Shown here: one piece after another, positions 1-64,000 of the stretch
Position numbering within the stretch: the first letter of the stretch is position 1
How the letters are laid out: every line of letters starts with the position of its first letter
Virus record (IMG/VR): IMGVR_UViG_3300045738_000438
Span: 3,432 to 67,431 of that record
Strand: one strand, 5' to 3'
Source: a virus
Length of the DNA: 64,000 nucleotides
Program-made: the position numbers and the translations under genes
Notes under the pieces: model-generated
Database searches by the model: none
The model's input: the letters and a program-made list of their open reading frames with translations, nothing else
Told to the model about the DNA's origin: nothing

Positions 1-32
1 AAGGAGTACGCCCAACTTGACATGGAGGTTGG

Positions 33-371
33 TTGGCTGATGGAAATAGAAAAAAAGCTGTGAGTGTTGAGTTCACATGGGTACAGCGGCGGCCAGCAAT
101 CAATGCTGATGATGATAATGTGTGCCAATGGTTGTTCCACTTGAGGGCGGCAGAGGGCGAGGCAGCCTCCTATGTGGCCGAGACTGTTAGTATAACGGAC
201 AACCAGAAGCCTGTGGATGATTGGCTTCCCGAAGAGATAGAGGCAATGAGTGAGGCTTATCGGCGTATCAACAAGTGGGATGCGCTGCTGCTTTCTGACA
301 TTGAGGAGCAGTTAAACGCACCCAGAAGCGTGGACGGGTGGAACGAGGAGACATTAAGCATTGATTCCTAA
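33..371 (+). CDS. hypothetical protein, possibly tail-associated
   Basis: ORF overlapping the next gene; start codon uncertain; no diagnostic motif. Confidence 0.5.
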   Translation: MADGNRKKAVSVEFTWVQRRPAINADDDNVCQWLFHLRAAEGEAASYVAETVSITDNQKPVDDWLPEEIEAMSEAYRRINKWDALLLSDIEEQLNAPRSVDGWNEETLSIDS

Positions 372-1014
372 AATCATACATCAGGTTTGGGATGGGCCGA
401 TGCCTCCGGGGATACGGGAGTGTCTGGATTCGGTGAAGAGTGTCATGCCTGACTACGATGTGGTGGTTCACCGGGGAGTGGACATGGACGAGCTTGTGCC
501 AGAGCCGTTTAGTCAGGTGGAAAGAACCAACCTGTACCGCAACCGACTCCTGTATCGCCACGGCGGGTGGTGGATGGATGCTGACTGCTACGCCCTGCGG
601 CCATTCAATTCAGACAAGCCTTACTCGTTTGGTACACAGGAAAAGTCAGTTCGTTACAATGGAAGGCACGGGTTCCCCCCGCTAGTGGTAGATTGGGCGT
701 TCGGTTCCGAGGCGGGGAACCCAGACCTAACAAGGGTTCTGCGGCGACTCGCCCCATCAAGGTTGCACCGAAGGTCTAGCATTGGGCGATCTACCGCTAT
801 GCTGCCGCTGGGCCAACACATGGCCAAGGAACTGGGCGGTAGAAAGCTGGAGCCGCCCCATGTTTACGGCAGTAGAAGGTTTTCGTACCACGCCCCCAGC
901 AAGCTGATTCCGAAGAACGCCACCTTGATACATTTATTTCTTGGGTCATGGTATGATAACGGCTGGCGGAATGGGATTTTGGACAAGGTGAAGGAGGCTA
1001 TGAGATGGGGGTAG
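361..1014 (+). CDS. glycosyltransferase, GT32/OCH1-like (DXD)
   Basis: N-terminal IPKIIHQVW and RNRLLYRHGGWWMDADC with DXD, typical of the Gly_transf_sug family. Confidence 0.85.
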   Translation: MIPKIIHQVWDGPMPPGIRECLDSVKSVMPDYDVVVHRGVDMDELVPEPFSQVERTNLYRNRLLYRHGGWWMDADCYALRPFNSDKPYSFGTQEKSVRYNGRHGFPPLVVDWAFGSEAGNPDLTRVLRRLAPSRLHRRSSIGRSTAMLPLGQHMAKELGGRKLEPPHVYGSRRFSYHAPSKLIPKNATLIHLFLGSWYDNGWRNGILDKVKEAMRWG

Positions 1015-1099
1015 CGTGTTCTAAATGCAAAATGGCTTATGAGGAGACAGGGTTGATGTTGAGGTTGACGGTAAAGATTTGGTATTATAGAAAAACATT

Positions 1100-1618
1100 A
1101 TGGCTAACATAAAATACGAAGTAACAAGGTGGGACGTTAGCGTCTGCCACCACACGCACCCAACACAGGCTGGCTACGCTGAGTCTGTTATTCTGGGTAT
1201 CACCGCTACAGATTCGGAGAGCGGCAAGTCGGCATACAAAGACGAGCGGATTTCCGTTTATCCCTGTGTGGAACTAGCTGAATTTGAGACTTCTAGTGAG
1301 CAATGGATTGAGAACCAGATCGGCAGCGGCGGTTGGTATCTGGAGTTGCAGACTCGCATTGCCGCCCAACTGGTAGCACCAGAACCAGCCCCGCATAGGG
1401 AGATGCCTGACTTCTCCAAGATGGTGATTGGCGATGGCTACGCTGACTTCCCCGCAGAGGAGGAGGAGGAGGAGCCTGAAGTGGTTGAGGAAACGCCAGC
1501 CGATGACGCCCCCAAGGAGGATGAAGCCCCCAAGCCGAAGAAGAAGGCCAAGAAGAAGGCTGCTCCCAAGGTAGAGGAGGAGGAGGTCAAGGAGGATGAG
1601 GAGACGCCTGCGGGGTGA
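1100..1618 (+). CDS. hypothetical protein with acidic/Lys-rich tail
   Basis: ATG ORF after an AT-rich spacer; low-complexity C-terminus. Confidence 0.7.
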   Translation: MANIKYEVTRWDVSVCHHTHPTQAGYAESVILGITATDSESGKSAYKDERISVYPCVELAEFETSSEQWIENQIGSGGWYLELQTRIAAQLVAPEPAPHREMPDFSKMVIGDGYADFPAEEEEEEPEVVEETPADDAPKEDEAPKPKKKAKKKAAPKVEEEEVKEDEETPAG

Positions 1619-1701
1619 GGGCTAAACGTGGCCAACGGCAAAAGAAGAAGAGGCGAAAAGGTTGTCGGCAGCCAAGGCGTCTTGCTACAATAACCCCGCT
1701 T

Positions 1702-1911
1702 ATGGCTGATCAGAATAAGGAGCAGTTACAAACTGCCACACAAATCCTAGTAAACGCAGCATCCCAAGCACGCTTGACTGCTGCCGAACATGAACAGGTA
1801 AGGCAAGCCACACAGATTGTGGCTACTGAGCTTGGGCTGACAGGGCCACCAGACTCGCCCCAGCCTGACATAGTTATGCCAGAACCTGTGGTGGAGGAAA
1901 AAGCGGAATAG
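1702..1911 (+). CDS. small helical hypothetical protein
   Basis: MADQNKEQLQTATQILVNAASQARLTAAEHEQ; internal ATG of track ORF 1615..1911. Confidence 0.6.
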   Translation: MADQNKEQLQTATQILVNAASQARLTAAEHEQVRQATQIVATELGLTGPPDSPQPDIVMPEPVVEEKAE

Positions 1912-1917
1912 TGTTAG

Positions 1918-2076
1918 ATGAGCTGGCTAGACGACATGAAAGTCCTGACTTCGTTCGGGGTCGGCATCGGCAACTGGATGCTACAGATAGATGTCATCCT
2001 GCACGTTGCCATATCGGTAGCCACGTTAGCCTACATTATTCTTCGCATTCATAAACTCATCAAAGAGACTAGATGA
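1918..2076 (+). CDS. small membrane protein, holin-like (52 aa, below track cut-off)
   Basis: Hand translation MSWLDDMKVLTSFGVGIGNWMLQIDVILHVAISVATLAYIILRIHKLIKETR; hydrophobic helix, basic tail, ATGA overlap with next gene. Confidence 0.6.
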   Translation: MSWLDDMKVLTSFGVGIGNWMLQIDVILHVAISVATLAYIILRIHKLIKETR

Positions 2077-2423
2077 AAAAAACCAAATACATACTACTGT
2101 TAGGGGCGTTGCTGTTTTGTACGGCCAACGCCAGAGCGGACGGGTTATTCGGCGCAGGCTGGAAGCCTAGTCCTAACATCACACTGTTCGGGCAGAAACT
2201 GACATGGCCAATCCCAAGCCTCTGCATTGGGGCCAAGGCTGGGGTCATCTCTGATGCCGGGGTTAGCCCGGATGGAGTGGAACTCAAGATACCGTATTTT
2301 GCGGTGAGCATCCCGTTCCCATCCCTGACCCTGAAGGTTGGTAAGGACAACCCGGAGGTGGTGGTTAAACTCGGTTCGGTTAACAAGGCAGAACACAAAC
2401 ACAAACCAGAGGAGGGCGAGTAA
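2073..2423 (+). CDS. exported protein with signal peptide
   Basis: MKKTKYILLLGALLFCTANARA|DG Sec-type signal; beta-rich mature part. Confidence 0.65.
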   Translation: MKKTKYILLLGALLFCTANARADGLFGAGWKPSPNITLFGQKLTWPIPSLCIGAKAGVISDAGVSPDGVELKIPYFAVSIPFPSLTLKVGKDNPEVVVKLGSVNKAEHKHKPEEGE

Positions 2424-2424
2424 A

Positions 2425-2592
2425 ATGTTAAAATCCAAAACCACTTGGACAGCCGTTTCGGGAATAATTGCTGGGATCGCTGGGTACTTTACGGGCGAAT
2501 TGGAAATTGGCGCAGCAGTTAATATTGTGATTACCAGCCTGTTGGCTTTGTTCCTCAGACACGGGATAAAGAAGGTGGAGGACGGCAGCTAA
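2425..2592 (+). CDS. holin-like two-TM protein
   Basis: MLKSKTTWTAVSGIIAGIAGYFTGELEIGAAVNIVITSLLALFLRHGIKK; two hydrophobic segments and basic C-terminus. Confidence 0.65.
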   Translation: MLKSKTTWTAVSGIIAGIAGYFTGELEIGAAVNIVITSLLALFLRHGIKKVEDGS

Positions 2593-2608
2593 AACTATCA
2601 TAGTTTAA
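2590..2608. repeat. 19-bp palindrome copy 1
   Basis: TAAAACTATCATAGTTTAA spanning a stop-to-start junction. Confidence 0.9.
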
Positions 2609-2964
2609 TGGCTATCCTGCGCTTGATTTGTGCCATCCTGAAAGCCGTTCCTGTATTGGAGCGGCTTTTTCTTGCGGTGGCGAAGCAGTACAAGGAGAAA
2701 GTTGCAAGTGAAAGGTATCAAGACAAGCTGGATTTTATTGACGCTATTGTTGATAAGCACGGTGAGTTGCCAGACAACAGCGAAACTAAACAACGTGAAG
2801 GAACTGACGGAGCATCCCCAGTTCCCAGATGCTGCAAGAGCGGCACCGGCGTGGACAAAGGCCGCGCTAAAAAAGGTGGCAGAGCTAGAGTACAGAATAG
2901 AAAGAAAATGAAATCATACGCACCAGTAAAAAAGAAAAAGGGTGGGAAGAAAAAGTCCCTTTAA
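2608..2964 (+). CDS. putative i-spanin (Rz-like)
   Basis: Hydrophobic N-terminus followed by a charged helix; contains a nested lipoprotein ORF in the +1 frame. Confidence 0.5.
   Translation: MAILRLICAILKAVPVLERLFLAVAKQYKEKVASERYQDKLDFIDAIVDKHGELPDNSETKQREGTDGASPVPRCCKSGTGVDKGRAKKGGRARVQNRKKMKSYAPVKKKKGGKKKSL
2708..2911 (+). CDS. putative o-spanin lipoprotein (Rz1-like)
   Basis: GTG start, KGIKTSWILLTLLLISTVS|C lipoprotein signal, embedded in 2608..2964. Confidence 0.6.
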   Translation: MKGIKTSWILLTLLLISTVSCQTTAKLNNVKELTEHPQFPDAARAAPAWTKAALKKVAELEYRIERK

Positions 2965-2975
2965 GGCTCCACGCA

Positions 2976-4448
2976 TTAAAGCGGGACGGCGGTTAAGCTC
3001 ATTCTTCCGGCAGTCGGATCGCTGAAAAACTCAAGGTCGGCGGACATTTCTCCGATTAGCGCATAGCTGAGGCTGTCGAAGCTATGTTTATTGTCATCGC
3101 TAATGACATATTGCCCCACTGACTTTCCCTTCCTTAGGTACCTGAACATTTCAACCGTCTTGATACAGTGTGCAGATATGTGAAGCCGGTTTTGCATGAG
3201 AAGGTCTTTCAGGAGTTTGACTCTTTGCCTGACTGAACCTGAAAACTTGGGCGCACCGATGAGGTTTATCTTCCCGTTGCTGGCAGCAGCCACAACCCTA
3301 TGATCATAGGTGTTAGCCGAAGCCCTGTACCTCACCATTGACGAAGTGTCAGACCAGTGAGTCCACCTTATCTCCTTGCCCAAGTGTTCCTCAAGTCGTT
3401 CTATTCTGTCCATTGCTTCCCCGGTGAAATCCTCCAAGGATACGTCAGCATGGAGTACCACAAGCTCGTCCAACACTGTCCATCTGGTGCCTTGGACGGT
3501 GTTCACTTTTTCTAGGATGTGAAAAGCGTGGTTTCTGTCCCCCAAGTCCCAGCCACCTATAAGCTCAGTGCAAGCGTTTGTGGGCAATATGACTTCCCAT
3601 TCGTCTTCAATGGGGCTGTCGATGTTCCCAACAACGTGGGTGTCAAACTTAAACACCTTTCCGAAGTGTGCGTTTGAAGATGAGGCTGTCCACTTCCCAA
3701 GCACATACCTATCATAAAGCTCCGGGTCAGGCCGAAACGTGGCAATCAAGTCCTTCTTGTCGTACTCGGACAAGTAGGGGTTGTCATCAACCATTGCTTC
3801 GATCAGGTCAAACTGGGCTATGTACTCCGGGTCGGGGTGGTCATCCTTCCCCGGCTCCTCATACCACATTTTATAAATCCAAGAGTTTGTTCCCTCTTCT
3901 GCTGGGTTTGTGTCCCCTATCCACTGGTGCTTTTGGTATGGCAGGCCGGGGAGCCGAAGCTGCCCCTTTGATATGGTGAAAACGCAGGAGTCTTTGAAGT
4001 TGGATAGCTCGGAAAAGAATATCAGGGAGAACCTAGTGCCCTTGATTTTCTCCTCAATGTCATGGTCTACGTCAAGTGAGTGCAGTTGGATTTCAGTTTC
4101 GTTGCCGTGCATGTTGGCAACCCTCATGTAGTGCATCTTGGTAACACCATCAACCTTTGGGGGGACGGTAACCTTGAAGCCATCAAGGCCCGCCTCCCAC
4201 TCAGGAAGGATTACATCAATGAGGTCAGACCAGACACCAGACTTGGCGTTCCTGATTGTCTTGCAAAATATTCCGACCCGTCCACTTCTGGTCTCCCAGC
4301 AATGGCGCATCAGCCGGTGGAGAACGCCGATGGTTTTGGAGGAATAGCGGGGGCCACTCACAAGAAGGTATCTTCCGGTGGAGTTGAAAATCTCCAGTTG
4401 TTTTGGGGATATGCTGGGATACCAGTACCCACTAGCGTCAAGAGGCAT
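2976..4448 (-). CDS. terL: terminase large subunit
   Basis: Walker A-like SGPRYSSKT, Walker B IFFSE, coupling DTNP, DNPYL, nuclease GGWDLG and C-terminal HSFDSLSY. Confidence 0.9.
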   Translation of the reverse strand: MPLDASGYWYPSISPKQLEIFNSTGRYLLVSGPRYSSKTIGVLHRLMRHCWETRSGRVGIFCKTIRNAKSGVWSDLIDVILPEWEAGLDGFKVTVPPKVDGVTKMHYMRVANMHGNETEIQLHSLDVDHDIEEKIKGTRFSLIFFSELSNFKDSCVFTISKGQLRLPGLPYQKHQWIGDTNPAEEGTNSWIYKMWYEEPGKDDHPDPEYIAQFDLIEAMVDDNPYLSEYDKKDLIATFRPDPELYDRYVLGKWTASSSNAHFGKVFKFDTHVVGNIDSPIEDEWEVILPTNACTELIGGWDLGDRNHAFHILEKVNTVQGTRWTVLDELVVLHADVSLEDFTGEAMDRIERLEEHLGKEIRWTHWSDTSSMVRYRASANTYDHRVVAAASNGKINLIGAPKFSGSVRQRVKLLKDLLMQNRLHISAHCIKTVEMFRYLRKGKSVGQYVISDDNKHSFDSLSYALIGEMSADLEFFSDPTAGRMSLTAVPL

Positions 4449-4477
4449 GTTTTTGTTATATTGAACCCGGAGGCTTT

Positions 4478-4753
4478 ATGGCAAACGAACTAACAATAGA
4501 CTTAAGAGACCCCGCAATGCAGGAGGCATTCAACGATTGTGATCCGGGTGAAACGCACACGGTCACTATGGATATCACGGTTTCCGACAAAGGGGAAACA
4601 TTGGTGGCCGACATTGACCCTGATTCTGTAGAGAAATATGTGGAAGAGGAAGAGGCTTACGACGAGGAAGTTGCCCCCCCAGAAGGCGAAGCCGCCCCCC
4701 CGGAGGCGGTGGCCATCGTAATGAAGGGCACCAATGCCGAGGAGGAAGTCTAA
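4478..4753 (+). CDS. small acidic hypothetical protein
   Basis: ORF heading the portal operon. Confidence 0.7.
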   Translation: MANELTIDLRDPAMQEAFNDCDPGETHTVTMDITVSDKGETLVADIDPDSVEKYVEEEEAYDEEVAPPEGEAAPPEAVAIVMKGTNAEEEV

Positions 4754-4994
4754 GAACCTAGAGGTAGAATACTGCGAAGACGGTCATGTGAGCATAAAGC
4801 TTAACTTGGCCGAAATGCGCCCAAAGCGTGGGCGCGGATATCGCAGTATATTGTACCATGAGGGCAACATTAAGGGCGGCGGTATGATAGCTTTCCTTAA
4901 GTTGTGGCGTCCTGTAACCAGAAGCCAGAGGGCAAAGATACTGAAGCAGTTCCACAAGAACATGGTGGCGGCAAAGTCGCCCAAGATTATTTAA
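4734..4994 (+). CDS. small basic hypothetical protein
   Basis: Fills the gap and is coupled to the portal start. Confidence 0.55.
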   Translation: MPRRKSKNLEVEYCEDGHVSIKLNLAEMRPKRGRGYRSILYHEGNIKGGGMIAFLKLWRPVTRSQRAKILKQFHKNMVAAKSPKII

Positions 4995-4995
4995 G

Positions 4996-7290
4996 ATGGT
5001 AGACCTAAACGTACTAACTTCCCGTGGGGTTACGGCTGATGCCGCCAGAAAGGCGTTTGACAAGGATGATGACTCTCAGGTTCCAGAAAAAGCCTTGGCG
5101 TTGCTGGATCGGATGCGGCAGCGGATTGATGACGGGGTGAACTGGTGCATCCAGAACCACAAGATTTACCATGCACTGGACTTGGCTTGGGACGCCCCGC
5201 TTAAACAGGTCAGCAACACGCTGGCCTATTCTCTTTTAGAGAAGGGGCTAAGTGATGAGTCAGTCCTTAATGCCGCCAAGGACTGGGGGCTGACCGGGAT
5301 GATAGAGACCGTCAAGGACGGCAAGGGGGAGCGGAGCCAGTTAAACCTCCCGGTTTTCTTTAACATTTTTGTGCCGCTTGTCCGATCCTACGTCACCATC
5401 AGGTGGGCTAGAATTTACAATGACCGTAGGCAGTACCCGTTGTTCAAGTATGAGATGGGGAAAAACACCACCAAGAACAAGATCAGGTCTGAGATTATAA
5501 CCGACAGGGTGCAGGTGATGTCTAACCAGCATGGGTACTCTGAGCTTTTGAAGCAGGGAATCTTTCATATGCTTCACTACGGGTGGGCTGCCCAATTTCC
5601 GCAGGAAGAATGGCACACGGAGAAGCAGGTGCTGTTTGGTGCCAATAACGCCGAAGAGGAAAAGACGGTAAAGGAGGGGATTCGTTACAACCTTCCGCAT
5701 CCGAGCCGAGTGTTTCTGGATCAAGCCCACAGGCCGACCACATATAACTCTGACAGCGGTTGTGAGTTTGCAGGGTACTGGAGGATCATGCGCTACCGGG
5801 ACATTCGGTCTAACCCCATGTTCTGGAATACGGACAAGATTACGTATGGCAGGACAACGCAAATCTTAGGCAAGGCCAAGACATATCTGGAGTTGGTCTC
5901 TCCCTGTACAATGGAGTTCCCTCAGAGCCGATCCAACTTCGTAGAAACAGACCGGGAGACGGAGATGAACAGGTTCTATCGTTCATCTGACGATGACAAG
6001 GCAGTGCTGATTACAGAGTATTATGAGAAAATTATTCCAAGTGAGTGTGGCCTTGGTGATTATGATCACCCTGTATGGTTTCGTTTTTGTTTGGCTAATG
6101 ATGATACTGTTCTCTACGCTGCTCCTTTACCTTATTGCCCCGTTGTATACTACGCTTATGACCCGCATGAAGGGAAAAGCATCAACACCTCGTTGAGCCT
6201 TGAGGTTGTTCCGTTCCAAGACCAGATAGGGAACCTTCTCAGCCAGTACCTGTTGAGCGTTAAGCAGAACCTAGCCAACATGACCTTTGTTGACACTGAT
6301 CAGGTGCCCAAGGACATGATAGACAAGCTCCAGAACTGGGGGGAGAAACTGTTTCGTAGCCTCAACTTCATGCCGTTCTCGTCTAGGCAGAACAAGTTTG
6401 CCCAGAGCGACGTGAGGGAGGCGTTCAACTCTGTTCGGTTCACCGCGCTGGACACCAACGGGATTGTTGGTGCCATGAAGCAGATCATAGACATGCTGGA
6501 GCGGTTGCTTGTTATCTCCTCGCAGGAGATTGCACAGGTGGCAGCGCATGAGCAGACCGCCGAGGAAGTACGCACCATCGCAAGCACCACCACCACCCGC
6601 CTGTCCTTCACGGCTTCAGCAGTGGATGACGCCATGCTGGCGTGGAAGGAGCAGCTATACCGAGGGTTAATGGCTTATGGGGAAGACGAGATTTACGCAA
6701 CTATTAGCTCAGATTACACGGCTGAACAAATTCAGAACCTTGGTTTCACGGTTGAAGAGGAAGACGAAGACCGCGCTGGTCTTATTAGAGTACGAGGACA
6801 GAAGACTGCTCTTAATCTTGAGGTCATTGGCTCTTACCGGGACAGTCTGGACAGGGTTTCAGATAATGCTACGGCTGCTGCCCTGACCCAGTTGTATCAG
6901 ATCGTTGTGAGTGACCCTGAGATCAAGCAGAGTGTTGGCGTGGATCAGATTCTGGATGTTGTGAACCAGATCGGAACAATGCTGGGGCTTCCAAAAGACT
7001 TTAAGCTTAAGAAGATTGAGGGTGCCGAGCAGGAGCAGCAGGCCGAGAAGATGGCGGCTGTAGCCGAGGAGATCAGGAACTCAATAATCAACGAGGTGGG
7101 CGAAGCCATTAAGCCCATAGCCGAGAATTCCCAACAAAATACCAACCTTATTAAACAAATCATGGAGGCAATACAGGGTGGGCCGCAGCCGTCTAACCCA
7201 GCGCAATATGATACAGGTAACGCAGTCCCCTCTGGAACTCCAGCCGATGCTAGGTATCCAGAATTGGCTCAAGCAGGGCCAATACGCTAA
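4996..7290 (+). CDS. portal protein (podovirus type)
   Basis: 764 aa, position between TerL and scaffold, P22/N4-like features (PFQDQIGNLLSQ, QTAEEV, Gln-rich helical C-terminus). Confidence 0.75.
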   Translation: MVDLNVLTSRGVTADAARKAFDKDDDSQVPEKALALLDRMRQRIDDGVNWCIQNHKIYHALDLAWDAPLKQVSNTLAYSLLEKGLSDESVLNAAKDWGLTGMIETVKDGKGERSQLNLPVFFNIFVPLVRSYVTIRWARIYNDRRQYPLFKYEMGKNTTKNKIRSEIITDRVQVMSNQHGYSELLKQGIFHMLHYGWAAQFPQEEWHTEKQVLFGANNAEEEKTVKEGIRYNLPHPSRVFLDQAHRPTTYNSDSGCEFAGYWRIMRYRDIRSNPMFWNTDKITYGRTTQILGKAKTYLELVSPCTMEFPQSRSNFVETDRETEMNRFYRSSDDDKAVLITEYYEKIIPSECGLGDYDHPVWFRFCLANDDTVLYAAPLPYCPVVYYAYDPHEGKSINTSLSLEVVPFQDQIGNLLSQYLLSVKQNLANMTFVDTDQVPKDMIDKLQNWGEKLFRSLNFMPFSSRQNKFAQSDVREAFNSVRFTALDTNGIVGAMKQIIDMLERLLVISSQEIAQVAAHEQTAEEVRTIASTTTTRLSFTASAVDDAMLAWKEQLYRGLMAYGEDEIYATISSDYTAEQIQNLGFTVEEEDEDRAGLIRVRGQKTALNLEVIGSYRDSLDRVSDNATAAALTQLYQIVVSDPEIKQSVGVDQILDVVNQIGTMLGLPKDFKLKKIEGAEQEQQAEKMAAVAEEIRNSIINEVGEAIKPIAENSQQNTNLIKQIMEAIQGGPQPSNPAQYDTGNAVPSGTPADARYPELAQAGPIR

Positions 7291-7501
7291 ACTAAAGATA
7301 GCATTTAACGGGTTGATAGCCTCTCACCAAGAGGCGGCGTCCAGATATTTAATGGAAGCCGAGGCTGATCCGCGCCGAATGGCTGAAGCTCAAGCAGAGG
7401 CAGCGGAAGCAAATAAACTTTTATTGGTAATCCAAACCTTAGACACAATAAGAGATGGTAAGATGGAGCTACCGATAACTAAAATAACAATAGAACATTA
7501 G
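7208..7501 (+). CDS. small helical protein between portal and scaffold
   Basis: Typical position; overlaps portal end. Confidence 0.55.
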   Translation: MIQVTQSPLELQPMLGIQNWLKQGQYAKLKIAFNGLIASHQEAASRYLMEAEADPRRMAEAQAEAAEANKLLLVIQTLDTIRDGKMELPITKITIEH

Positions 7502-7504
7502 TTT

Positions 7505-9025
7505 ATGAGTAAAATAAAAGAAGCTGTAGATAGGCACATGGTTGAAACCCGCCCCCCAAGTATGACGGTAGTTTCTGCTTCCGTGGAAGAGGAGCAAGGC
7601 ACTAAGGAGAAAAGCTCAGGCGTCCTGCCTGCGTTTCCAGAGGAGCCACAAGAAGAGCCTGTCGCTGCGGAGCCTGAAGAGGCTGCTTCTGAGGAACCTA
7701 CCAACGAGGATGTGGATGATGCGGTTGGAGGGATAATGGATCGGCTTGGTTTCGGCTCAAAGATTGAAGCTGAAGCTGCGGAGCCAGAGCCGCCTTCCGA
7801 GGAGGAACCCTCCGAGGGGGAACCTTCCGGGGAGGAGGCACCAACCGATGAGGAAACCCCTGCTGAGGAGGAGGCGAAGGCGAAGGAGAAGAAGCCACGG
7901 ACGCGCCGCAAAAAAAAGGATTGGCTTAACGCTGATGACATTAGGGGCATCATCAGGGAGACCGCACAAAGCGCGGCCAAGCCAGCGGAGGCTGAAGCTC
8001 TCGGTGAGGAAGCTAAACCTGAAGACCCCGTTGATGTGTTGAACAAGGCAGACCTAGAGGCGTTTGCCGAGATGGAGAAGAACCCCAAGTACGAAGGGTT
8101 GAAGGGAAAGTACAAGGCTTACCTCGTTAAACTATCACAGTATAAGAAAAACTGGGAGACTGAGAATCCGACATCAACCTTCAACATGGAGGATATGGAG
8201 CATGAGGACTTCACTTCTTCAAGCCAACCAGAGTATGACCCGTCCGACTTTCAGGATGCCAAGATCACGGTGAAGGCCCGTGAGATAGTCCATGAGCAAG
8301 ACAAGGCTTACAGGACAGAGATTGACGAACTTAAGAGTTCAATTGACGAGTCAGGGATGAAGGACGAACTTCACTCTGGTGCAAACGATAGCTATGCCGA
8401 GATAGTCAAGCTTGCTGATGAGTCCTACCTGAAGGTGGTTCAAGAAGGGGGCGGGGAAGCCTTGCAGGAGGCAGACCCTATCGCCCATCAGGTTCTGAAC
8501 GAGGTCTTGGCAGCCAACGACAAGCACCTGTACGAGCTTGAGAAGCTGGCCCACCCGTCAAATAAGTTCAGGCTGAACATGAGCAACGAGACCCACAGGG
8601 AACTGATTGATTTTGCCGTCAAGAAGGAGCAGGACATATCCAGCCTCCCTGTTAGCCAGCAAATGCATGAAGGCAAAAGGTTTGCGACCACAAAGGAGTT
8701 CATGGACATGGGCGAGGAGCAGCGGAAAAACCACTGGAACCTTCAGCCGAAGCACATCAAGGCCATGTACGTCACAGACCTTGGCCAGCAAGCAAAGACG
8801 CGCATAGAAAAGCAGCGTGAAATGTTTGACAAGTATACGAATTATAAGTCGGGGAAAAAAACTGCCCCAAAGGAAAAAGCAAAAGCAGAGAAACCCCAGC
8901 AAAAACGGGCACAAAGTAACCCTCCGTCAACTACGGGTGAAGCTCTTGCGTCAACAGGGGGTACCACGTCGGCTAATGTTAATTTAGGGGATGATTCATA
9001 CCTAAAGGGTAAATTATGGGGATGA
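7505..9025 (+). CDS. capsid scaffolding protein (putative)
   Basis: Very acidic disordered N-terminus, helical core, immediately upstream of the capsid gene. Confidence 0.65.
   Translation: MSKIKEAVDRHMVETRPPSMTVVSASVEEEQGTKEKSSGVLPAFPEEPQEEPVAAEPEEAASEEPTNEDVDDAVGGIMDRLGFGSKIEAEAAEPEPPSEEEPSEGEPSGEEAPTDEETPAEEEAKAKEKKPRTRRKKKDWLNADDIRGIIRETAQSAAKPAEAEALGEEAKPEDPVDVLNKADLEAFAEMEKNPKYEGLKGKYKAYLVKLSQYKKNWETENPTSTFNMEDMEHEDFTSSSQPEYDPSDFQDAKITVKAREIVHEQDKAYRTEIDELKSSIDESGMKDELHSGANDSYAEIVKLADESYLKVVQEGGGEALQEADPIAHQVLNEVLAANDKHLYELEKLAHPSNKFRLNMSNETHRELIDFAVKKEQDISSLPVSQQMHEGKRFATTKEFMDMGEEQRKNHWNLQPKHIKAMYVTDLGQQAKTRIEKQREMFDKYTNYKSGKKTAPKEKAKAEKPQQKRAQSNPPSTTGEALASTGGTTSANVNLGDDSYLKGKLWG
8127..8145. 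repeat. 19-bp palindrome copy 2 (intragenic)
   Basis: TTAAACTATCACAGTATAA inside the scaffold gene. Confidence 0.75.
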
Positions 9026-9036
9026 TAATATACCTG

Positions 9037-9112
9037 CCTGTCTGCGCGTAAGCCGCACACAGGGAGGAATGCTATAATATTTCATCCTGTCTGCGCGTAA
9101 GCCGCAAACAGG
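9037..9112 (+). promoter_or_regulatory. tandem 27-nt hairpin repeat in capsid leader
   Basis: CCTGTCTGCGCGTAAGCCGCA(C/A)ACAGG at 9037-9063 and 9086-9112; each folds with a GTAA loop. Confidence 0.85.
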
Positions 9113-9126
9113 AAAGAATAAATATT

Positions 9127-11070
9127 ATGGCTGATTCAAATCTACCTCTAGCATCGACTACATTCCAAGACAAGCAGTGTACAACTGCAATCTGGAACAA
9201 CTATGACACGTGTGGAACTATCACACGGGCGGACATCGGTTTAGCTAACCCAACCGACTTAGAAACAATTTTTAAAACCGGGACTGAGACCCAACTGGGT
9301 GGTTCAGGTAAACGATACCGGGACATGGAAAGCCTTTTGGTTACCAATCTTGAGCTTAAGGCTTGCGGTGGACGCCAGTACGGCCTCTATGACTGGCTGA
9401 TGTCCAGTGGTAAATCAATGGGCGGCGGTGTGACCAAGCGTTCCATAGCTGGGGCGGGGGTTGAGATTGAGCCGTTCATCATGGCTGCCCAGAAGGACAC
9501 CATTAAGGACGATTACTGGACAGTGGAGAAAGTCTTTAACCACCTGTACAAGTATGAGACCCACGCTAACGGCACTGGCACAACTCCGTCTTCGGCTGAC
9601 AGCACTTTAGCCGCCGCACCGTTCTCTGGCATAGTGAGCGGTAACCTTGTTGTCCGTGTTTTAGTAAACTCTGATAGCAACCAATCTGCTGCGGCTGCTT
9701 ATTTTACAAGGGGAGCATCCTTCTTTTGGTTCTCAAAAGACAGCACAGGGAAGAGCTACAAGGTTGAGTTCAAGGTCAAAGATGTCCCCACTGTAACCCT
9801 CTCCAAGGCTGGCCCTGCCGTTGCCGGTGCTGAGACCATTGACATCCTGTGTGTGCCAGTTAGCGCGTTTGCTGCTAATAACGCCATTGGTGGAACCGCT
9901 TCGGCGGATGTTACTGCTGCTGATATTGTGTTTGGGGCCAACAAGGTGTTATCCCTTTTGGGTTCCCAAGGCACAGGAGGACAGGGTGTTCTTGTTGCTG
10001 GCACAAATAACGTAAGTGACTTTGAAAGCTGGTGCTTCAATCGTCCTGCGCTGAACACCAACAAGCACGTTCCGTTCTGGTACCAGACCAGCCGTTACAC
10101 GCTATGTGTTGACCAGTTCTACAAGGAATGGTTGGAGCGGATGATGCGTACAAACTCCTACTTCCAGAAGTTTGGTGACGTTTCATTGGCAGATCGCAAC
10201 GCGCAGTTGGGAATGCGGTTCCAAAAAGAGTGGGTGAACTCCTTCTTCTTTGGGAACAAGATCGGCCCCTTACAGACTCTTGCTGGATACAAGGGTTTAG
10301 AGACGGTGACTGCACATGATCCCAGTGAATCTTCGCTGGCGACGGGTCTTGAGGGTAGCGCAATCGGTTACCGCGCCAACGCAGTTGGTGTCTACCGTCA
10401 GCTTGCTGATTGTGGGCGTGTGGTTGACAAGCGGGCTGTTGCCTTCGACCTCCGCTCGTTTATCGAAAACGACATCTTCGACATTGTTCGTTCCCGCAAG
10501 GATCAGAACAAGCCTTCGGATCAAATTGACGTGTTCACGGACTCCAAGACAGCCAAGAACATCTTCAATGCGATGGTTAGGTACTACGCGCTTGAGGGGG
10601 GTGCCTCTCAGTCCAGCAACACTGTTTCTGGTGGCGCACTGAGGCTGAACATGGATATCACAGCCAAGAACATCGACAGCTTGGGTTTCTATTCCAACTC
10701 ATACAAGCTGCATTACCCCGCTGGTGTGACGCTTAACGTGATCACCAACGAGTTCTTCGATGATATGGTGTCAGCCTCCAAGGCGGCTGATGTTAGCACC
10801 ACCGCTGCCACGGACGGCTCCAATGGTCGATACCTCATGGTGTTGGACTTGGGCGGCGGCATCTATCCGGGGATCATCGGCAGCAACCGTGTGGTTCATA
10901 CCACCGGGGCACTGAACGAATTGGCTAAAGTCAACGCGGATTACGCCTGCGTCATGGCGAATCCGACCAAGGAAACCACGCTCAACTCCTTGACGTGGAC
11001 TGCGGTTGTGGAGTGCCCTTCGGATAATCTCATCATTGAGAATTTCCAAGACGCCGCCATGTCAGTATAA
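9127..11070 (+). CDS. major capsid protein (putative, long form)
   Basis: Follows portal and scaffold, structured leader, strong terminator after it; 647 aa. Confidence 0.7.
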   Translation: MADSNLPLASTTFQDKQCTTAIWNNYDTCGTITRADIGLANPTDLETIFKTGTETQLGGSGKRYRDMESLLVTNLELKACGGRQYGLYDWLMSSGKSMGGGVTKRSIAGAGVEIEPFIMAAQKDTIKDDYWTVEKVFNHLYKYETHANGTGTTPSSADSTLAAAPFSGIVSGNLVVRVLVNSDSNQSAAAAYFTRGASFFWFSKDSTGKSYKVEFKVKDVPTVTLSKAGPAVAGAETIDILCVPVSAFAANNAIGGTASADVTAADIVFGANKVLSLLGSQGTGGQGVLVAGTNNVSDFESWCFNRPALNTNKHVPFWYQTSRYTLCVDQFYKEWLERMMRTNSYFQKFGDVSLADRNAQLGMRFQKEWVNSFFFGNKIGPLQTLAGYKGLETVTAHDPSESSLATGLEGSAIGYRANAVGVYRQLADCGRVVDKRAVAFDLRSFIENDIFDIVRSRKDQNKPSDQIDVFTDSKTAKNIFNAMVRYYALEGGASQSSNTVSGGALRLNMDITAKNIDSLGFYSNSYKLHYPAGVTLNVITNEFFDDMVSASKAADVSTTAATDGSNGRYLMVLDLGGGIYPGIIGSNRVVHTTGALNELAKVNADYACVMANPTKETTLNSLTWTAVVECPSDNLIIENFQDAAMSV

Positions 11071-11096
11071 GCTAAGGCTTGAAAGTCACATAATTC

Positions 11097-11129
11097 AGAG
11101 GGGCGGTTTTCAGAACCGCCCCTCTTTTT
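11097..11129 (+). terminator. rho-independent terminator
   Basis: AGAGGGGCGGTT-TTCAG-AACCGCCCCTCT followed by T run. Confidence 0.9.
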
Positions 11130-11144
11130 GTATACTAAACCGCT

Positions 11145-11579
11145 ATGGCAAATGCTAAGAAGCATTACTGGAAAATTGACGGTGCGGGAGTGTCATTTAA
11201 CCTCCCAGACGGATCAAAAGTTTTTTTTGAAAAAGTCTACGGAAACATAGGTTTCGCTATTGTCGATGATGACCAGAACGAGCAGCTTGTGGCCATGCTT
11301 GGGACGGGTGGCCTCGTCCAGACAACCAAAGGGGATTACGATGAGCTAAAAAAAAAGCCGCCTTTAGATCAATCTCCTCGGCAATGGAGAGAAGAGTTCA
11401 GCCCAGAGATGCTGTCTTCGTCGCCCCAGTACGAGAAAGTCGCCGCTGCTGTGGCGGCTGATGCTGAACAGGGTTCCGATAAAGATGTGACGCCATCTGC
11501 AAAACAAGCCAAGCAGGCTAAGCTGCCCGCTGATGACAAGCCGCTTGCGGGTAAGCGCAAGGCAAAAACTAAAGACTGA
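11145..11579 (+). CDS. hypothetical virion-module protein
   Basis: ORF after capsid terminator, TGATG coupling to next gene. Confidence 0.7.
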   Translation: MANAKKHYWKIDGAGVSFNLPDGSKVFFEKVYGNIGFAIVDDDQNEQLVAMLGTGGLVQTTKGDYDELKKKPPLDQSPRQWREEFSPEMLSSSPQYEKVAAAVAADAEQGSDKDVTPSAKQAKQAKLPADDKPLAGKRKAKTKD

Positions 11580-13390
11580 TGAAATTCTCTGAACTGGTAG
11601 ATGAGTTACGGGCCGACATTTGGCCTGAAGGTGTTCCTGAAAGTCTTGCTGGCCCCATCGGCAAGAGTTTTGAAGCTGGAATAACTCACCTTCAAAGGTA
11701 TGTCCCCTGCCTCCAGAACAGAAACATTGACCGATACGCGCAGTGCGCCACTTACTTTCAGGGAGGCAAGACCGTGTTCTCTGCGCCTAAAGGCCGCATC
11801 CAGCGCGTATACACAATCTTAGGGAAGTCAGGTGAAGAGGTGTATCCTGCCCTGTTTAAGCAGGTCACCAAGGATGAGCTTGAGTGTGACAGCCTCAAGC
11901 ATCTTTCAATGATCTACCCGCCGCTGAACCTAGCCAACGAGGATTTGCCTATGGGGTTCAAGTATCCTGAAAAGGATTCGGACTACATGGTGGACGCAAC
12001 CGGGGCAAAGAAAACGACGAAGCATTACCGTGCCGTCATAGGGCGGTGGGCGGTGGAGAAGGAGAAGTTGTACGTTTCACCGTGGATCAATTCAGACGAG
12101 ATAGTTGTTGTTGAGTGGGACGGGATTAAGAACAGCTTCAGTGGTGATGACATCATCACGGACGATGTGGACTTCAGGCGCACTTTGCGGTTGTTTGTCC
12201 AGCGTGAAACTGCGCGTGACTTTGACGCAGACTACGAGCGGTACAGGTACATGACCGTTGATTTCAATGAGGCACTGGGCGACCTGATCCATGAGTGCAA
12301 GAAAGAGAACGAAGTTAGGAAGACGTTTTACTGCGAGGAGGCATACGAAGTCTTGGCAGCCCGGAGGAACAAGGTCTACGCCGAGGAGAAGGATGCGGCT
12401 ACGGCAGCGGCGGCAGTGGTGGACGCCATAACCTCCTACACGTTTGGCGTGATTGGAGACTACGGTGCATCATTGGCAGCATCAGGTGCATGGAATGGCG
12501 ACAACGCCGAGGCGGTTGCTACATTGGTCAAGGGGTGGAGTCCAGACTTCATCCTTACGGTTGGTGATAATAGTTACAGCCCCACAGGCGGGGACACTGG
12601 TGGAGCGACTAGCGATATCAGGCACGGCAAGTATGACCAAAATATTGCCCAGTGGTACGGTGACTTTATATTCCCCTACGGTGGTGATAATGATGCCTAT
12701 ACCAGCACCGCAACCGAGAACAAGTTTTTCCCTGCTGTCGGCAACCACGACATTACAGAGAACTACGGGACTACGGATGCCGGGTTGAAGACGTGGCGCG
12801 GTTTCTTTTCACTGCCCAACAACGAAACAAACTACGTTGTCAAGAAGGGCCACGTGGATTTCTTCTGCGTGTTCAGCAACAAGAGAACTTCGGTGGCAAC
12901 TGCTTATGATTCCAATCTTGGTGTAGGCGAAACCAGTGCGATGCATGAATGGTTGGATGCTGCTCTTGCTAACAGCACCGCACACTGGAAGGTGGTTTAC
13001 TTCCATCATGCACCCTATACGTCAGAGTCTACCCACCTGAATGGTGATGCCGACATGCAGTGGGACTTCCCCACAATGGGAAACAACGGGGCTGACGTTG
13101 TTCTGTCCGGTCACTCCCATTGTTACGAGCGGCTCAAGGATGCCAACGGGTTCCCTTACTTGATTTGCGGCGCAAGCGGAGCAGAACTTCGGGCACAGGG
13201 ATCAACGAGCGGACTGGCCGCCGGGATAACAAGTGAGAAATATTACAGCACCGAACATGGTGCCATTAGGGGGACAGTGGATAACACGACCCTTACGTTT
13301 GAATTTATCAATAAGTCAGGAACCGTGATTGAGACATACACGCTGACCAAGGGGGCATCGGACACCACCACAACTAGAACTGTAACATGA
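11579..13390 (+). CDS. head-tail adaptor-like N-terminus fused to a calcineurin-like metallophosphoesterase
   Basis: GDYG, GDNSY, GNHD, FHHAPY, GHSH motifs in the C-terminal half; adaptor call is from position and the MKFSELVDELR start. Confidence 0.8.
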   Translation: MKFSELVDELRADIWPEGVPESLAGPIGKSFEAGITHLQRYVPCLQNRNIDRYAQCATYFQGGKTVFSAPKGRIQRVYTILGKSGEEVYPALFKQVTKDELECDSLKHLSMIYPPLNLANEDLPMGFKYPEKDSDYMVDATGAKKTTKHYRAVIGRWAVEKEKLYVSPWINSDEIVVVEWDGIKNSFSGDDIITDDVDFRRTLRLFVQRETARDFDADYERYRYMTVDFNEALGDLIHECKKENEVRKTFYCEEAYEVLAARRNKVYAEEKDAATAAAAVVDAITSYTFGVIGDYGASLAASGAWNGDNAEAVATLVKGWSPDFILTVGDNSYSPTGGDTGGATSDIRHGKYDQNIAQWYGDFIFPYGGDNDAYTSTATENKFFPAVGNHDITENYGTTDAGLKTWRGFFSLPNNETNYVVKKGHVDFFCVFSNKRTSVATAYDSNLGVGETSAMHEWLDAALANSTAHWKVVYFHHAPYTSESTHLNGDADMQWDFPTMGNNGADVVLSGHSHCYERLKDANGFPYLICGASGAELRAQGSTSGLAAGITSEKYYSTEHGAIRGTVDNTTLTFEFINKSGTVIETYTLTKGASDTTTTRTVT

Positions 13391-15861
13391 CACCTGTACC
13401 AAAACCTGCGCGCCGAACCATTTTTGAGAACATAAAAGACGCCCCGTGCATAGGGGTTAAAAGTGTTGTCACCACTATTGATGACACCACTGTAGTCGGG
13501 GAAGCAGCGGGTTGTAGTGACCCGGAGTATGCTGCGTTGGCGGGTGAAGCCCTCTGCTCAAACGCGCCTTCAATAGAGAGACTTATCGTCGGCCCAACAT
13601 CTGGGCACACTATAGCTGCGGTTACTGGAAGGGCTTCGTATTCAGCCAAGCTTGAGTTTAAGTACAAAGACGGGACGATCAGGAAAAAGGATGTAACTAA
13701 GGAGGCTTCATGGGATTCGGTCAATCGTTCAGTTGCGAAGTGGGCCGGGGCTGAGAGGGGGGTATTCATGGGACTCTTCAACCCAGACACACCAACATCA
13801 ACAACAAGTATTATTGCGACTTACACACCTTCTGCTCCTGTTAATGGGGAAAACAGAACACGGGTGAAGGGGAATAAGCTGGAAGGCAGCGCACCCATCA
13901 CGGTTCAGCACAGGTGCGTGGATAACGCAATAGACATTGTTCTGGTTGTGGACAGGAGTGGGTCAATGCGGAAGGTCGATGATGCGGATGGAGGAATATC
14001 AAGGATAGAAGGTGCCAAGGCGGCATGTAGGGCACTCATTGAAAACGCCAAAATGGCAGAGCCGAAAGGCAATCCTTCTAAAGATTCAAACCCAGCAGAA
14101 GAAACCGTTACAAGCCCAGCAAACCCGCGTGGAGAATTTGACAGGATAGGGATCATTAGCTATGCAGGTAAAAGTGGAGAGAAAGCTGTTCACCGTCACT
14201 CAGATAAATTCCTACTAACGAAAAGTGAAGCCCTTGCTGTGGTTGATGAGATAGAAATATCCAGTGATTGCGAAGGGCCAAGCAAGCGACTGAAGGGTTG
14301 CTACACTGGGATGGGTGGCGGGCTAGATGAAGCCTACAACTTGCTCAAGGAGGACTACAGGGGGGCAACACCGCGCACCAACTACCCAAGGAAAGTTATC
14401 GTCTTACTGACAGACGGCCATGAGAACGTCTGCGCCCCTGACCCTGAAGTGATTGCTGCCAAGATTGTGGCTGACAGGATTGGTTCTTCCACTGAGTCAA
14501 ACGCCTGCAACACCATGATTGCAGTTGTAGGTTTCACACTAGACTCCACAGCCACGGTGAAAAGATGCAACGGCGCAAGTGTGACCGTTGATGTCTTCTT
14601 AAAGGCACTCGGAAATTGTTACGGAAACTCAACAAGCAGTGCGCTTTCGTTGGTTTTCTACCCGCAAAACATTGATGACCTTAAGGTAACATTCACTGAT
14701 GCCATGCGGAAAATATGCGAGGACAACGAGCAAACCGGGACAGGCACCGACACCGATACGCCGTGTGAGTACCTTGCAATAACAAACATGTACAAGGGGC
14801 ACGCAAAGGAACTCTTGGATAAGTTCAGCTTTGACGGTTTTAAGAAATGGTTTGTCTGTAAGAACACGGTAGACCTAATGGGCACACACGTATTCAAGAC
14901 TGTCCAACCGGGGCTTGGAACCTATGTGGGCCTAATTGGTAACCGTGGGACAAAACAATTATCAGACCTTAAGCAGGCTAATTTGTTTTCGGATTTTGGT
15001 AAGGAAGCCAAAACATGCCAAAGGATGTTCGCCCCTTATGACCACAACTTTGGGGGCATAGAAACCAAGACTAAGTATCACCTGTCAAGTCTCACGGAGT
15101 ACAGGCTGGTTGTGAAGGCGGCAGGAAATATCACACAAGGAGCAGGGCAGTTTAAACACGGCGTAGAACTTGGGAGTAGCATCAGGATTACCGTTGGAGG
15201 GAAGCAGGAGGGAACACTTGAGATAAGTAAAGCGTACCCAGACGGAAGGGTTGCCAGATACATTGACGAGGAAGGCACCATAGAGGATGGGCGAGTTGAT
15301 AATATCCCAAGACTGGTGACAAGGGAGATTGTTGGGGCACTGTTTGAGGTGGTTGAACCCATAGGCCCAAGCAGCGCAGCATTTGACTATTCTTATACGT
15401 TCTGGGGCAACAACAAAGAGAACGCCATAAGGATAGAGCAGTTCCCTGCTGATTACTCGGACGAGGCGAACTATGCCACAAGCACCACCGATCACATGTT
15501 TGCAAATGCCGCAGCAAGAGACGCCATCTTCGATGGTAAAGGGTGTGCCGTGATCAAGGGAGACCCTGAAGGGGATGAAGAAAGCCCACTGCTTGTATCC
15601 GACTTCAGCGGGTTTGTTGCCGAGGGCAACGCGGCAGGTGGAAGGGTTGCTGTAAGTGCTGACAACGCCCACCTCTACGAGTACCAAACAAGCGGAGCTG
15701 ACGCCGAGTTAAGCAACGTGCCGTTTGGGGTAAACATTATAGAGGTCACGCTACAGTCAGGGAAGACGGTCGATGGGGTGTTTATACCTAATACAATCGC
15801 AGCCGCAGACCACATACTCTTTGATGACTTTGAAGACGCTGGAGGAGTTGTAGCACCGTAA
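13387..15861 (+). CDS. vWA-domain virion protein
   Basis: DIVLVVDRSGSM (MIDAS DxSxS), TGMGGGL, RKVIVLLTDG; Ig-like (Big_2-type) segment DVTKEASWDS before it. Confidence 0.8.
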   Translation: MTPVPKPARRTIFENIKDAPCIGVKSVVTTIDDTTVVGEAAGCSDPEYAALAGEALCSNAPSIERLIVGPTSGHTIAAVTGRASYSAKLEFKYKDGTIRKKDVTKEASWDSVNRSVAKWAGAERGVFMGLFNPDTPTSTTSIIATYTPSAPVNGENRTRVKGNKLEGSAPITVQHRCVDNAIDIVLVVDRSGSMRKVDDADGGISRIEGAKAACRALIENAKMAEPKGNPSKDSNPAEETVTSPANPRGEFDRIGIISYAGKSGEKAVHRHSDKFLLTKSEALAVVDEIEISSDCEGPSKRLKGCYTGMGGGLDEAYNLLKEDYRGATPRTNYPRKVIVLLTDGHENVCAPDPEVIAAKIVADRIGSSTESNACNTMIAVVGFTLDSTATVKRCNGASVTVDVFLKALGNCYGNSTSSALSLVFYPQNIDDLKVTFTDAMRKICEDNEQTGTGTDTDTPCEYLAITNMYKGHAKELLDKFSFDGFKKWFVCKNTVDLMGTHVFKTVQPGLGTYVGLIGNRGTKQLSDLKQANLFSDFGKEAKTCQRMFAPYDHNFGGIETKTKYHLSSLTEYRLVVKAAGNITQGAGQFKHGVELGSSIRITVGGKQEGTLEISKAYPDGRVARYIDEEGTIEDGRVDNIPRLVTREIVGALFEVVEPIGPSSAAFDYSYTFWGNNKENAIRIEQFPADYSDEANYATSTTDHMFANAAARDAIFDGKGCAVIKGDPEGDEESPLLVSDFSGFVAEGNAAGGRVAVSADNAHLYEYQTSGADAELSNVPFGVNIIEVTLQSGKTVDGVFIPNTIAAADHILFDDFEDAGGVVAP

Positions 15862-16799
15862 TGGAACTGGCAGAACAGGAGCGGTTGCAAACCACGGATG
15901 TTCAGTCTGATGTGGGGCCACCAAACCTAGAGTCTTTCTCAACGGTTGCGGTTGGCAAGGAGGGATATGAGGCGGCAGTCCTCATGTACAGCATAAGGCA
16001 GTATTCAGATAAACCTATATTCCTTTTTGCGGACGAAGCCGCGCTAAACCTTTTGGTTAAAAGGCTGCCGTCCGGGGTTGAGGTTACCGAAGTCCCAAGT
16101 GAAGTCCTGAAGGAAAGGCGTAAGGAGTTTCCTGAGAACCTGTCTGAGGTGTGGAACAGGGGAAAGGAGTTAAGCAGCCTGTTCCCTCCTGAGATTTTAT
16201 CCCTGAAGATGGACGCCATGCTTAAGGCCATTAAAAGGGCAGGCAACACCTTGTTCGTTGATGCGGACATAGTGTTCACTGGCCCAGTCTCATGTAACTT
16301 TACAACACCTCTGGTGTTAAGCCCACACTTTGAAGACGTGACCTCTATAGGGGGTGAGTACAACGCGGGTTACGTTTACTCAAGCAGCGATGAATTTCCT
16401 TACCACTGGAAGCAAAAGTTTGAAGATGACTCGTCATTCTTTGAGCAGGAGTGCATGACACGCTTCCCGTTTAATTTTGACACAAGAACCTTCGGCAAGA
16501 GCCACAACGTAGGGCTTTGGAGGACGCGCCTGCTAGACCCAAGGAGGTCTCCGCAGATGCACATGAAGGAACTGGGGATAAAGAGCCTTTCGGATGTAAC
16601 CATAGAGGGCGGGAAGCTGGTTAGCTTCCACCTGCACTTAAGGCCAAGGGTGCTACAAAGAGACCCGTCTTATAACATCGTTAATGTTTTTTACGAAGCA
16701 ATGAAGCGTTCTGCAAACGAGAAACACAAGGAGCTACTCCGGTTTATTAACAACGAATATATACCTGACGCATTCATGTATGGGTTAGGGGAAGATTAA
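15861..16799 (+). CDS. GT-A fold glycosyltransferase
   Basis: TLFVDADIVF (DXD), YNAGYVY, FFEQ. Confidence 0.7.
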   Translation: MELAEQERLQTTDVQSDVGPPNLESFSTVAVGKEGYEAAVLMYSIRQYSDKPIFLFADEAALNLLVKRLPSGVEVTEVPSEVLKERRKEFPENLSEVWNRGKELSSLFPPEILSLKMDAMLKAIKRAGNTLFVDADIVFTGPVSCNFTTPLVLSPHFEDVTSIGGEYNAGYVYSSSDEFPYHWKQKFEDDSSFFEQECMTRFPFNFDTRTFGKSHNVGLWRTRLLDPRRSPQMHMKELGIKSLSDVTIEGGKLVSFHLHLRPRVLQRDPSYNIVNVFYEAMKRSANEKHKELLRFINNEYIPDAFMYGLGED

Positions 16800-16814
16800 A
16801 CTATCATAGTATAA
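16796..16814. repeat. 19-bp palindrome copy 3
   Basis: TTAAACTATCATAGTATAA between stop 16799 and start 16818. Confidence 0.95.
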
Positions 16815-16817
16815 GAG

Positions 16818-18284
16818 ATGCCAAACATAAGACCATCAGACTTTAGCTACTACCTTCCCAAGGAGAAGGACACGGTGGCTCAGGGTCTTCTTAAGTTCAT
16901 ACGTTTCTCAATTGTTTTTTGGCGTTGGTTCAGGTCTTCCGTTAACACGGACGGAAGCCTAAGCACCCAGTTTAAGGGTGGCCTTTGCAACTTAGACCGG
17001 GACAACTGTCGCCAAGGCAAGACGGTTGTTCCGGGGGAAGGCCCGGAGAATGGCGGCGGTGGAGGCAACGGTGGGGGCGGCGGCGGCGGCGGCGGGGGTG
17101 GAACCGGCGGCGGCGGGGGTGGAGCGGGAGACTGCTCTCAGGTTGCCTTCAGTGACCCAGCTTGTTGTGACACGGTTCGTCATTATGGCATGGACATGCC
17201 AGACGGGGTAGAGGAGTCGAACCGAAAGAACGTCAAGGCCCGTGGTTCCTTTCATTATTACAACCCGGTTAGACTGGATGGCATAACTGGCGGGGTAGAT
17301 TTGTTTTGCGACAACGATGGCCGCAAACAGGTGGGTGTGTTGATGACGCACAAGCAGTCATTCACGTCAAACATGGCGTGGTCTAGGGATGTGGCTTCAT
17401 ATTCATCTCCGATATCTGGGACTGGGTCAACAAGCGGAGGGCAAACAGAGTTCATTGGGGAATACCCGGACGAAGAGAACAGGGGCACAGCCCTGCACAA
17501 GACTGGCTCATGGCAATGGACGGAGGTTTTGATCTATGGGTACACGGACATGCTTATCCCGCCAAAGGACGCCATCAAGGGGGCTAAGGTTCTTGGGAGC
17601 TTTACAACAAACCCACTAAGCCCCGTAGCAGCAGGTACGCCGATACGCTTTCTGGTTGAAAACAACGGGGAATGGTGTGTGCGCCTATGGATTAGGGACT
17701 GGCCGTTGGATGCTGTAGACAATGGGGGCTGGCCAACACGTGGGTTTCGCATTGATTTTAGCAGGGCAATACCTTACGAGTACAATCCGCAGTACGTGGC
17801 GTGGGATGGCGACCCAGAAGAAATGGGGCAACTCCCTTCTTCACAGCTTTATTGGCCACAGGAATACACGGCAGGCACAAATGGGGTCAGGAAACATCAA
17901 CGATATCTGACTAAAGTAAACGGCGTAAGGATCACACTGGCAGGAAAACACGTGGGCATAACTGAGACACTTAAGCGTCCTTTATTATGCGGAAACTCAC
18001 CGTGGATGGGGCCGATTGGAACGTACCAAAATGCGCCTAACGCCGAAGGGTTTGTTGTGTACGACGAGCGGTGGCAAAATGAAAGACCTTGCTACACTGA
18101 ACAGGCAGGTAACGATATCGTCCAGACCAAGCCGAGGGCGTTCACGTGGTCTGAGGACGGGAAGGGTTCCAGCCATTCGTCATACCCAATGAGTTGCGTG
18201 AACGAGTTAGAAGTGACTTACGATATCTCACAAGACAAAGCCAATATAGACGCATCACATTTAACACAAGAAAGAAGAGGATAA
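16818..18284 (+). CDS. tail fibre/spike-like protein with poly-Gly linker
   Basis: N-terminal anchor shared with the next gene, Gly tract, beta-rich C-terminus. Confidence 0.6.
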   Translation: MPNIRPSDFSYYLPKEKDTVAQGLLKFIRFSIVFWRWFRSSVNTDGSLSTQFKGGLCNLDRDNCRQGKTVVPGEGPENGGGGGNGGGGGGGGGGGTGGGGGGAGDCSQVAFSDPACCDTVRHYGMDMPDGVEESNRKNVKARGSFHYYNPVRLDGITGGVDLFCDNDGRKQVGVLMTHKQSFTSNMAWSRDVASYSSPISGTGSTSGGQTEFIGEYPDEENRGTALHKTGSWQWTEVLIYGYTDMLIPPKDAIKGAKVLGSFTTNPLSPVAAGTPIRFLVENNGEWCVRLWIRDWPLDAVDNGGWPTRGFRIDFSRAIPYEYNPQYVAWDGDPEEMGQLPSSQLYWPQEYTAGTNGVRKHQRYLTKVNGVRITLAGKHVGITETLKRPLLCGNSPWMGPIGTYQNAPNAEGFVVYDERWQNERPCYTEQAGNDIVQTKPRAFTWSEDGKGSSHSSYPMSCVNELEVTYDISQDKANIDASHLTQERRG

Positions 18285-18288
18285 TTCT

Positions 18289-20421
18289 ATGCCATCACCA
18301 GTAAAACCGAGCGACATAAAGGAAACACTAGCAACAACTGACAGCTATGTTTGCACCAGACTAAAGAAGGTTCTCGTTGATTTCCCTAAGGCTGTTTATG
18401 CGTGGTTCTCCTATATTTACAACGAGGATGGGACGTTCACAGATGACTTCAAGGACGAGATTTGTGCAATAGATTGCGAGAACATAATAATCAAACCACC
18501 TCCGATCCCCTGTGACCCGGAGACTGATTCAAATTGTGAGCCACCCGTAGGAGGATTGGAGCCGCCGCGTGTAAGGGCAGGAGCCGCAATGAGGCACGCA
18601 GGTGGAATCCCCTTGGTGTGGCCGCATGTCACTGGTGCCAGAAGCTATGATCTTTACAGGGCAGATACCGCAAGCACTGTTCCCGCCAGCAGAACCCTCT
18701 TAAGAAAAGGGTTGATATGGAGTGACGGATACAATTCAGACAGGAACAAACTACGAAGGAGACCTGACGATACGTTCTTGTTTGTTGATATCCCTAATGG
18801 GCTGGCTTGGGATTCAGGAAATGCTGAACATGCAGCAGGGAGCGCATTGGATGGCGGCGAATCCTACTATTACTGGGTGAGGGCCGTTGATGTTAATGGC
18901 AACCCAAGCGGCTGGAGCAAAAGCGCGTTGGGCTTCAGTCGTAATGTTACAAACTTTGACTCCATTGGAACCGCAGCCTTGCTTTGGTCTGGTCAGGAAG
19001 CCACACCGCTTGCCACAGGAGAAAGCGAGGGGGTAGGTGGACTTTTTGCCAAGACTAAGATGCGCGTCACGTTGCGCTCAGGCGGTGGTGGAGGTGCAGG
19101 CGGTGGGGATTACAACACCCCGGTTTACAATAAGTTCCACATCACCGCCATAACCCATGACAACAATACAGGAGACAACACGTTTACACTGGATTCAAAT
19201 GCAGGCGACCACGGATTTAAGGGGGGCTATCAGGTTACACTGGATGGAAACAGCAATACGGCATGGAATAAGAAGTTCGGCGTCCATGAGTCAATGAAAG
19301 AGTCAAACAAGTTCAAGCTTGTGGCGGCAGAGTGTGTCGGCCTTGGCTCCCCCACTGCGGCGACCAGCGGAACCCTGCCTGACAACTCAGCCGTGAGTCA
19401 TTACGGAACTGTATATGCCACAGACTTTAAGAACCCCGTCAAGATCACAGGAGGTGGAGGTGGTGCGGGAGGAATTGTTCAGGCGGTTTTCACAATTGAC
19501 GATCTAGTCAAGGTTAGGGTCAGGACATACGACATTAACGGACTCCTAGTGGACTACACAACAGGTTCAGTTGCAGAAGGCCCAACCAAGGCGAAGCTTG
19601 ATAATCCAACAAACTCAACACACCTTACAGCGTCTACTATCCCTGATGACACCAGCTACTTCCCGTTCAACCAAGGGGGCCGAGGAAGGAATGATGCATC
19701 TGCAACAGTTGGTTCCGGGGTAGGCCCGCCGACTCCCGGCGTTCCTGCTTCGGATGACAAGCATTCCGCTAACGCGGCCCCGTACATCACGGTGCTTGAG
19801 ATATCAGATGATACGGGAAGCTCCCCAACTTGGTATCCCATATTATGGGTAAGTGACGGAGAAGGCGGGGGGTATAAGAACTCTGGAGACGGAGGGAACG
19901 TCAGCGTAGGAGGCCAATCCGCAAGGCCAGTGTGGTGGAGGAAATCCCTTTTGGATGAGGCTGCCTCTACGTCCACCGCCTTGGGAAGTGTCGTGGCATT
20001 CAAGGCAACCGACCCAACTGACAGCAATTACGTAAAGGCCCAGTACGGTTACATAGACTACGAGCCATCGTCTGGAGGTGCAGCCACACTTAGGGCTGCC
20101 GCTCTTAACGGGAAAGGGATTGTGTTCTATGACGGCGGCGATGGCGCGGACGGAGTCGTGGCCAACCCGTTCACTGGCAAAGGAGGGCACGTGTGGGATG
20201 GCTTGGTTCACCAAGGGCCACCTTCTGCCCGCCACCTCCCGTTGCATTTAAGGTTTGACCGCCTTGGGCAGGCGTTCGACATCAAGCAGTCCCCCGGTAG
20301 TGGTGGTTGGGGTTGCCAAGGGACAGGTGAACAGCAATTTGGGAGACACGCATGGGGAGGCCACGCCTTAGCTGGGTGTGCATACCTGACCTACGCAACC
20401 GCAGACTATGACGGGGCATGA
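18289..20421 (+). CDS. tail fibre-like protein with FN3-like and Gly-rich domains
   Basis: YYYWVRAVDVNGNPSGWS (FN3 end motif), GGGGGAGGG repeats. Confidence 0.65.
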   Translation: MPSPVKPSDIKETLATTDSYVCTRLKKVLVDFPKAVYAWFSYIYNEDGTFTDDFKDEICAIDCENIIIKPPPIPCDPETDSNCEPPVGGLEPPRVRAGAAMRHAGGIPLVWPHVTGARSYDLYRADTASTVPASRTLLRKGLIWSDGYNSDRNKLRRRPDDTFLFVDIPNGLAWDSGNAEHAAGSALDGGESYYYWVRAVDVNGNPSGWSKSALGFSRNVTNFDSIGTAALLWSGQEATPLATGESEGVGGLFAKTKMRVTLRSGGGGGAGGGDYNTPVYNKFHITAITHDNNTGDNTFTLDSNAGDHGFKGGYQVTLDGNSNTAWNKKFGVHESMKESNKFKLVAAECVGLGSPTAATSGTLPDNSAVSHYGTVYATDFKNPVKITGGGGGAGGIVQAVFTIDDLVKVRVRTYDINGLLVDYTTGSVAEGPTKAKLDNPTNSTHLTASTIPDDTSYFPFNQGGRGRNDASATVGSGVGPPTPGVPASDDKHSANAAPYITVLEISDDTGSSPTWYPILWVSDGEGGGYKNSGDGGNVSVGGQSARPVWWRKSLLDEAASTSTALGSVVAFKATDPTDSNYVKAQYGYIDYEPSSGGAATLRAAALNGKGIVFYDGGDGADGVVANPFTGKGGHVWDGLVHQGPPSARHLPLHLRFDRLGQAFDIKQSPGSGGWGCQGTGEQQFGRHAWGGHALAGCAYLTYATADYDGA

Positions 20422-22433
20422 GAATACCACCTGATGCAAAACTATATGAACTGCGCCCGTTAACTGGGCCGCTTGACCCATCCTCGTCCCCTGATGCTGT
20501 ATTGGCGGGCGGCCACAGGTGGGTACAGAACTTCAGGGTTAACGCATCTGGTGCGCTGGCTAGAGCAGAAGGGTTTAGGCGTCTGTTATACACCAGCACT
20601 GGCTACAACAACGCTGATCTGCACAACCAACTGGAAAAGACAGAGTCCGGTGCAACGGCAGAGGACATCACACTTTTGTTTGAGGCGGGGTCTTCTTCAA
20701 CAGGGCTTGGCAAGTTGTTAGCCGGGACTAAGAGCAGGCTTTACGCGCTCAACACCAAGACAAAGAACTGGAAGCTGGTTGGCGAATCCATGAGTGGCGA
20801 CGGGGCGTGGAAGGCGGCTCAACTTGGGGAGTTTGTTATCTTTGTGAAAGGGTCAGGGGTTCCTGTTTATTATAAGTACGACCAACCACGTGAGCAGGAG
20901 AGTGTTGGCGGCAACCTTGTGGACAAGACCAACTCCCTAAAGGAAATAGATTCCTTCAAGGAGATAGGGCTGAACAGGGTCAGGCATATAAAAGAGTGGC
21001 GCGGGTTGATGTTCTACGGGAACGTGAGTGAAGGGAACGAATGGGTGCCAGATCGGCTGGTGTGGTCAGACTTTAAGAAGCCGTTTGAAATAACACCAAA
21101 CGTAACAGACAGCTTGGCTGGGTACCAAGACTTGGGGGAAGGCGAAGAGATCGTCGGCATGGAGCCGATTGCTAATGTTCTCCTGATTTATACCAAGCGG
21201 GGCATCTGGCAGTTTGAGGTGTCTGGTGGTACGGGGACTGATGTCCTGACCTTCAGGAAGCGTTACTCAGATGAGGCCAACGGGGCAATGATTCCGAACT
21301 ATCCTAACACTATAGTAGCTGCTGGAGACCAGCACTTCTACTTGGGAAGGGACGGTGTATATTCCTATAACGTGTACAAGGGAAACCCCGCCAAGGAAGA
21401 CTGGCTGCAACTGGCGTCCAGCGTCATCTTTGATGACATAAACACAAGCCTTTGTGAGTTACCCATTGCAAGTTTCAATGCCAGAAACAACGAGGTCTGG
21501 ATTAGTTGGCCGAGCAAGAACGCCACAAAGAACGACAAGACCTTGATCATCAACACAAAATACAAACATGTATCTTATATGGACGCAGGCTTCACGGCGT
21601 TCACAAACTACACCAACCATGAATACACAAGCTTGGGGGAGTGGATGTCCTCAACTAATTACGTCTGTTCCCCCTCCAAGATAAACAGCTTCAGGGAGGG
21701 AACCGAAGGGGCAAGCATTGATGTTTTTAGTACCGATGTGGGCACCCCGGCCATCACGGAAATATTTAACTTTGATTCCGACATAAGCTCAAACGGAACA
21801 CCGAACGTGATCAGTGACACCGGCTTCAGCGGCGACGACCTGAAAACAGAAAACTGGGGGCTGACGGCAGAGTCAACAAGCCTGTACACCAAGCTTGGAA
21901 GCACCACCTATGCCGACCTATGTACGGTTAGCTGCCCTGATGAGGTTAGGTTTGTGATGGCGTATGCCACTGACAACTGCCTGAAGGAAGACGGGAACAC
22001 CTACACTAGGGAGAGGTACAATGGTTCCATATATGAGAAGGATGACTACAAGTCTATCCTGACTAGCCCAGCACTCAGGCTTAACGACCCAACCAAGGAT
22101 AAACTATTAAGGGCTTTAACCTTAGAGTTTGACCACGCTCAAGCAGGAGGAAAGATTGTCCTAAGGGTGGGGAACTCAGCGCAGGCTACAGACCCCAACA
22201 AGGTGGGTTGCGGTTTAGTGTGGCACAAGCAGGCTGACGAGAAGTCAGTTAGCTGCGTTACTGAAAACTCCAGAACAGAACACGCCGTGCTTGGAACCAG
22301 AGCATCCGAGGAATTAACTTGGCCCCTGTATACTCAGGGAAGGAACCTGTACTACGAACTCTCTATCAGCGGGACAGGGGGTGCGTTTGAAGCCACAGCA
22401 GTGAGGTTATATGCCGCAACTCAAAAAACGTAG
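20418..22433 (+). CDS. tail nozzle/stabilisation protein (P22 gp10 / T7 gp12-like)
   Basis: Beta-propeller-like segments RLVWSD, GEEIVGM, LLIYTKRGIW, FYLGRDGVY; size and position. Confidence 0.7.
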   Translation: MRIPPDAKLYELRPLTGPLDPSSSPDAVLAGGHRWVQNFRVNASGALARAEGFRRLLYTSTGYNNADLHNQLEKTESGATAEDITLLFEAGSSSTGLGKLLAGTKSRLYALNTKTKNWKLVGESMSGDGAWKAAQLGEFVIFVKGSGVPVYYKYDQPREQESVGGNLVDKTNSLKEIDSFKEIGLNRVRHIKEWRGLMFYGNVSEGNEWVPDRLVWSDFKKPFEITPNVTDSLAGYQDLGEGEEIVGMEPIANVLLIYTKRGIWQFEVSGGTGTDVLTFRKRYSDEANGAMIPNYPNTIVAAGDQHFYLGRDGVYSYNVYKGNPAKEDWLQLASSVIFDDINTSLCELPIASFNARNNEVWISWPSKNATKNDKTLIINTKYKHVSYMDAGFTAFTNYTNHEYTSLGEWMSSTNYVCSPSKINSFREGTEGASIDVFSTDVGTPAITEIFNFDSDISSNGTPNVISDTGFSGDDLKTENWGLTAESTSLYTKLGSTTYADLCTVSCPDEVRFVMAYATDNCLKEDGNTYTRERYNGSIYEKDDYKSILTSPALRLNDPTKDKLLRALTLEFDHAQAGGKIVLRVGNSAQATDPNKVGCGLVWHKQADEKSVSCVTENSRTEHAVLGTRASEELTWPLYTQGRNLYYELSISGTGGAFEATAVRLYAATQKT

Positions 22434-22875
22434 TGACGAGGACGGTGCGCGGGTAGATGAACTTCTAGCAAGAGCGCAAACTCAAACCCTAAAGCCTGAA
22501 GAGGTCAAGGAACTGATGTGGGTTCTGATACCGTTCTTTGATCTCCCCGCTTTTTACATAGATGGCAGACAGTTCTACTTTGATGGAACGCTTGGGATGC
22601 TATACGAAAAGGTGGGGGACGAAAGGCACTACGTCTTGGTGTCCGAAGACAAGCTTTCCTCCTTTGGTGTAGGTGGTGGAGGAGCGGTCAACCGGGGAGG
22701 AGGGCCGTTCGCCAGACTGGTGGTGGATAACAGCAAGCTGAAGGTTCCTCTTCCTGAGTTCCCGACAGTTCCAGAGAACGTGAAGTCCAAATTCCCTGAG
22801 TTAAAAGACGAATGGAACAAGTGGGAGTCAGCGGTTGGGGAGTGGGTAAGGAACGTCCAGAACGCTTTAAACTAA
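22411..22875 (+). CDS. hypothetical virion protein
   Basis: ORF in tail operon; C-terminus similar to that of the next gene. Confidence 0.65.
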   Translation: MPQLKKRSDEDGARVDELLARAQTQTLKPEEVKELMWVLIPFFDLPAFYIDGRQFYFDGTLGMLYEKVGDERHYVLVSEDKLSSFGVGGGGAVNRGGGPFARLVVDNSKLKVPLPEFPTVPENVKSKFPELKDEWNKWESAVGEWVRNVQNALN

Positions 22876-23577
22876 ATGCCTCTTTATCGACCACTAGAAC
22901 TTCAGGTGTTCAACTATATAGATCAGGTTGAACTGAAAGAACTGGACTTGGTGGAGCAAGATGACCTGCGGGAGTATTCTTTCTCGTTTGGTGCAAACGC
23001 AGGAGAGATCAGGGACAACTATGTAACTGAGATTGATCAGGCAGGTTTTGACCTGCGGACTTATCAGGTAATCTGGAAAGCGTTTTGCGAGTTACTGTTT
23101 GCCTTGGACAGGTCATGGGAAACCCCATACGGATACGGGAATGGTGGTATGTTTAAGCTGTTCTGGGAGGAACACCGTGATGGAGACCACTACTGGTACT
23201 GGGATGAAGACGGTGATCTGGAGTACGGGTGGGCATTGTATGCTGACATAGAATCGGTTGAAGGCGTGGCCAGCCTACAGGAGGGAGTGGTTGCACTGTT
23301 CAAGGGAAAGCCAATATCCCGTAAGGACATCACCATGATCTTCAGGGGGGAAGGGCCAGAAACAGGGGGTACTGAGGCCCAGACCTTGTTGCAGCCAGCG
23401 GGGGTTGAAGCCGGGGGTATAGATGTTAGCGGAACACCAATTGACATCCCATTGTTCCCTAAGTGGAGTGATAAGATTAAAGAAAAGTTCCACCGATCCA
23501 CGGACAAAACCATGTCCGGGTGGGATAAATCCCTAGATGACTGGACTGCCGAGCTTCAAATATCCCTAACAGCTTAA
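22876..23577 (+). CDS. hypothetical virion protein
   Basis: Abuts previous gene; shared C-terminal motif. Confidence 0.65.
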   Translation: MPLYRPLELQVFNYIDQVELKELDLVEQDDLREYSFSFGANAGEIRDNYVTEIDQAGFDLRTYQVIWKAFCELLFALDRSWETPYGYGNGGMFKLFWEEHRDGDHYWYWDEDGDLEYGWALYADIESVEGVASLQEGVVALFKGKPISRKDITMIFRGEGPETGGTEAQTLLQPAGVEAGGIDVSGTPIDIPLFPKWSDKIKEKFHRSTDKTMSGWDKSLDDWTAELQISLTA

Positions 23578-23611
23578 CGTCTCTGCCCCTGCTTGTGTTA
23601 AAATAACGCGC

Positions 23612-24589
23612 ATGGCGGTTAATTACTTTGACAGGCTGCAAGGGAAAAAAGACGAGGCGTTAAGAGGGAGCAGGAATTGGCCGCAATTCCAGCCCGCAGT
23701 TCGTCCGTTTGCAGGTATACAGACAGGCATACAGACTGGGGCAGGGCAACAAGACCCGTACCAGACAATCTCAACCCCACGGAACGAGGAACTCTCCAAC
23801 CGGATCAGGGAGATTCTAGGCGAACAGAAGAGCAACCAAAGCTCCACGGACACCGCGCTGAACCGATATGAGAACACCCTTAACCGGGGTGAGGTCAGGG
23901 GTTACGCAAACCAAGAGGCAGACTACCTATCCAACATATACGGAGGTGGCCTTGAATCTAGGCTGGATGCGCTGCGTGACAAGAGTGCCGATGCAATGAG
24001 GGGGGCGGCTGACTTGGCCAGCCAGAACCTCAGGAGAGACCTGAAGATGGCTGGGTTCAGGAGCCGAGGTGGAGCCGGGAGCAGGCTGGATCGGATGGCG
24101 GCTGACCGCTCTTACCAGATTGAAACGGCCTTGGCCAACCAGATGGCCAACAGGGAACGATCCGACTTTGACTACATGAACCAGCTTCAGTCTTCCAACA
24201 TAGGGAGGCGGCAGGGGATTATGGACTCACTAGCGTCAAGGGAGCTTTTCCCATCACGGGCCAGAAACCAGATGTTCAACCAGCAACTGAACCAGTTGGG
24301 CCAGATTGGGCAGATGGATAGGACGAACAGCATATACCACTTGGCTGAGACCCCTGAATACACACAGGCACGGGAATACCAAGCAGCCTTGGAGGAGCAA
24401 GGGTTACAGCCTTACTCAATGCCCGGAACAGGCTACGCCAATTACGATATGAGTCAGACTGAACCTTGGGCTAGGTTTCCCAAGCAGCCGTTTTCTGGGT
24501 ACGGAGTGAATCCGGTCAACGGATTGCAGGGCTACCAGTATTCAGCCCCACTTTACAATAATTACCCCACAGTTCTTCAAAGGGTTTAG
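23612..24589 (+). CDS. internal virion/ejection protein (putative)
   Basis: Gln/Asn/Ala-rich helical composition; position after nozzle gene. Confidence 0.6.
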   Translation: MAVNYFDRLQGKKDEALRGSRNWPQFQPAVRPFAGIQTGIQTGAGQQDPYQTISTPRNEELSNRIREILGEQKSNQSSTDTALNRYENTLNRGEVRGYANQEADYLSNIYGGGLESRLDALRDKSADAMRGAADLASQNLRRDLKMAGFRSRGGAGSRLDRMAADRSYQIETALANQMANRERSDFDYMNQLQSSNIGRRQGIMDSLASRELFPSRARNQMFNQQLNQLGQIGQMDRTNSIYHLAETPEYTQAREYQAALEEQGLQPYSMPGTGYANYDMSQTEPWARFPKQPFSGYGVNPVNGLQGYQYSAPLYNNYPTVLQRV

Positions 24590-24592
24590 CCC

Positions 24593-24611
24593 TTAAACTA
24601 TCATAGTATAA
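24593..24611. repeat. 19-bp palindrome copy 4
   Basis: TTAAACTATCATAGTATAA overlapping the ATG at 24611. Confidence 0.95.
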
Positions 24612-26452
24612 TGCCAACTTTTTACGAAATAGCAGAGAACGCAAGGAGGAGGAACCAGAGAAACCTCACCCCCGGAGCAGACATCAACTATCAGTACGGG
24701 CCGTTTGGGGCCAAGGGTCAAAACACCGCGCCGGTAGGCATGGGCCAGCACATGATTGAGCCTGATTACTACACTCCTCCGGGGACTTCCAACAACCAGA
24801 TGTGGTTCGCAAACGAAGACCCGTCACAGCAGTTTGATTCTTTCCAAGCTGCAATGGATTTCACTGGAGGCGACCCTGAGATGGAGCGCAAGGTGGCAAT
24901 GTACAACGCCGATGCCGCCCAAAAGAAACAAGATGCAAACAGGAAGGTGGCAATGGAGTTGATGAACCAGCAGCGGCTCAGGGAAAACGCCATGAGAGGC
25001 ATGGCCGAGACGAGGAGAAGAGACCAAATCAAGTTTAATCAGGAAACCTACCTAAGGAGAGATACCGAAAAAAGAAGACAGGATTCATCAGACAGGACTG
25101 CCTTAATTTCAGCGGCACAATATGAAAGAGACCCACGTAAGAGGCAGCAGTTGAGGAACATGTTAATGCAAAGCGGGGGGACAAGTGCGGACGCTGCTAG
25201 ATTCAATGCACTCACATCCAACAGGGACTACTACGACAAGAACTACAACCGGAACGAAGAGGAACAACAGCAGAGGTCTGATTTTACATTTGCTGCGAAC
25301 GCGCTGAAGGCTGGGGCTAGGCAGGGCTGGGACGAGCTTGGCTATGATTCCAGCACCTTCTCCTCACGGCAACGTGCAGCACTGGGAATGTACTCACGGA
25401 CGTATGACACGCAGGCCAATTCGTTTGACAACCAAGCCAAGCAGATAACCAGAGGTGTCAGGGCTTTTAACGACAACATAAACAACCTTCAAGACACGGA
25501 GTTTAACAGGGCGAACGACCCCAATTTCATTTTTGATCAGAGCAAGATTGATGATCTGGAAATTGCGAAGGCGAAGTACATACAAGCAGCCAAGGACGGG
25601 GGTTATATTACCGATGGTTCCACTGAAGGAAACATACAGTCAGCTTGGACGCCTGAGCTTAAGCCAAGGTGGGGTAATGTGTTCGACCAAAACAACCAAA
25701 CCACCCAAAGCGGTGGTGGGAACTATGTTGTGCCGGGGAAAATCTATGAAGATAATTTAAAGAACGCCCAATACGAATACAGCCAAGCTCAGAATAACTT
25801 AAGGTTGGCTGGGTTGGCCGATGAGAAAAACAACAAAGCATCTGCACAAGATGCAAGGGGACTGAAGTACAGACTGGAACAGCAGGCTCACCATGCAATG
25901 ACGAATCCGGGAAATTCGGTTCACCGTCAACGCGCTGGGGGCGACCCGACACGTCTTCCCGTGAGTGTCGATTCTCCTGAGTTCTTTGAATATTACTCAA
26001 GAGAAGTGGGCGAAGAGAAGGCACGTCAAGAAATTGATCAATACAATGTAGACATGCTCGCCGATTTTTATGCTGGAAAATACGACCGGAGCGAGACTAC
26101 GCTAGTCGGTGAATCCGAGTTGAGAAGGGCAGAGAAAAACCTAAAAAAAGCACGGGAAGGTTACTTCAAAGGAAGAGCAGATGACGCGGCAGCCGCTGCT
26201 GCAAGTCCACCTACCCCGGCGTCCGCTACTGGGCCGAGTCCTGAAGCTTCTTCCCTCAACGTGGCTGATACAGGGTTTGCAAACCCCTACGTGGAGGGCC
26301 GAACCACCATCACCAAGTCACAGGCAATTCAGAGAATCATGTCCCGCATGATGGAAATAATGCAGGCGGGTGGGGATGACAGTAGCCGTGAAAGCGCAAA
26401 GAGGATGGCTACCGCCGAGGTGTACAGGAACTACAACGTAAGAGATTATTAA
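24611..26452 (+). CDS. internal virion/ejection protein (putative)
   Basis: Hydrophilic helical 613 aa, TAATG coupled to the giant gene. Confidence 0.6.
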   Translation: MPTFYEIAENARRRNQRNLTPGADINYQYGPFGAKGQNTAPVGMGQHMIEPDYYTPPGTSNNQMWFANEDPSQQFDSFQAAMDFTGGDPEMERKVAMYNADAAQKKQDANRKVAMELMNQQRLRENAMRGMAETRRRDQIKFNQETYLRRDTEKRRQDSSDRTALISAAQYERDPRKRQQLRNMLMQSGGTSADAARFNALTSNRDYYDKNYNRNEEEQQQRSDFTFAANALKAGARQGWDELGYDSSTFSSRQRAALGMYSRTYDTQANSFDNQAKQITRGVRAFNDNINNLQDTEFNRANDPNFIFDQSKIDDLEIAKAKYIQAAKDGGYITDGSTEGNIQSAWTPELKPRWGNVFDQNNQTTQSGGGNYVVPGKIYEDNLKNAQYEYSQAQNNLRLAGLADEKNNKASAQDARGLKYRLEQQAHHAMTNPGNSVHRQRAGGDPTRLPVSVDSPEFFEYYSREVGEEKARQEIDQYNVDMLADFYAGKYDRSETTLVGESELRRAEKNLKKAREGYFKGRADDAAAAAASPPTPASATGPSPEASSLNVADTGFANPYVEGRTTITKSQAIQRIMSRMMEIMQAGGDDSSRESAKRMATAEVYRNYNVRDY

Positions 26453-29400
26453 TGCCAATTACGACAGGAGGAATAGATTACGACTTCGGCATTGAAGACT
26501 TAGACAGTTTATTCTCCGACTTCAATGCCAACCCTGATCTCGTATCCTTATGGGATGAGAGGCGTCGGCAGATAGAAGAACGGGAAGGCTTTGAAGACGC
26601 CCCAATATCCAGTTGGTTGGGGGGCATGCACACCGGGATCATGGCCACCCCGGAGTCCATCAACTTACAGTCGCAGCAGATAGACGAACTTTGGGATGCG
26701 TGGTTTGGGGACGATGAAGCGCAAAAACAGTCAAGGCTTGACCGCCAAGAGGCACAAGCTGAATACGATGCAGTAACCAAGGCCGAATACGAGAGCATGG
26801 CCAACCCGGACGCTGCTGCTTCAGGTGGTTGGTGGGGAGGCGTGTTAGCTGAGGAATTGCCGTTCCTCATTGGGTCAATGGGAGTAGGAACCCTTGCTAA
26901 GGCTGGGGCTAAAGGCTTGTTTAAGGTTGCTGGCAAAAGTCTGGCAAAGGAAACAGCAGGGAAGATAGGCAGCAGGACTGCCCTTGGGACAACGGCTGGT
27001 ATCCACGGCTTGCGTAGCGGAGGCGGCATGTTTGCTGAGGCGGTGGAGATGACCGCCCAAAGAAAGCTGCCTGCCTTAAGGGAAGCCAACCCTGACCTGA
27101 CAGACGAACAGGTTATAGACCTTGCCTATGCGGACTCTCAGGGCGAAGCACGTGGCCCAGCGACAGCCGCAGGAGCATTGACCGCAGGGTTGGTCACCTT
27201 GTTTGGGTTCACGGGGCCACAGTCTTGGTTCCTTAGGGGGAACAAGGCGGGTGGCGATGCGGTTGGTAATACAATTGGCCAGTACCTTGGTTCAATGGTA
27301 AGGCATTCCGGGTTTGAGGCCACTGAGGAAGGGCTTGACGCGCTTGGCCAAGGCTTAATTGCCAAGGGAACTTATGACCCAGAAAGAACGTGGGGACAAA
27401 TAGGAACCCACATTCTTGATGGTGTGATGGCTGGTGCTGTGATGGGCGGTGCATACCGTGGTGCATTCAGCGCACCGACATTTGCACAAAACCTTTACGA
27501 CAAAACAAAATATAACAAGGACAAGGTTATAGCTGATTTTATAGACATTGTTACCGAGGCCAACCCCAAGATATCAAAAGAAGAAGCCCGAAAAAAAGCA
27601 ACAGACGCTTATGAATCTGTACTAAACGAAGCAGTAGAAGGTGGTGCCGTAGTAACCAAGTCTGAAGACGTAGCCGAGGAGGGTAGAGGGTTACCGCTGC
27701 TCCCTGAGGAGGATGTTGCGTCCTTGGAGCAACAGGTTATAGACGCCACTGAATTACACAAAGCAGTTGTTGAGAAGTTTGGCCCTGAAAGCCCTGAGGC
27801 TAAGGCCGCGCTTGAAGACCTTAACCTCCTTGCAAAAAAGAAAACGGATGAGGGCGTCAAGCCTTCGGATATCCCCGGATATCCTGAAACCGCTGACCCT
27901 GAGGGAGAGTTAGTCCATGAATCAAAGGCCAAAGCAGATGGGGCTGGAAAGTCGGCCAAGACTTGGAAAACAGGGGATGGCGTATGGAGGAACATTGTAA
28001 GAAACGCAGACGGCTCCGTGTTCCGAGACGAAACAATAAGGGTAGTTTATCTCAGGGATGAAGATGGGGTTACATGGAAGCATGTATACAGGTTTAAAGA
28101 CGGGAAGGTTGTTAGCCATGAGTTAGGCGTCCTACCGGGGGAAGAGGCAAAGCAACCAAGAGAGTGGAAAGCTCCAGCGGGTTCTCATTCCGCACCCGTT
28201 GCCGGGACAGAGTCAGGCTTTAACCGAAGCCGAGATGAAGACGGTAATTTAGTAGAGGCAACATCCCCCGAAGAGGATGCAATGAACTACTTCAACAATG
28301 AAGGTGAGATCATTACAGAAGAAGAAGCCCTTGCCGCTGCTACACCTGAAGCTGAAGCTGAAGGCTTGTGGCCGAGGTACGAGAAAGGGTCAAGAAACAA
28401 TATTGAGCAGGCTGGTGATGATCTAGGCAAAAGAGCTTCGGTTGCACACGGGGTTAGAAAGAGTGAAAAGTTCACAGAGTCCACCCAAGAATTTCAGGAC
28501 TACGTTAATGGTGTAATCCAAGAAGCGGAAGACGCTGGGTATACGATTGAAGATGCGACAGGTAAGAAGTATGTGGAGGGGATGACTGTCGAAGCAGACT
28601 TCACTCCCGCAACAGAAGAGGATGAGGCGATAAGGCTGGAAGATGGCGAACACAGAGTCATCAAGAGGGTTATCAGACCCGCTCTTTTTAAGGACGGCAA
28701 GCAGCAAGGCGGCAGTCTCTTGCCACAGTACAAAGTAGTTGTATTCGGCCCGAAGGGAGAAGTTAAAGCTGACCCTGAGGGAGTAACAGAAGCGGAGACA
28801 GAAGAGGAAGCTGAAGCTGAGAGGCTGGAGCAAGAGAATCTGCGAGCGAAGGGGAATGACTATATGGCAGATTTGCCCCCTAAAGAAAGAGCGAAACTTA
28901 GAGAAAAGATACGCAAAGAGTATGGCATCCCTACCGAGGAAGAGTTTCAGGAAACAGTTAATAAGAATTTTAAAGAAGAGCTAGAACGGCAAGCGGCTGA
29001 CGGAGACCAGACCGCAATAGACTTACTGGAGGCACTCGCCCGTAAAGACGCATCTGAAGCTGCCCCGGCTGCTGCCCCTACCGAAACAACAGAGTATGTC
29101 CTTTCTGTATCCCGGCGTAAGGGAACCAAAGGGAAGGAGAAGGTTGCCGTTGACGAGGTTGAAGGTAGGCCAGCAACCACGGAAGTTGAGTTAGGCTTTA
29201 CGCTCGGAGCCACAGTGAAGCACCCTGCGGTTCTAAAGTGGAATGCCAAGAGAAGAACGTGGGGGGTTGGTTACTACGCAGGAAAGGACGCAAAGGGTAA
29301 GCCCAAATTTAATGAGTCGTTCTCGTTGAAGGATGACTCACTTGTCAGGACTTCAAAGGACGGCGGCAAGGTTATAGGTGCAATTATACCAAGGGGTATA

Positions 29401-32400
29401 ACCACGTCAGACTTTATATCCAAGTCACTCTCGGAGAAGGACGGCACTTGGGTTGCCACGGACTCACGCACGTCTAAGAAGATCAATTTAATTACAATGG
29501 ACGAGACACCTCAGGACGAGGTGGTTCAGGCCATTGTGGACAACATCAAAGTTGTAGGGCTTAGGAAGATACTGGCTAAGGCGCAAGCCAGCGGTGTTGT
29601 CACGTTGGAATCTATCCGCTCATTAATAAATGAAGCCGAGAAAGGCAAATCAAAACAAGATAAAAACCTAGAGCGGGTTTATAGTGGCAGCATTGAGGAC
29701 GCACCCAAGCTTGCAAAGGCACTGGTAAGTGCAATTAGTTTCTTCTCGGAACCCAAGTACTACAGGGATTTAATACAGAGGGAATACCAAGGCAAGATAA
29801 GCAGGGACGAAGAGGCTGAAATCAGAAAACAGGCAGCCGCCCTGAAGAGCAGGGGGGATAAGGAGATACGCGCATACGCAATCACGCGGCTGCTCACCAA
29901 CGCATCCGAGATATCAGACCGGATGCGCCGTGACCGAAAGACTGCTGACGATACGCTTGGCTATACCCCGGTTGATGTGGACTCAGATACGGCAGACCTA
30001 AGGCCGAGGGAGAACTGGGCTGACGAGCTAACCAAGCTGGAGGAAGAACAAGAAGGGACAGTTGATTCAGGCGAGACCGTTAAGACAGACACGCGCCCAA
30101 GATCACAGTTAATAGATGACCTTGCTAACAGCATTGAGAAAAGCAAGCGCGGCTCACAAATGTTGGAGTCCATTGATTTTGACAACCCAACCGCCAAGGA
30201 CATTGAGACAGCGCAGGAACTTGCCAGCGCAGTAGCACCTGACAATCCAGCATTGGTGTTGGGAATCCTTCCAGATGTCCAGCGGCGTTTGTTCTCAGCA
30301 GCAGGCAGGCTTGGGGTCACCAAACTGAAATCAGGCAAGGCGTTCCCTGACGCCAAGGGGCCGGTTCAGATTTCCAAGATAGTCAACGACCCGTTTAACG
30401 GGATGACAGACAAGCAGCGCGGCAGGGCACAGGCGTTGTTACGCAGGATGGTGCCCGCAGTGCTTAACAACCTCACGCTTAGGGTAAGGACAGGTGTGAC
30501 CGACTCCACCATTGGGGGTGAGGGTATCTACTTTGAGGGTTCGTTCAATTCCCTGCTCAACCTTGCCGAGGTGGTGACGGGCGAGGACACGTCTCCTGAC
30601 GTTGTGGCCGAGGAGATTGCTCACTTCACAGCCAAGGTTCTTCCTGCCAAGTACAGGAGGGACGCCATCAGGCTGCAACGAGCGGCTCTTGGCAGGCGCA
30701 TCAAGGAGGTTGAGGCCGAGTTGGATAACGAGGAGAGCGCAGAACGCTTGAAGATTCTAAAGGCACTGCTTGGTACCCTTGACGAAATAAAGAGACGAGG
30801 GGGAGAGGTTAACTCACGGGAGTATGCCACCATTGCAAACTACTTTGCAGTGAGCGAAGGAGTTGAAGTAGATGAAACGGGGAGGACGCCACAGGAAAGG
30901 GTGCAAGACATGTTCGTTCAGGACAGAGCCTTATACTATGATAGTATAACGGCCAGTGTCGGCACCGAGGCAATGGATGCTGACTACAATAAAGCACTGC
31001 TTGGCGACAACGGGAACGACAACCTAAAAGAGTTGGTAAGCGGCATGTCTGAAACGCTTGAGCTAGGAAAACTGCATGAAGAATACAAGAAGGCTAAGAT
31101 ATCCCTAAGGGGGGTGAGCCGGGGCAGACCAGAGGCAGAGACGGATGAAATAATAACTGCTTCTTATGCTATATGGAGAGCCATAAAAAAGTGGGAAGAA
31201 AGGAACCCTTATTCCACTGCAAAGATTCGCAAGATGATTGAAGGTGCCGCCGAGCTTGGTGGCTACACCACCAAAGGATGGCACGGCTCAACACATTTTC
31301 TAGAGGACAACAAATACAAGAGTGAATACCTTGGCGATGCCACTGGGGCAGCTTCAGCAAAAGAAGGGTTCTTCTTCTCTAAAGACAAGTTCACAGCAGA
31401 GTCTTACGGTAACGTCATAGCTTCCAAGGAATCGTTTGATGGCTTACGGGTTGATGACAAGTTTTTAATGGAGCAAATCCTTAAGCTTAACGAGGCCATG
31501 AAGAAGGAGCGCGGCACATTCCTTTTCAAAGGGGAGACGGTTTACGATGCGGACAACCTGATGGCCGAGGGCACGGTTGACCTTGACCACCCTGACGCAC
31601 GAACAGATTTGGAGATTGAGTTGGCTGACAGAGAGAAATTCCAAGGGGAGTCTGGCGTTAACCAAAACGAGAAGAGCTACAGTTATAACCACCCCGGACT
31701 GTTCCCCGGACAAAAGGCCAAGAACGATAAGAGGGCTGAGGAGGAGGGCGGGGTTGGGCCTTACGTTTACAGGAGAGACATTTATAAACTAGAAGGCAGT
31801 CCAGACACGCTGGGATTTGCTCCGCGTGGGAACCCAAAACGGTGGCTGGGGAGTGGGCGAGGCATCAAGGATAAAATACTGGAAGCACAAGACTTCATCT
31901 TGGATTACATAGTGAGTGACATCCTTGAATACGGGCACGGTGTTTTCCACGGGAAAGACTTTGATGATTTATCGTTTTATATTAGCAGCGGTTCGTTAAC
32001 AGAATTCTGGGATAAGGACACCCAGAACACCCTCAGCCCTGAAGCCGTAGAATCTATCCAGAACGCTGAAAGGAATATAGATAGATGGGTGGAAACGGAC
32101 ATAGACATTGGCCCAGCCGATGTGTGGGCTGCCGCTGGTTCCAAGCAGGAGGGTGTTCAGGCCAAGGGGCTTTCAAAGGAGTTCAAGCGTGTTGCTGTTC
32201 AGGTTCTCAAAAGCCTTAGGAGTAACAAGGCGGCAATGCTTCAGCGGGACAACCCAGACCTAGACCCTGAGTTCTCAAGCACCATAGACAGGTACACATC
32301 CCAACTGCATGAGGTTTACCTTCGTATGGTTGACCCCGGAACCCACGATGACAAGGAAATGGGGTACAGGGAGGAAACCTATTTAAACCGGATCGCCTTT

Positions 32401-35400
32401 GACAGGGCCGTTGGGAAAGACTCAACAATTATTAAGAACACCCAAGACGGGGGGACTAAGTGGACTGGTAAGTACATTCAGGGGGCCAGTGAGTTCACTG
32501 ACGTGTATGTGGTGTATGAGCCAGAGCAGATTAAGTCATCAGAGATCATTACCTTCAGCCTTGATCCGGTAACAAAGGTGCCGGTCTTTGTCCCCCCGTC
32601 AAAGCGGTTCAACGTAATGAACGCCAACGTGGCGCACTCGTTCCGCTACCGCAAGGGCCGAGCGATTGGCAGCCCAAAGAGGCCCGTGATGAGCAAGGCC
32701 ATGAACTTCTTCGGCCAACCAAGTGGGCCGTTTGAGGTGGATGTGAACTGGCTAACCAAATCTGAAGTGCAGAATCTGAAGAGGCTGCTAAAGAAAGCCG
32801 TAGCCAGCGGAGAAGGTGGCAGGTACTGGTACGAGCGCAGCAGTGACATGATCCTGAAGTTAACCGGGGGCAACGTCACCGAGGCTGAGAGGGTGGTGCA
32901 ACTCATTGCCATCTTCTCTCCGCAAAACAGGGTGCAGCCCAACTTGGACGCCGCCCTTAAGGCTTACATGCGGTGGCGCAGTGGCATGACAAGGGCCGCG
33001 TTTGTCCACCCTGATCACAACATGAAGATGGGGCGGGACATGGAGAACGCCGCTGACCTTCTTTATGACGGCAAGGAATGGGCTGGCCGCAAGACAAACA
33101 ATTTCTATAACAACCTGATGATCCTCATTGATCCCACGCGCACGCAGGGGGCAACCGTGGACATGTGGATAGCGCGTATGTTTGGGTACAAGACAGACAG
33201 CCCGTCTGACGCGCAGTACACATTCATGGAGGAAATGATGGGGCAGATTTCCACCAACATCGGATGGACTATACATCAGGTTCAGGCAGGCATGTGGGTC
33301 TATGCACAGGGCTTGTGGGTCTCCATGAAGGGAGAAATTAACAAGGCCGCTGAAGAAGCCGGGATAAAGAAGGACAAAGAGACAGGCAAGTACAACCTAT
33401 CCGACCCTGAGTACGACAGGCTATACAGGAAGATGTTCCATGAGCGCGTGAAGAAGGACTTACGCATGAAGAAGGACTCAGCCGGGAAGTACACCGTCAC
33501 CGAGGAAGACCTGCTTGATTTCTCACACGCCACTGCCCGCAGGGTGATCAGCTTCAGCAACGAGTTCATCCCCGGAAACTCAACCGGGATACTTAGCGGG
33601 ATGATCCATGCGCCAGACGCTATTAAGGTTGAGTATACAGCCAACATGCTCCAAGCATTCTATGATCGGAAGACCAAGAGAAGCATCATAGGGGAGGAGC
33701 TTGGGTGGTCAACCATCACTGGTATGGACGAAGTATATACGGGATCAAGTACATACATTAACAAGGATGGTGAGACCGAGTCCAATCCCTCAACCGTTGT
33801 CCAAGGCTACGGCGGTTCAGCCAAGGGCGGTGAAGGCTCAGGAAAGCTTGAGCGTGATGCTGACCTGTCTCCGCTTTCCGAGAGCATGTATACCGAGGAG
33901 TTAATACTCCAAAGCCTATACGCAAGGCAGGAGATGGGTGCTGGGTACAGGGCAATGGATGGCGGGACAGCGTCCCAAAATAAAGGGGCAACCATTGACG
34001 TAGGCAAGCCACTGAACGCGCAGGAGACAAGGAGTTTGGTCTGGGCTACTGCGGATTTGGTTAAAGATGTGGGGGGGCAAGCTTGGGCGGTGTCCTTCTA
34101 CCCGAATCCTAATGGCATCACTATGGTTAACCTCTCTGCTGAGGCGTCAATGATTCCGAACGAGGAATTCAAAGCCTTTGTTAAGAAGGCCATAACCAAA
34201 GCAACACAGGTGCAACACGTAGGCAGGCCCGCTCTTAAAAAGAAAGACTTGCCTAAACCACCCAAGTTTAATATCAAAGTCTTTACAGCGGACACTGTAT
34301 TTGTAGAAAACAACTGGAAAGAAGACACAAATGGCGAAGGATACATCAGACGATCAATTACCGCACGGACATCCGATATACTCGCAAGGCTGGACGAGCG
34401 CATCGGCGTTCGGATCGACGCGGTTTACAGAAAGTGGGAACGAAGAGGGTATGGAAACGCCCCCACAAATCCCACCAAGTTCTCAACAGGAATCACTGAC
34501 ATCTCAGCAAGAGATGACTGGGACAGAATCCTCCGTGCTGGAGCGGAGTCTAACCTCGGAGGACGTGATGCTTCTCGTTCAGAAACAACCGTCAGAGTTA
34601 ACCAGCGAGGAGGCTTTAACCTTGTTGACTCAGTCGGTGACAAGCCTGCCACATCCCGTGACGCAGTACGAAGCGCGTCTGACGGAGACGGACGCAGCGC
34701 GGCTGGCTTCTTCTCTAATGTAACTAACGGGGCAGACGCTTCTCACATCCCAAAGCGGACAGAATACCGCCTCCTTATCCAACTGGAAGAGGGGGCGTTG
34801 TCTTTCAAGCAGGAGCGTGACAAGCACAGGGGCAACTTTGATAACCACATAGCGTCCAGCATCCCCGGCTTTGACGATCTTCAGTCTGCCGTGGGGTGGG
34901 CTATCACACAAACCTACGGTCAAGACACCGCCGACATGCTTGATGTGGGTGCGTCAGAAGGTGCGCTCAACAAGGCAATCACAGCGATGAGCCGGGGCAG
35001 GATCAGGACGGTAGCCCTTGATCCCAACCCAAGCATGGCCTTAAACTATGATAGTATAAGCAAGGTGGATGGGGCTGAGTATGCCTTGGCCGCTTGGTCA
35101 AGCAAAGAAGACGAAGGGTCTGAGTTGTGGGTGGACGAGGAGGCAGGCGCACCTATATTAGGCTACAAGCCAGACAGGCAGTTTGATGTTGTGCATGAAG
35201 CAATGACGTTCCAGTTCATTGACAACAAGCGGCCAGCCCACATTGCCCGGATGAAGGAACACTTAAAGGAGGGCGGCATAGTCATCCTTGAGGAGAAGGT
35301 TGGTGACAGGGCTGCACAGTATAGGCTTAACGAAGACCTTAAAGATGATTACAAGCGGTACTACTTCAGCGAGGATCAGATTCAAACCAAAGCCAAGGAG

Positions 35401-38400
35401 GTTTTAGCCGGGGATGAAGATGAAATTGAGGGGATGACGGAGAAGCAAGTCTCCAAGGATGAGCTTGAGTTGGCCCTGAATGAGAACTTCCAGAACGTGG
35501 TGATGATTTGGGACAGCGGAAACTTCAAAGGCTACGTTGCTTCTGACGATGCAGGCCAGTTGCAAAGGTTCCTCTCCAACCTACAGCCTACTGACACGCA
35601 GTTCAGTAACACGGTGACACCAAACGTGGTTGCGTCACCAGACACAGACCTGATTCAGTTTGCGTCCGCACGTGCAGAGACAGCACCTGACTTTACACCT
35701 GAGGGCTGGCGATCATCCGACTCTGAGGCGGGGTTCCTGTCCCAAGAACATTCACCGGGGATGCAGGAAATAATAGACAGGAGCTATGATGTGTCCAACC
35801 CGGACGAGTTCTACGCCAAGGGATTAGTGAGCAGGTCAAACGAAGGTCTGTTCAGGCGCGGCCTCAACATAGCACTCAACATACTGGACGGGATCAGGGA
35901 GGCACACGGAAACGTGGAGGCGGGGGAGAGAAGGGAGAAGCGTAAATTTTTTGAAGCGGTAGAGGACATGTTGAAGACCGGGGAAGGGTTGGACATGAAC
36001 CGATCCGCAAGCTTTAGTGGGTTGCTAATACGAGAAGGGATAGAGGCAGGCAGCCTTAACATAATTAAATCTCCAAAGCGGGTGGCTGCTGCACGTGATC
36101 TATTGCTGGAGCAAGGCAGGGCTGGCCGAGCCGAGAAGCTTGGGCAGCAGGCACGGGCAGGGACGAGTCTCATCAGGGATATAATTAAGCGTTACTTGCC
36201 GAAAGATGTGAGCAAGACGGCTTACAACATACTTGGGCTGCACCGTGCCGATGAGATGTGGGAGGTGGTTAAGAATATTCCGGGGCCAAAGGAATACACA
36301 AACCTAAGAGCCAAGTTCTTGGCCGACGACCACCCTGATCTGGCGGCATCTTTGGCTGACACCAGCTACAAGTTCCTGAAGATGGTGGAAGGCAAGATGG
36401 AGAGCATCATCGCATCCTACAGGAAGCAAGCTGACAAGATGTCCGGGGAAAAGTTTCAGAAGCTTGCTGATAAAATCCAGTTGAGCCTTGCCAAGAAGAA
36501 CCTGACGCAAGCTGCGGCGGCTGACATAGCCAAGCAACTCAATGCAGCCATCAACGCCATCAGTAGCGTGGCCCCATCTGCTAGGACAACCAATGTCCTA
36601 CTAGAAATAGCTGGGAGCGAAGAACAACTAAAAGCTTTGCAGTCCAAGAACGAGATTATCCTTGGCCGCGTTGGCCAGATTGCCAGCATCTTAAGCCAAA
36701 GCCCACAGGGCCAAAGGCTGCTCATACCAAACACCCATGCCACGGCGGCAGACGTTAAGCAATTGGCTAGGGAGATGTGGGGCGTCTTCAGGTACCAGAA
36801 GACGTTGATGAGCAGGCCGCCGAACATTGCTGGCCTGACGCCCCTGCCTTCCAAGCCCGTGTTTGATCCAGTCGGAGTTAACCTGAATATATGGGAGATG
36901 GCGGCGGGTATGTTGGCTGTCAACCACAGCCTGAAGGAGAATGCACTGGCGGTTGTGTTTGCTTCCGACCCAGACATGGAGCTTGCAAGCGTTAAGGACT
37001 TTGCCACTAAGCTGGGCAAGGACATGCAGCATAAAGACCCGCTTCAAAGGGCAGCGGCCCTGCAACGTGCGCTGAAGAAGGTCACTCGGTTCACAGAAAA
37101 AGCCGAACGTCAGCGTCTTATATTTCAGAAATACTATGAGAGCATAACGAAAGAGTTCAAGAACCTGAGAGACTTGTATCAGGCCGCACAGGTGGCGAGG
37201 CAATACCTGTTAGACCCAGACCTGAAGGAATTAAAACTGAAACTAGTCAACGATTCTAAGGCCGTTGAGGCACCCGGATTTGCTGACGAGGCTTGGTACG
37301 ACAAATTTGAAAATGGTGTTCTCCATGTCCCTGTCCCGTCCATACGTGAGGAGGGCAAGGGCAGCGTGGTAAAGGTAAGGGTTCTTTCCGACGAAGGGGG
37401 CACCAAGGAACTAAGCACCCTGATGTCAGTCATAGACACGCTTCAGAGTTGGCTCCAGAATAACTTTGATTCCGAGAAGAACGAGCCGACCTCTCCCTAC
37501 TTTGGCTTCTATTGGAACTGGTACCACCAGCTTACGACCACCTACGTGTCCGAGTTGGTGATGAACCCCAAGCAGAACGAGAGGCTGTTGTTTAACCGCA
37601 CGTTCTTTGCAATTCCAGAGCGGTGGATTGACAACTTCCCAACCCGCTCCGCAGAGATCGCCAAGCGGAGGATGCAGAGGTTCTCTACCTACTTCAACCT
37701 GATGGGGGACTGGTCGGCAAAACACGCAGCCCCTTGGAAGGTGAGCATCACCAAGGCTGCAAAGAGCCATGACATTGCACATGACACGGTGCAGGAGATG
37801 CTAAACGAGTGGAACCTAAGGGTCGGTAACGCCCTGAAATACTCCCACCAAGAAGGCGGGGTTGAGTTTGGTGTGGGGAACGAGCTTCCCAGTGGAGAAG
37901 TTGTTACCAAGGAGGACATGGCCCTGCTTGAGTACGAGTCACGCATCACGGCTGAAGCTTTCAACATCAACGAGGAGATCAGCGGGATTGACGAGTCCTT
38001 TTTGCCGACAACAATTAAGGAGCAGATTGGCAAGAAGAAGTACCAGCGCATGGCGTTGGCTAAGGGCAAGAACTTCCTGCCGCGTGTTTTCAGCAGTGAG
38101 GGAAGGCAACTGGTCAGGGACTACAAGGAGTTAACTAGGGAGAGAGAAGAGGCAACCGTAGAATTGTTTGACGATCTGATTGGGGTGAGGCGTGATGTCT
38201 TGATAAGCTTCATCAACGACAGGAACCCAGAGTTCATAGCTCAGGCACCGTCCAGTCTTGAAACAGTTTATAACGATGTGGCTGCCGAGGTGAGGGAAAA
38301 CAAAACCCCACCGGAGGTTGAAGCCATCGTTGAAAGAATTGCCGAGCTAGGCAGCAAGTCCAAGAACGCGGTCAAGGTGCAGATACTGGAGGAGTTGGCA

Positions 38401-40953
38401 CCGATGATGAACCGTCTAGCTGAGTTCGTAGTCAGTGAAGATGACACCGACCCCGCTCTGACAATCAGCAGCTACCGGAAGGATTCACCATTCAGTAAGG
38501 CGCGTAAGGATGCTTTAGCTCCGTACTACTTTTACCAGCATGGATTCAAGTCAACCTTAGACATGAGGCGTTTTGCCATGCTTGGCTTCAGCCAACCGTT
38601 TGAGCAGTTGGTCTCTGCCATTAAGTCCATGTCAACAGAACTGGATACCCTTAAGACTAGGCTGCTTGGACAGGAGAGGGCGATCATGAGGGAAGCCAAG
38701 TTCCGTGGCATGGACTTGGATAGCATTGAAATCCAGCGTGAGCTAGGGAAGCGGATCAAGCTGGCCGTCAAGGATGGTCGTTCGTTCATCCCGGTGCGAG
38801 ACCAGATAGACATCCTGAAACAGGAAGCCGACATATATGTGGACAGGTTCATTAATGCTTTTGACCCAGCCTCAGTTGGCCAACGTGAAGACATGTTGCC
38901 TGCTTGGTGGCAGCGTAGCTGGGGCATAGCTGTTGGCGGAACACTTCAAAGCTTTGGGGTTCTGCTGAAGAACAAGTTGGACTCCACAATCTATGGTGGA
39001 TTGCAGCTTGGTTACCTGACAGGGCAGACTGGAGCCACAGCCTTCATGTCTGCATTGCTGTATCACATGCCGATAGTGGCCGGGAAAATGATGGGCAGCG
39101 CAGCCAAGTCTACCGGAGTTGCGCTTGGTAAGACTTTCACAAAAGGATTCCACAACGCGCTGCGAGGAACGAAGAACGCACGGGGGTTGGATAAACTTCT
39201 TGCGCCTATCCGTGGCTTCCTGTCCCCCGCCGCTGAGGAGTATTCCATGAACATGCCGTTGCGGATTAAGGAGTACCAGATGTTGAGCAAGCGTGGGCTT
39301 GGCATGCCAGTGACACCTGAGGCGACGATGGAATCAATGGAAGGGGACTTGGTCACAGGTGGCCGTGGTGTTGGAGCGTACAAGAACGATAACGCAATAA
39401 TCCAGTATGGAGTGAGGGGGATGATGGCTCTGGTCGGAGAAGGGGAAGCAGTGCTTGCCTTGACTGGACGCCCGTTCTTCCCGCGCATAGGTGACATTGC
39501 AGGTAACACCATCATCAGCAGGTTGGCCTACCAGTTTGTTAACCGGCTGGACAGCAGGTTGCGCCACGTTTACATGCGGCGACAGGACAGGGGCACCGCC
39601 GACATCATAACGGACATCAGCCCGGAAGAGTTACTTGGCCGATACCTTGGTGTGTTCAAGGCCAACCGCGCCAGTTACAACGAACTGTTAAACACTCTTG
39701 GCCGAGCCGGGGTTACGAACTTCCAAGCAGAGGCTCAGAACTTCTTGGCCAAGCTTGCCGCCGGGGAAACTGATGCACAGTTTCTTACCGACAAGCAGAG
39801 AGATCAGGTGGCGTCCATATTCGTTACCATGAGCAACGCTGCCACGCCGACCAACCGTTCGTTGGTTGCCAAGACCAGCGCGGCATGGAACGTGGCGTTG
39901 TCCCTCATGGGCTGGGGCTTGAACATGTTCCAAGTCTTTGGCGAGAAGACATTCCTGTTCAGCAGGAGCAGGCAGGGGGCAGCGCATGAGAAAGCAATGC
40001 AAAGCTTTGCATCGTTGGTGTTCTTGGTGGCGGCGATGGCAGCTACCGTACCTGAAGCTGAACTGGTTGGTTGGCTGGTTCGCCTATGGAAGAAGCACAT
40101 CCTTGGCAAGGAGGACACACGCACACTGATGCAGGATGTTGTTGGCTTGGACAAGAAAATCAAGGTGGCCATAAGCCTGTCGCCTAGCACCATACCGCTG
40201 ATGGGCGCAGGCATTGAAGCCTACCTGAACAACACACCGGGGCGTGGCCTCCATCATCCGGGCAGCTTGGCTATTGGCAAGGTGTCGGACTTGGCCGCTT
40301 ACGGCATTGGCGTGGCAGCTACAGGAGACTGGACATACCGGGGCGCGGAGACATTGCATAGCATCACTCCGATGACACAAGCTTTCACGCGCTTCACCGA
40401 CCAGCAGAAAGGGAAGAACATTTCGTTGGCTGCCAGCCGACTAATCAGGAAATACTATGGCGATCAGGATCAGATTGATCCTCCTTATTTTAAGAACAAG
40501 CTGGAGAAAGCCTTGGGTTTAAGTGAACTGAATCCACTCAAGGACAGGTTCAGTTCAGAGGTGGCGCGGGGTGACGCACGTGAGGCCGCAGCCACATTTG
40601 CCGAGATGGTTCGCACCGCAAAGGAGATTGGAAAGGAAGACCCAATAGGCTCGGTCAAGGCAAGCTTGAGGGGAAGGAATCCTGTGAGCTACACACTGAG
40701 GTCGAAGCCAACAAAGACTGAGTTCTTCAGGCAGCTAAAGGATATGCCGACCACAGAAAGGCTCAGGCTGGTTGAGATACTGAACCGCTACCAGTCAGTC
40801 TGGTCAGCGTTGGGCCTTGGGCCTTTGTTTAAGGAGGACAAGAAGGGGCTAGACATAAGCTTGCCCCGGATACCGAAGGGAAGGATGACCCCTTCAAGGT
40901 TTATCGGAGGAGGCAGGACGAGGCCGTTCAAGCCCAGCCCCCGGCTGCCGTGA
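26452..40953 (+). CDS. giant polyvalent ejection protein (4833 aa)
   Basis: Uninterrupted 14.5-kb ORF; Gly/Ala hydrophobic N-terminus; GrpE-like, zincin-like, ART-PolyVal-like, glycosylase-like and CmoA-like segments. Confidence 0.85.
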   Translation: MPITTGGIDYDFGIEDLDSLFSDFNANPDLVSLWDERRRQIEEREGFEDAPISSWLGGMHTGIMATPESINLQSQQIDELWDAWFGDDEAQKQSRLDRQEAQAEYDAVTKAEYESMANPDAAASGGWWGGVLAEELPFLIGSMGVGTLAKAGAKGLFKVAGKSLAKETAGKIGSRTALGTTAGIHGLRSGGGMFAEAVEMTAQRKLPALREANPDLTDEQVIDLAYADSQGEARGPATAAGALTAGLVTLFGFTGPQSWFLRGNKAGGDAVGNTIGQYLGSMVRHSGFEATEEGLDALGQGLIAKGTYDPERTWGQIGTHILDGVMAGAVMGGAYRGAFSAPTFAQNLYDKTKYNKDKVIADFIDIVTEANPKISKEEARKKATDAYESVLNEAVEGGAVVTKSEDVAEEGRGLPLLPEEDVASLEQQVIDATELHKAVVEKFGPESPEAKAALEDLNLLAKKKTDEGVKPSDIPGYPETADPEGELVHESKAKADGAGKSAKTWKTGDGVWRNIVRNADGSVFRDETIRVVYLRDEDGVTWKHVYRFKDGKVVSHELGVLPGEEAKQPREWKAPAGSHSAPVAGTESGFNRSRDEDGNLVEATSPEEDAMNYFNNEGEIITEEEALAAATPEAEAEGLWPRYEKGSRNNIEQAGDDLGKRASVAHGVRKSEKFTESTQEFQDYVNGVIQEAEDAGYTIEDATGKKYVEGMTVEADFTPATEEDEAIRLEDGEHRVIKRVIRPALFKDGKQQGGSLLPQYKVVVFGPKGEVKADPEGVTEAETEEEAEAERLEQENLRAKGNDYMADLPPKERAKLREKIRKEYGIPTEEEFQETVNKNFKEELERQAADGDQTAIDLLEALARKDASEAAPAAAPTETTEYVLSVSRRKGTKGKEKVAVDEVEGRPATTEVELGFTLGATVKHPAVLKWNAKRRTWGVGYYAGKDAKGKPKFNESFSLKDDSLVRTSKDGGKVIGAIIPRGITTSDFISKSLSEKDGTWVATDSRTSKKINLITMDETPQDEVVQAIVDNIKVVGLRKILAKAQASGVVTLESIRSLINEAEKGKSKQDKNLERVYSGSIEDAPKLAKALVSAISFFSEPKYYRDLIQREYQGKISRDEEAEIRKQAAALKSRGDKEIRAYAITRLLTNASEISDRMRRDRKTADDTLGYTPVDVDSDTADLRPRENWADELTKLEEEQEGTVDSGETVKTDTRPRSQLIDDLANSIEKSKRGSQMLESIDFDNPTAKDIETAQELASAVAPDNPALVLGILPDVQRRLFSAAGRLGVTKLKSGKAFPDAKGPVQISKIVNDPFNGMTDKQRGRAQALLRRMVPAVLNNLTLRVRTGVTDSTIGGEGIYFEGSFNSLLNLAEVVTGEDTSPDVVAEEIAHFTAKVLPAKYRRDAIRLQRAALGRRIKEVEAELDNEESAERLKILKALLGTLDEIKRRGGEVNSREYATIANYFAVSEGVEVDETGRTPQERVQDMFVQDRALYYDSITASVGTEAMDADYNKALLGDNGNDNLKELVSGMSETLELGKLHEEYKKAKISLRGVSRGRPEAETDEIITASYAIWRAIKKWEERNPYSTAKIRKMIEGAAELGGYTTKGWHGSTHFLEDNKYKSEYLGDATGAASAKEGFFFSKDKFTAESYGNVIASKESFDGLRVDDKFLMEQILKLNEAMKKERGTFLFKGETVYDADNLMAEGTVDLDHPDARTDLEIELADREKFQGESGVNQNEKSYSYNHPGLFPGQKAKNDKRAEEEGGVGPYVYRRDIYKLEGSPDTLGFAPRGNPKRWLGSGRGIKDKILEAQDFILDYIVSDILEYGHGVFHGKDFDDLSFYISSGSLTEFWDKDTQNTLSPEAVESIQNAERNIDRWVETDIDIGPADVWAAAGSKQEGVQAKGLSKEFKRVAVQVLKSLRSNKAAMLQRDNPDLDPEFSSTIDRYTSQLHEVYLRMVDPGTHDDKEMGYREETYLNRIAFDRAVGKDSTIIKNTQDGGTKWTGKYIQGASEFTDVYVVYEPEQIKSSEIITFSLDPVTKVPVFVPPSKRFNVMNANVAHSFRYRKGRAIGSPKRPVMSKAMNFFGQPSGPFEVDVNWLTKSEVQNLKRLLKKAVASGEGGRYWYERSSDMILKLTGGNVTEAERVVQLIAIFSPQNRVQPNLDAALKAYMRWRSGMTRAAFVHPDHNMKMGRDMENAADLLYDGKEWAGRKTNNFYNNLMILIDPTRTQGATVDMWIARMFGYKTDSPSDAQYTFMEEMMGQISTNIGWTIHQVQAGMWVYAQGLWVSMKGEINKAAEEAGIKKDKETGKYNLSDPEYDRLYRKMFHERVKKDLRMKKDSAGKYTVTEEDLLDFSHATARRVISFSNEFIPGNSTGILSGMIHAPDAIKVEYTANMLQAFYDRKTKRSIIGEELGWSTITGMDEVYTGSSTYINKDGETESNPSTVVQGYGGSAKGGEGSGKLERDADLSPLSESMYTEELILQSLYARQEMGAGYRAMDGGTASQNKGATIDVGKPLNAQETRSLVWATADLVKDVGGQAWAVSFYPNPNGITMVNLSAEASMIPNEEFKAFVKKAITKATQVQHVGRPALKKKDLPKPPKFNIKVFTADTVFVENNWKEDTNGEGYIRRSITARTSDILARLDERIGVRIDAVYRKWERRGYGNAPTNPTKFSTGITDISARDDWDRILRAGAESNLGGRDASRSETTVRVNQRGGFNLVDSVGDKPATSRDAVRSASDGDGRSAAGFFSNVTNGADASHIPKRTEYRLLIQLEEGALSFKQERDKHRGNFDNHIASSIPGFDDLQSAVGWAITQTYGQDTADMLDVGASEGALNKAITAMSRGRIRTVALDPNPSMALNYDSISKVDGAEYALAAWSSKEDEGSELWVDEEAGAPILGYKPDRQFDVVHEAMTFQFIDNKRPAHIARMKEHLKEGGIVILEEKVGDRAAQYRLNEDLKDDYKRYYFSEDQIQTKAKEVLAGDEDEIEGMTEKQVSKDELELALNENFQNVVMIWDSGNFKGYVASDDAGQLQRFLSNLQPTDTQFSNTVTPNVVASPDTDLIQFASARAETAPDFTPEGWRSSDSEAGFLSQEHSPGMQEIIDRSYDVSNPDEFYAKGLVSRSNEGLFRRGLNIALNILDGIREAHGNVEAGERREKRKFFEAVEDMLKTGEGLDMNRSASFSGLLIREGIEAGSLNIIKSPKRVAAARDLLLEQGRAGRAEKLGQQARAGTSLIRDIIKRYLPKDVSKTAYNILGLHRADEMWEVVKNIPGPKEYTNLRAKFLADDHPDLAASLADTSYKFLKMVEGKMESIIASYRKQADKMSGEKFQKLADKIQLSLAKKNLTQAAAADIAKQLNAAINAISSVAPSARTTNVLLEIAGSEEQLKALQSKNEIILGRVGQIASILSQSPQGQRLLIPNTHATAADVKQLAREMWGVFRYQKTLMSRPPNIAGLTPLPSKPVFDPVGVNLNIWEMAAGMLAVNHSLKENALAVVFASDPDMELASVKDFATKLGKDMQHKDPLQRAAALQRALKKVTRFTEKAERQRLIFQKYYESITKEFKNLRDLYQAAQVARQYLLDPDLKELKLKLVNDSKAVEAPGFADEAWYDKFENGVLHVPVPSIREEGKGSVVKVRVLSDEGGTKELSTLMSVIDTLQSWLQNNFDSEKNEPTSPYFGFYWNWYHQLTTTYVSELVMNPKQNERLLFNRTFFAIPERWIDNFPTRSAEIAKRRMQRFSTYFNLMGDWSAKHAAPWKVSITKAAKSHDIAHDTVQEMLNEWNLRVGNALKYSHQEGGVEFGVGNELPSGEVVTKEDMALLEYESRITAEAFNINEEISGIDESFLPTTIKEQIGKKKYQRMALAKGKNFLPRVFSSEGRQLVRDYKELTREREEATVELFDDLIGVRRDVLISFINDRNPEFIAQAPSSLETVYNDVAAEVRENKTPPEVEAIVERIAELGSKSKNAVKVQILEELAPMMNRLAEFVVSEDDTDPALTISSYRKDSPFSKARKDALAPYYFYQHGFKSTLDMRRFAMLGFSQPFEQLVSAIKSMSTELDTLKTRLLGQERAIMREAKFRGMDLDSIEIQRELGKRIKLAVKDGRSFIPVRDQIDILKQEADIYVDRFINAFDPASVGQREDMLPAWWQRSWGIAVGGTLQSFGVLLKNKLDSTIYGGLQLGYLTGQTGATAFMSALLYHMPIVAGKMMGSAAKSTGVALGKTFTKGFHNALRGTKNARGLDKLLAPIRGFLSPAAEEYSMNMPLRIKEYQMLSKRGLGMPVTPEATMESMEGDLVTGGRGVGAYKNDNAIIQYGVRGMMALVGEGEAVLALTGRPFFPRIGDIAGNTIISRLAYQFVNRLDSRLRHVYMRRQDRGTADIITDISPEELLGRYLGVFKANRASYNELLNTLGRAGVTNFQAEAQNFLAKLAAGETDAQFLTDKQRDQVASIFVTMSNAATPTNRSLVAKTSAAWNVALSLMGWGLNMFQVFGEKTFLFSRSRQGAAHEKAMQSFASLVFLVAAMAATVPEAELVGWLVRLWKKHILGKEDTRTLMQDVVGLDKKIKVAISLSPSTIPLMGAGIEAYLNNTPGRGLHHPGSLAIGKVSDLAAYGIGVAATGDWTYRGAETLHSITPMTQAFTRFTDQQKGKNISLAASRLIRKYYGDQDQIDPPYFKNKLEKALGLSELNPLKDRFSSEVARGDAREAAATFAEMVRTAKEIGKEDPIGSVKASLRGRNPVSYTLRSKPTKTEFFRQLKDMPTTERLRLVEILNRYQSVWSALGLGPLFKEDKKGLDISLPRIPKGRMTPSRFIGGGRTRPFKPSPRLP
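30931..30949. repeat. 19-bp palindrome copy 5 (intragenic, perfect)
   Basis: TTATACTATGATAGTATAA inside the giant gene. Confidence 0.9.
35041..35059. repeat. 19-bp palindrome copy 6 (intragenic)
   Basis: TTAAACTATGATAGTATAA inside the CmoA-like coding segment. Confidence 0.9.
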
Positions 40954-41148
40954 CAGCTTGTGGAAGGCTTTGCGTATCCAGTATCCACGCATGAAGGCGA
41001 CAGCCGCAAGCACCAGTGACATGCCAGCGTTCTCGTACATGCGTATGCCGTAGCCGAGCCAGTGGAGTAGTCCATAAACCAACAGAAGGTTGATCACGTA
41101 ACCTACCACCACGTTGGTCAGGCTTTCTGCGGCGTGGAGTTTACTCAT
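40894..41148 (-). CDS. small two-TM membrane protein
   Basis: ESLTNVVVGYVIN...RGYWIRKAF; overlaps the recombinase stop codon. Confidence 0.65.
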   Translation of the reverse strand: MSKLHAAESLTNVVVGYVINLLLVYGLLHWLGYGIRMYENAGMSLVLAAVAFMRGYWIRKAFHKLSRQPGAGLERPRPASSDKP

Positions 41149-42014
41149 ACCTCAATACTTGAACCATCGAACGCCTTGGCAATGTCCACCTCGTCACGGT
41201 CAATATACCTTTGCAGCATGCGGGGTGAATCCCATCCAATGATTGCGGTGATGGTTGTCACCCTCACCCCTGACTCCAGCATGCGTGTAGCTGCACCGTG
41301 ACGAAGGCAGTGGTAGGTGAACTTATCGTTAAGCCCCGCTGCCCGGACGATGTCCTTGAACTCAGTGGACAAGGTGCCCCGGCTGGCATACCTGCGCTTG
41401 GCTGACGGGAAGAACGAGCCGCCCTCGTCAGGCACCTTCTTCAGTGCGGCCTCCACGTCAGGCACCAACGGTAAGACGATCTCCTTCTTCTTGCGCTTAC
41501 GAGGAATGAACCTGATCTGCTTGGCCTTCCAGTCAACAAACCCCCGCTCAAACTGAGCGGTGTCACCGAGTCGCATCCCGTAATGCCACCCAAGTAATAT
41601 CATAGGCGTCCAGTAGTGGCTGTTCCTATGCGAGCGGCTTGCCGATAACAAATCCTTGGCGTCTTGTTGCTTGAAGCCAACGATATCAGCCGCCTCCTCA
41701 GGGAACCTTGGGATGAGGGCAGTTGGGTTCCTGTTCATAAGCTCCCTGTCCACCCAGAACTGGAAGAAGGACTTCAAGATGGCCAAGGTGTGGTTGAGGG
41801 TTATGCCTTTGACCCCTCTCTTTTTTGAGAGGAGCATAAAGGAGTGGACTGCATCTGGTTTTAACGGATTCAGGTTCTCCTTGAAGCAGTGTGAGGCATA
41901 GCTATCAAGCTTCCATTGATAGCAGTTGATCGTTGATTCACTGGCGGCGAGCATCTTCCACGTAATATACTCAACCACCATTTCCGGTAGGTTCATGGTT
42001 TTTTTTCTAGGCAT
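41145..42014 (-). CDS. int: tyrosine recombinase/integrase
   Basis: GMRLGD (R), HCLRH (HxxR), IGW, RY catalytic Tyr; N-terminal SAM-like core-binding domain. Confidence 0.92.
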   Translation of the reverse strand: MPRKKTMNLPEMVVEYITWKMLAASESTINCYQWKLDSYASHCFKENLNPLKPDAVHSFMLLSKKRGVKGITLNHTLAILKSFFQFWVDRELMNRNPTALIPRFPEEAADIVGFKQQDAKDLLSASRSHRNSHYWTPMILLGWHYGMRLGDTAQFERGFVDWKAKQIRFIPRKRKKKEIVLPLVPDVEAALKKVPDEGGSFFPSAKRRYASRGTLSTEFKDIVRAAGLNDKFTYHCLRHGAATRMLESGVRVTTITAIIGWDSPRMLQRYIDRDEVDIAKAFDGSSIEV

Positions 42015-42016
42015 GG

Positions 42017-42035
42017 TTAAATTATGATAGTTTAA
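42017..42035. repeat. 19-bp palindrome copy 7
   Basis: TTAAATTATGATAGTTTAA directly upstream of the recombinase ATG. Confidence 0.9.
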
Positions 42036-42336
42036 GGAGTTCCAGAAGGTACTCCTTGTTGGATGACCTCTTCACGTGTGCCATTGATGGCCCACGCATT
42101 AGGTACTTCCTTGTGTTAGACTGGTTGATGAGGTCAACCCCGCATGCGGCTGAGAAGCTGTCCACCTCTGCAACGGTGCATGTGACCCAACTACGCATGC
42201 GACTGATCTGCCCAACACGCTTGACAGTGAGGCCAGACTTGCGGCTGATATCTTTGTTAGATAGAGACCGGGAGCCTGCCCTAGCCAGCACCCTGACTAA
42301 GTTAGGGGGAAGCTGGTTGAGCTTTTTAATCAACAC
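42022..42336 (-). CDS. HTH DNA-binding protein
   Basis: LSNKDISRKSGLTVKRVGQIS helix-turn-helix. Confidence 0.65.
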   Translation of the reverse strand: MLIKKLNQLPPNLVRVLARAGSRSLSNKDISRKSGLTVKRVGQISRMRSWVTCTVAEVDSFSAACGVDLINQSNTRKYLMRGPSMAHVKRSSNKEYLLELLKLS

Positions 42337-42529
42337 GGTTCCGTCCGCTATAATCCCGGCAGCGGAACCCCGGAGTCACGTCAAGGTAATCAGTCAGCCA
42401 TTGGAGCTTAAACCTATGGCTTCCGCTGCAACCAGCGGCCTTCTTCAGTGCCGTAATATAAGTCCGCTTAACACCTAGTGCATGTGCGGCTTGATCGTTG
42501 TTGACCAAGTATGGTTCTTTATCCTCCAT
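42326..42529 (-). CDS. small winged-HTH/excisionase-like protein
   Basis: VNNDQAAHALGVKRTYI. Confidence 0.5.
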   Translation of the reverse strand: MEDKEPYLVNNDQAAHALGVKRTYITALKKAAGCSGSHRFKLQWLTDYLDVTPGFRCRDYSGRNRVD

Positions 42530-42531
42530 AG

Positions 42532-43839
42532 CTATATAGTGTATGTTCCGTTCTCAAACCTTGTGTATGTTTTAAAAAATACCAACGGTATTTTAACCCC
42601 TGATTCTCCCTCCCTGTTTTTGTCTACGCTTACGATGACGGGCATCCCCGGCCCCAATGAGTTTACGTTGGGGTCTTTCCAAATAAAGACCACCGAATCC
42701 GCGTCGGCCTCAATTGCACCAGAATCCCTGAGATCAGATAGCTTCGGAGGGCGACTATCCTTGTCCACTTGGCGGCTGAGTTGACTAAGGACTACGATGG
42801 GCACCCTCAGTTCCTTGGCGATGGCCTTCAGGCCGTTACTAATTTCTGCAACCTCATCGTTCCTTGAACCCTTATCACGTGTGGATCGGATCAACTGTAG
42901 ATAGTCAACGAACAGGCACTTGATGCCGTGTTGCTGCTTCATTCTTCTGGCGGCAGCCGCAATCTGCTGAACAGTTAGTGCTGACCTATCATCAATGTAA
43001 ACCGGAGCTTTGCAAATATCATCGGCTGCTGCGGACAACTTCCCCATGTTAACGCTGAACTCCTGACGGGGAACCTTGGCCTGCATGTGGATGAGCCTTG
43101 CGATCAGGCTTTCCGCTGACATCTCTAATGAAAATATCCCAACCGGAATGCTGCGGCCTACCGCTATGTTCTGAGCCATACATAGGGCCAAGCTTGTCTT
43201 ACCCATGCTGGGACGTGCCGCTAAGATTATAACTGATGACGGCTGCAACCCGTTCAGCACTGAGTCAAGGTCTGCGTAACCTGTTAACAATCCGCGCAAT
43301 GAGTTGGGGTCTTTGATGGCGGCAGCCATCTTGGACATATACTCATTGGCCATGTCCACGTTGGATCGGTCACCGCCTGAGTTGTCTTGAGCAATGGCAA
43401 GCACGTCCCGTTGCACAGCGTCCAGTGCCTTGGTTGCGTTAGGAGAAGTCTGTCCTGCCCGGATGGCAGCGTTGCCCACACATATCAACTCCCTCTTGAT
43501 CCAGTAATCTCGGATACCATCGGCGTAGTACGGCCAGTTGGCGGTTGAAGGGATGTTGTCCTGAAGGCTGACCAGCCGGGACAGCCCGCCCACGGATTCC
43601 AGATTGTTGTCCAGCTTAAGCGCAGTCTGTACGGTGAGGGTGTCTATGTTGGTACGTTTGTCTTGAAGCTTCAGGATGACACCGAAGATGTCCTTGTTCC
43701 TGATGTCGTAGAAGTAATCACGGCAGCGCGGGTGCTGGCTAATGAACCCGGACAAGGCATCCTTTGGGTCGCCTATCAGGCATCCAAGCAACCCGTCCTC
43801 CAAGGTCACGTCATGTGGGGGTACGTTTAAATCCGTCAC
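42532..43839 (-). CDS. dnaB: replicative DNA helicase
   Basis: PPHD N-terminus, AARPSMGKT, FSLEMS, VDYLQL, LSQLSR, DLRDSGAIEADAD, KNREG. Confidence 0.97.
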   Translation of the reverse strand: MTDLNVPPHDVTLEDGLLGCLIGDPKDALSGFISQHPRCRDYFYDIRNKDIFGVILKLQDKRTNIDTLTVQTALKLDNNLESVGGLSRLVSLQDNIPSTANWPYYADGIRDYWIKRELICVGNAAIRAGQTSPNATKALDAVQRDVLAIAQDNSGGDRSNVDMANEYMSKMAAAIKDPNSLRGLLTGYADLDSVLNGLQPSSVIILAARPSMGKTSLALCMAQNIAVGRSIPVGIFSLEMSAESLIARLIHMQAKVPRQEFSVNMGKLSAAADDICKAPVYIDDRSALTVQQIAAAARRMKQQHGIKCLFVDYLQLIRSTRDKGSRNDEVAEISNGLKAIAKELRVPIVVLSQLSRQVDKDSRPPKLSDLRDSGAIEADADSVVFIWKDPNVNSLGPGMPVIVSVDKNREGESGVKIPLVFFKTYTRFENGTYTI

Positions 43840-44189
43840 AGCTTTTGGAATTCCTTTGGCATTTCACGCACCATCTTAAAGAAGTCTTTTAGTGAAACGC
43901 ATACCAACCATTCTGTATAGTTCCTGCGAAATGCGAACATAGGAATCTGCTCCTCACTTGCATCCCGCTTGGCTTGGTTGTACCCGTCCCTTGTACACCC
44001 ACGCTCCCGGTGCTTTACCTCAATATGGAATCGGTTAAGCGAATCACACTTAACATCCGGGGCTGCTCCACCATCAGCACCAATGGCTGAGTGCTGGCAC
44101 CCCCTGATTGCGTCCTCGTAACCTGCTTCTCGCAGTTCATCCCTGAACGCACGTTCGGCAGCCGCTCCTTTGCGGTGACTGTTAATCAC
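43836..44189 (-). CDS. Holliday junction resolvase (Hjc-like PD-(D/E)XK)
   Basis: KGAAAER, PDV, IEVK. Confidence 0.8.
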   Translation of the reverse strand: MINSHRKGAAAERAFRDELREAGYEDAIRGCQHSAIGADGGAAPDVKCDSLNRFHIEVKHRERGCTRDGYNQAKRDASEEQIPMFAFRRNYTEWLVCVSLKDFFKMVREMPKEFQKL

Positions 44190-44548
44190 AGCACCACCTC
44201 CTCCGAGGCGTAGCCCGTCTTGTAGTAGTCTACCTCCAGCATGGATGACTTAGGGATGTACCACTGGTCTCCCTCTCCATGCTCCCCGTCAGCCCCGTCA
44301 CTGATAGCGTTCTCTAAGCTTACCTCCAGTCGGACACCCCTCTTGGGGTCAGTGAAGGCGAACGACTTGACCCCGTTCTCTTCAGCGTAACCAAGCAGCT
44401 TCTTGTCAAAGCTGAGGGATTCCTTCTGCCATAAGGTGGCGGTGTTGAACGGGAACTCACGGACGATGGTGTCGTCAACGTGCTTCCCAATGAACGTCTT
44501 CCTGTTGTTAACTGTAGTGTATATTGCTTTCAATTTATTACTCCCCAT
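44186..44548 (-). CDS. hypothetical protein
   Basis: Coupled ORF in replication operon. Confidence 0.65.
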   Translation of the reverse strand: MGSNKLKAIYTTVNNRKTFIGKHVDDTIVREFPFNTATLWQKESLSFDKKLLGYAEENGVKSFAFTDPKRGVRLEVSLENAISDGADGEHGEGDQWYIPKSSMLEVDYYKTGYASEEVVL

Positions 44549-45014
44549 GATCTAACTTCTCAAACCAAACGTCCTTTTTGTCTACAAAGTAGAAGATTTC
44601 TTCCACGTCTTCGTACCTATTGTCCTTTCGTTTCTCAGCCCACCACTTGTCCTTTGTCTTGGCTACATCAATGACCGCCACATGCTCACCGTCAACGGAA
44701 ACAATAAAGTAGAAGGCAGGCGGCATCCCCTTGTGATGATCAAAGCTATACTTATTACAAATGATGAGGCTCTTGTACGGGTAGTCATCACAGCATGTGA
44801 ATTGGACTGACTTGGCCTTGACCTCCATTCGTTTCAGAATGAACAGGTCACCGTCATCCACCATGTCTATGCGCTGGTGCTGGTGCTTGGCAACGTGGGT
44901 TGGCGGCACTTGTACAGTGTGCCCTTTGCTCAACAAATGCGCCGCCACCTTACGCACCATGCTGCTGCTTGAAGCCACGTGGTTGCGGTACTTCTGCCAG
45001 TCGTTTGGGTTCAT
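44538..45014 (-). CDS. hypothetical protein, restriction-endonuclease-like fold possible
   Basis: DDGDL...MEVK pattern. Confidence 0.6.
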   Translation of the reverse strand: MNPNDWQKYRNHVASSSSMVRKVAAHLLSKGHTVQVPPTHVAKHQHQRIDMVDDGDLFILKRMEVKAKSVQFTCCDDYPYKSLIICNKYSFDHHKGMPPAFYFIVSVDGEHVAVIDVAKTKDKWWAEKRKDNRYEDVEEIFYFVDKKDVWFEKLDHGE

Positions 45015-46111
45015 GCCTTTGTCTTGCGTTGCTTCAACGAGGACGCTGCACTGGATGTCCTGATAACCTTTGCAAACTTGTCGGATATGAAACTCTTGGG
45101 ATCAGCCAACCCGTTGACATGCTTGGCTACCAGACGCTCAATCTCAGTGTGTGTAATCTTGGCAGCCGCAAGCAGTTCGTCCTTGGGTATGCCGAGTCCA
45201 GCCGCAATCCTAAAAGCTTCTCCTGTTGAGATGATACGTGTCAGGCTCCTGCCTCTGGTGTAGTACCAGTCACTGATGGCTTCCTTGTCTTCATCCATGA
45301 GTGCCTTGGCTTGGGCCAAGACCGAAGCGTATATTTTCTTGGATGCCTCAGCGGCATCACGCGCAGCAGCCAAGGCGTGGCCCCGCTCGGCGGGGCACAT
45401 GTCAGCGAACACTGCCCCCGGAGCTTCAGCGTGAGACAGCGCACGGGCCTTCAGCGCAGGACAAATGCTTACAGCACGGCACCACTTGCAGGCTTCCTCC
45501 GTTGGGTTGAGGGGCTTGTCCTTCTTGTCGGACAAAGCAAGCAACACGGCGTCCTCAATCTGACGCTCGGCCCTGACGAGTTCATGGTTGGTGAACGTGT
45601 GGCAGAGGATGGGTTCATAAGGCGACTCCGGTTGAGAGAAGCAGTACCTTACTTCCTCCATCCCGTTGTCCCGGTTTTGTTGCCAGAAGAGAACCGACTC
45701 AGCCTTGGCTTGCCAGTTATACCGGACGTTGTCTTGCCCTCGTCCGGTCTTGTAGTTCACAACGATCCCCTGACCTGTCACCCTGCACCGACCAGCCACG
45801 TCCAACTTGCCAGACCAAAGCTTGCGGTCACCGATCTTGTGCCAGTACCGCTGCTCACGGACGATGTCAACCACGTCAACGAACAGAACTTTGTCGTAGT
45901 CACGTAGCTCTTGGGCAACACCCAACTCCTCCCGGCTGAGTTCAGATTCAGGAACACTCCCGTCCATCACGCCGTGAATCTTAGTGCCCCGTACTGAGAA
46001 CTTGTTGTCAGGAGACGGGGGGCATTTGTCTTCCAGTTCCTTTGACCTTGGGCAATCTATTACCCTTCCCAGCCCGGAGGCAGAAGGCAGTCCTTCACGT
46101 TCATCAGGCAT
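45011..46111 (-). CDS. Cas4-like PD-(D/E)XK exonuclease (DUF2800-like)
   Basis: SAS...CP, GTKIH, GKLD, NYKTG, CKWCRAVSICP. Confidence 0.8.
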   Translation of the reverse strand: MPDEREGLPSASGLGRVIDCPRSKELEDKCPPSPDNKFSVRGTKIHGVMDGSVPESELSREELGVAQELRDYDKVLFVDVVDIVREQRYWHKIGDRKLWSGKLDVAGRCRVTGQGIVVNYKTGRGQDNVRYNWQAKAESVLFWQQNRDNGMEEVRYCFSQPESPYEPILCHTFTNHELVRAERQIEDAVLLALSDKKDKPLNPTEEACKWCRAVSICPALKARALSHAEAPGAVFADMCPAERGHALAAARDAAEASKKIYASVLAQAKALMDEDKEAISDWYYTRGRSLTRIISTGEAFRIAAGLGIPKDELLAAAKITHTEIERLVAKHVNGLADPKSFISDKFAKVIRTSSAASSLKQRKTKA

Positions 46112-46115
46112 ACTG

Positions 46116-46328
46116 TTAATCCTTAGTGTTGTGTGTGACGCGGGGCCGAAAAATACCAGCCTTCTCCATTTGTTCCATCTGTTCAACGGCCCAATCTGGT
46201 ATGAGTTTCTTGCCGCCTATCTGGGTATAAGGAACCTTACCGAGGCGGCAGTAACGCCTGATTGACTCTTCACCGACCCGCCATCTCTGGGCCAGTTCCG
46301 CGCATGTGTGAAATGTGGTTGCGTCCAT
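46116..46328 (-). CDS. excisionase-like HTH (HTH_17)
   Basis: TCAELAQRWRVGEESIRRYCRLGKVPYTQIGGKKLIP. Confidence 0.75.
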   Translation of the reverse strand: MDATTFHTCAELAQRWRVGEESIRRYCRLGKVPYTQIGGKKLIPDWAVEQMEQMEKAGIFRPRVTHNTKD

Positions 46329-46332
46329 CTTG

Positions 46333-46896
46333 TTAATCCCTAGCAGAGTGTGCCACAACATGGGCGAGGAACTTGTCCGGGTGTTCCATGATAATCCCGG
46401 CATAACTCCTTGGTATGTCTGCCCAAGTCTGACCAGCCTTGATCCTCTTGCGCTCAAGAAGGAACGCTGTAACCATGTCCTCCTTTCCGGTAACAATCTC
46501 TTTCATCTGATCCTGCCAAGTCTTGGCGGGTTGTGGCGCAGGCTCGGCACCAGAAGAAGCCTCCCTTTCAGTTGCAATCTCCATCTCGTCCAACGATGGA
46601 CGCTTGGAGTTGGGGTCTTGGTATTTACTGTTGGCAATGGCGCGGCCAACTGCACTGGTCTCGGATGTTTCCACCCAGTTTGTTGTAGTAGCCCCCTTAT
46701 CTTTCGCCTTCCAGTCGTAGGCAAATCCGGTTGCAATAACAACGCCGTCCTCTAGCAGGCTGGCCTTGAAGCAAACTGATTTGAAATCGGCGTCATGCCA
46801 CACAATCTCAGTGTGAACTGAGACCCTCGGACTCGTCTGGTGTAGCCGCCTCAACCGCTGTTCCACCGTCTCGTACTTACTTGGATCGTATCTCAT
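46333..46896 (-). CDS. single-strand annealing/recombination protein-like
   Basis: YETVEQRL...ATGFA...VETSETSAVGRAIAN, adjacent to exonuclease. Confidence 0.55.
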   Translation of the reverse strand: MRYDPSKYETVEQRLRRLHQTSPRVSVHTEIVWHDADFKSVCFKASLLEDGVVIATGFAYDWKAKDKGATTTNWVETSETSAVGRAIANSKYQDPNSKRPSLDEMEIATEREASSGAEPAPQPAKTWQDQMKEIVTGKEDMVTAFLLERKRIKAGQTWADIPRSYAGIIMEHPDKFLAHVVAHSARD

Positions 46897-46903
46897 TGTG
46901 TTG

Positions 46904-46922
46904 TTAAACTATGATGGTTTAT
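46904..46922. repeat. 19-bp palindrome copy 8
   Basis: TTAAACTATGATGGTTTAT between a sigma70-like promoter and start 46896. Confidence 0.9.
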
Positions 46923-46954
46923 TTATGTGTTTTGTTGTGCCCCCTGACGTGATA

Positions 46955-46983
46955 AATATATGACAACTTTTCTTATAAGTCAA
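46955..46983 (-). promoter_or_regulatory. sigma70-like promoter of the replication operon
   Basis: TTGACT-N17-TATATT on - strand. Confidence 0.7.
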
Positions 46984-47029
46984 CAATAATTACCAACTGT
47001 CAGCAACTTGAGGCATTCCAGCAAGGCAC

Positions 47030-47071
47030 AAAAAAACTAGGGGCAGGAATTAACCTGCCCCTTTTTTATTT
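47030..47071. terminator. bidirectional rho-independent terminator
   Basis: A run, AGGGGCAGG-AATTAA-CCTGCCCCT, T run. Confidence 0.8.
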
Positions 47072-47109
47072 ACGTTTTCGTTTCTTGCCCCTCTTGTTTT
47101 CTGGCAGCT

Positions 47110-47487
47110 TCATGGTAACGAGTGAAGCTCAACCTTCACATTTATTATCCCGGCTTCAACCTCGGCCAGCCTAGCAAAGGCTGCCTTGCTGAGGTCAATG
47201 CCCCGGTCAGGATGCCGCTTGCGGTTAGGCCCACGGTCATTAACTCGGACGATTACCCAACGATTACCAAGGGTTACCTTCAGGCGTGTGCCGAGAGGAA
47301 CCCACCAACACGCTGCCGTTAGATCATCCGGGTTCATTCTCTCCCCACTGGCCGTGAGCTTTCCAGCCAGTCCGTCTCCCCCTCCTCCATACCAAGACGC
47401 CTTGGTGTGGATGGGTCTGAATGTTGGCTGTGTCACAACGTAATAAAATATGGCACACCCTGCGATCACTAGTAATAATATTTTCAT
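47110..47487 (-). CDS. rlpA: RlpA-like lytic transglycosylase (DPBB) with N-terminal hydrophobic anchor
   Basis: ASWYG, TASGE, LTAA, VRVNDRGP, IDLSKAAF. Confidence 0.9.
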   Translation of the reverse strand: MKILLLVIAGCAIFYYVVTQPTFRPIHTKASWYGGGGDGLAGKLTASGERMNPDDLTAACWWVPLGTRLKVTLGNRWVIVRVNDRGPNRKRHPDRGIDLSKAAFARLAEVEAGIINVKVELHSLP

Positions 47488-47505
47488 TTTGATTTTAGGT
47501 TAAGA

Positions 47506-47554
47506 CAAAAAGAAAAAGGCCAGCCGGGGGATTACTCAAACCCGACTGACCTTC
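47506..47554 (-). terminator. rho-independent terminator
   Basis: AAGGTCAGTCGGG...CCCGGCTGGCCTT followed by TTTCTTTTT on - strand (G-U pairs). Confidence 0.75.
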
Positions 47555-47585
47555 CAACTACTACCCGCAATACACGGACGCAGTT

Positions 47586-47614
47586 AAGTTAATACACATG
47601 GCCAAATTAGTCAA
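47586..47614 (-). promoter_or_regulatory. possible sigma70-like promoter
   Basis: TTGACT-N17-TAACTT on - strand. Confidence 0.4.
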
Positions 47615-47616
47615 CG

Positions 47617-47814
47617 CTAAAGGTTAACTGTTTTGCCAACGAGTGGCAGGTTTTCCCGGCTGACCAGTCTCCTGATCAAAGCGAGCGTCCCGCGCTCAAT
47701 CTTATCAACTGAAGACTCGGTAACACGCGTCCAAGTCTTGGTTGTGCGAACGTCTATCTTCTGGGCTTCCTCCAGAATGGTTTGCTTGATGACCTTGCGG
47801 TTGTTCAATCCCAT
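47617..47814 (-). CDS. small basic protein, prokaryotic histone-fold-like
   Basis: 65 aa; TRVTESSVDKIE...LIRRLV...GKTV resembles the RV/KT loop motifs of histone folds. Confidence 0.45.
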   Translation of the reverse strand: MGLNNRKVIKQTILEEAQKIDVRTTKTWTRVTESSVDKIERGTLALIRRLVSRENLPLVGKTVNL

Positions 47815-48236
47815 AGCTCACCTCCTGACGGGTTGTGTTGCCCTTGGTTTTGAGATTCAATCTGCTCCAGCACATCGGACAAGACAAACGTCCAGTACGG
47901 TGCCGACTCCGACTCAGCCCTAACAATCCATTTCTGGAGTGAAGGGTTCTTTAGCGCGTCCACTTGGCGCGGTGTTAGCTTTAGTACAAACTCCATAGCG
48001 ACTGCCTTTGGGCGACCCTGCTTGGGCCTCTCACCGGACTCCATAATCCGGTGAGCTTTATTGTACACCTGTTGAGCGTACTGCTTGGTGAACTTGTACT
48101 GCTCTGCGATCTGAGAATAAGTCATCCCGTCACAGTCACGCTTCAGAAGGATGTTCCTTTCTTGTAGCGTCAGTAAGCCTGAGTCATGGTGAGAGATCAC
48201 CCGCTCAACGCTCTTGCATTCAACAGTGTCGCTCAA
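47805..48236 (-). CDS. sigma70 region-4-like HTH protein
   Basis: LTLQERNILLKR..DGMTYSQIAEQYKFTKQYAQQVYNKA. Confidence 0.7.
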   Translation of the reverse strand: MSDTVECKSVERVISHHDSGLLTLQERNILLKRDCDGMTYSQIAEQYKFTKQYAQQVYNKAHRIMESGERPKQGRPKAVAMEFVLKLTPRQVDALKNPSLQKWIVRAESESAPYWTFVLSDVLEQIESQNQGQHNPSGGELWD

Positions 48237-48738
48237 GTGGCACTCCTCCTGTTCTCAAGGTGCCTTCCCCGCAAGCGGGCTGGCCCCACTGATGTACTAG
48301 GGATTCCCTTCAGCCGAGCGGCTGCCTCCTCCAAGTTGCGGGCGAACCGCTTTGAGGACGCAATGGCCATCTTCACTCGGTGTTCAGATGTGCCATGCTT
48401 CGTCTTCATCTTGGCGATGTTCCCCGCGCTTAAGTTGAGAGCCAGAAGACTCTCAGCTATGTCCATACGGGCGTTGCCGTGGATGTCCACCTGATAGACG
48501 AGGCGCGGATCACGCTCCACCTCATCGGTGTTCACCGTATTCCCGTAACGCCGTGCTGGCATGGGCGGCTTGCCGTTGCCAATGCGTACAGGTGTGACCT
48601 TCACTACGGGTCTCTCTAACTGGCCGACTAGTTCAGTGGAAAGAACCAGTGTGTCTTGTAACAGCGTGGCTAGGCCGACCAATTTGCCTAGCTGCTCCGT
48701 GCTTGTATGCAATATAACTTTATGCATGGTATTGTTCA
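48233..48738 (-). CDS. hypothetical protein
   Basis: ORF; start uncertain. Confidence 0.55.
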
Positions 48739-48744
48739 TAGGAT

Positions 48745-49104
48745 TCAATTGTTTGAGTGTGGGGGAAGAGGCTCGTTGTGTATTCCTTTCCACGGGTGCT
48801 TGCGTCTCTGATCTGCTATCCACTTCTTGTTGCCTTGAAGGAACATGCTGCCTGCCAGAACCCTTGCTGCACCATCAACTGATAATCCAACCGACTCTTT
48901 AAGCTGCGCGGCCACCTTCTTTCTCCTCAGAAACCTCCTCAGGTACGCTATAAAGAAAGGCAACTCCTCACCGGGGTCTGCACCCTTGGCCTCTGCTGAC
49001 TTAGACTCATTGCTTGAAGGAAACTTCATTACCCATTGGGTAAAAGCATCAATATGTTTACCTAAGATTTCCTCAACTGTTATTGTTGGTTTCTGATTAC
49101 TCAT
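48745..49104 (-). CDS. hypothetical protein
   Basis: ATG preceded by TAACTAACT leader. Confidence 0.55.
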   Translation of the reverse strand: MSNQKPTITVEEILGKHIDAFTQWVMKFPSSNESKSAEAKGADPGEELPFFIAYLRRFLRRKKVAAQLKESVGLSVDGAARVLAGSMFLQGNKKWIADQRRKHPWKGIHNEPLPPHSNN

Positions 49105-49137
49105 AGTTAGTTATGATTACGACTGCTTGTGTGTTGT

Positions 49138-50169
49138 TCACGGAAGATCCAGCGCAAGAGCGACTGTTCTTTTCGTCAGCTTGTGTAACTCCTCACAGTT
49201 AACCTGCTTGTTGATAGCGTACAGCGTCCAGCCATACCCTAAGCGGTAGCCTGTGATTAGGTTGTGCCCTAAGGCATCCCAGTTCGTATCAAGCAGCTTC
49301 TCCCTGAGGGTGAAGATCGGATCACCAATGGATAACCTACCGCCTGACATCAACTCATTGTAGAACGCCTTAGCGTCCTTGTCTTGAGGTTCACCGGAAC
49401 TGTCTACCTCAACCCACCATTGCGCTATAGCAACGAGGACTGGAAGCTTTCTTAGCAACACCTTGTTGCTCAGGTTTGACACTATGTATTCTATCGGCTC
49501 CCGTAGCCGCACCACTTCCGCCTCTATATGCTCATCCGTCATTGACGCCTTCTTCATTGACGTGAAGGGGGTCAGCACTGGGCCATGCCTACTAGGCGTC
49601 TTGACCCCGTCCGGGCGTCCAGCGGCACAACTAAACCTAGCGATGCGTTCATACCATCTAGCTTGAGCGTTACTGCAATCTCCGAACATCCCCGCAAGCC
49701 GAAACCTATCCGCGTTCGTCCGCTTACGGCCTATGTCTATCTTAACCATCCCCTCTCTTGGGACGCCCATAATTACGTGCATGGGGCAGGTAGTCTTGGA
49801 ATTAAGGATCGCCTGAAGCCGGGTCTGACCATCCATTAGTACCCCTTCATCATCAAAGATGATAGTAGACACGCAGCCATGAAAGTTCCCTGACTTAATA
49901 TCGGCGGCGATCTGACCGGCTTTCATCTTGCTTGGCCCCCTGTTTGTGGCCTCAGTCCCCTTGCCCCCGTTATAACTGTCAAGCATCTTGGATGCTAACT
50001 TGGGGGTTACGTCAGAGTATATTGATTTCATTACTAACGAATGAAACTCATGCTTAACCTCTCCCCTGCTGTACAGTTCTGACTGTATGTTGCGTACTCT
50101 GTTGAAAGCGTAATCTTGCTCACGCAACAACTCCTCGGCTGATACTTTTTTTATCTTTGCTTTGTTCAT
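49138..50169 (-). CDS. ParB/Srx-like (DGQxR) domain protein
   Basis: NRGPS...IIFDDEGVLMDGQTRLQAI...IDIGRKRT. Confidence 0.7.
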   Translation of the reverse strand: MNKAKIKKVSAEELLREQDYAFNRVRNIQSELYSRGEVKHEFHSLVMKSIYSDVTPKLASKMLDSYNGGKGTEATNRGPSKMKAGQIAADIKSGNFHGCVSTIIFDDEGVLMDGQTRLQAILNSKTTCPMHVIMGVPREGMVKIDIGRKRTNADRFRLAGMFGDCSNAQARWYERIARFSCAAGRPDGVKTPSRHGPVLTPFTSMKKASMTDEHIEAEVVRLREPIEYIVSNLSNKVLLRKLPVLVAIAQWWVEVDSSGEPQDKDAKAFYNELMSGGRLSIGDPIFTLREKLLDTNWDALGHNLITGYRLGYGWTLYAINKQVNCEELHKLTKRTVALALDLP

Positions 50170-50240
50170 TATTCTCTTTCTCTTTGTACTATACCAAGCA
50201 ATCACAACACTCATTGTGATTAGATTTTATTGTTATTTTA

Positions 50241-50525
50241 TTACTCATAGCATTCTTCCTTCACTGCAAGTGCTACTGTTACGCCGCCGCCAGACTCCTC
50301 TTGGACTTGGGCGTCAGCGGTACTCAACACCCCTCCACATATACAGTCCTGATACCCGCACAACTTCTTGCTGACGCGGCGGCGTTGATGCTTGGTGAGA
50401 GGGAAGCAAAGGACGGTATCACCCGAACAGTTCCCGGCGATCACAACACTCTCCCACGAATCATTCGGAATGACCGTGGCGCAAGTGTCATGGTGACTGG
50501 ACTTGATTGTTATTTTATTACTCAT
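50241..50525 (-). CDS. small Cys-rich hypothetical protein
   Basis: LCGYQDCICGG. Confidence 0.6.
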   Translation of the reverse strand: MSNKITIKSSHHDTCATVIPNDSWESVVIAGNCSGDTVLCFPLTKHQRRRVSKKLCGYQDCICGGVLSTADAQVQEESGGGVTVALAVKEECYE

Positions 50526-50527
50526 GG

Positions 50528-50740
50528 TTAGTTAGCGTTGTAGAACCACGCTCCCGTGCTGTAGCACCGTGCTGCTACCTGATCCCAGAAGCCGTCCTCC
50601 TTTAGTCTCTTGTTGTGGAGGGGGGCACTCCACGGCGTTGAGCCGTCCCCCCATATACCGAATGCAAACTCGCAGAAGGCGTAGCCTATCCAGTCGGTTA
50701 CCCAACCGAGTATCTCTTGTGTTAATTTTAATGGATTCAT
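50528..50740 (-). CDS. hypothetical protein
   Basis: ORF directly downstream of palindrome copy 9. Confidence 0.55.
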   Translation of the reverse strand: MNPLKLTQEILGWVTDWIGYAFCEFAFGIWGDGSTPWSAPLHNKRLKEDGFWDQVAARCYSTGAWFYNAN

Positions 50741-50746
50741 TTTGTG

Positions 50747-50765
50747 TTAAACTATTATGGTTTTA
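50747..50765. repeat. 19-bp palindrome copy 9
   Basis: TTAAACTATTATGGTTTTA upstream of start 50740. Confidence 0.9.
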
Positions 50766-50855
50766 GGAATGAAAGGGAACCAGCAGCGGTCAATGACCGG
50801 GAACACCCCGTGGACATGTCTTAGTAACGTCTCTGCACTGCTGACTCCCATGATT

Positions 50856-52412
50856 TTATGCAGCAACCTTCACTGAGAGTGCGTGATGCTGCGGGTGAGG
50901 AGGCTTCACTGCCTCATTGTTGACGGCCAAGTAAACGGTGGGGATGAATGTGTTTGGAACCTCTTCCGGGTTCCAGTTCACTTCCCACTCCATGTCACTG
51001 ACCATTATGCACCAGTCAAACTTCTGGCGGTGTTCCGCTACCCAGTTCAATGCTGGGGCCATGTTCGTACCGCCCCGGCCAAACCACTCATGCTCTGAGC
51101 GCAAGGGGAAGTCGTACTTGGAGAACGTCTTGATGCTCTCCTCAACGATGCGGCGGTCACACTGTACGAGCGTGATCGTAGCGTTGCGGTATTCAGATAT
51201 GATCTTCTGAATTTGGCGCAGTGCTTCGTTCATCTCCTCGGTGCCCATTGAGCCTGAGGTATCACAAAGGATGACGCCGTTGCAGGCATTCTTGCTCCGA
51301 TTGTTTGGGAGCAGAACATCTTCAACTCTCCAGCCATGTCGGCGGGAAGGACGGTTCCAGTTGTAACCTCCGATTGAACAGCGGCTTACCCATTGGCGCA
51401 GCAGCGTCCAGCTTATGTTGGTACGCTTGGCCACGTACTTCTCAATGATATCCACGCCGTGGCCCATGCCTCCACCTTGAGACTTCTGGAGGACAACGGC
51501 AGCCGATACCTGCTCTTCCCACTTGTCAGCGGCCTCGTCCTCATCTTCAGTGAGTGATGGATCGTCAAGGATTTCACCAAGCCCAACGTCATTGTAGTCC
51601 TTGCCTAAGAACGTGCGTAGTTTCTGCTCAGTGAGCGACTCACCACTGGTGCTAGTGCCGTTGGTGCTGCCGTTGGTGCTGGTGGAACCACTGGTGCCTT
51701 GGCCCCCTTCACCTTTGCCTTCACCTTTGCCTTCACCGGGTTCACCGGACGTGCCGCCAGTTGGGTTACCCTCGGTGGAGTTACCCTCGGTGGAGTTGCC
51801 AGTGGTCTCACCGGGATCACCATCACCGGGGCTATCGGACTGATCGCCGCCGTCCTCACCGTCCTCACCGTCCTCACAAGGGAATCCACCGGGAGGAGTT
51901 GGGGGACGCTGACTGATCTCATCAATTAGCCACTGATAGTACCACTCAGAACTCATCCCTTCAGGTGCGTGGATGTACTTACCGTAGCGCGGGAAGATTC
52001 CCCCCGCCACGCCATCACTCTTGAGGTGATGAAGAACCCCAAGCGACTGGTAGTAGGGAGAGAGATGACCATTGATGGCCAAGTCACACGCTATGTTCCA
52101 TACCTTGGGGTTACGATCACCACGCCTGAGGTGATGCCCAAATAATATGTGGGCGACCTCATGCATGACGATCCCTTTGACTGCATCAGTCGGTAACTGG
52201 CCGATCCACTCCGGGTTGTACCAGATGCGTTGACCGTCAGTTGCGGCTGAGTTGATTCCTTTACACTCAGTGATCCTCCATGAAGTGATGAAGGGAATCC
52301 CTGCTGGATGGTTGTCGAACAGATAGTCATGGGCAATGTCAATCTTCTCACGCGCAGTTACGCCACGTGAGAAGTTGAAATCCCTGATGACATCGTATTG
52401 TGGATGTGCCAT
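50856..52412 (-). CDS. metallopeptidase-like + vWA protein (DUF2201-like)
   Basis: AATDG, MHEVAH (HExxH), WNIACDLAIN, Gly/Ser linker, DTSGSM, GRGGT. Confidence 0.88.
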   Translation of the reverse strand: MAHPQYDVIRDFNFSRGVTAREKIDIAHDYLFDNHPAGIPFITSWRITECKGINSAATDGQRIWYNPEWIGQLPTDAVKGIVMHEVAHILFGHHLRRGDRNPKVWNIACDLAINGHLSPYYQSLGVLHHLKSDGVAGGIFPRYGKYIHAPEGMSSEWYYQWLIDEISQRPPTPPGGFPCEDGEDGEDGGDQSDSPGDGDPGETTGNSTEGNSTEGNPTGGTSGEPGEGKGEGKGEGGQGTSGSTSTNGSTNGTSTSGESLTEQKLRTFLGKDYNDVGLGEILDDPSLTEDEDEAADKWEEQVSAAVVLQKSQGGGMGHGVDIIEKYVAKRTNISWTLLRQWVSRCSIGGYNWNRPSRRHGWRVEDVLLPNNRSKNACNGVILCDTSGSMGTEEMNEALRQIQKIISEYRNATITLVQCDRRIVEESIKTFSKYDFPLRSEHEWFGRGGTNMAPALNWVAEHRQKFDWCIMVSDMEWEVNWNPEEVPNTFIPTVYLAVNNEAVKPPHPQHHALSVKVAA

Positions 52413-52413
52413 G

Positions 52414-53337
52414 TCAGTTTATGGGGTTGAGGGCGATGCCCTGAATCTTGTCGAACAAGGTTGACCCCTTCTTGATGGCTGCCGTCCGGGCAACGGGATC
52501 AGTCTTGATTTGCTCCGGGTTCAGATCACCCAACTCACGTTGGACAAGCTTACCCAGCCTCTTGATCTCATCATCGTTGGTGATGTTGAGCTTAGGGATG
52601 GCCGCGCAGAGTGCGTTGATCCCGCTGATTGCGGAATCGTAGAACGCGCTACGCTTGCCTTTGTCCACCTTGTCATGGTAGTTGCTGACAGATTCAGTGA
52701 ATGACTTCACCTGCTTCAGCAACCGATTGACAACGTCCTGCTGCGCCTCCTCCAGCTTCTTCTTGTTGCGCTGGAGAATCTCTTGCTCAACCTGCTGGAC
52801 AAGCTCAACACTGCCCTTGATCCTGATGTCACGCGCATCCTTGATGGCGTCTGTCTCAATTTCAAAGGCGAACGCCTCCCCCACATCATGAGCGGAAGGG
52901 AAGTCATCAATGTTGAAGAGGAAATCCAGACGCCGCTTGGCATCTGAAATCTTCTCGTTGTACGTGGCGACGAACGCATCCCTCTCATCGTAGAAGTTGG
53001 CCCTCTGATTTTTCAGGTTGGGGTACAACTCCTGATACACCTGAGTGGGGATGATCCTCCACCCATCATTGTTCCAAGGGACAGTCTTGTCCTTCAGGAC
53101 TTGAGTAGCCAAGCGCACGCAATCACGTGCTGGCTTGATGGCTTCGTTGGTGAACAACACAACAGACGCTGAGACACTGTTGACCTCGGCGTTGTTTGCA
53201 CTGGCAGCATCTTGAGCGGCTACCTTGGACTGGCGTCTGCCTCCGGGGAGACTGGACGTGATGCGAATGAGGAGGTGATCCTCATTGAATCGGCTGAGTG
53301 CCGTTTCGGTATTATATTTTAATGTACTAGGTTCCAT
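52414..53337 (-). CDS. helical protein of the MoxR/vWA cluster (DUF3150-like)
   Basis: TVPWNNDGWRIIP...DDFPS; position between ATPase and vWA genes. Confidence 0.6.
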   Translation of the reverse strand: MEPSTLKYNTETALSRFNEDHLLIRITSSLPGGRRQSKVAAQDAASANNAEVNSVSASVVLFTNEAIKPARDCVRLATQVLKDKTVPWNNDGWRIIPTQVYQELYPNLKNQRANFYDERDAFVATYNEKISDAKRRLDFLFNIDDFPSAHDVGEAFAFEIETDAIKDARDIRIKGSVELVQQVEQEILQRNKKKLEEAQQDVVNRLLKQVKSFTESVSNYHDKVDKGKRSAFYDSAISGINALCAAIPKLNITNDDEIKRLGKLVQRELGDLNPEQIKTDPVARTAAIKKGSTLFDKIQGIALNPIN

Positions 53338-53376
53338 AATGATTAAGTTAATGGGGGGCTTGCGCCCCCCGGTTGG

Positions 53377-54489
53377 TTAGGCTGCCTTCTTGCAGGATTC
53401 CTCCCACTCTTGATATTCAGGCAAACCGGCGACAGTTAACCCGCGCTTGATGGCGCGGCGAAAGAACGCTGCCTTGTGTTCATCCCTCCACCGGGATGCG
53501 TAGGTACAGAAGGCGCGGGTTTTGTCCCTGTCTTCTGAGCCATCGTTGTAGGCTGCGGTGATGAGGTGCTGAGTCACGGCGTACAACACGCCATCGTCTT
53601 CAGGGATGTCAGCACCCTGAGGATCAGCCTCAATGTCAGCAGGTTTAGGACAAGTGCCTGACTGCTTGTAGTACTCCAGCAGTTCAATGCCTGCCACTTG
53701 GCCAATGGCACCGTACACCAGTGCCTTTAGAACCTTGGGCTTGACGGCGAAACCGCCGATGCTTTCACACAAGGTAATGAGTTCGTTTGCCCATGTGTAT
53801 GAACGAGAGGTGCAGATTGCAGCCTCTGCGAATTCAATCTTCTCACCACAGAAGATTTCCTGACGATGCTCGGCAAACCCGATGGCGTATGGAGGCAGAC
53901 CGTAGTCGGTTGCCCAATCCTGCCAGTTTTCCAACGCCCTCTTGCTAGTGGTCTCCACGTACAGGTGGATGAGCCGATTGGCGGCGGCTGAACTGAGCGG
54001 AGTGGTGCCGATATCAGACTCGGCGTTGCCACAACAAACCACAACGACAGAGTCGTAGAGTTCATGCCCATTCACCCTACGATCCAGCAGAAGCTGGATT
54101 GCCACGTTCTGCACCTCAATGGAGCAGCGATCCACCTCGTCAATGAGGAGGACAGCACCTTCATGCCCATCCTTTTCCCAAGGCGCAGGCAGTAGCTTGC
54201 CGTTGGCATCATACTGCTTGAACGGTATGAGGTCGTTGGCAATGAGGTACACAAGGGTACCCCGCTTGAGGTTGGGAACCGGACATCCCCCCAAGTCAGT
54301 GGGGTCTTTGTCCGACAAGCGAACGTCATACAGAAAGAAGTTAATTTCCTCTGCGATCTGAGCGACAAGCGATGACTTGCCACACCCAACACCTGCCCAT
54401 ATAGCGGCAGGTCGGTAAGCCTGAAAACAAATTAACAGGCAGAGTTTAACCACATCTAGTGGTACTTTATATGCACTTTTTGCGTCCAT
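53377..54489 (-). CDS. MoxR-like AAA+ ATPase
   Basis: GVGCGKS Walker A, DLGGCP, LLIDEVDR Walker B, CGN sensor, ANRLIH, SRSY. Confidence 0.88.
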   Translation of the reverse strand: MDAKSAYKVPLDVVKLCLLICFQAYRPAAIWAGVGCGKSSLVAQIAEEINFFLYDVRLSDKDPTDLGGCPVPNLKRGTLVYLIANDLIPFKQYDANGKLLPAPWEKDGHEGAVLLIDEVDRCSIEVQNVAIQLLLDRRVNGHELYDSVVVVCCGNAESDIGTTPLSSAAANRLIHLYVETTSKRALENWQDWATDYGLPPYAIGFAEHRQEIFCGEKIEFAEAAICTSRSYTWANELITLCESIGGFAVKPKVLKALVYGAIGQVAGIELLEYYKQSGTCPKPADIEADPQGADIPEDDGVLYAVTQHLITAAYNDGSEDRDKTRAFCTYASRWRDEHKAAFFRRAIKRGLTVAGLPEYQEWEESCKKAA

Positions 54490-54532
54490 GATATTTAATA
54501 TGTGTAGTAGTTAGTTACGAAACGACCACTCA

Positions 54533-54635
54533 GCCGCTCCCTGCCGTTGACAAGGCAGATGCGTAGACTATCAGTCTCGGCATGCTTTGTCAATAGGATT
54601 CTGACAAGGCACTTATGTCAACGGTAGGGAACGGC
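54533..54635 (-). ncRNA. structured multibranch leader RNA (candidate)
   Basis: Outer stem TCCCTGCCGTTGACA / TGTCAACGGTAGGGA enclosing two internal hairpins. Confidence 0.5.
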
Positions 54636-54658
54636 GGGGGTCTGGTCTAACCCCCGCC

Positions 54659-54677
54659 TAATACTATCATAGTTTAA
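54659..54677. repeat. 19-bp palindrome copy 10
   Basis: TAATACTATCATAGTTTAA over the HD gene stop. Confidence 0.9.
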
Positions 54678-55179
54678 GCCCCAATATCTCAAGTGCCTTG
54701 TTATACCTTGTAAGGATAGAGATGGCTTTGGGGTTTGGGATGTACTCACTCCCGCTCCACCCCGGCACGTCCGAGGCGTTGTCCCAAATGTCTGCAATCT
54801 TAACGAGTACAGCAGTGTTGTTTTTCCAGTGATCCCCATCCTGTTTTTCGGCATACTTCTTGATGCCCCTGATGTAGTCAAAGTAGGTCTCATCGTACTT
54901 GCGGGACAGTACGTCCACAACGTCTGCCCATCCACCCATGCCCTTAGCTTTCAAGGACTCCACCGTATGGGGGGTGTCCTCAATTACATCATGCAAGAGT
55001 GCGACCACTTGAACGTCAGTATAATATGGGCCTCCACTAGGTGCCTCTTTCAAGGCACGGTAGGAGACCCTTACTGGATGATTAATGAAGGGTTCAAACC
55101 CGTCACGCCGGGTCTGTCCCCGGTGCGCCTCTTCAGCAATGAAGTAGGCCCGGATTACTTTTTCAGTTAATTCACTCAT
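54667..55179 (-). CDS. HD-domain (p)ppGpp hydrolase-like protein (RelA/SpoT HD, Mesh1-like)
   Basis: AHRGQTRRDG.PFINHP, ALLHDVIEDT, VKIADIWDN. Confidence 0.85.
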   Translation of the reverse strand: MSELTEKVIRAYFIAEEAHRGQTRRDGFEPFINHPVRVSYRALKEAPSGGPYYTDVQVVALLHDVIEDTPHTVESLKAKGMGGWADVVDVLSRKYDETYFDYIRGIKKYAEKQDGDHWKNNTAVLVKIADIWDNASDVPGWSGSEYIPNPKAISILTRYNKALEILGLKL

Positions 55180-55595
55180 AGTTCTACAAAGAAGTGGTTG
55201 TTACTTATCTTTAAAAACGCCCTATCCAGTTCCCATCCCTGAAGGATGGACGTGGACTCTTTCAGGGCGTCCAGCAAGGAGGACGTGATATGTGTGTCGG
55301 TATCCGTTTCTGAGCAACCAGTCTCCGGGTCAGTCCAACCCCATCCAATGGTGTACTCAACAGCCCAAGCGTCCAACCTACGGGTGCGCTTGCCTCCGAG
55401 CGTGGCACACTCCATCTCACCGTTATGCTTGGTGATGTAGATATTGCCGCCTGCCAGTTCAATGTAGGTGCTGCCCACTTTGGACGCGCCTTTGCGCTTG
55501 AAGTAGGTGTTGTCCACGTGACTAATTAATTCACGATCCCCTGCATCTAGTTCAAGTAGAAGGCAATCGTCCGATATTAGTTTCGTTTCTGCCAT
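55176..55595 (-). CDS. hypothetical protein
   Basis: ATGA-coupled ORF. Confidence 0.6.
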   Translation of the reverse strand: MAETKLISDDCLLLELDAGDRELISHVDNTYFKRKGASKVGSTYIELAGGNIYITKHNGEMECATLGGKRTRRLDAWAVEYTIGWGWTDPETGCSETDTDTHITSSLLDALKESTSILQGWELDRAFLKISNNHFFVEL

Positions 55596-55735
55596 GATTC
55601 TAAGTCTCCTTTCAGTGTTTGTAGCACTGCTAAAGCGTGTTCAGCTAGTGCGTATGCTTCTTTATCTTCATCCTCTTCGTACAGTGCCGAGTGCAATGCA
55701 CGAATAGCCTTATTGAGAAGTTCTAGAGGTGTCAT
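55577..55735 (-). CDS. small hypothetical protein (52 aa)
   Basis: Hand translation MTPLELLNKAIRALHSALYEEDEDKEAYALAEHALAVLQ..., fills gap. Confidence 0.45.
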   Translation of the reverse strand: MTPLELLNKAIRALHSALYEEDEDKEAYALAEHALAVLQTLKGDLESWQKRN

Positions 55736-55741
55736 ATCTTT

Positions 55742-56083
55742 CTATTGTTGCTGAACGAACTCAGATGCTGCCTTGTGAACCTTGGGGTTCACGATCCACT
55801 GACTGTCTTCAGGAGACCAGCGGGCACCGAAGCGTCCCTTCAGTTCGTCCTTGATCTCATATGTGTTGCCCAACAAGGGCAGCCAATTTGCCAGTGGGTT
55901 GGCAGCTAACTTCTGAACTTCGTTCACGTGATCACCCTTAGGGTCGAAGAACCAACCCCGGATGCCGTTGCGATCCCCGAAGCGACAACCCAACCCTTTG
56001 AGTTGATCCTTGATGGGATACGTGTTGCCGGGAACGAGTTCCCAAGCGTCTTCAATTGCTTTATTAATACGGTTTTTGTACAT
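55742..56083 (-). CDS. tandem-repeat protein (DUF5710-like x2)
   Basis: GNTYPIKDQLKGLGCRF and GNTYEIKDELKGRFGARW. Confidence 0.7.
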   Translation of the reverse strand: MYKNRINKAIEDAWELVPGNTYPIKDQLKGLGCRFGDRNGIRGWFFDPKGDHVNEVQKLAANPLANWLPLLGNTYEIKDELKGRFGARWSPEDSQWIVNPKVHKAASEFVQQQ

Positions 56084-56125
56084 GATGGTAGTTAGTTAAT
56101 GGAGACATGCTCCCGGCAGCCTTCC

Positions 56126-56144
56126 TTAAACCATAATAGTTTAA
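56126..56144. repeat. 19-bp palindrome copy 11
   Basis: TTAAACCATAATAGTTTAA at the tip of a longer hairpin. Confidence 0.92.
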
Positions 56145-56198
56145 TGCAGGAAGAATTCCGGGAGAACCCCCCTCCGGGGGAACTCCGGTTACTACTCA

Positions 56199-56522
56199 TT
56201 AGCCTTTGAGGCTAAAGTCGTTGGGCAACAACTCACCAATGGAGTTGAAGCCACGCCTGAAGTCACGTTGCTGCTTGGCAACCTGACGGCTCCGCTGACG
56301 CTCGGCTTTTAAAGCCTGAGCCTCAGCCCGATCCTTGCGCCACTGGTGCAGGTTCTCCTGCACGATGGCATCCCTTGATCCGGGTTCCATGTTCATCGTC
56401 ATAAGCGAGTGCAATACTTCATTGATTGCGTACAGTGCGCCTTCATTGATTGCGTCTTGCGTTTCCTTGTTGAACTCAGAAAGAAAGTTCAGAGGCTTGG
56501 TGTATCGGTGTTGTATTTTCAT
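56199..56522 (-). CDS. hypothetical early protein
   Basis: ATGA-coupled ORF. Confidence 0.6.
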   Translation of the reverse strand: MKIQHRYTKPLNFLSEFNKETQDAINEGALYAINEVLHSLMTMNMEPGSRDAIVQENLHQWRKDRAEAQALKAERQRSRQVAKQQRDFRRGFNSIGELLPNDFSLKG

Positions 56523-56719
56523 GCGTCTTTTCCTTTGGTGAAAGTGAACTCAGTCCTGCCCTCCTCAATAGCCCGGAGGATGCGGTCACAAAACTGCTCC
56601 TGACCTCCCCAATTTTGGGATAGTTTCCTTGCCGTCTGGCAAGAGTTCAGGATGCCGACGATCTCACCCGTAAGGTGGATCGTAAGTGAGACGGTCTCGT
56701 CTTTTTTAATCTTACTCAT
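56519..56719 (-). CDS. hypothetical early protein
   Basis: ATG after AC-rich leader. Confidence 0.55.
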   Translation of the reverse strand: MSKIKKDETVSLTIHLTGEIVGILNSCQTARKLSQNWGGQEQFCDRILRAIEEGRTEFTFTKGKDA

Positions 56720-56922
56720 GGTTTATGTATGTAAATGTTTCAATCAATGCTATGTAAATTCTCCAATCAATGCCCTGCTTTACAAGGCACTGAATGGAAT
56801 ATTTAGTTGTTCAATCAGCGTTCATGGTTGAATGGGGGTTATTGTCTTGCGGCTCAGGCGAGGCGTTACTCCTGCGATAGGAACCCTTGCCCTTGCCGCT
56901 GCGATGCACCCTGCTCCCGGTG

Positions 56923-57087
56923 TTAAAGGGAACCAGTGCCCTTGGCTTGGTTGGCTTTTTGCTTGGCTTCATGCCTGTTCATCCAGCGCAGGAGATCGTC
57001 CGGGCCGCGCATGCGCTTGAACGATTCCCAGTCTGGTTTCGGCTCAGGTATTTGACGCCAAAGTGCCAGTTGTTTTTTTCTATCCAT
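56923..57087 (-). CDS. small hypothetical early protein (54 aa)
   Basis: Hand translation MDRKKQLALWRQIPEPKPDWESFKRMRGPDDLLRWMNRHE...; preceded by GGAGGA. Confidence 0.5.
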   Translation of the reverse strand: MDRKKQLALWRQIPEPKPDWESFKRMRGPDDLLRWMNRHEAKQKANQAKGTGSL

Positions 57088-57118
57088 GATTTAATTCCTC
57101 CATTCAATTCATGCTGCA

Positions 57119-57137
57119 TTAAACTATTATGGTTTAA
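57119..57137. repeat. 19-bp palindrome copy 12
   Basis: TTAAACTATTATGGTTTAA at the tip of a longer hairpin. Confidence 0.92.
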
Positions 57138-57188
57138 GGGCATGAACTGAAGGGAAGAACCGGGGGTTTCCCCCCGGCTCATTGTACA

Positions 57189-57941
57189 CTAGGCATTGAC
57201 TGCCGCCGCCTCACCCTCTTCAGGAAGGATCGTCGGCACCTCACCCGTCTTAGGGTCAGGCGTGGAGGCACCGTCAACCACTTGCTTGAAGTGGTTGTAT
57301 GCCGCCAGTGCCAGAGACTTGGCGACTTCCAAGTCCTGCCCAGAGATGTTCAGGATGTAGGCAAACACCTTATCCTTTTTCTGAGCCTTGGCCCCAGAAG
57401 TCACTTCCTTGGGGGCATCCTTGCCTGCCTTCTTAGCCTCGGCAGCCTTGGCAGTCTTGCCCTTGCGAGCGAAGATACCCAGCGACTGGTAAAGCTTGGT
57501 GATGGCATTGATTGCCGTTGACTCAGCGTAGCCTGCATCAATGCAAGCCTGCTTGATCACCGAGCGGGGCACGCCTGCTTTGTTGGCATCCTTGACCAAC
57601 TCCTTGACCCCGGCCTGCTTCTCGTCACGCTTGGTCTCGGCCCCGCGCAACTCAGAGAACTGAGCAGTGAGAGAAACCTTGAATTTCTCATTCACCTTGT
57701 CCTGCTTGGCGGCCTCGGCAGCCTTGACCTTGAGAGCCTTGACCTTGAGAGCCTTGGCCCACTCGGCAGCGTCCGCTTGTGCCGTCAACTCGGCAGCAGA
57801 TTTCTCCACCTTCGGAGCCTTCTTGGCAGCCTTCTTGGTAACCTTCTTAGCCGTTACCTTTGCCTTCGTTGTGCCCTTACCAGCAGCGGCGTCAATAGCC
57901 TTGCTGATACCTCTACCGGGGGTAGCTTTTTTAGCTGCCAT
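57189..57941 (-). CDS. Lys/Ala-rich protein with histone H1-like N-terminus
   Basis: MAAKKATPG...KVTAKKVTKKAAKKAPK; 15-bp tandem repeat at 57721-57750. Confidence 0.7.
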   Translation of the reverse strand: MAAKKATPGRGISKAIDAAAGKGTTKAKVTAKKVTKKAAKKAPKVEKSAAELTAQADAAEWAKALKVKALKVKAAEAAKQDKVNEKFKVSLTAQFSELRGAETKRDEKQAGVKELVKDANKAGVPRSVIKQACIDAGYAESTAINAITKLYQSLGIFARKGKTAKAAEAKKAGKDAPKEVTSGAKAQKKDKVFAYILNISGQDLEVAKSLALAAYNHFKQVVDGASTPDPKTGEVPTILPEEGEAAAVNA

Positions 57942-58199
57942 AATATTTACAAGTAGTAGGAGTCCTCTGCATTTAATCACGGGGTTGGAACCGTCACGGG
58001 ACACTCAGAAATGAGTGCCTCGGCCTGCATTGCTCCGCGCAGTGTTGAAGCATTTCCTTGAACGGCGTAGCCACTGCGAGGGGTAGTAGTTAGGGGATAT
58101 CCAAGGCGATTAACCCTTGGGAGGTAGGATGGAGGAAGTTCCTCCCATCAACACTCCCGCCGGGAGTGCTGAAGGGAACGGGGGCAGTGCCCCCTGATG

Positions 58200-58748
58200 T
58201 TAAGCAATCACTGAGATTGCCGACTTGCTCAGGTCACGTCCTGCCTTCTTGTTGCAGGTCTCCTGCCAGTCAGGGAGCGGCGTGGCGATGCCGTTCTTGC
58301 GAACCGAGACCTTGCCGGTTGGGGCATCGTACTTGACCTTCAACCCCGCTGCCTCAGCGCACTCACGGGTAACTACACAATCAGGATTGCGCCTGACCTT
58401 CTCGGCCCATACCTGCTTGCGGAAGTCCCGCAATTGCTCCAGTTCCTTCTGATCGGCAGCGTGCTGATCCCAGTCGAAGTCCCTCTCACAAAAGGTCAAC
58501 CTCAGACCAGCAGAGAACAAAGCAATGTCGGCCTGCCACTGAACACTGTCAGTGTCGGTCTGACTCCTGCCGTTCTCATCCACGTAATGGGGGCATCCGC
58601 AAAACCGGAAGAACTCCCGCGTGACCTCGTCCTGATCTTCAGCACCGCAACCCTTTGCGACTTTGTCCAGAACCTTGACCGGAAGATCGTTCAACCGGAG
58701 CGTCCCCAAGAAACCTTGGGCTATCTTTTTACCTGTAATCTTTTTCAT
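58200..58748 (-). CDS. hypothetical early protein (first gene of leftward unit)
   Basis: MKKITGKK start after CAACTACTAC leader and long hairpin. Confidence 0.65.
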   Translation of the reverse strand: MKKITGKKIAQGFLGTLRLNDLPVKVLDKVAKGCGAEDQDEVTREFFRFCGCPHYVDENGRSQTDTDSVQWQADIALFSAGLRLTFCERDFDWDQHAADQKELEQLRDFRKQVWAEKVRRNPDCVVTRECAEAAGLKVKYDAPTGKVSVRKNGIATPLPDWQETCNKKAGRDLSKSAISVIA

Positions 58749-58778
58749 TTGAGTAGTAGTTGTGGGAGACCGAAGTGT

Positions 58779-59390
58779 CTCACCTGAGAACCCCCAGAAA
58801 CACTGGAGGCTCTCAGGCGAGCGGGACGTGCAGTCCCGCCACAACCTGTACCAGTCACGCGGGGATCAGTCTGATGAGAGAAGATTGTATGATTCGTAAG
58901 AACCCGCGCACTGGAATTGGCCGATCCTGAGCTTGTCCGCTGAGGTCTGGGAGCGTGAAGATATCCTGCACTTCACTAGGTTGTCGAACATCAGTGTACG
59001 TTCCGACCATTTCCCTTCGCCTGAGCTTCAGCTTCATTGTATCTACCGGGGGTTACATCCGGTTGAAGCTTCGCCAGTAAGGCAACTCAATTCCCACACA
59101 ACTTAAACCCTTGTGAGGCGACTGGCGATTATGTCCAGTACTGTCGTGGCAGCCAGTTTGAGTGGCGGCGGGCAGGTGGATTGTCGGTGATGATTGGTCA
59201 GACCCGATCCAACTGGTTTCTCAGAACCCGTCCCTGAATCTTCGGCTCAGGTGCGAGTGGATGTATTCAGTCCGCGTCCACTAGTGCGGTGCATTCCTGC
59301 ATTCAGCTTTTCTGGCACGCTGGAAAGTGCCTCCCGTAACTAAGACCGGGACTACGTCCACCTCAGCAAACATGCGGAATGAGTAAGTAT
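58779..59390. ncRNA. large structured non-coding RNA candidate
   Basis: About 600 nt with no convincing ORF and at least nine recognisable stems, including a long-range one. Confidence 0.5.
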
Positions 59391-59393
59391 TGC

Positions 59394-59412
59394 TAATACT
59401 ATGATAGTTTAG
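59394..59412. repeat. 19-bp palindrome copy 13
   Basis: TAATACTATGATAGTTTAG at the edge of the structured region. Confidence 0.85.
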
Positions 59413-59915
59413 AGGGGAGCTTGCTCGGCCTACCCATCGTTATCTATCCCACTCTGGGCAAAAAAGTGCCCAACGCTCAAACAGACGGGGAAAAAAACTG
59501 CCCCAAGTGCAATGTCTATTATGCATGTTACCCTTTGTTAGCAGTACCCAGCGGACGTGACCCCGTACCAAGCCCTCCAATCCGGGCTGAGGGCACCAAT
59601 CCCGGTGATTCCGCACAGGCACCCCACCACCGGGGTACCCAGCCCCAACGCTGTACCTATATATATGTGGGTATTCTAGTTTTCTTGGCTAAATCAGGAA
59701 ACCTAATGTCCTTTGGTTCGTTTGTCGGCCTGCGCTGGGCAGTGTATACTGCTTGGTTCTTATGGAACAGATGATAGAGAACCTAATGTTGGCCCTTAAA
59801 GAGGTGGAAGCGGAGCATCCCGGTAGCAAGTCACAAAGAATTTTAAAAAGAGCGGTTGACCAAGCCGTTAGTCTGCGGAGCAAGTGGAAGACTAACTGGA
59901 ATTTGCAGAACTGAC

Positions 59916-59952
59916 AAAAAACCCCGGACACCACACACGTGGGCCGGGGTTA
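59916..59952 (-). terminator. rho-independent terminator
   Basis: AACCCCGG...CCGGGGTT followed by T run on - strand. Confidence 0.7.
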
Positions 59953-60113
59953 AGCAGCGGGTGTTGCCCAGCTAAATCACTCTAAACACCCATAGACTTT
60001 AAGGCAGCCTTTCTTACTGCCGAGTTAGTTTATTTGTAGTTCCTTTACTGACCGCTGCTATGATTTTCACTAAGCCACTGAGCCTCTATAAACTCACTTC
60101 TTGTCATTTGTGT

Positions 60114-60482
60114 TCACTCCTCTTCCCAGCCATATCCGTTCCACCTCATCTCACTATGCCCACACCAGTTGCGGTGCATTGGCTTGGGGTAAAGTTTGTG
60201 GCAGTAGGTGTATTTCCTTATGTCTACTTTTGGTTCCGCTCCACAAAGGGAAAGCTTCTCTTCCCGGCTCATGGGGAGCCACATCCCTTGCCAAACGGTT
60301 CCTTTTGACCCGTCCTTTGGTGGGAGAAGGTCACGCCTTTTTCTCAACTCGGCTTCCTTGACTTTACGTGCTGCTTCAGCCCGTTTCTTGTGGGCCTTGA
60401 CCGTGGCTGAGTCTTCCCTCCTTGGAGGCCACATATCAAACGTAAAAGACGTTATTGTTTGTACTGCCTTAACTGTCCTCAT
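60114..60482 (-). CDS. hypothetical basic protein
   Basis: ORF from MRTVKAV. Confidence 0.5.
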   Translation of the reverse strand: MRTVKAVQTITSFTFDMWPPRREDSATVKAHKKRAEAARKVKEAELRKRRDLLPPKDGSKGTVWQGMWLPMSREEKLSLCGAEPKVDIRKYTYCHKLYPKPMHRNWCGHSEMRWNGYGWEEE

Positions 60483-60657
60483 TTTTACCAACTTTATGCA
60501 TGGGGCAGGTATCTGCCAGATAGTAGATAGGTTTACCGTCTTCTCCGGGCCAGCCCCTTCCGTTGCGGTTGTCAGGCACGGGGCATGTACACCCACGTGC
60601 TGTAGCAGCAAGGCTGCCGGGGGCCATTAGTTCACTTGGGGACTTCTCCTTGCTCAT
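60469..60657 (-). CDS. small Cys/His phage protein
   Basis: PGS..A..RGCTCPVPDN..GRG...CPMH. Confidence 0.65.
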   Translation of the reverse strand: MSKEKSPSELMAPGSLAATARGCTCPVPDNRNGRGWPGEDGKPIYYLADTCPMHKVGKNEDS

Positions 60658-60949
60658 TATTGAGGTATGATTTGGCAAAGACCATGAAGTCTTTGACTTC
60701 CTTTTCCTTATGCCTGCTGGCTTTCATCATAGAGTTCACCCTCTTGACGCTGTTGTACACCACGGTGCGATCCCTGTTCCAGAACCTTGCAATGATAGGC
60801 TTCTTGTAGCCTGCGTCACAGGCAATCCACTGGCAGACGTGCCTTGGCCAAGCATAAACCTGCTCCCGGCTTTGGCTTGTTAACCCTTCCAAGGGAACAT
60901 TAAAGTACAGGGACGCAGCTTCTGCAAGCTGCCTTTGTTTTGATTTCAC
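60632..60949 (-). CDS. DnaA C-terminal-like (TrpR-like HTH) DNA-binding protein
   Basis: YFNVPLEGLTSQSR...PRHVCQW...IARFWNRDRTVVYNSVKRV. Confidence 0.8.
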   Translation of the reverse strand: MKSKQRQLAEAASLYFNVPLEGLTSQSREQVYAWPRHVCQWIACDAGYKKPIIARFWNRDRTVVYNSVKRVNSMMKASRHKEKEVKDFMVFAKSYLNNEQGEVPK

Positions 60950-61299
60950 TTCTTTCGTCTTCTGACCTTCTTCTTGGGGGCAGGGGCGTCTTTCAGCAGG
61001 GAAGACCACCACCGCATGGCATCAGGGTTCTCCTTCCAGACGGCGCAGAGACCGTTTGCTAGTCGGTTGGTGAGGTTCTCCTCGTCACCGGATTCAATGC
61101 CCATACTGTAGTTGACGGAGTGGATTACCTCATGGAGGAAAGTGTTTGCGAGCGCGTCCTTGGGTTGGCCCTCGGTTACATATATGTGGAGGTTAGCAAA
61201 GTCACACCACCCCAGCTTGTCCCCGCCAGAGTCATCACGGTGTACGTAGAGAATGTCGTATGTGAAGCCTAGAACCTTAAGCTTAGTGGGCTTTGCCAT
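60946..61299 (-). CDS. small HExxH zinc metallopeptidase-like protein
   Basis: LGWCDF...NTFLHEVIH...EE. Confidence 0.75.
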   Translation of the reverse strand: MAKPTKLKVLGFTYDILYVHRDDSGGDKLGWCDFANLHIYVTEGQPKDALANTFLHEVIHSVNYSMGIESGDEENLTNRLANGLCAVWKENPDAMRWWSSLLKDAPAPKKKVRRRKK

Positions 61300-61544
61300 T
61301 AGTTCCTCTCCGGGTTCTTTAGCCAAGGGAGCATATGGTTCCTGCCAAACAGTTCCCGGTGTAAATCCATTAGGCAGGTCAGCCTCCCCAAGAGAAAACA
61401 ACTGAACGGGCTTAGTATTTCCGTTATTAATTCAAGGTTGTTTTGGCTGATCTCAACATCAAACAGCCCATTGTCCTCAAACTCCTTTGTGAGGACGTGC
61501 TGTATTTGGTTTATCGTTAGTTCAAGCGCATCCTTGTCGGTTAT
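61299..61544 (-). CDS. hypothetical protein
   Basis: Fills gap; GTG start overlapping the upstream stop assumed. Confidence 0.45.
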   Translation of the reverse strand: MTDKDALELTINQIQHVLTKEFEDNGLFDVEISQNNLELITEILSPFSCFLLGRLTCLMDLHRELFGRNHMLPWLKNPERN

Positions 61545-61987
61545 TTCCACCGATCCGTTATTAGTAGTTCCATTATCGCCCCGTAATTGCATATGTCCCT
61601 CGCAGTGTCTTCCAGACTTTCGTCCTCAACCCTTGGCCCCGCAGTCCCTTTGATCTGCTTTTGAACCAGATTGGCAAGCCGCTGTATCTTATCATTAAGA
61701 CGCACTGCAACGCCAAAAATGTTGAGTTCTTTTGTGGGCCAGCCTGCAATGTTGCGTGATCCGTAGTCGGCATGTTTCCGGTCAAACAGCTTGGCACATT
61801 CCAGCATGACTTTAAGGGTGTCCTGAGTCATAGGCTCGGTTAGGTCTAGACCCTTAAAGGCTATTCTTGCTAGGAAAGAAGTGGAAACACGGGGGGTGGC
61901 TAACAGTATTTCTTCAATCTTAGCCTCAGCCTCTTGGGCAGAAAATTGCCCCGGCTGTTCTTCTTGGGAGGTTTTTTGGGCAACCAT
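61541..61987 (-). CDS. nucleotide-modification-associated domain protein (Nmad1/DUF1599-like)
   Basis: FDRKHADYG, VRLNDKIQRL, ESLEDTARDICNYG. Confidence 0.8.
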   Translation of the reverse strand: MVAQKTSQEEQPGQFSAQEAEAKIEEILLATPRVSTSFLARIAFKGLDLTEPMTQDTLKVMLECAKLFDRKHADYGSRNIAGWPTKELNIFGVAVRLNDKIQRLANLVQKQIKGTAGPRVEDESLEDTARDICNYGAIMELLITDRWK

Positions 61988-61998
61988 TGGTCTGCGGG

Positions 61999-62463
61999 TT
62001 AGTCAACGGATAGGATTCGTTTGCACACAATGCAGTGGGCGGTGTCTTTCCCATCAGAGTCCATGTCAAACTCAATGAAGGTCGAAGAGGAATGATCCTC
62101 GTCACTAGCGTTCGTTATGCCTAAGCAGGGGCACCTCCCCTTCTCCTTGCGATCCTTAAGCCAGTAGTTGAGAACCCTTGTCTCGGTTGGGCCGTCATAG
62201 CCAGTGCAGTCAGCCCTGTCTGGCTGCTGGGCAGGGGACAGAAATCTCCCCATCTCATATGCCGACCACAGCGTTTGGTCGTATAGGCGTGGAATGTGGT
62301 ATTCGTTTGTGAGGGCAGCATCCCGGTGCTTGCGGATAGCTTCGTTTAGCCTATGCGTTTCGTTCTCTTGGGCCTCTATCTCCTTGGTTAGGTGTAGCAC
62401 CCTTGGCGCAACCAAGTCCTCTTCTTCCATTATTACGCCGTTCATTACGATTACTTTACTCAT
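61999..62463 (-). CDS. hypothetical protein with Cys motifs
   Basis: ORF; CPC and HCIVC. Confidence 0.55.
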   Translation of the reverse strand: MSKVIVMNGVIMEEEDLVAPRVLHLTKEIEAQENETHRLNEAIRKHRDAALTNEYHIPRLYDQTLWSAYEMGRFLSPAQQPDRADCTGYDGPTETRVLNYWLKDRKEKGRCPCLGITNASDEDHSSSTFIEFDMDSDGKDTAHCIVCKRILSVD

Positions 62464-62665
62464 AAGCTTTTTTCAGAAATCCAGCTATGCTTAAGCGGGA
62501 GGCTTTGAAGGCTCTTATCATGTCCTCCTCCTTGCGGTTTTCTGCTGGGTACTTTCCCTCCAAAACTCTCTGGCGAATTTTCTTGGTGAACTTCTTGTTT
62601 ACTGAGGTTGTTTCCCAGTCAAAATTTGGGTACTCTCCAATCTGCGCTATCTTGGGTTCATTCAT
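62456..62665 (-). CDS. hypothetical protein
   Basis: ORF downstream of palindrome copy 14. Confidence 0.55.
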   Translation of the reverse strand: MNEPKIAQIGEYPNFDWETTSVNKKFTKKIRQRVLEGKYPAENRKEEDMIRAFKASRLSIAGFLKKAYE

Positions 62666-62681
62666 GCTTAGTGGTGTGGTG

Positions 62682-62700
62682 TTAAACTATAATAGTTTTT
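62682..62700. repeat. 19-bp palindrome copy 14
   Basis: TTAAACTATAATAGTTTTT upstream of start 62665. Confidence 0.85.
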
Positions 62701-62765
62701 TAGGGTGAAACAGGGGGGATTTGACTCCCCCCTGCCCTCAACCATGTTGGAACCAACCAACCATG

Positions 62766-63299
62766 TTAGAAGACGGGTTCCTCAACGCCGCCTCCTATGG
62801 GGCTACCACTCAGTAGTCCCAAATTGCCAACCAACTTGAGGCCAGCCTTAGTAACGCCGTCCTTGTTCTCGTAAGTACGAGACTGAGCTTCCCCGGTGGC
62901 GTAGACCAAGGTGCCTTCCTTCAGTTCAGGGGCCAGTGCCTGTGGCCTGTCCCCAAATGCTAATACATCCCAGTAAGTGGAGAACACGGTTCCGTCACCT
63001 TTTGGGCTGGGTTTCTCCGTCACAACAGTAGCTGTAACGAACTTCGTTCCTGTCTTGGCAGACTCCCGTATAACGGCATCTCTGACCAAGGTTCCTACAA
63101 TAGCGCAGTTATTCATTTTGTCGAATGGTATGTATGTTTCGGTACTTTTTATCAAATACGCCCGTACCTTACTTAAGGCGTGAATTTCTATTTGCCGCAC
63201 GCGCTGGCGGGTAATCCCCATGATTTCCGCTACCTGCGAATGTGACTTCAGCGTGTTTTCAAATAGCACTTGCTTGTCGGATGTTCCGTAATGCTCCAT
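62766..63299 (-). CDS. ssb: single-stranded DNA-binding protein with in-frame N-terminal sigma70-r4-like HTH
   Basis: MNNCAIVGTLVRD OB-fold start at 63116, YWDVLAFG, acidic EEPVF tip; upstream in frame SHSQVAEIMGITRQRVRQIE. Confidence 0.75.
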   Translation of the reverse strand: MEHYGTSDKQVLFENTLKSHSQVAEIMGITRQRVRQIEIHALSKVRAYLIKSTETYIPFDKMNNCAIVGTLVRDAVIRESAKTGTKFVTATVVTEKPSPKGDGTVFSTYWDVLAFGDRPQALAPELKEGTLVYATGEAQSRTYENKDGVTKAGLKLVGNLGLLSGSPIGGGVEEPVF

Positions 63300-63521
63300 C
63301 AGGGCCAACCTGAACTTGGGCTTAAACAAACACGTCAAACAAATTAGTATCGGCTCCTCCAATCTGGAGAAGTGGAAAGAATTGCAACCTTCACATATGT
63401 AAATGGTTCCGCCTCCTGCCCCTGACTGTATCAAGTATTGGCACACTTTGGCAATCAAATTATTAAAGCGGCGCAAAAAAAACCAGAATTATTTATGATA
63501 TGTTGAAAAATAATACACGCC

Positions 63522-63899
63522 CTACGGCGTTGACGCATGGCAGTTGTAGCACTTCCCCCCTATGCGGTTGACCTGCATTAGCGGCCTTATTGTGTACGGG
63601 GGCGATCCGTCCTCAAAGTCGCTCATGTAGTAATACTGGATCAACTGCCGCTTGTAGTTTAGGCACTCCGTCTTCTGGGCCTCAAGTTTCACCTTTGCCA
63701 GAAGAGGAAGCTGGAGTGCCACAAGTATGGCTATGATTGAAACTACCGCCAGAAGTTCTATCAGGGTGAAGCTCCCCTCACAACAGGATTCAATCACCGT
63801 GTGACACTTGGGGCACTCCAAATGACCACGCATCACTATCGGCTGCTCAGTACACCCACAGTATTTGCAGCGGGGCTTTCTGTTGTGTGGCTCACTCAT
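63522..63899 (-). CDS. Zn-ribbon + prepilin-type N-methylation motif protein
   Basis: CKYC...CPKC, then SFTLIELLAVVSIIAILVALQLPLLAKVK...CLNYKRQL; terminal CYNCH. Confidence 0.75.
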   Translation of the reverse strand: MSEPHNRKPRCKYCGCTEQPIVMRGHLECPKCHTVIESCCEGSFTLIELLAVVSIIAILVALQLPLLAKVKLEAQKTECLNYKRQLIQYYYMSDFEDGSPPYTIRPLMQVNRIGGKCYNCHASTP

Positions 63900-64000
63900 G
63901 CCGTCAAGTAAATATATTGAGTAATTCTCTGTTGTTTCGGTAACCCGCTGGTAGCCAGTGGTTAACAGCACCACCAAAAAACGGTCAAACGCCGAACCGA

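Follow-up and report, generated by a model that had tools for sequence, protein, structure and literature searches.

A 645-nt non-coding unit beside an orphan gene in a viral genome: a candidate structured leader or large non-coding RNA

The window analysed here is a stretch of 64,000 nt, bases 3432–67431 of a 67,431-base IMG/VR virus record (IMGVR_UViG_3300045738_000438). The sequencing runs that carry the non-coding stretch described below, X1–X19 from at least 19 studies, are seawater or marine metagenomes; X10–X19 contain less than 0.2 of the sampled words. The genes are arranged in two large blocks (Table 1) and, from the domain match of its integrase, the phage was read as temperate. The protein encoded at 62766–63476 (−) holds a sigma-70 region 4 HTH together with an SSB domain, an unusual fusion, and 26452–40953 (+) encodes a 4833-aa polyvalent protein with DUF7178 and a weak ART-PolyVal match under the Pfam cut-off. 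Prepilin-type N-terminal segments (FTLIELLVV...) were seen in relatives of the phage (L035 5950–6210, L036 4746–5018, L039 3155–4144 and L040 6241–7134). Segments of this type are common in Planctomycetota and Verrucomicrobiota, and are a possible hint at the host group.

Within the minus-strand block, the operon upstream of the non-coding stretch appears to end in an intrinsic terminator, read from the sequence, which a consensus terminator scan missed because its loop is longer than the scan permits. Next to it lies a small gene that is divergent from the early operon. Its 50-aa product is helical and without a family match, and possibly serves as a small control-region regulator; tblastn matches at 48–60% identity were obtained in the sister phages L034, L045 and L038, giving an alignment with 17 invariant columns. 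These three sister phages, found through TerL and the 60946–61401 protein family, share both this gene and the control region with the window. The control region, running from the terminator to the palindrome described below (59603–59984), has 63–75% DNA identity in L034, L038 and L045, and a core of ∼80 nt (especially 59620–59702) is ∼70% conserved in four more relatives that are without the non-coding unit. A small hairpin whose loop is a run of A/T (GGGGAAAAAAACTGCCCC type) is present in three copies, within 59451–59506 and 8847–8870, two of them just upstream of the palindrome and the third far off inside the structural region. Further upstream, the mechanically called 165-aa ORF 60114–60611 is actually two genes, 60469–60678 (−) and 60114–60470 (−). 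One of the pair encodes a Cys-rich protein of ∼62–69 aa, for which tblastn or an ORF listing gave homologues in G002/L037, L034, L035, L038, L040, L041 and L045, and the other is lineage-specific; 60116–60490 is missing from a near-identical variant in run X4.

The 645 nt from the palindrome to the next gene, orf182 (58749–59393), are non-coding. The codon-usage score is positive in no frame from ∼58750 to 59750, and the ORFs between 58748 and ∼59750 are all of 60 aa or fewer, which bears out the initial annotation in seeing no convincing ORF here. A single metagenome scan for the stretch recovered only one relative, L003, and the indels that separate the two sequences (28, 7, 6, 2, 1 and 1 nt) shift every reading frame. 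A hidden protein gene was thus ruled out by the codon scores and the frame-breaking indels. A 30-aa ORF (59281–59373), starting 20 nt past the palindrome, was rejected since its ATG is gone in L003, and descent by decay from the ∼200-aa gene in the same position of G002, L035 and L041 was rejected because tblastn found no remnant at E values up to 10. There are no tRNA or tmRNA genes in the 64-kb window, no tandem repeats in 58600–60100 and no iterons in the stretch, where GC content is 0.51–0.56 and not AT-rich.

No DNA relative of the stretch was found among GenBank phages by blastn, no homologue in GTDB genomes, and none in IMG/VR via three exact patterns or the flanking proteins; the relatives found through TerL and the 60946–61401 family are likewise without the stretch sequence. 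In the comparison with L003, 565 of 597 aligned positions are identical (94.6%), with blocks of at least 95 identical nt lying beside orf182. For orf182 itself the figure is 457 of 552 (82.8%; the query, 58200–58751, includes one extra codon), third codon positions differing at 45 of 184 (24%), and for the upstream spacer it is 277 of 345 (80%).

The palindrome that bounds the stretch, noted in the initial annotation, is real. The copy at 59394–59412 belongs to a family of oriented 19-nt palindromes, TTAAACTATSATAGTATAA, with 12 sites in the window within 3 mismatches and none expected (100 shuffles); weaker copies lie near 50746 and 62681. Three copies form an in-frame part of long ORFs, the 4833-aa gene containing two of them. 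Other copies stand 0–45 nt upstream of start codons, often after a GC-rich hairpin, and the copy at 59394–59412 agrees with the oriented consensus only when read on the minus strand, so it is taken as a gene-start signal directed into the stretch. We regard the palindrome as a putative phage-specific promoter/operator or punctuation signal. Since the terminator would end the upstream operon, the non-coding unit needs a start signal of its own. Another palindrome variant, ATACTGTGACAGTAT, has the same role in L034, L038 and L045, as if the signal were co-evolving with a phage-encoded dimeric DNA-binding protein, and the SSB/sigma-region-4 protein is a candidate reader.

Table 1. Features of the window around the non-coding unit, with the corresponding gap in a second lineage; the parts of the unit are listed 5′ to 3′ on the minus strand
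Feature	Position	Strand	Remarks
Plus-strand gene block	1–40953	+	
Terminase	2976–4448	−	Within the 1–40953 block
Minus-strand gene block	41145–64000	−	Integrase, DnaB helicase, exonuclease, ATPase, SSB/sigma region 4 protein
Integrase	41145–42014	−	Domain match
Palindrome copies	2590, 8127, 16796, 24593, 30931, 35041	+	
Palindrome copies	42017, 46904, 54659, 56126, 57119, 59394	−	
DnaA_C-type HTH protein	60632–61012		Near the non-coding unit
Putative intrinsic terminator of the upstream operon	59916–59949	−	CCCCGG...CCGGGG stem, then six U
Small divergent gene	59762–59914	+	50 aa plus stop; tblastn, alignment
Putative gene-start palindrome	59394–59412	−	CTAAACTATCATAGTATTA (minus-strand reading), 2 mismatches
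5′ conserved core	59230–59393	−	Hairpins UCCCG/CGGGA, GGCAC/GUGCC, AGUGGA/UCCACU, CCUGA/UCAGG
Long-range helix, 5′ arm	59360–59367	−	Within the 5′ core
Variable middle domain	59086–59229	−	Holds the 64-nt module 59153–59216, closed by CCAGUU/AACUGG
Central conserved domain	58916–59085	−	z = −1.61
Nested hairpin	59030–59070	−	AGCUUCA/UGAAGCU with ACCGG/CCGGU; central domain
Hairpin	58955–58976	−	GUGAAG/CUUCAC; central domain
Long-range helix, 3′ arm	58939–58946	−	Central domain
Cluster of four very stable hairpins	58766–58915	−	Just before the gene; z = −5.29
Hairpin of cluster	58851–58914	−	
Hairpin of cluster	58821–58839	−	
Hairpin of cluster	58783–58817	−	15–17 bp
Hairpin of cluster	58766–58781	−	Contains C(UUCG)G
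Start module	58749–58765	−	CCACAACUACUACUCA and one further base, adjoining the ATG of orf182
orf182	58200–58748	−	ATG 58748–58746
Gene with homologue after the sister-phage units	57189–58004		
Gene-free gap, second lineage	L020 (G001) 1000–1677; L042 5800–6524		

All eight sets of stems listed in the initial annotation are present at the coordinates given there, together with two further hairpins (58783–58817 and 58766–58781), and the helix set taken for testing comprised 13 helices and 89 pairs. The description of the region as densely paired stands for 58766–58915 only, and not across the whole 612 nt to which it had been applied. For the whole region, 20 shuffles gave z-scores of −2.16 on the plus strand and −2.83 on the minus strand, and 40 shuffles gave −1.68 (+) and −3.48 (−). 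In a noisy genome background (20 places, both strands, 8 shuffles each), 6 of 40 windows fell below −3.48, and the folding energy of the whole region is within the genome's own background. When 150-nt pieces were compared with 200 shuffles each, 58766–58915 was the sole exceptional piece, with z = −5.29 (−) and −4.62 (+) and no shuffle as good, whilst the remaining three gave +0.65 to −1.61 over both strands, the 5′ core reaching only −0.43. Thus, folding over ∼480 of the 612 nt is no better than that of shuffled sequence, which goes half-way towards the refutation set out in the initial annotation, and the gene-proximal 150 nt fold clearly better. These strongest hairpins resemble the ordinary intergenic punctuation found before other genes.

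The long-range 8-bp helix between 58939 and 59360, which had been proposed to close about 420 nt, appears in both the minus-strand MFE and centroid folds, but is not significant alone, because by our arithmetic a 612-nt sequence should by chance contain ∼3 perfect 8-bp complements. A bias of G·U pairs towards the minus strand, also noted at the outset, holds for hairpin 58783–58817, in which two G·U pairs on the minus strand are A·C mismatches on the plus strand. The stretch contains several inverted matches of 9–17 nt, and two short self-complementary motif families noticed post hoc are enriched, CTGAG/CTCAG with 8 occurrences (1.6 expected) and CCAGT/ACTGG also with 8 (2.0 expected). GGACU, also noticed post hoc, is raised over four units (12 against 2.3 expected); a CsrA-type sponge was rejected, as GGA is not enriched.

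None of the 89 tested pairs is gapped by an indel in L003. Of these pairs, 83 are invariant, four are changed on one side to or from G·U, one is changed on both sides (C-G to U-A) and one is broken, the broken helix re-registering in L003 as a 12-bp helix that is perfect but for one bulged A. Read on the minus strand, 5 of the 6 changed pairs still pair, and read on the plus strand, 3 do. In the gene-proximal cluster, one pair is changed on both sides and three on one side, all remaining paired on the minus strand; the 28-nt insertion of L003 falls exactly in the apical loop of hairpin 58783–58817 and the 2-nt deletion in the loop of 58766–58781. The stems of the central domain are invariant, a 6-nt deletion and one substitution falling in loops, and in the 5′ core 146 of 151 positions (59230–59380) are identical (96.7%). 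The 7-nt deletion and clustered substitutions lie in the variable middle. The 64-nt module there is paralogous to 58851–58914 (alignment z = 4.15, 0 of 300 shuffles), a score inflated by the choice of ends for likeness. The motif that the two modules share is lost from 59153–59216 in L003, where two changes in the closing helix give G·U pairs on the minus strand and mismatches on the plus strand. Covariation, one of the checks suggested initially, is not significant, the observed score being reached by 257 of 500 shuffles in a comparison of two sequences that has no power. In the minus-strand MFE fold (62% of positions paired), 14 of 33 substitutions fall in paired positions and 7 of 13 affected pairs break, and substitutions in stems are not clearly depleted.

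Four sequencing runs were compared with 57900–60700 (2801 nt). Run X4 contains an abundant, more distant relative in which orf182 is kept at ∼90% identity (47 other letters in 460 nt). Within the unit, pieces of this relative match at 80% or more only in 59195–59363 (18 other letters, no gaps) and in a 29-nt island, and therefore conservation of the unit does not in every case exceed that of orf182; overall unit length appears to be kept, since the record coordinates are colinear to within a few nt. In a variant from run X6, 201 nt between 59085 and 59287, including the module of the middle domain, are replaced by 102 other letters. The patchy identity and the block replacement indicate that the unit evolves as a mosaic, and the high identity to L003 could reflect recent recombination. 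Mapping to metatranscriptomes, another of the checks suggested, drew on the sole RNA run, X20, which was picked using words from the stretch itself. As a hint of expression, it gave two 151-nt contigs, 58927–59083 and 59111–59268; within the 2801 nt compared, the two fall in the unit and the flanking genes have none. The contigs have a depth of 2, are without strand information and could be DNA carry-over.

The gene beyond the unit, orf182, has no PHROG, Pfam or PADLOC match. From 5.8 billion proteins searched, 77 candidates yielded five proteins, one of them the window's own; an atlas search gave nothing usable, and the AlphaFold2 model (pLDDT 56) is too poor to use. The unit adjoins orf182 in the window and in L003, and contigs of X4 and X6 span the junction; on these sequences, unit and gene are inherited together. 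The junction has neither a palindrome nor a U-tract terminator. The start module consists of a short hairpin and then (C)ACAA(A)CUACUACUCA, 1–2 nt before the ATG and without a Shine-Dalgarno sequence, and is found before two different genes in the window's lineage: orf182 and, as the hairpin-plus-ACUACUACUCA module, a different gene in L003 (∼1625–1655). It is also present in a loose end of a relative in run X5.

In L034, L038 and L045, a gene-free unit of 541–649 nt lies between two ATACTGTGACAGTAT copies and is followed by a homologue of the window's 57189–58004 gene. No cross-homology between these units and that of the window was detected with models R1 and R2 or by sequence comparison; a by-eye likeness around CCAGC..AGAAA..CUGA is unproven. 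The sister units contain a hairpin with a 5-bp helix in which 4 of the 5 pairs show two-sided changes, with a second copy inside the L045 unit (E = 1.7e-4); UUCG loops and GNRA loops are found on the strand of this hairpin. Global MFE structures of L038 and L045 gave no conservation signal (32 pairs kept, 33 broken). The sublineage of G002/L037, L035 and L041 is without such a unit. With unrelated units in the same place, the slot is recurrent and its contents are lineage-specific. A second lineage, G001 and L042, has in the same slot a gene-free gap of 1.1–1.2 kb, ∼92% identical between the two, and its hairpins show paired changes, for example CUGGG/CCCAG to CUAGG/CCUAG.

We compared the unit with known RNA systems. 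Rfam 15 gave no match at gathering score in the whole window and none for the stretch at E values up to 5, the best values (1.8–4.7) being chance matches to miRNA and lncRNA models; L003, L034, L038, L045, L042 and L044 were also without a match. A known RNA family is thus ruled out, and membership of the GOLLD/ROOL kind, which the initial annotation had brought into play, is not upheld by any Rfam family. GOLLD and ROOL are described as phage-borne, non-coding, multi-hairpin RNAs of 500–800 nt and of unknown function (bioRxiv 10.1101/2024.12.08.627333). The unit is similarly large (645 nt, above 500), gene-free and located in a virus record with terminase, DnaB and integrase. GOLLD and ROOL are often near tRNA islands, a typical and not obligatory setting, whereas the window is without tRNA genes. 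They also have elaborate, covariation-backed structures, whereas the folding energy of the unit is unexceptional over most of its length and 83 of its 89 tested pairs are invariant across two sequences. A further trait of GOLLD and ROOL is a homo-oligomeric cage built of RNA only. A second comparison is with the Vibrio phage ICP1, for which an abundant ncRNA of ∼800 nt from a 1-kb ORF-less gap is described (PMC7567579). The likeness, drawn by description and not by sequence, lies in the large ORF-less gap, the phage without tRNAs and the long RNA of unknown role, as that account gives them (PMC7567579). The ICP1 transcript was measured by RNA-seq, whereas the window unit has two depth-2 contigs of one metatranscriptome.

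Smaller regulatory RNAs offer further parallels. The principle of leader-derived immunity RNAs (P4 CI, P1/P7 c4 and N15 CB) is cited in the ICP1 account (PMC7567579). As in the P4 CI and P1 c4 systems, a temperate phage here has an untranslated stretch heading an early minus-strand operon, behind a putative start signal, and the short self-complementary motif families of the unit could pair alternatively. The immunity RNAs themselves are of 70–100 nt, within shorter leaders. No defined effector-target set of the P4 CI/P1 c4 type was found in the stretch; Rfam holds a c4 family, and no family of this type matched the stretch. Antisense targets elsewhere in the phage, other leaders included, were rejected, the best match being 15 nt with E = 0.03. 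The put element of HK022 is a cis-acting antitermination RNA of ∼70 nt, with two stem-loops, located after an early promoter. The unit is similarly placed, a putative early start signal lying directly before it and a long operon after it, but is ∼645 nt long. A type III toxin-antitoxin system (ToxIN-like) was rejected, as there are no tandem direct repeats, only two dispersed 64-nt paralogous modules, and orf182 downstream belongs to no known toxin family (Pfam, PHROG, PADLOC).

The reading first given, a large ncRNA or highly structured leader, is still the best, although GOLLD/ROOL membership, exceptional folding energy over the whole region and covariation between the two available sequences are not supported. 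It is favoured because the stretch is non-coding, is kept above the level of orf182 in L003, follows a palindrome, holds the RNA contigs and has gene-free counterparts in sister phages. We tentatively propose that 58749–59393 is a minus-strand structured leader or ncRNA inherited with orf182, a proposal that we consider slightly more apt to fail than to hold. We infer the transcription of the unit, its 5′ and 3′ ends, its action in cis and any binding partner as follows. Transcription of the upstream operon would stop at the terminator (59916–59949), and the palindrome would signal a new start on the minus strand. The RNA would then run through a conserved body of hairpin modules (∼480 nt, 59393–58916) and end in the four stable hairpins (58915–58766) and the start module directly before orf182. 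It would thus be a long structured leader co-transcribed with orf182, possibly cut free as a stable RNA. The 3′ hairpin cluster may gate or stabilise the expression of orf182, and the conserved body may act as RNA, by binding protein or by switching among CUGAG/CUCAG and CCAGU/ACUGG pairings.

In the sister phages, a simple leader is opposed by the second palindrome, which there separates the unit from the next gene. The same arrangement, in which the L034, L038 and L045 units are bracketed by two palindromes as protein genes are, is what would be expected if the unit were instead a stand-alone gene for a large trans-acting ncRNA (of the GOLLD, ROOL or ICP1 kind), extending from the palindrome to the hairpin cluster and independent of orf182. 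The left hairpin cluster resembles the hairpins that close other genes, the X20 contigs lie only inside the unit, and the ∼800-nt ICP1 RNA provides a precedent (PMC7567579). In the window, however, neither a second palindrome nor a U-tract terminator precedes orf182, the unit and orf182 travel together, there is no Rfam match and the folding is unexceptional. We consider an independent ncRNA gene unlikely.

The unit may alternatively be a functionless, recombining mosaic spacer, its left end being ordinary punctuation and the identity to L003 the result of recent exchange. Such a spacer would account for better-than-chance folding confined to 58766–58915, for the block-wise replacement and patchy identity in the X4 and X6 relatives, for the slot being filled by unrelated sequence in sister phages and by none in G002/L037, L035 and L041, and for models R1 and R2 being without cross-homology and covariation not being significant. 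It fits poorly with 645 nt of kept spacer, which is unusual for a phage, with identical blocks of at least 95 nt beside a gene in which 24% of third codon positions differ, and with L003 indels that all avoid the tested stems. The X4 relative also appears, by colinearity, to keep the overall length, and CTGAG/CTCAG and CCAGT/ACTGG are locally enriched, as noticed post hoc. We judge a functionless spacer to be improbable as well. Least probable, and in our view very unlikely, is an element that acts as DNA, be it a replication origin or a platform for protein binding within the replication module, which would suit the position among replication genes (SSB/sigma region 4, the DnaA_C-type HTH and, further on, the DnaB helicase), the many inverted repeats and a high conservation that fits DNA function equally, but not the lack of iterons and tandem repeats at a GC content of 0.51–0.56, the one-sided changes that give G·U on the minus strand and mismatches in a symmetric DNA or plus-strand structure, the UUCG-type loops, which are an RNA feature, or the loss of the DnaA_C protein from L034, L038 and L045, whose slot still holds a unit.

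Thus, the minus-strand leader or ncRNA inherited with orf182 remains the preferred reading, and the data weakly suggest that the unit is a large phage ncRNA or leader outside every catalogued RNA family. Support is thinner than for families defined by deep alignments, and the unit is therefore presented as a candidate and not as a discovery. GOLLD, ROOL and the ICP1 RNA are abundant and without known function, and a further family would be useful if confirmed. In the present case, a defined start signal and a single orphan protein go with the unit, and a slot with unrelated occupants would allow comparison between them. A broader idea, which we find rather doubtful, is that of a fixed ‘RNA slot’ behind the early control region, filled in different lineages of this group of uncultured marine phages by unrelated, fast-swapping structured RNAs of 540–650 nt, where the occupant in the window's lineage would form a new RNA-protein pair with orf182. 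If this were true, the RNA and orf182 would constitute a module such as a host-takeover or anti-defence ribonucleoprotein.
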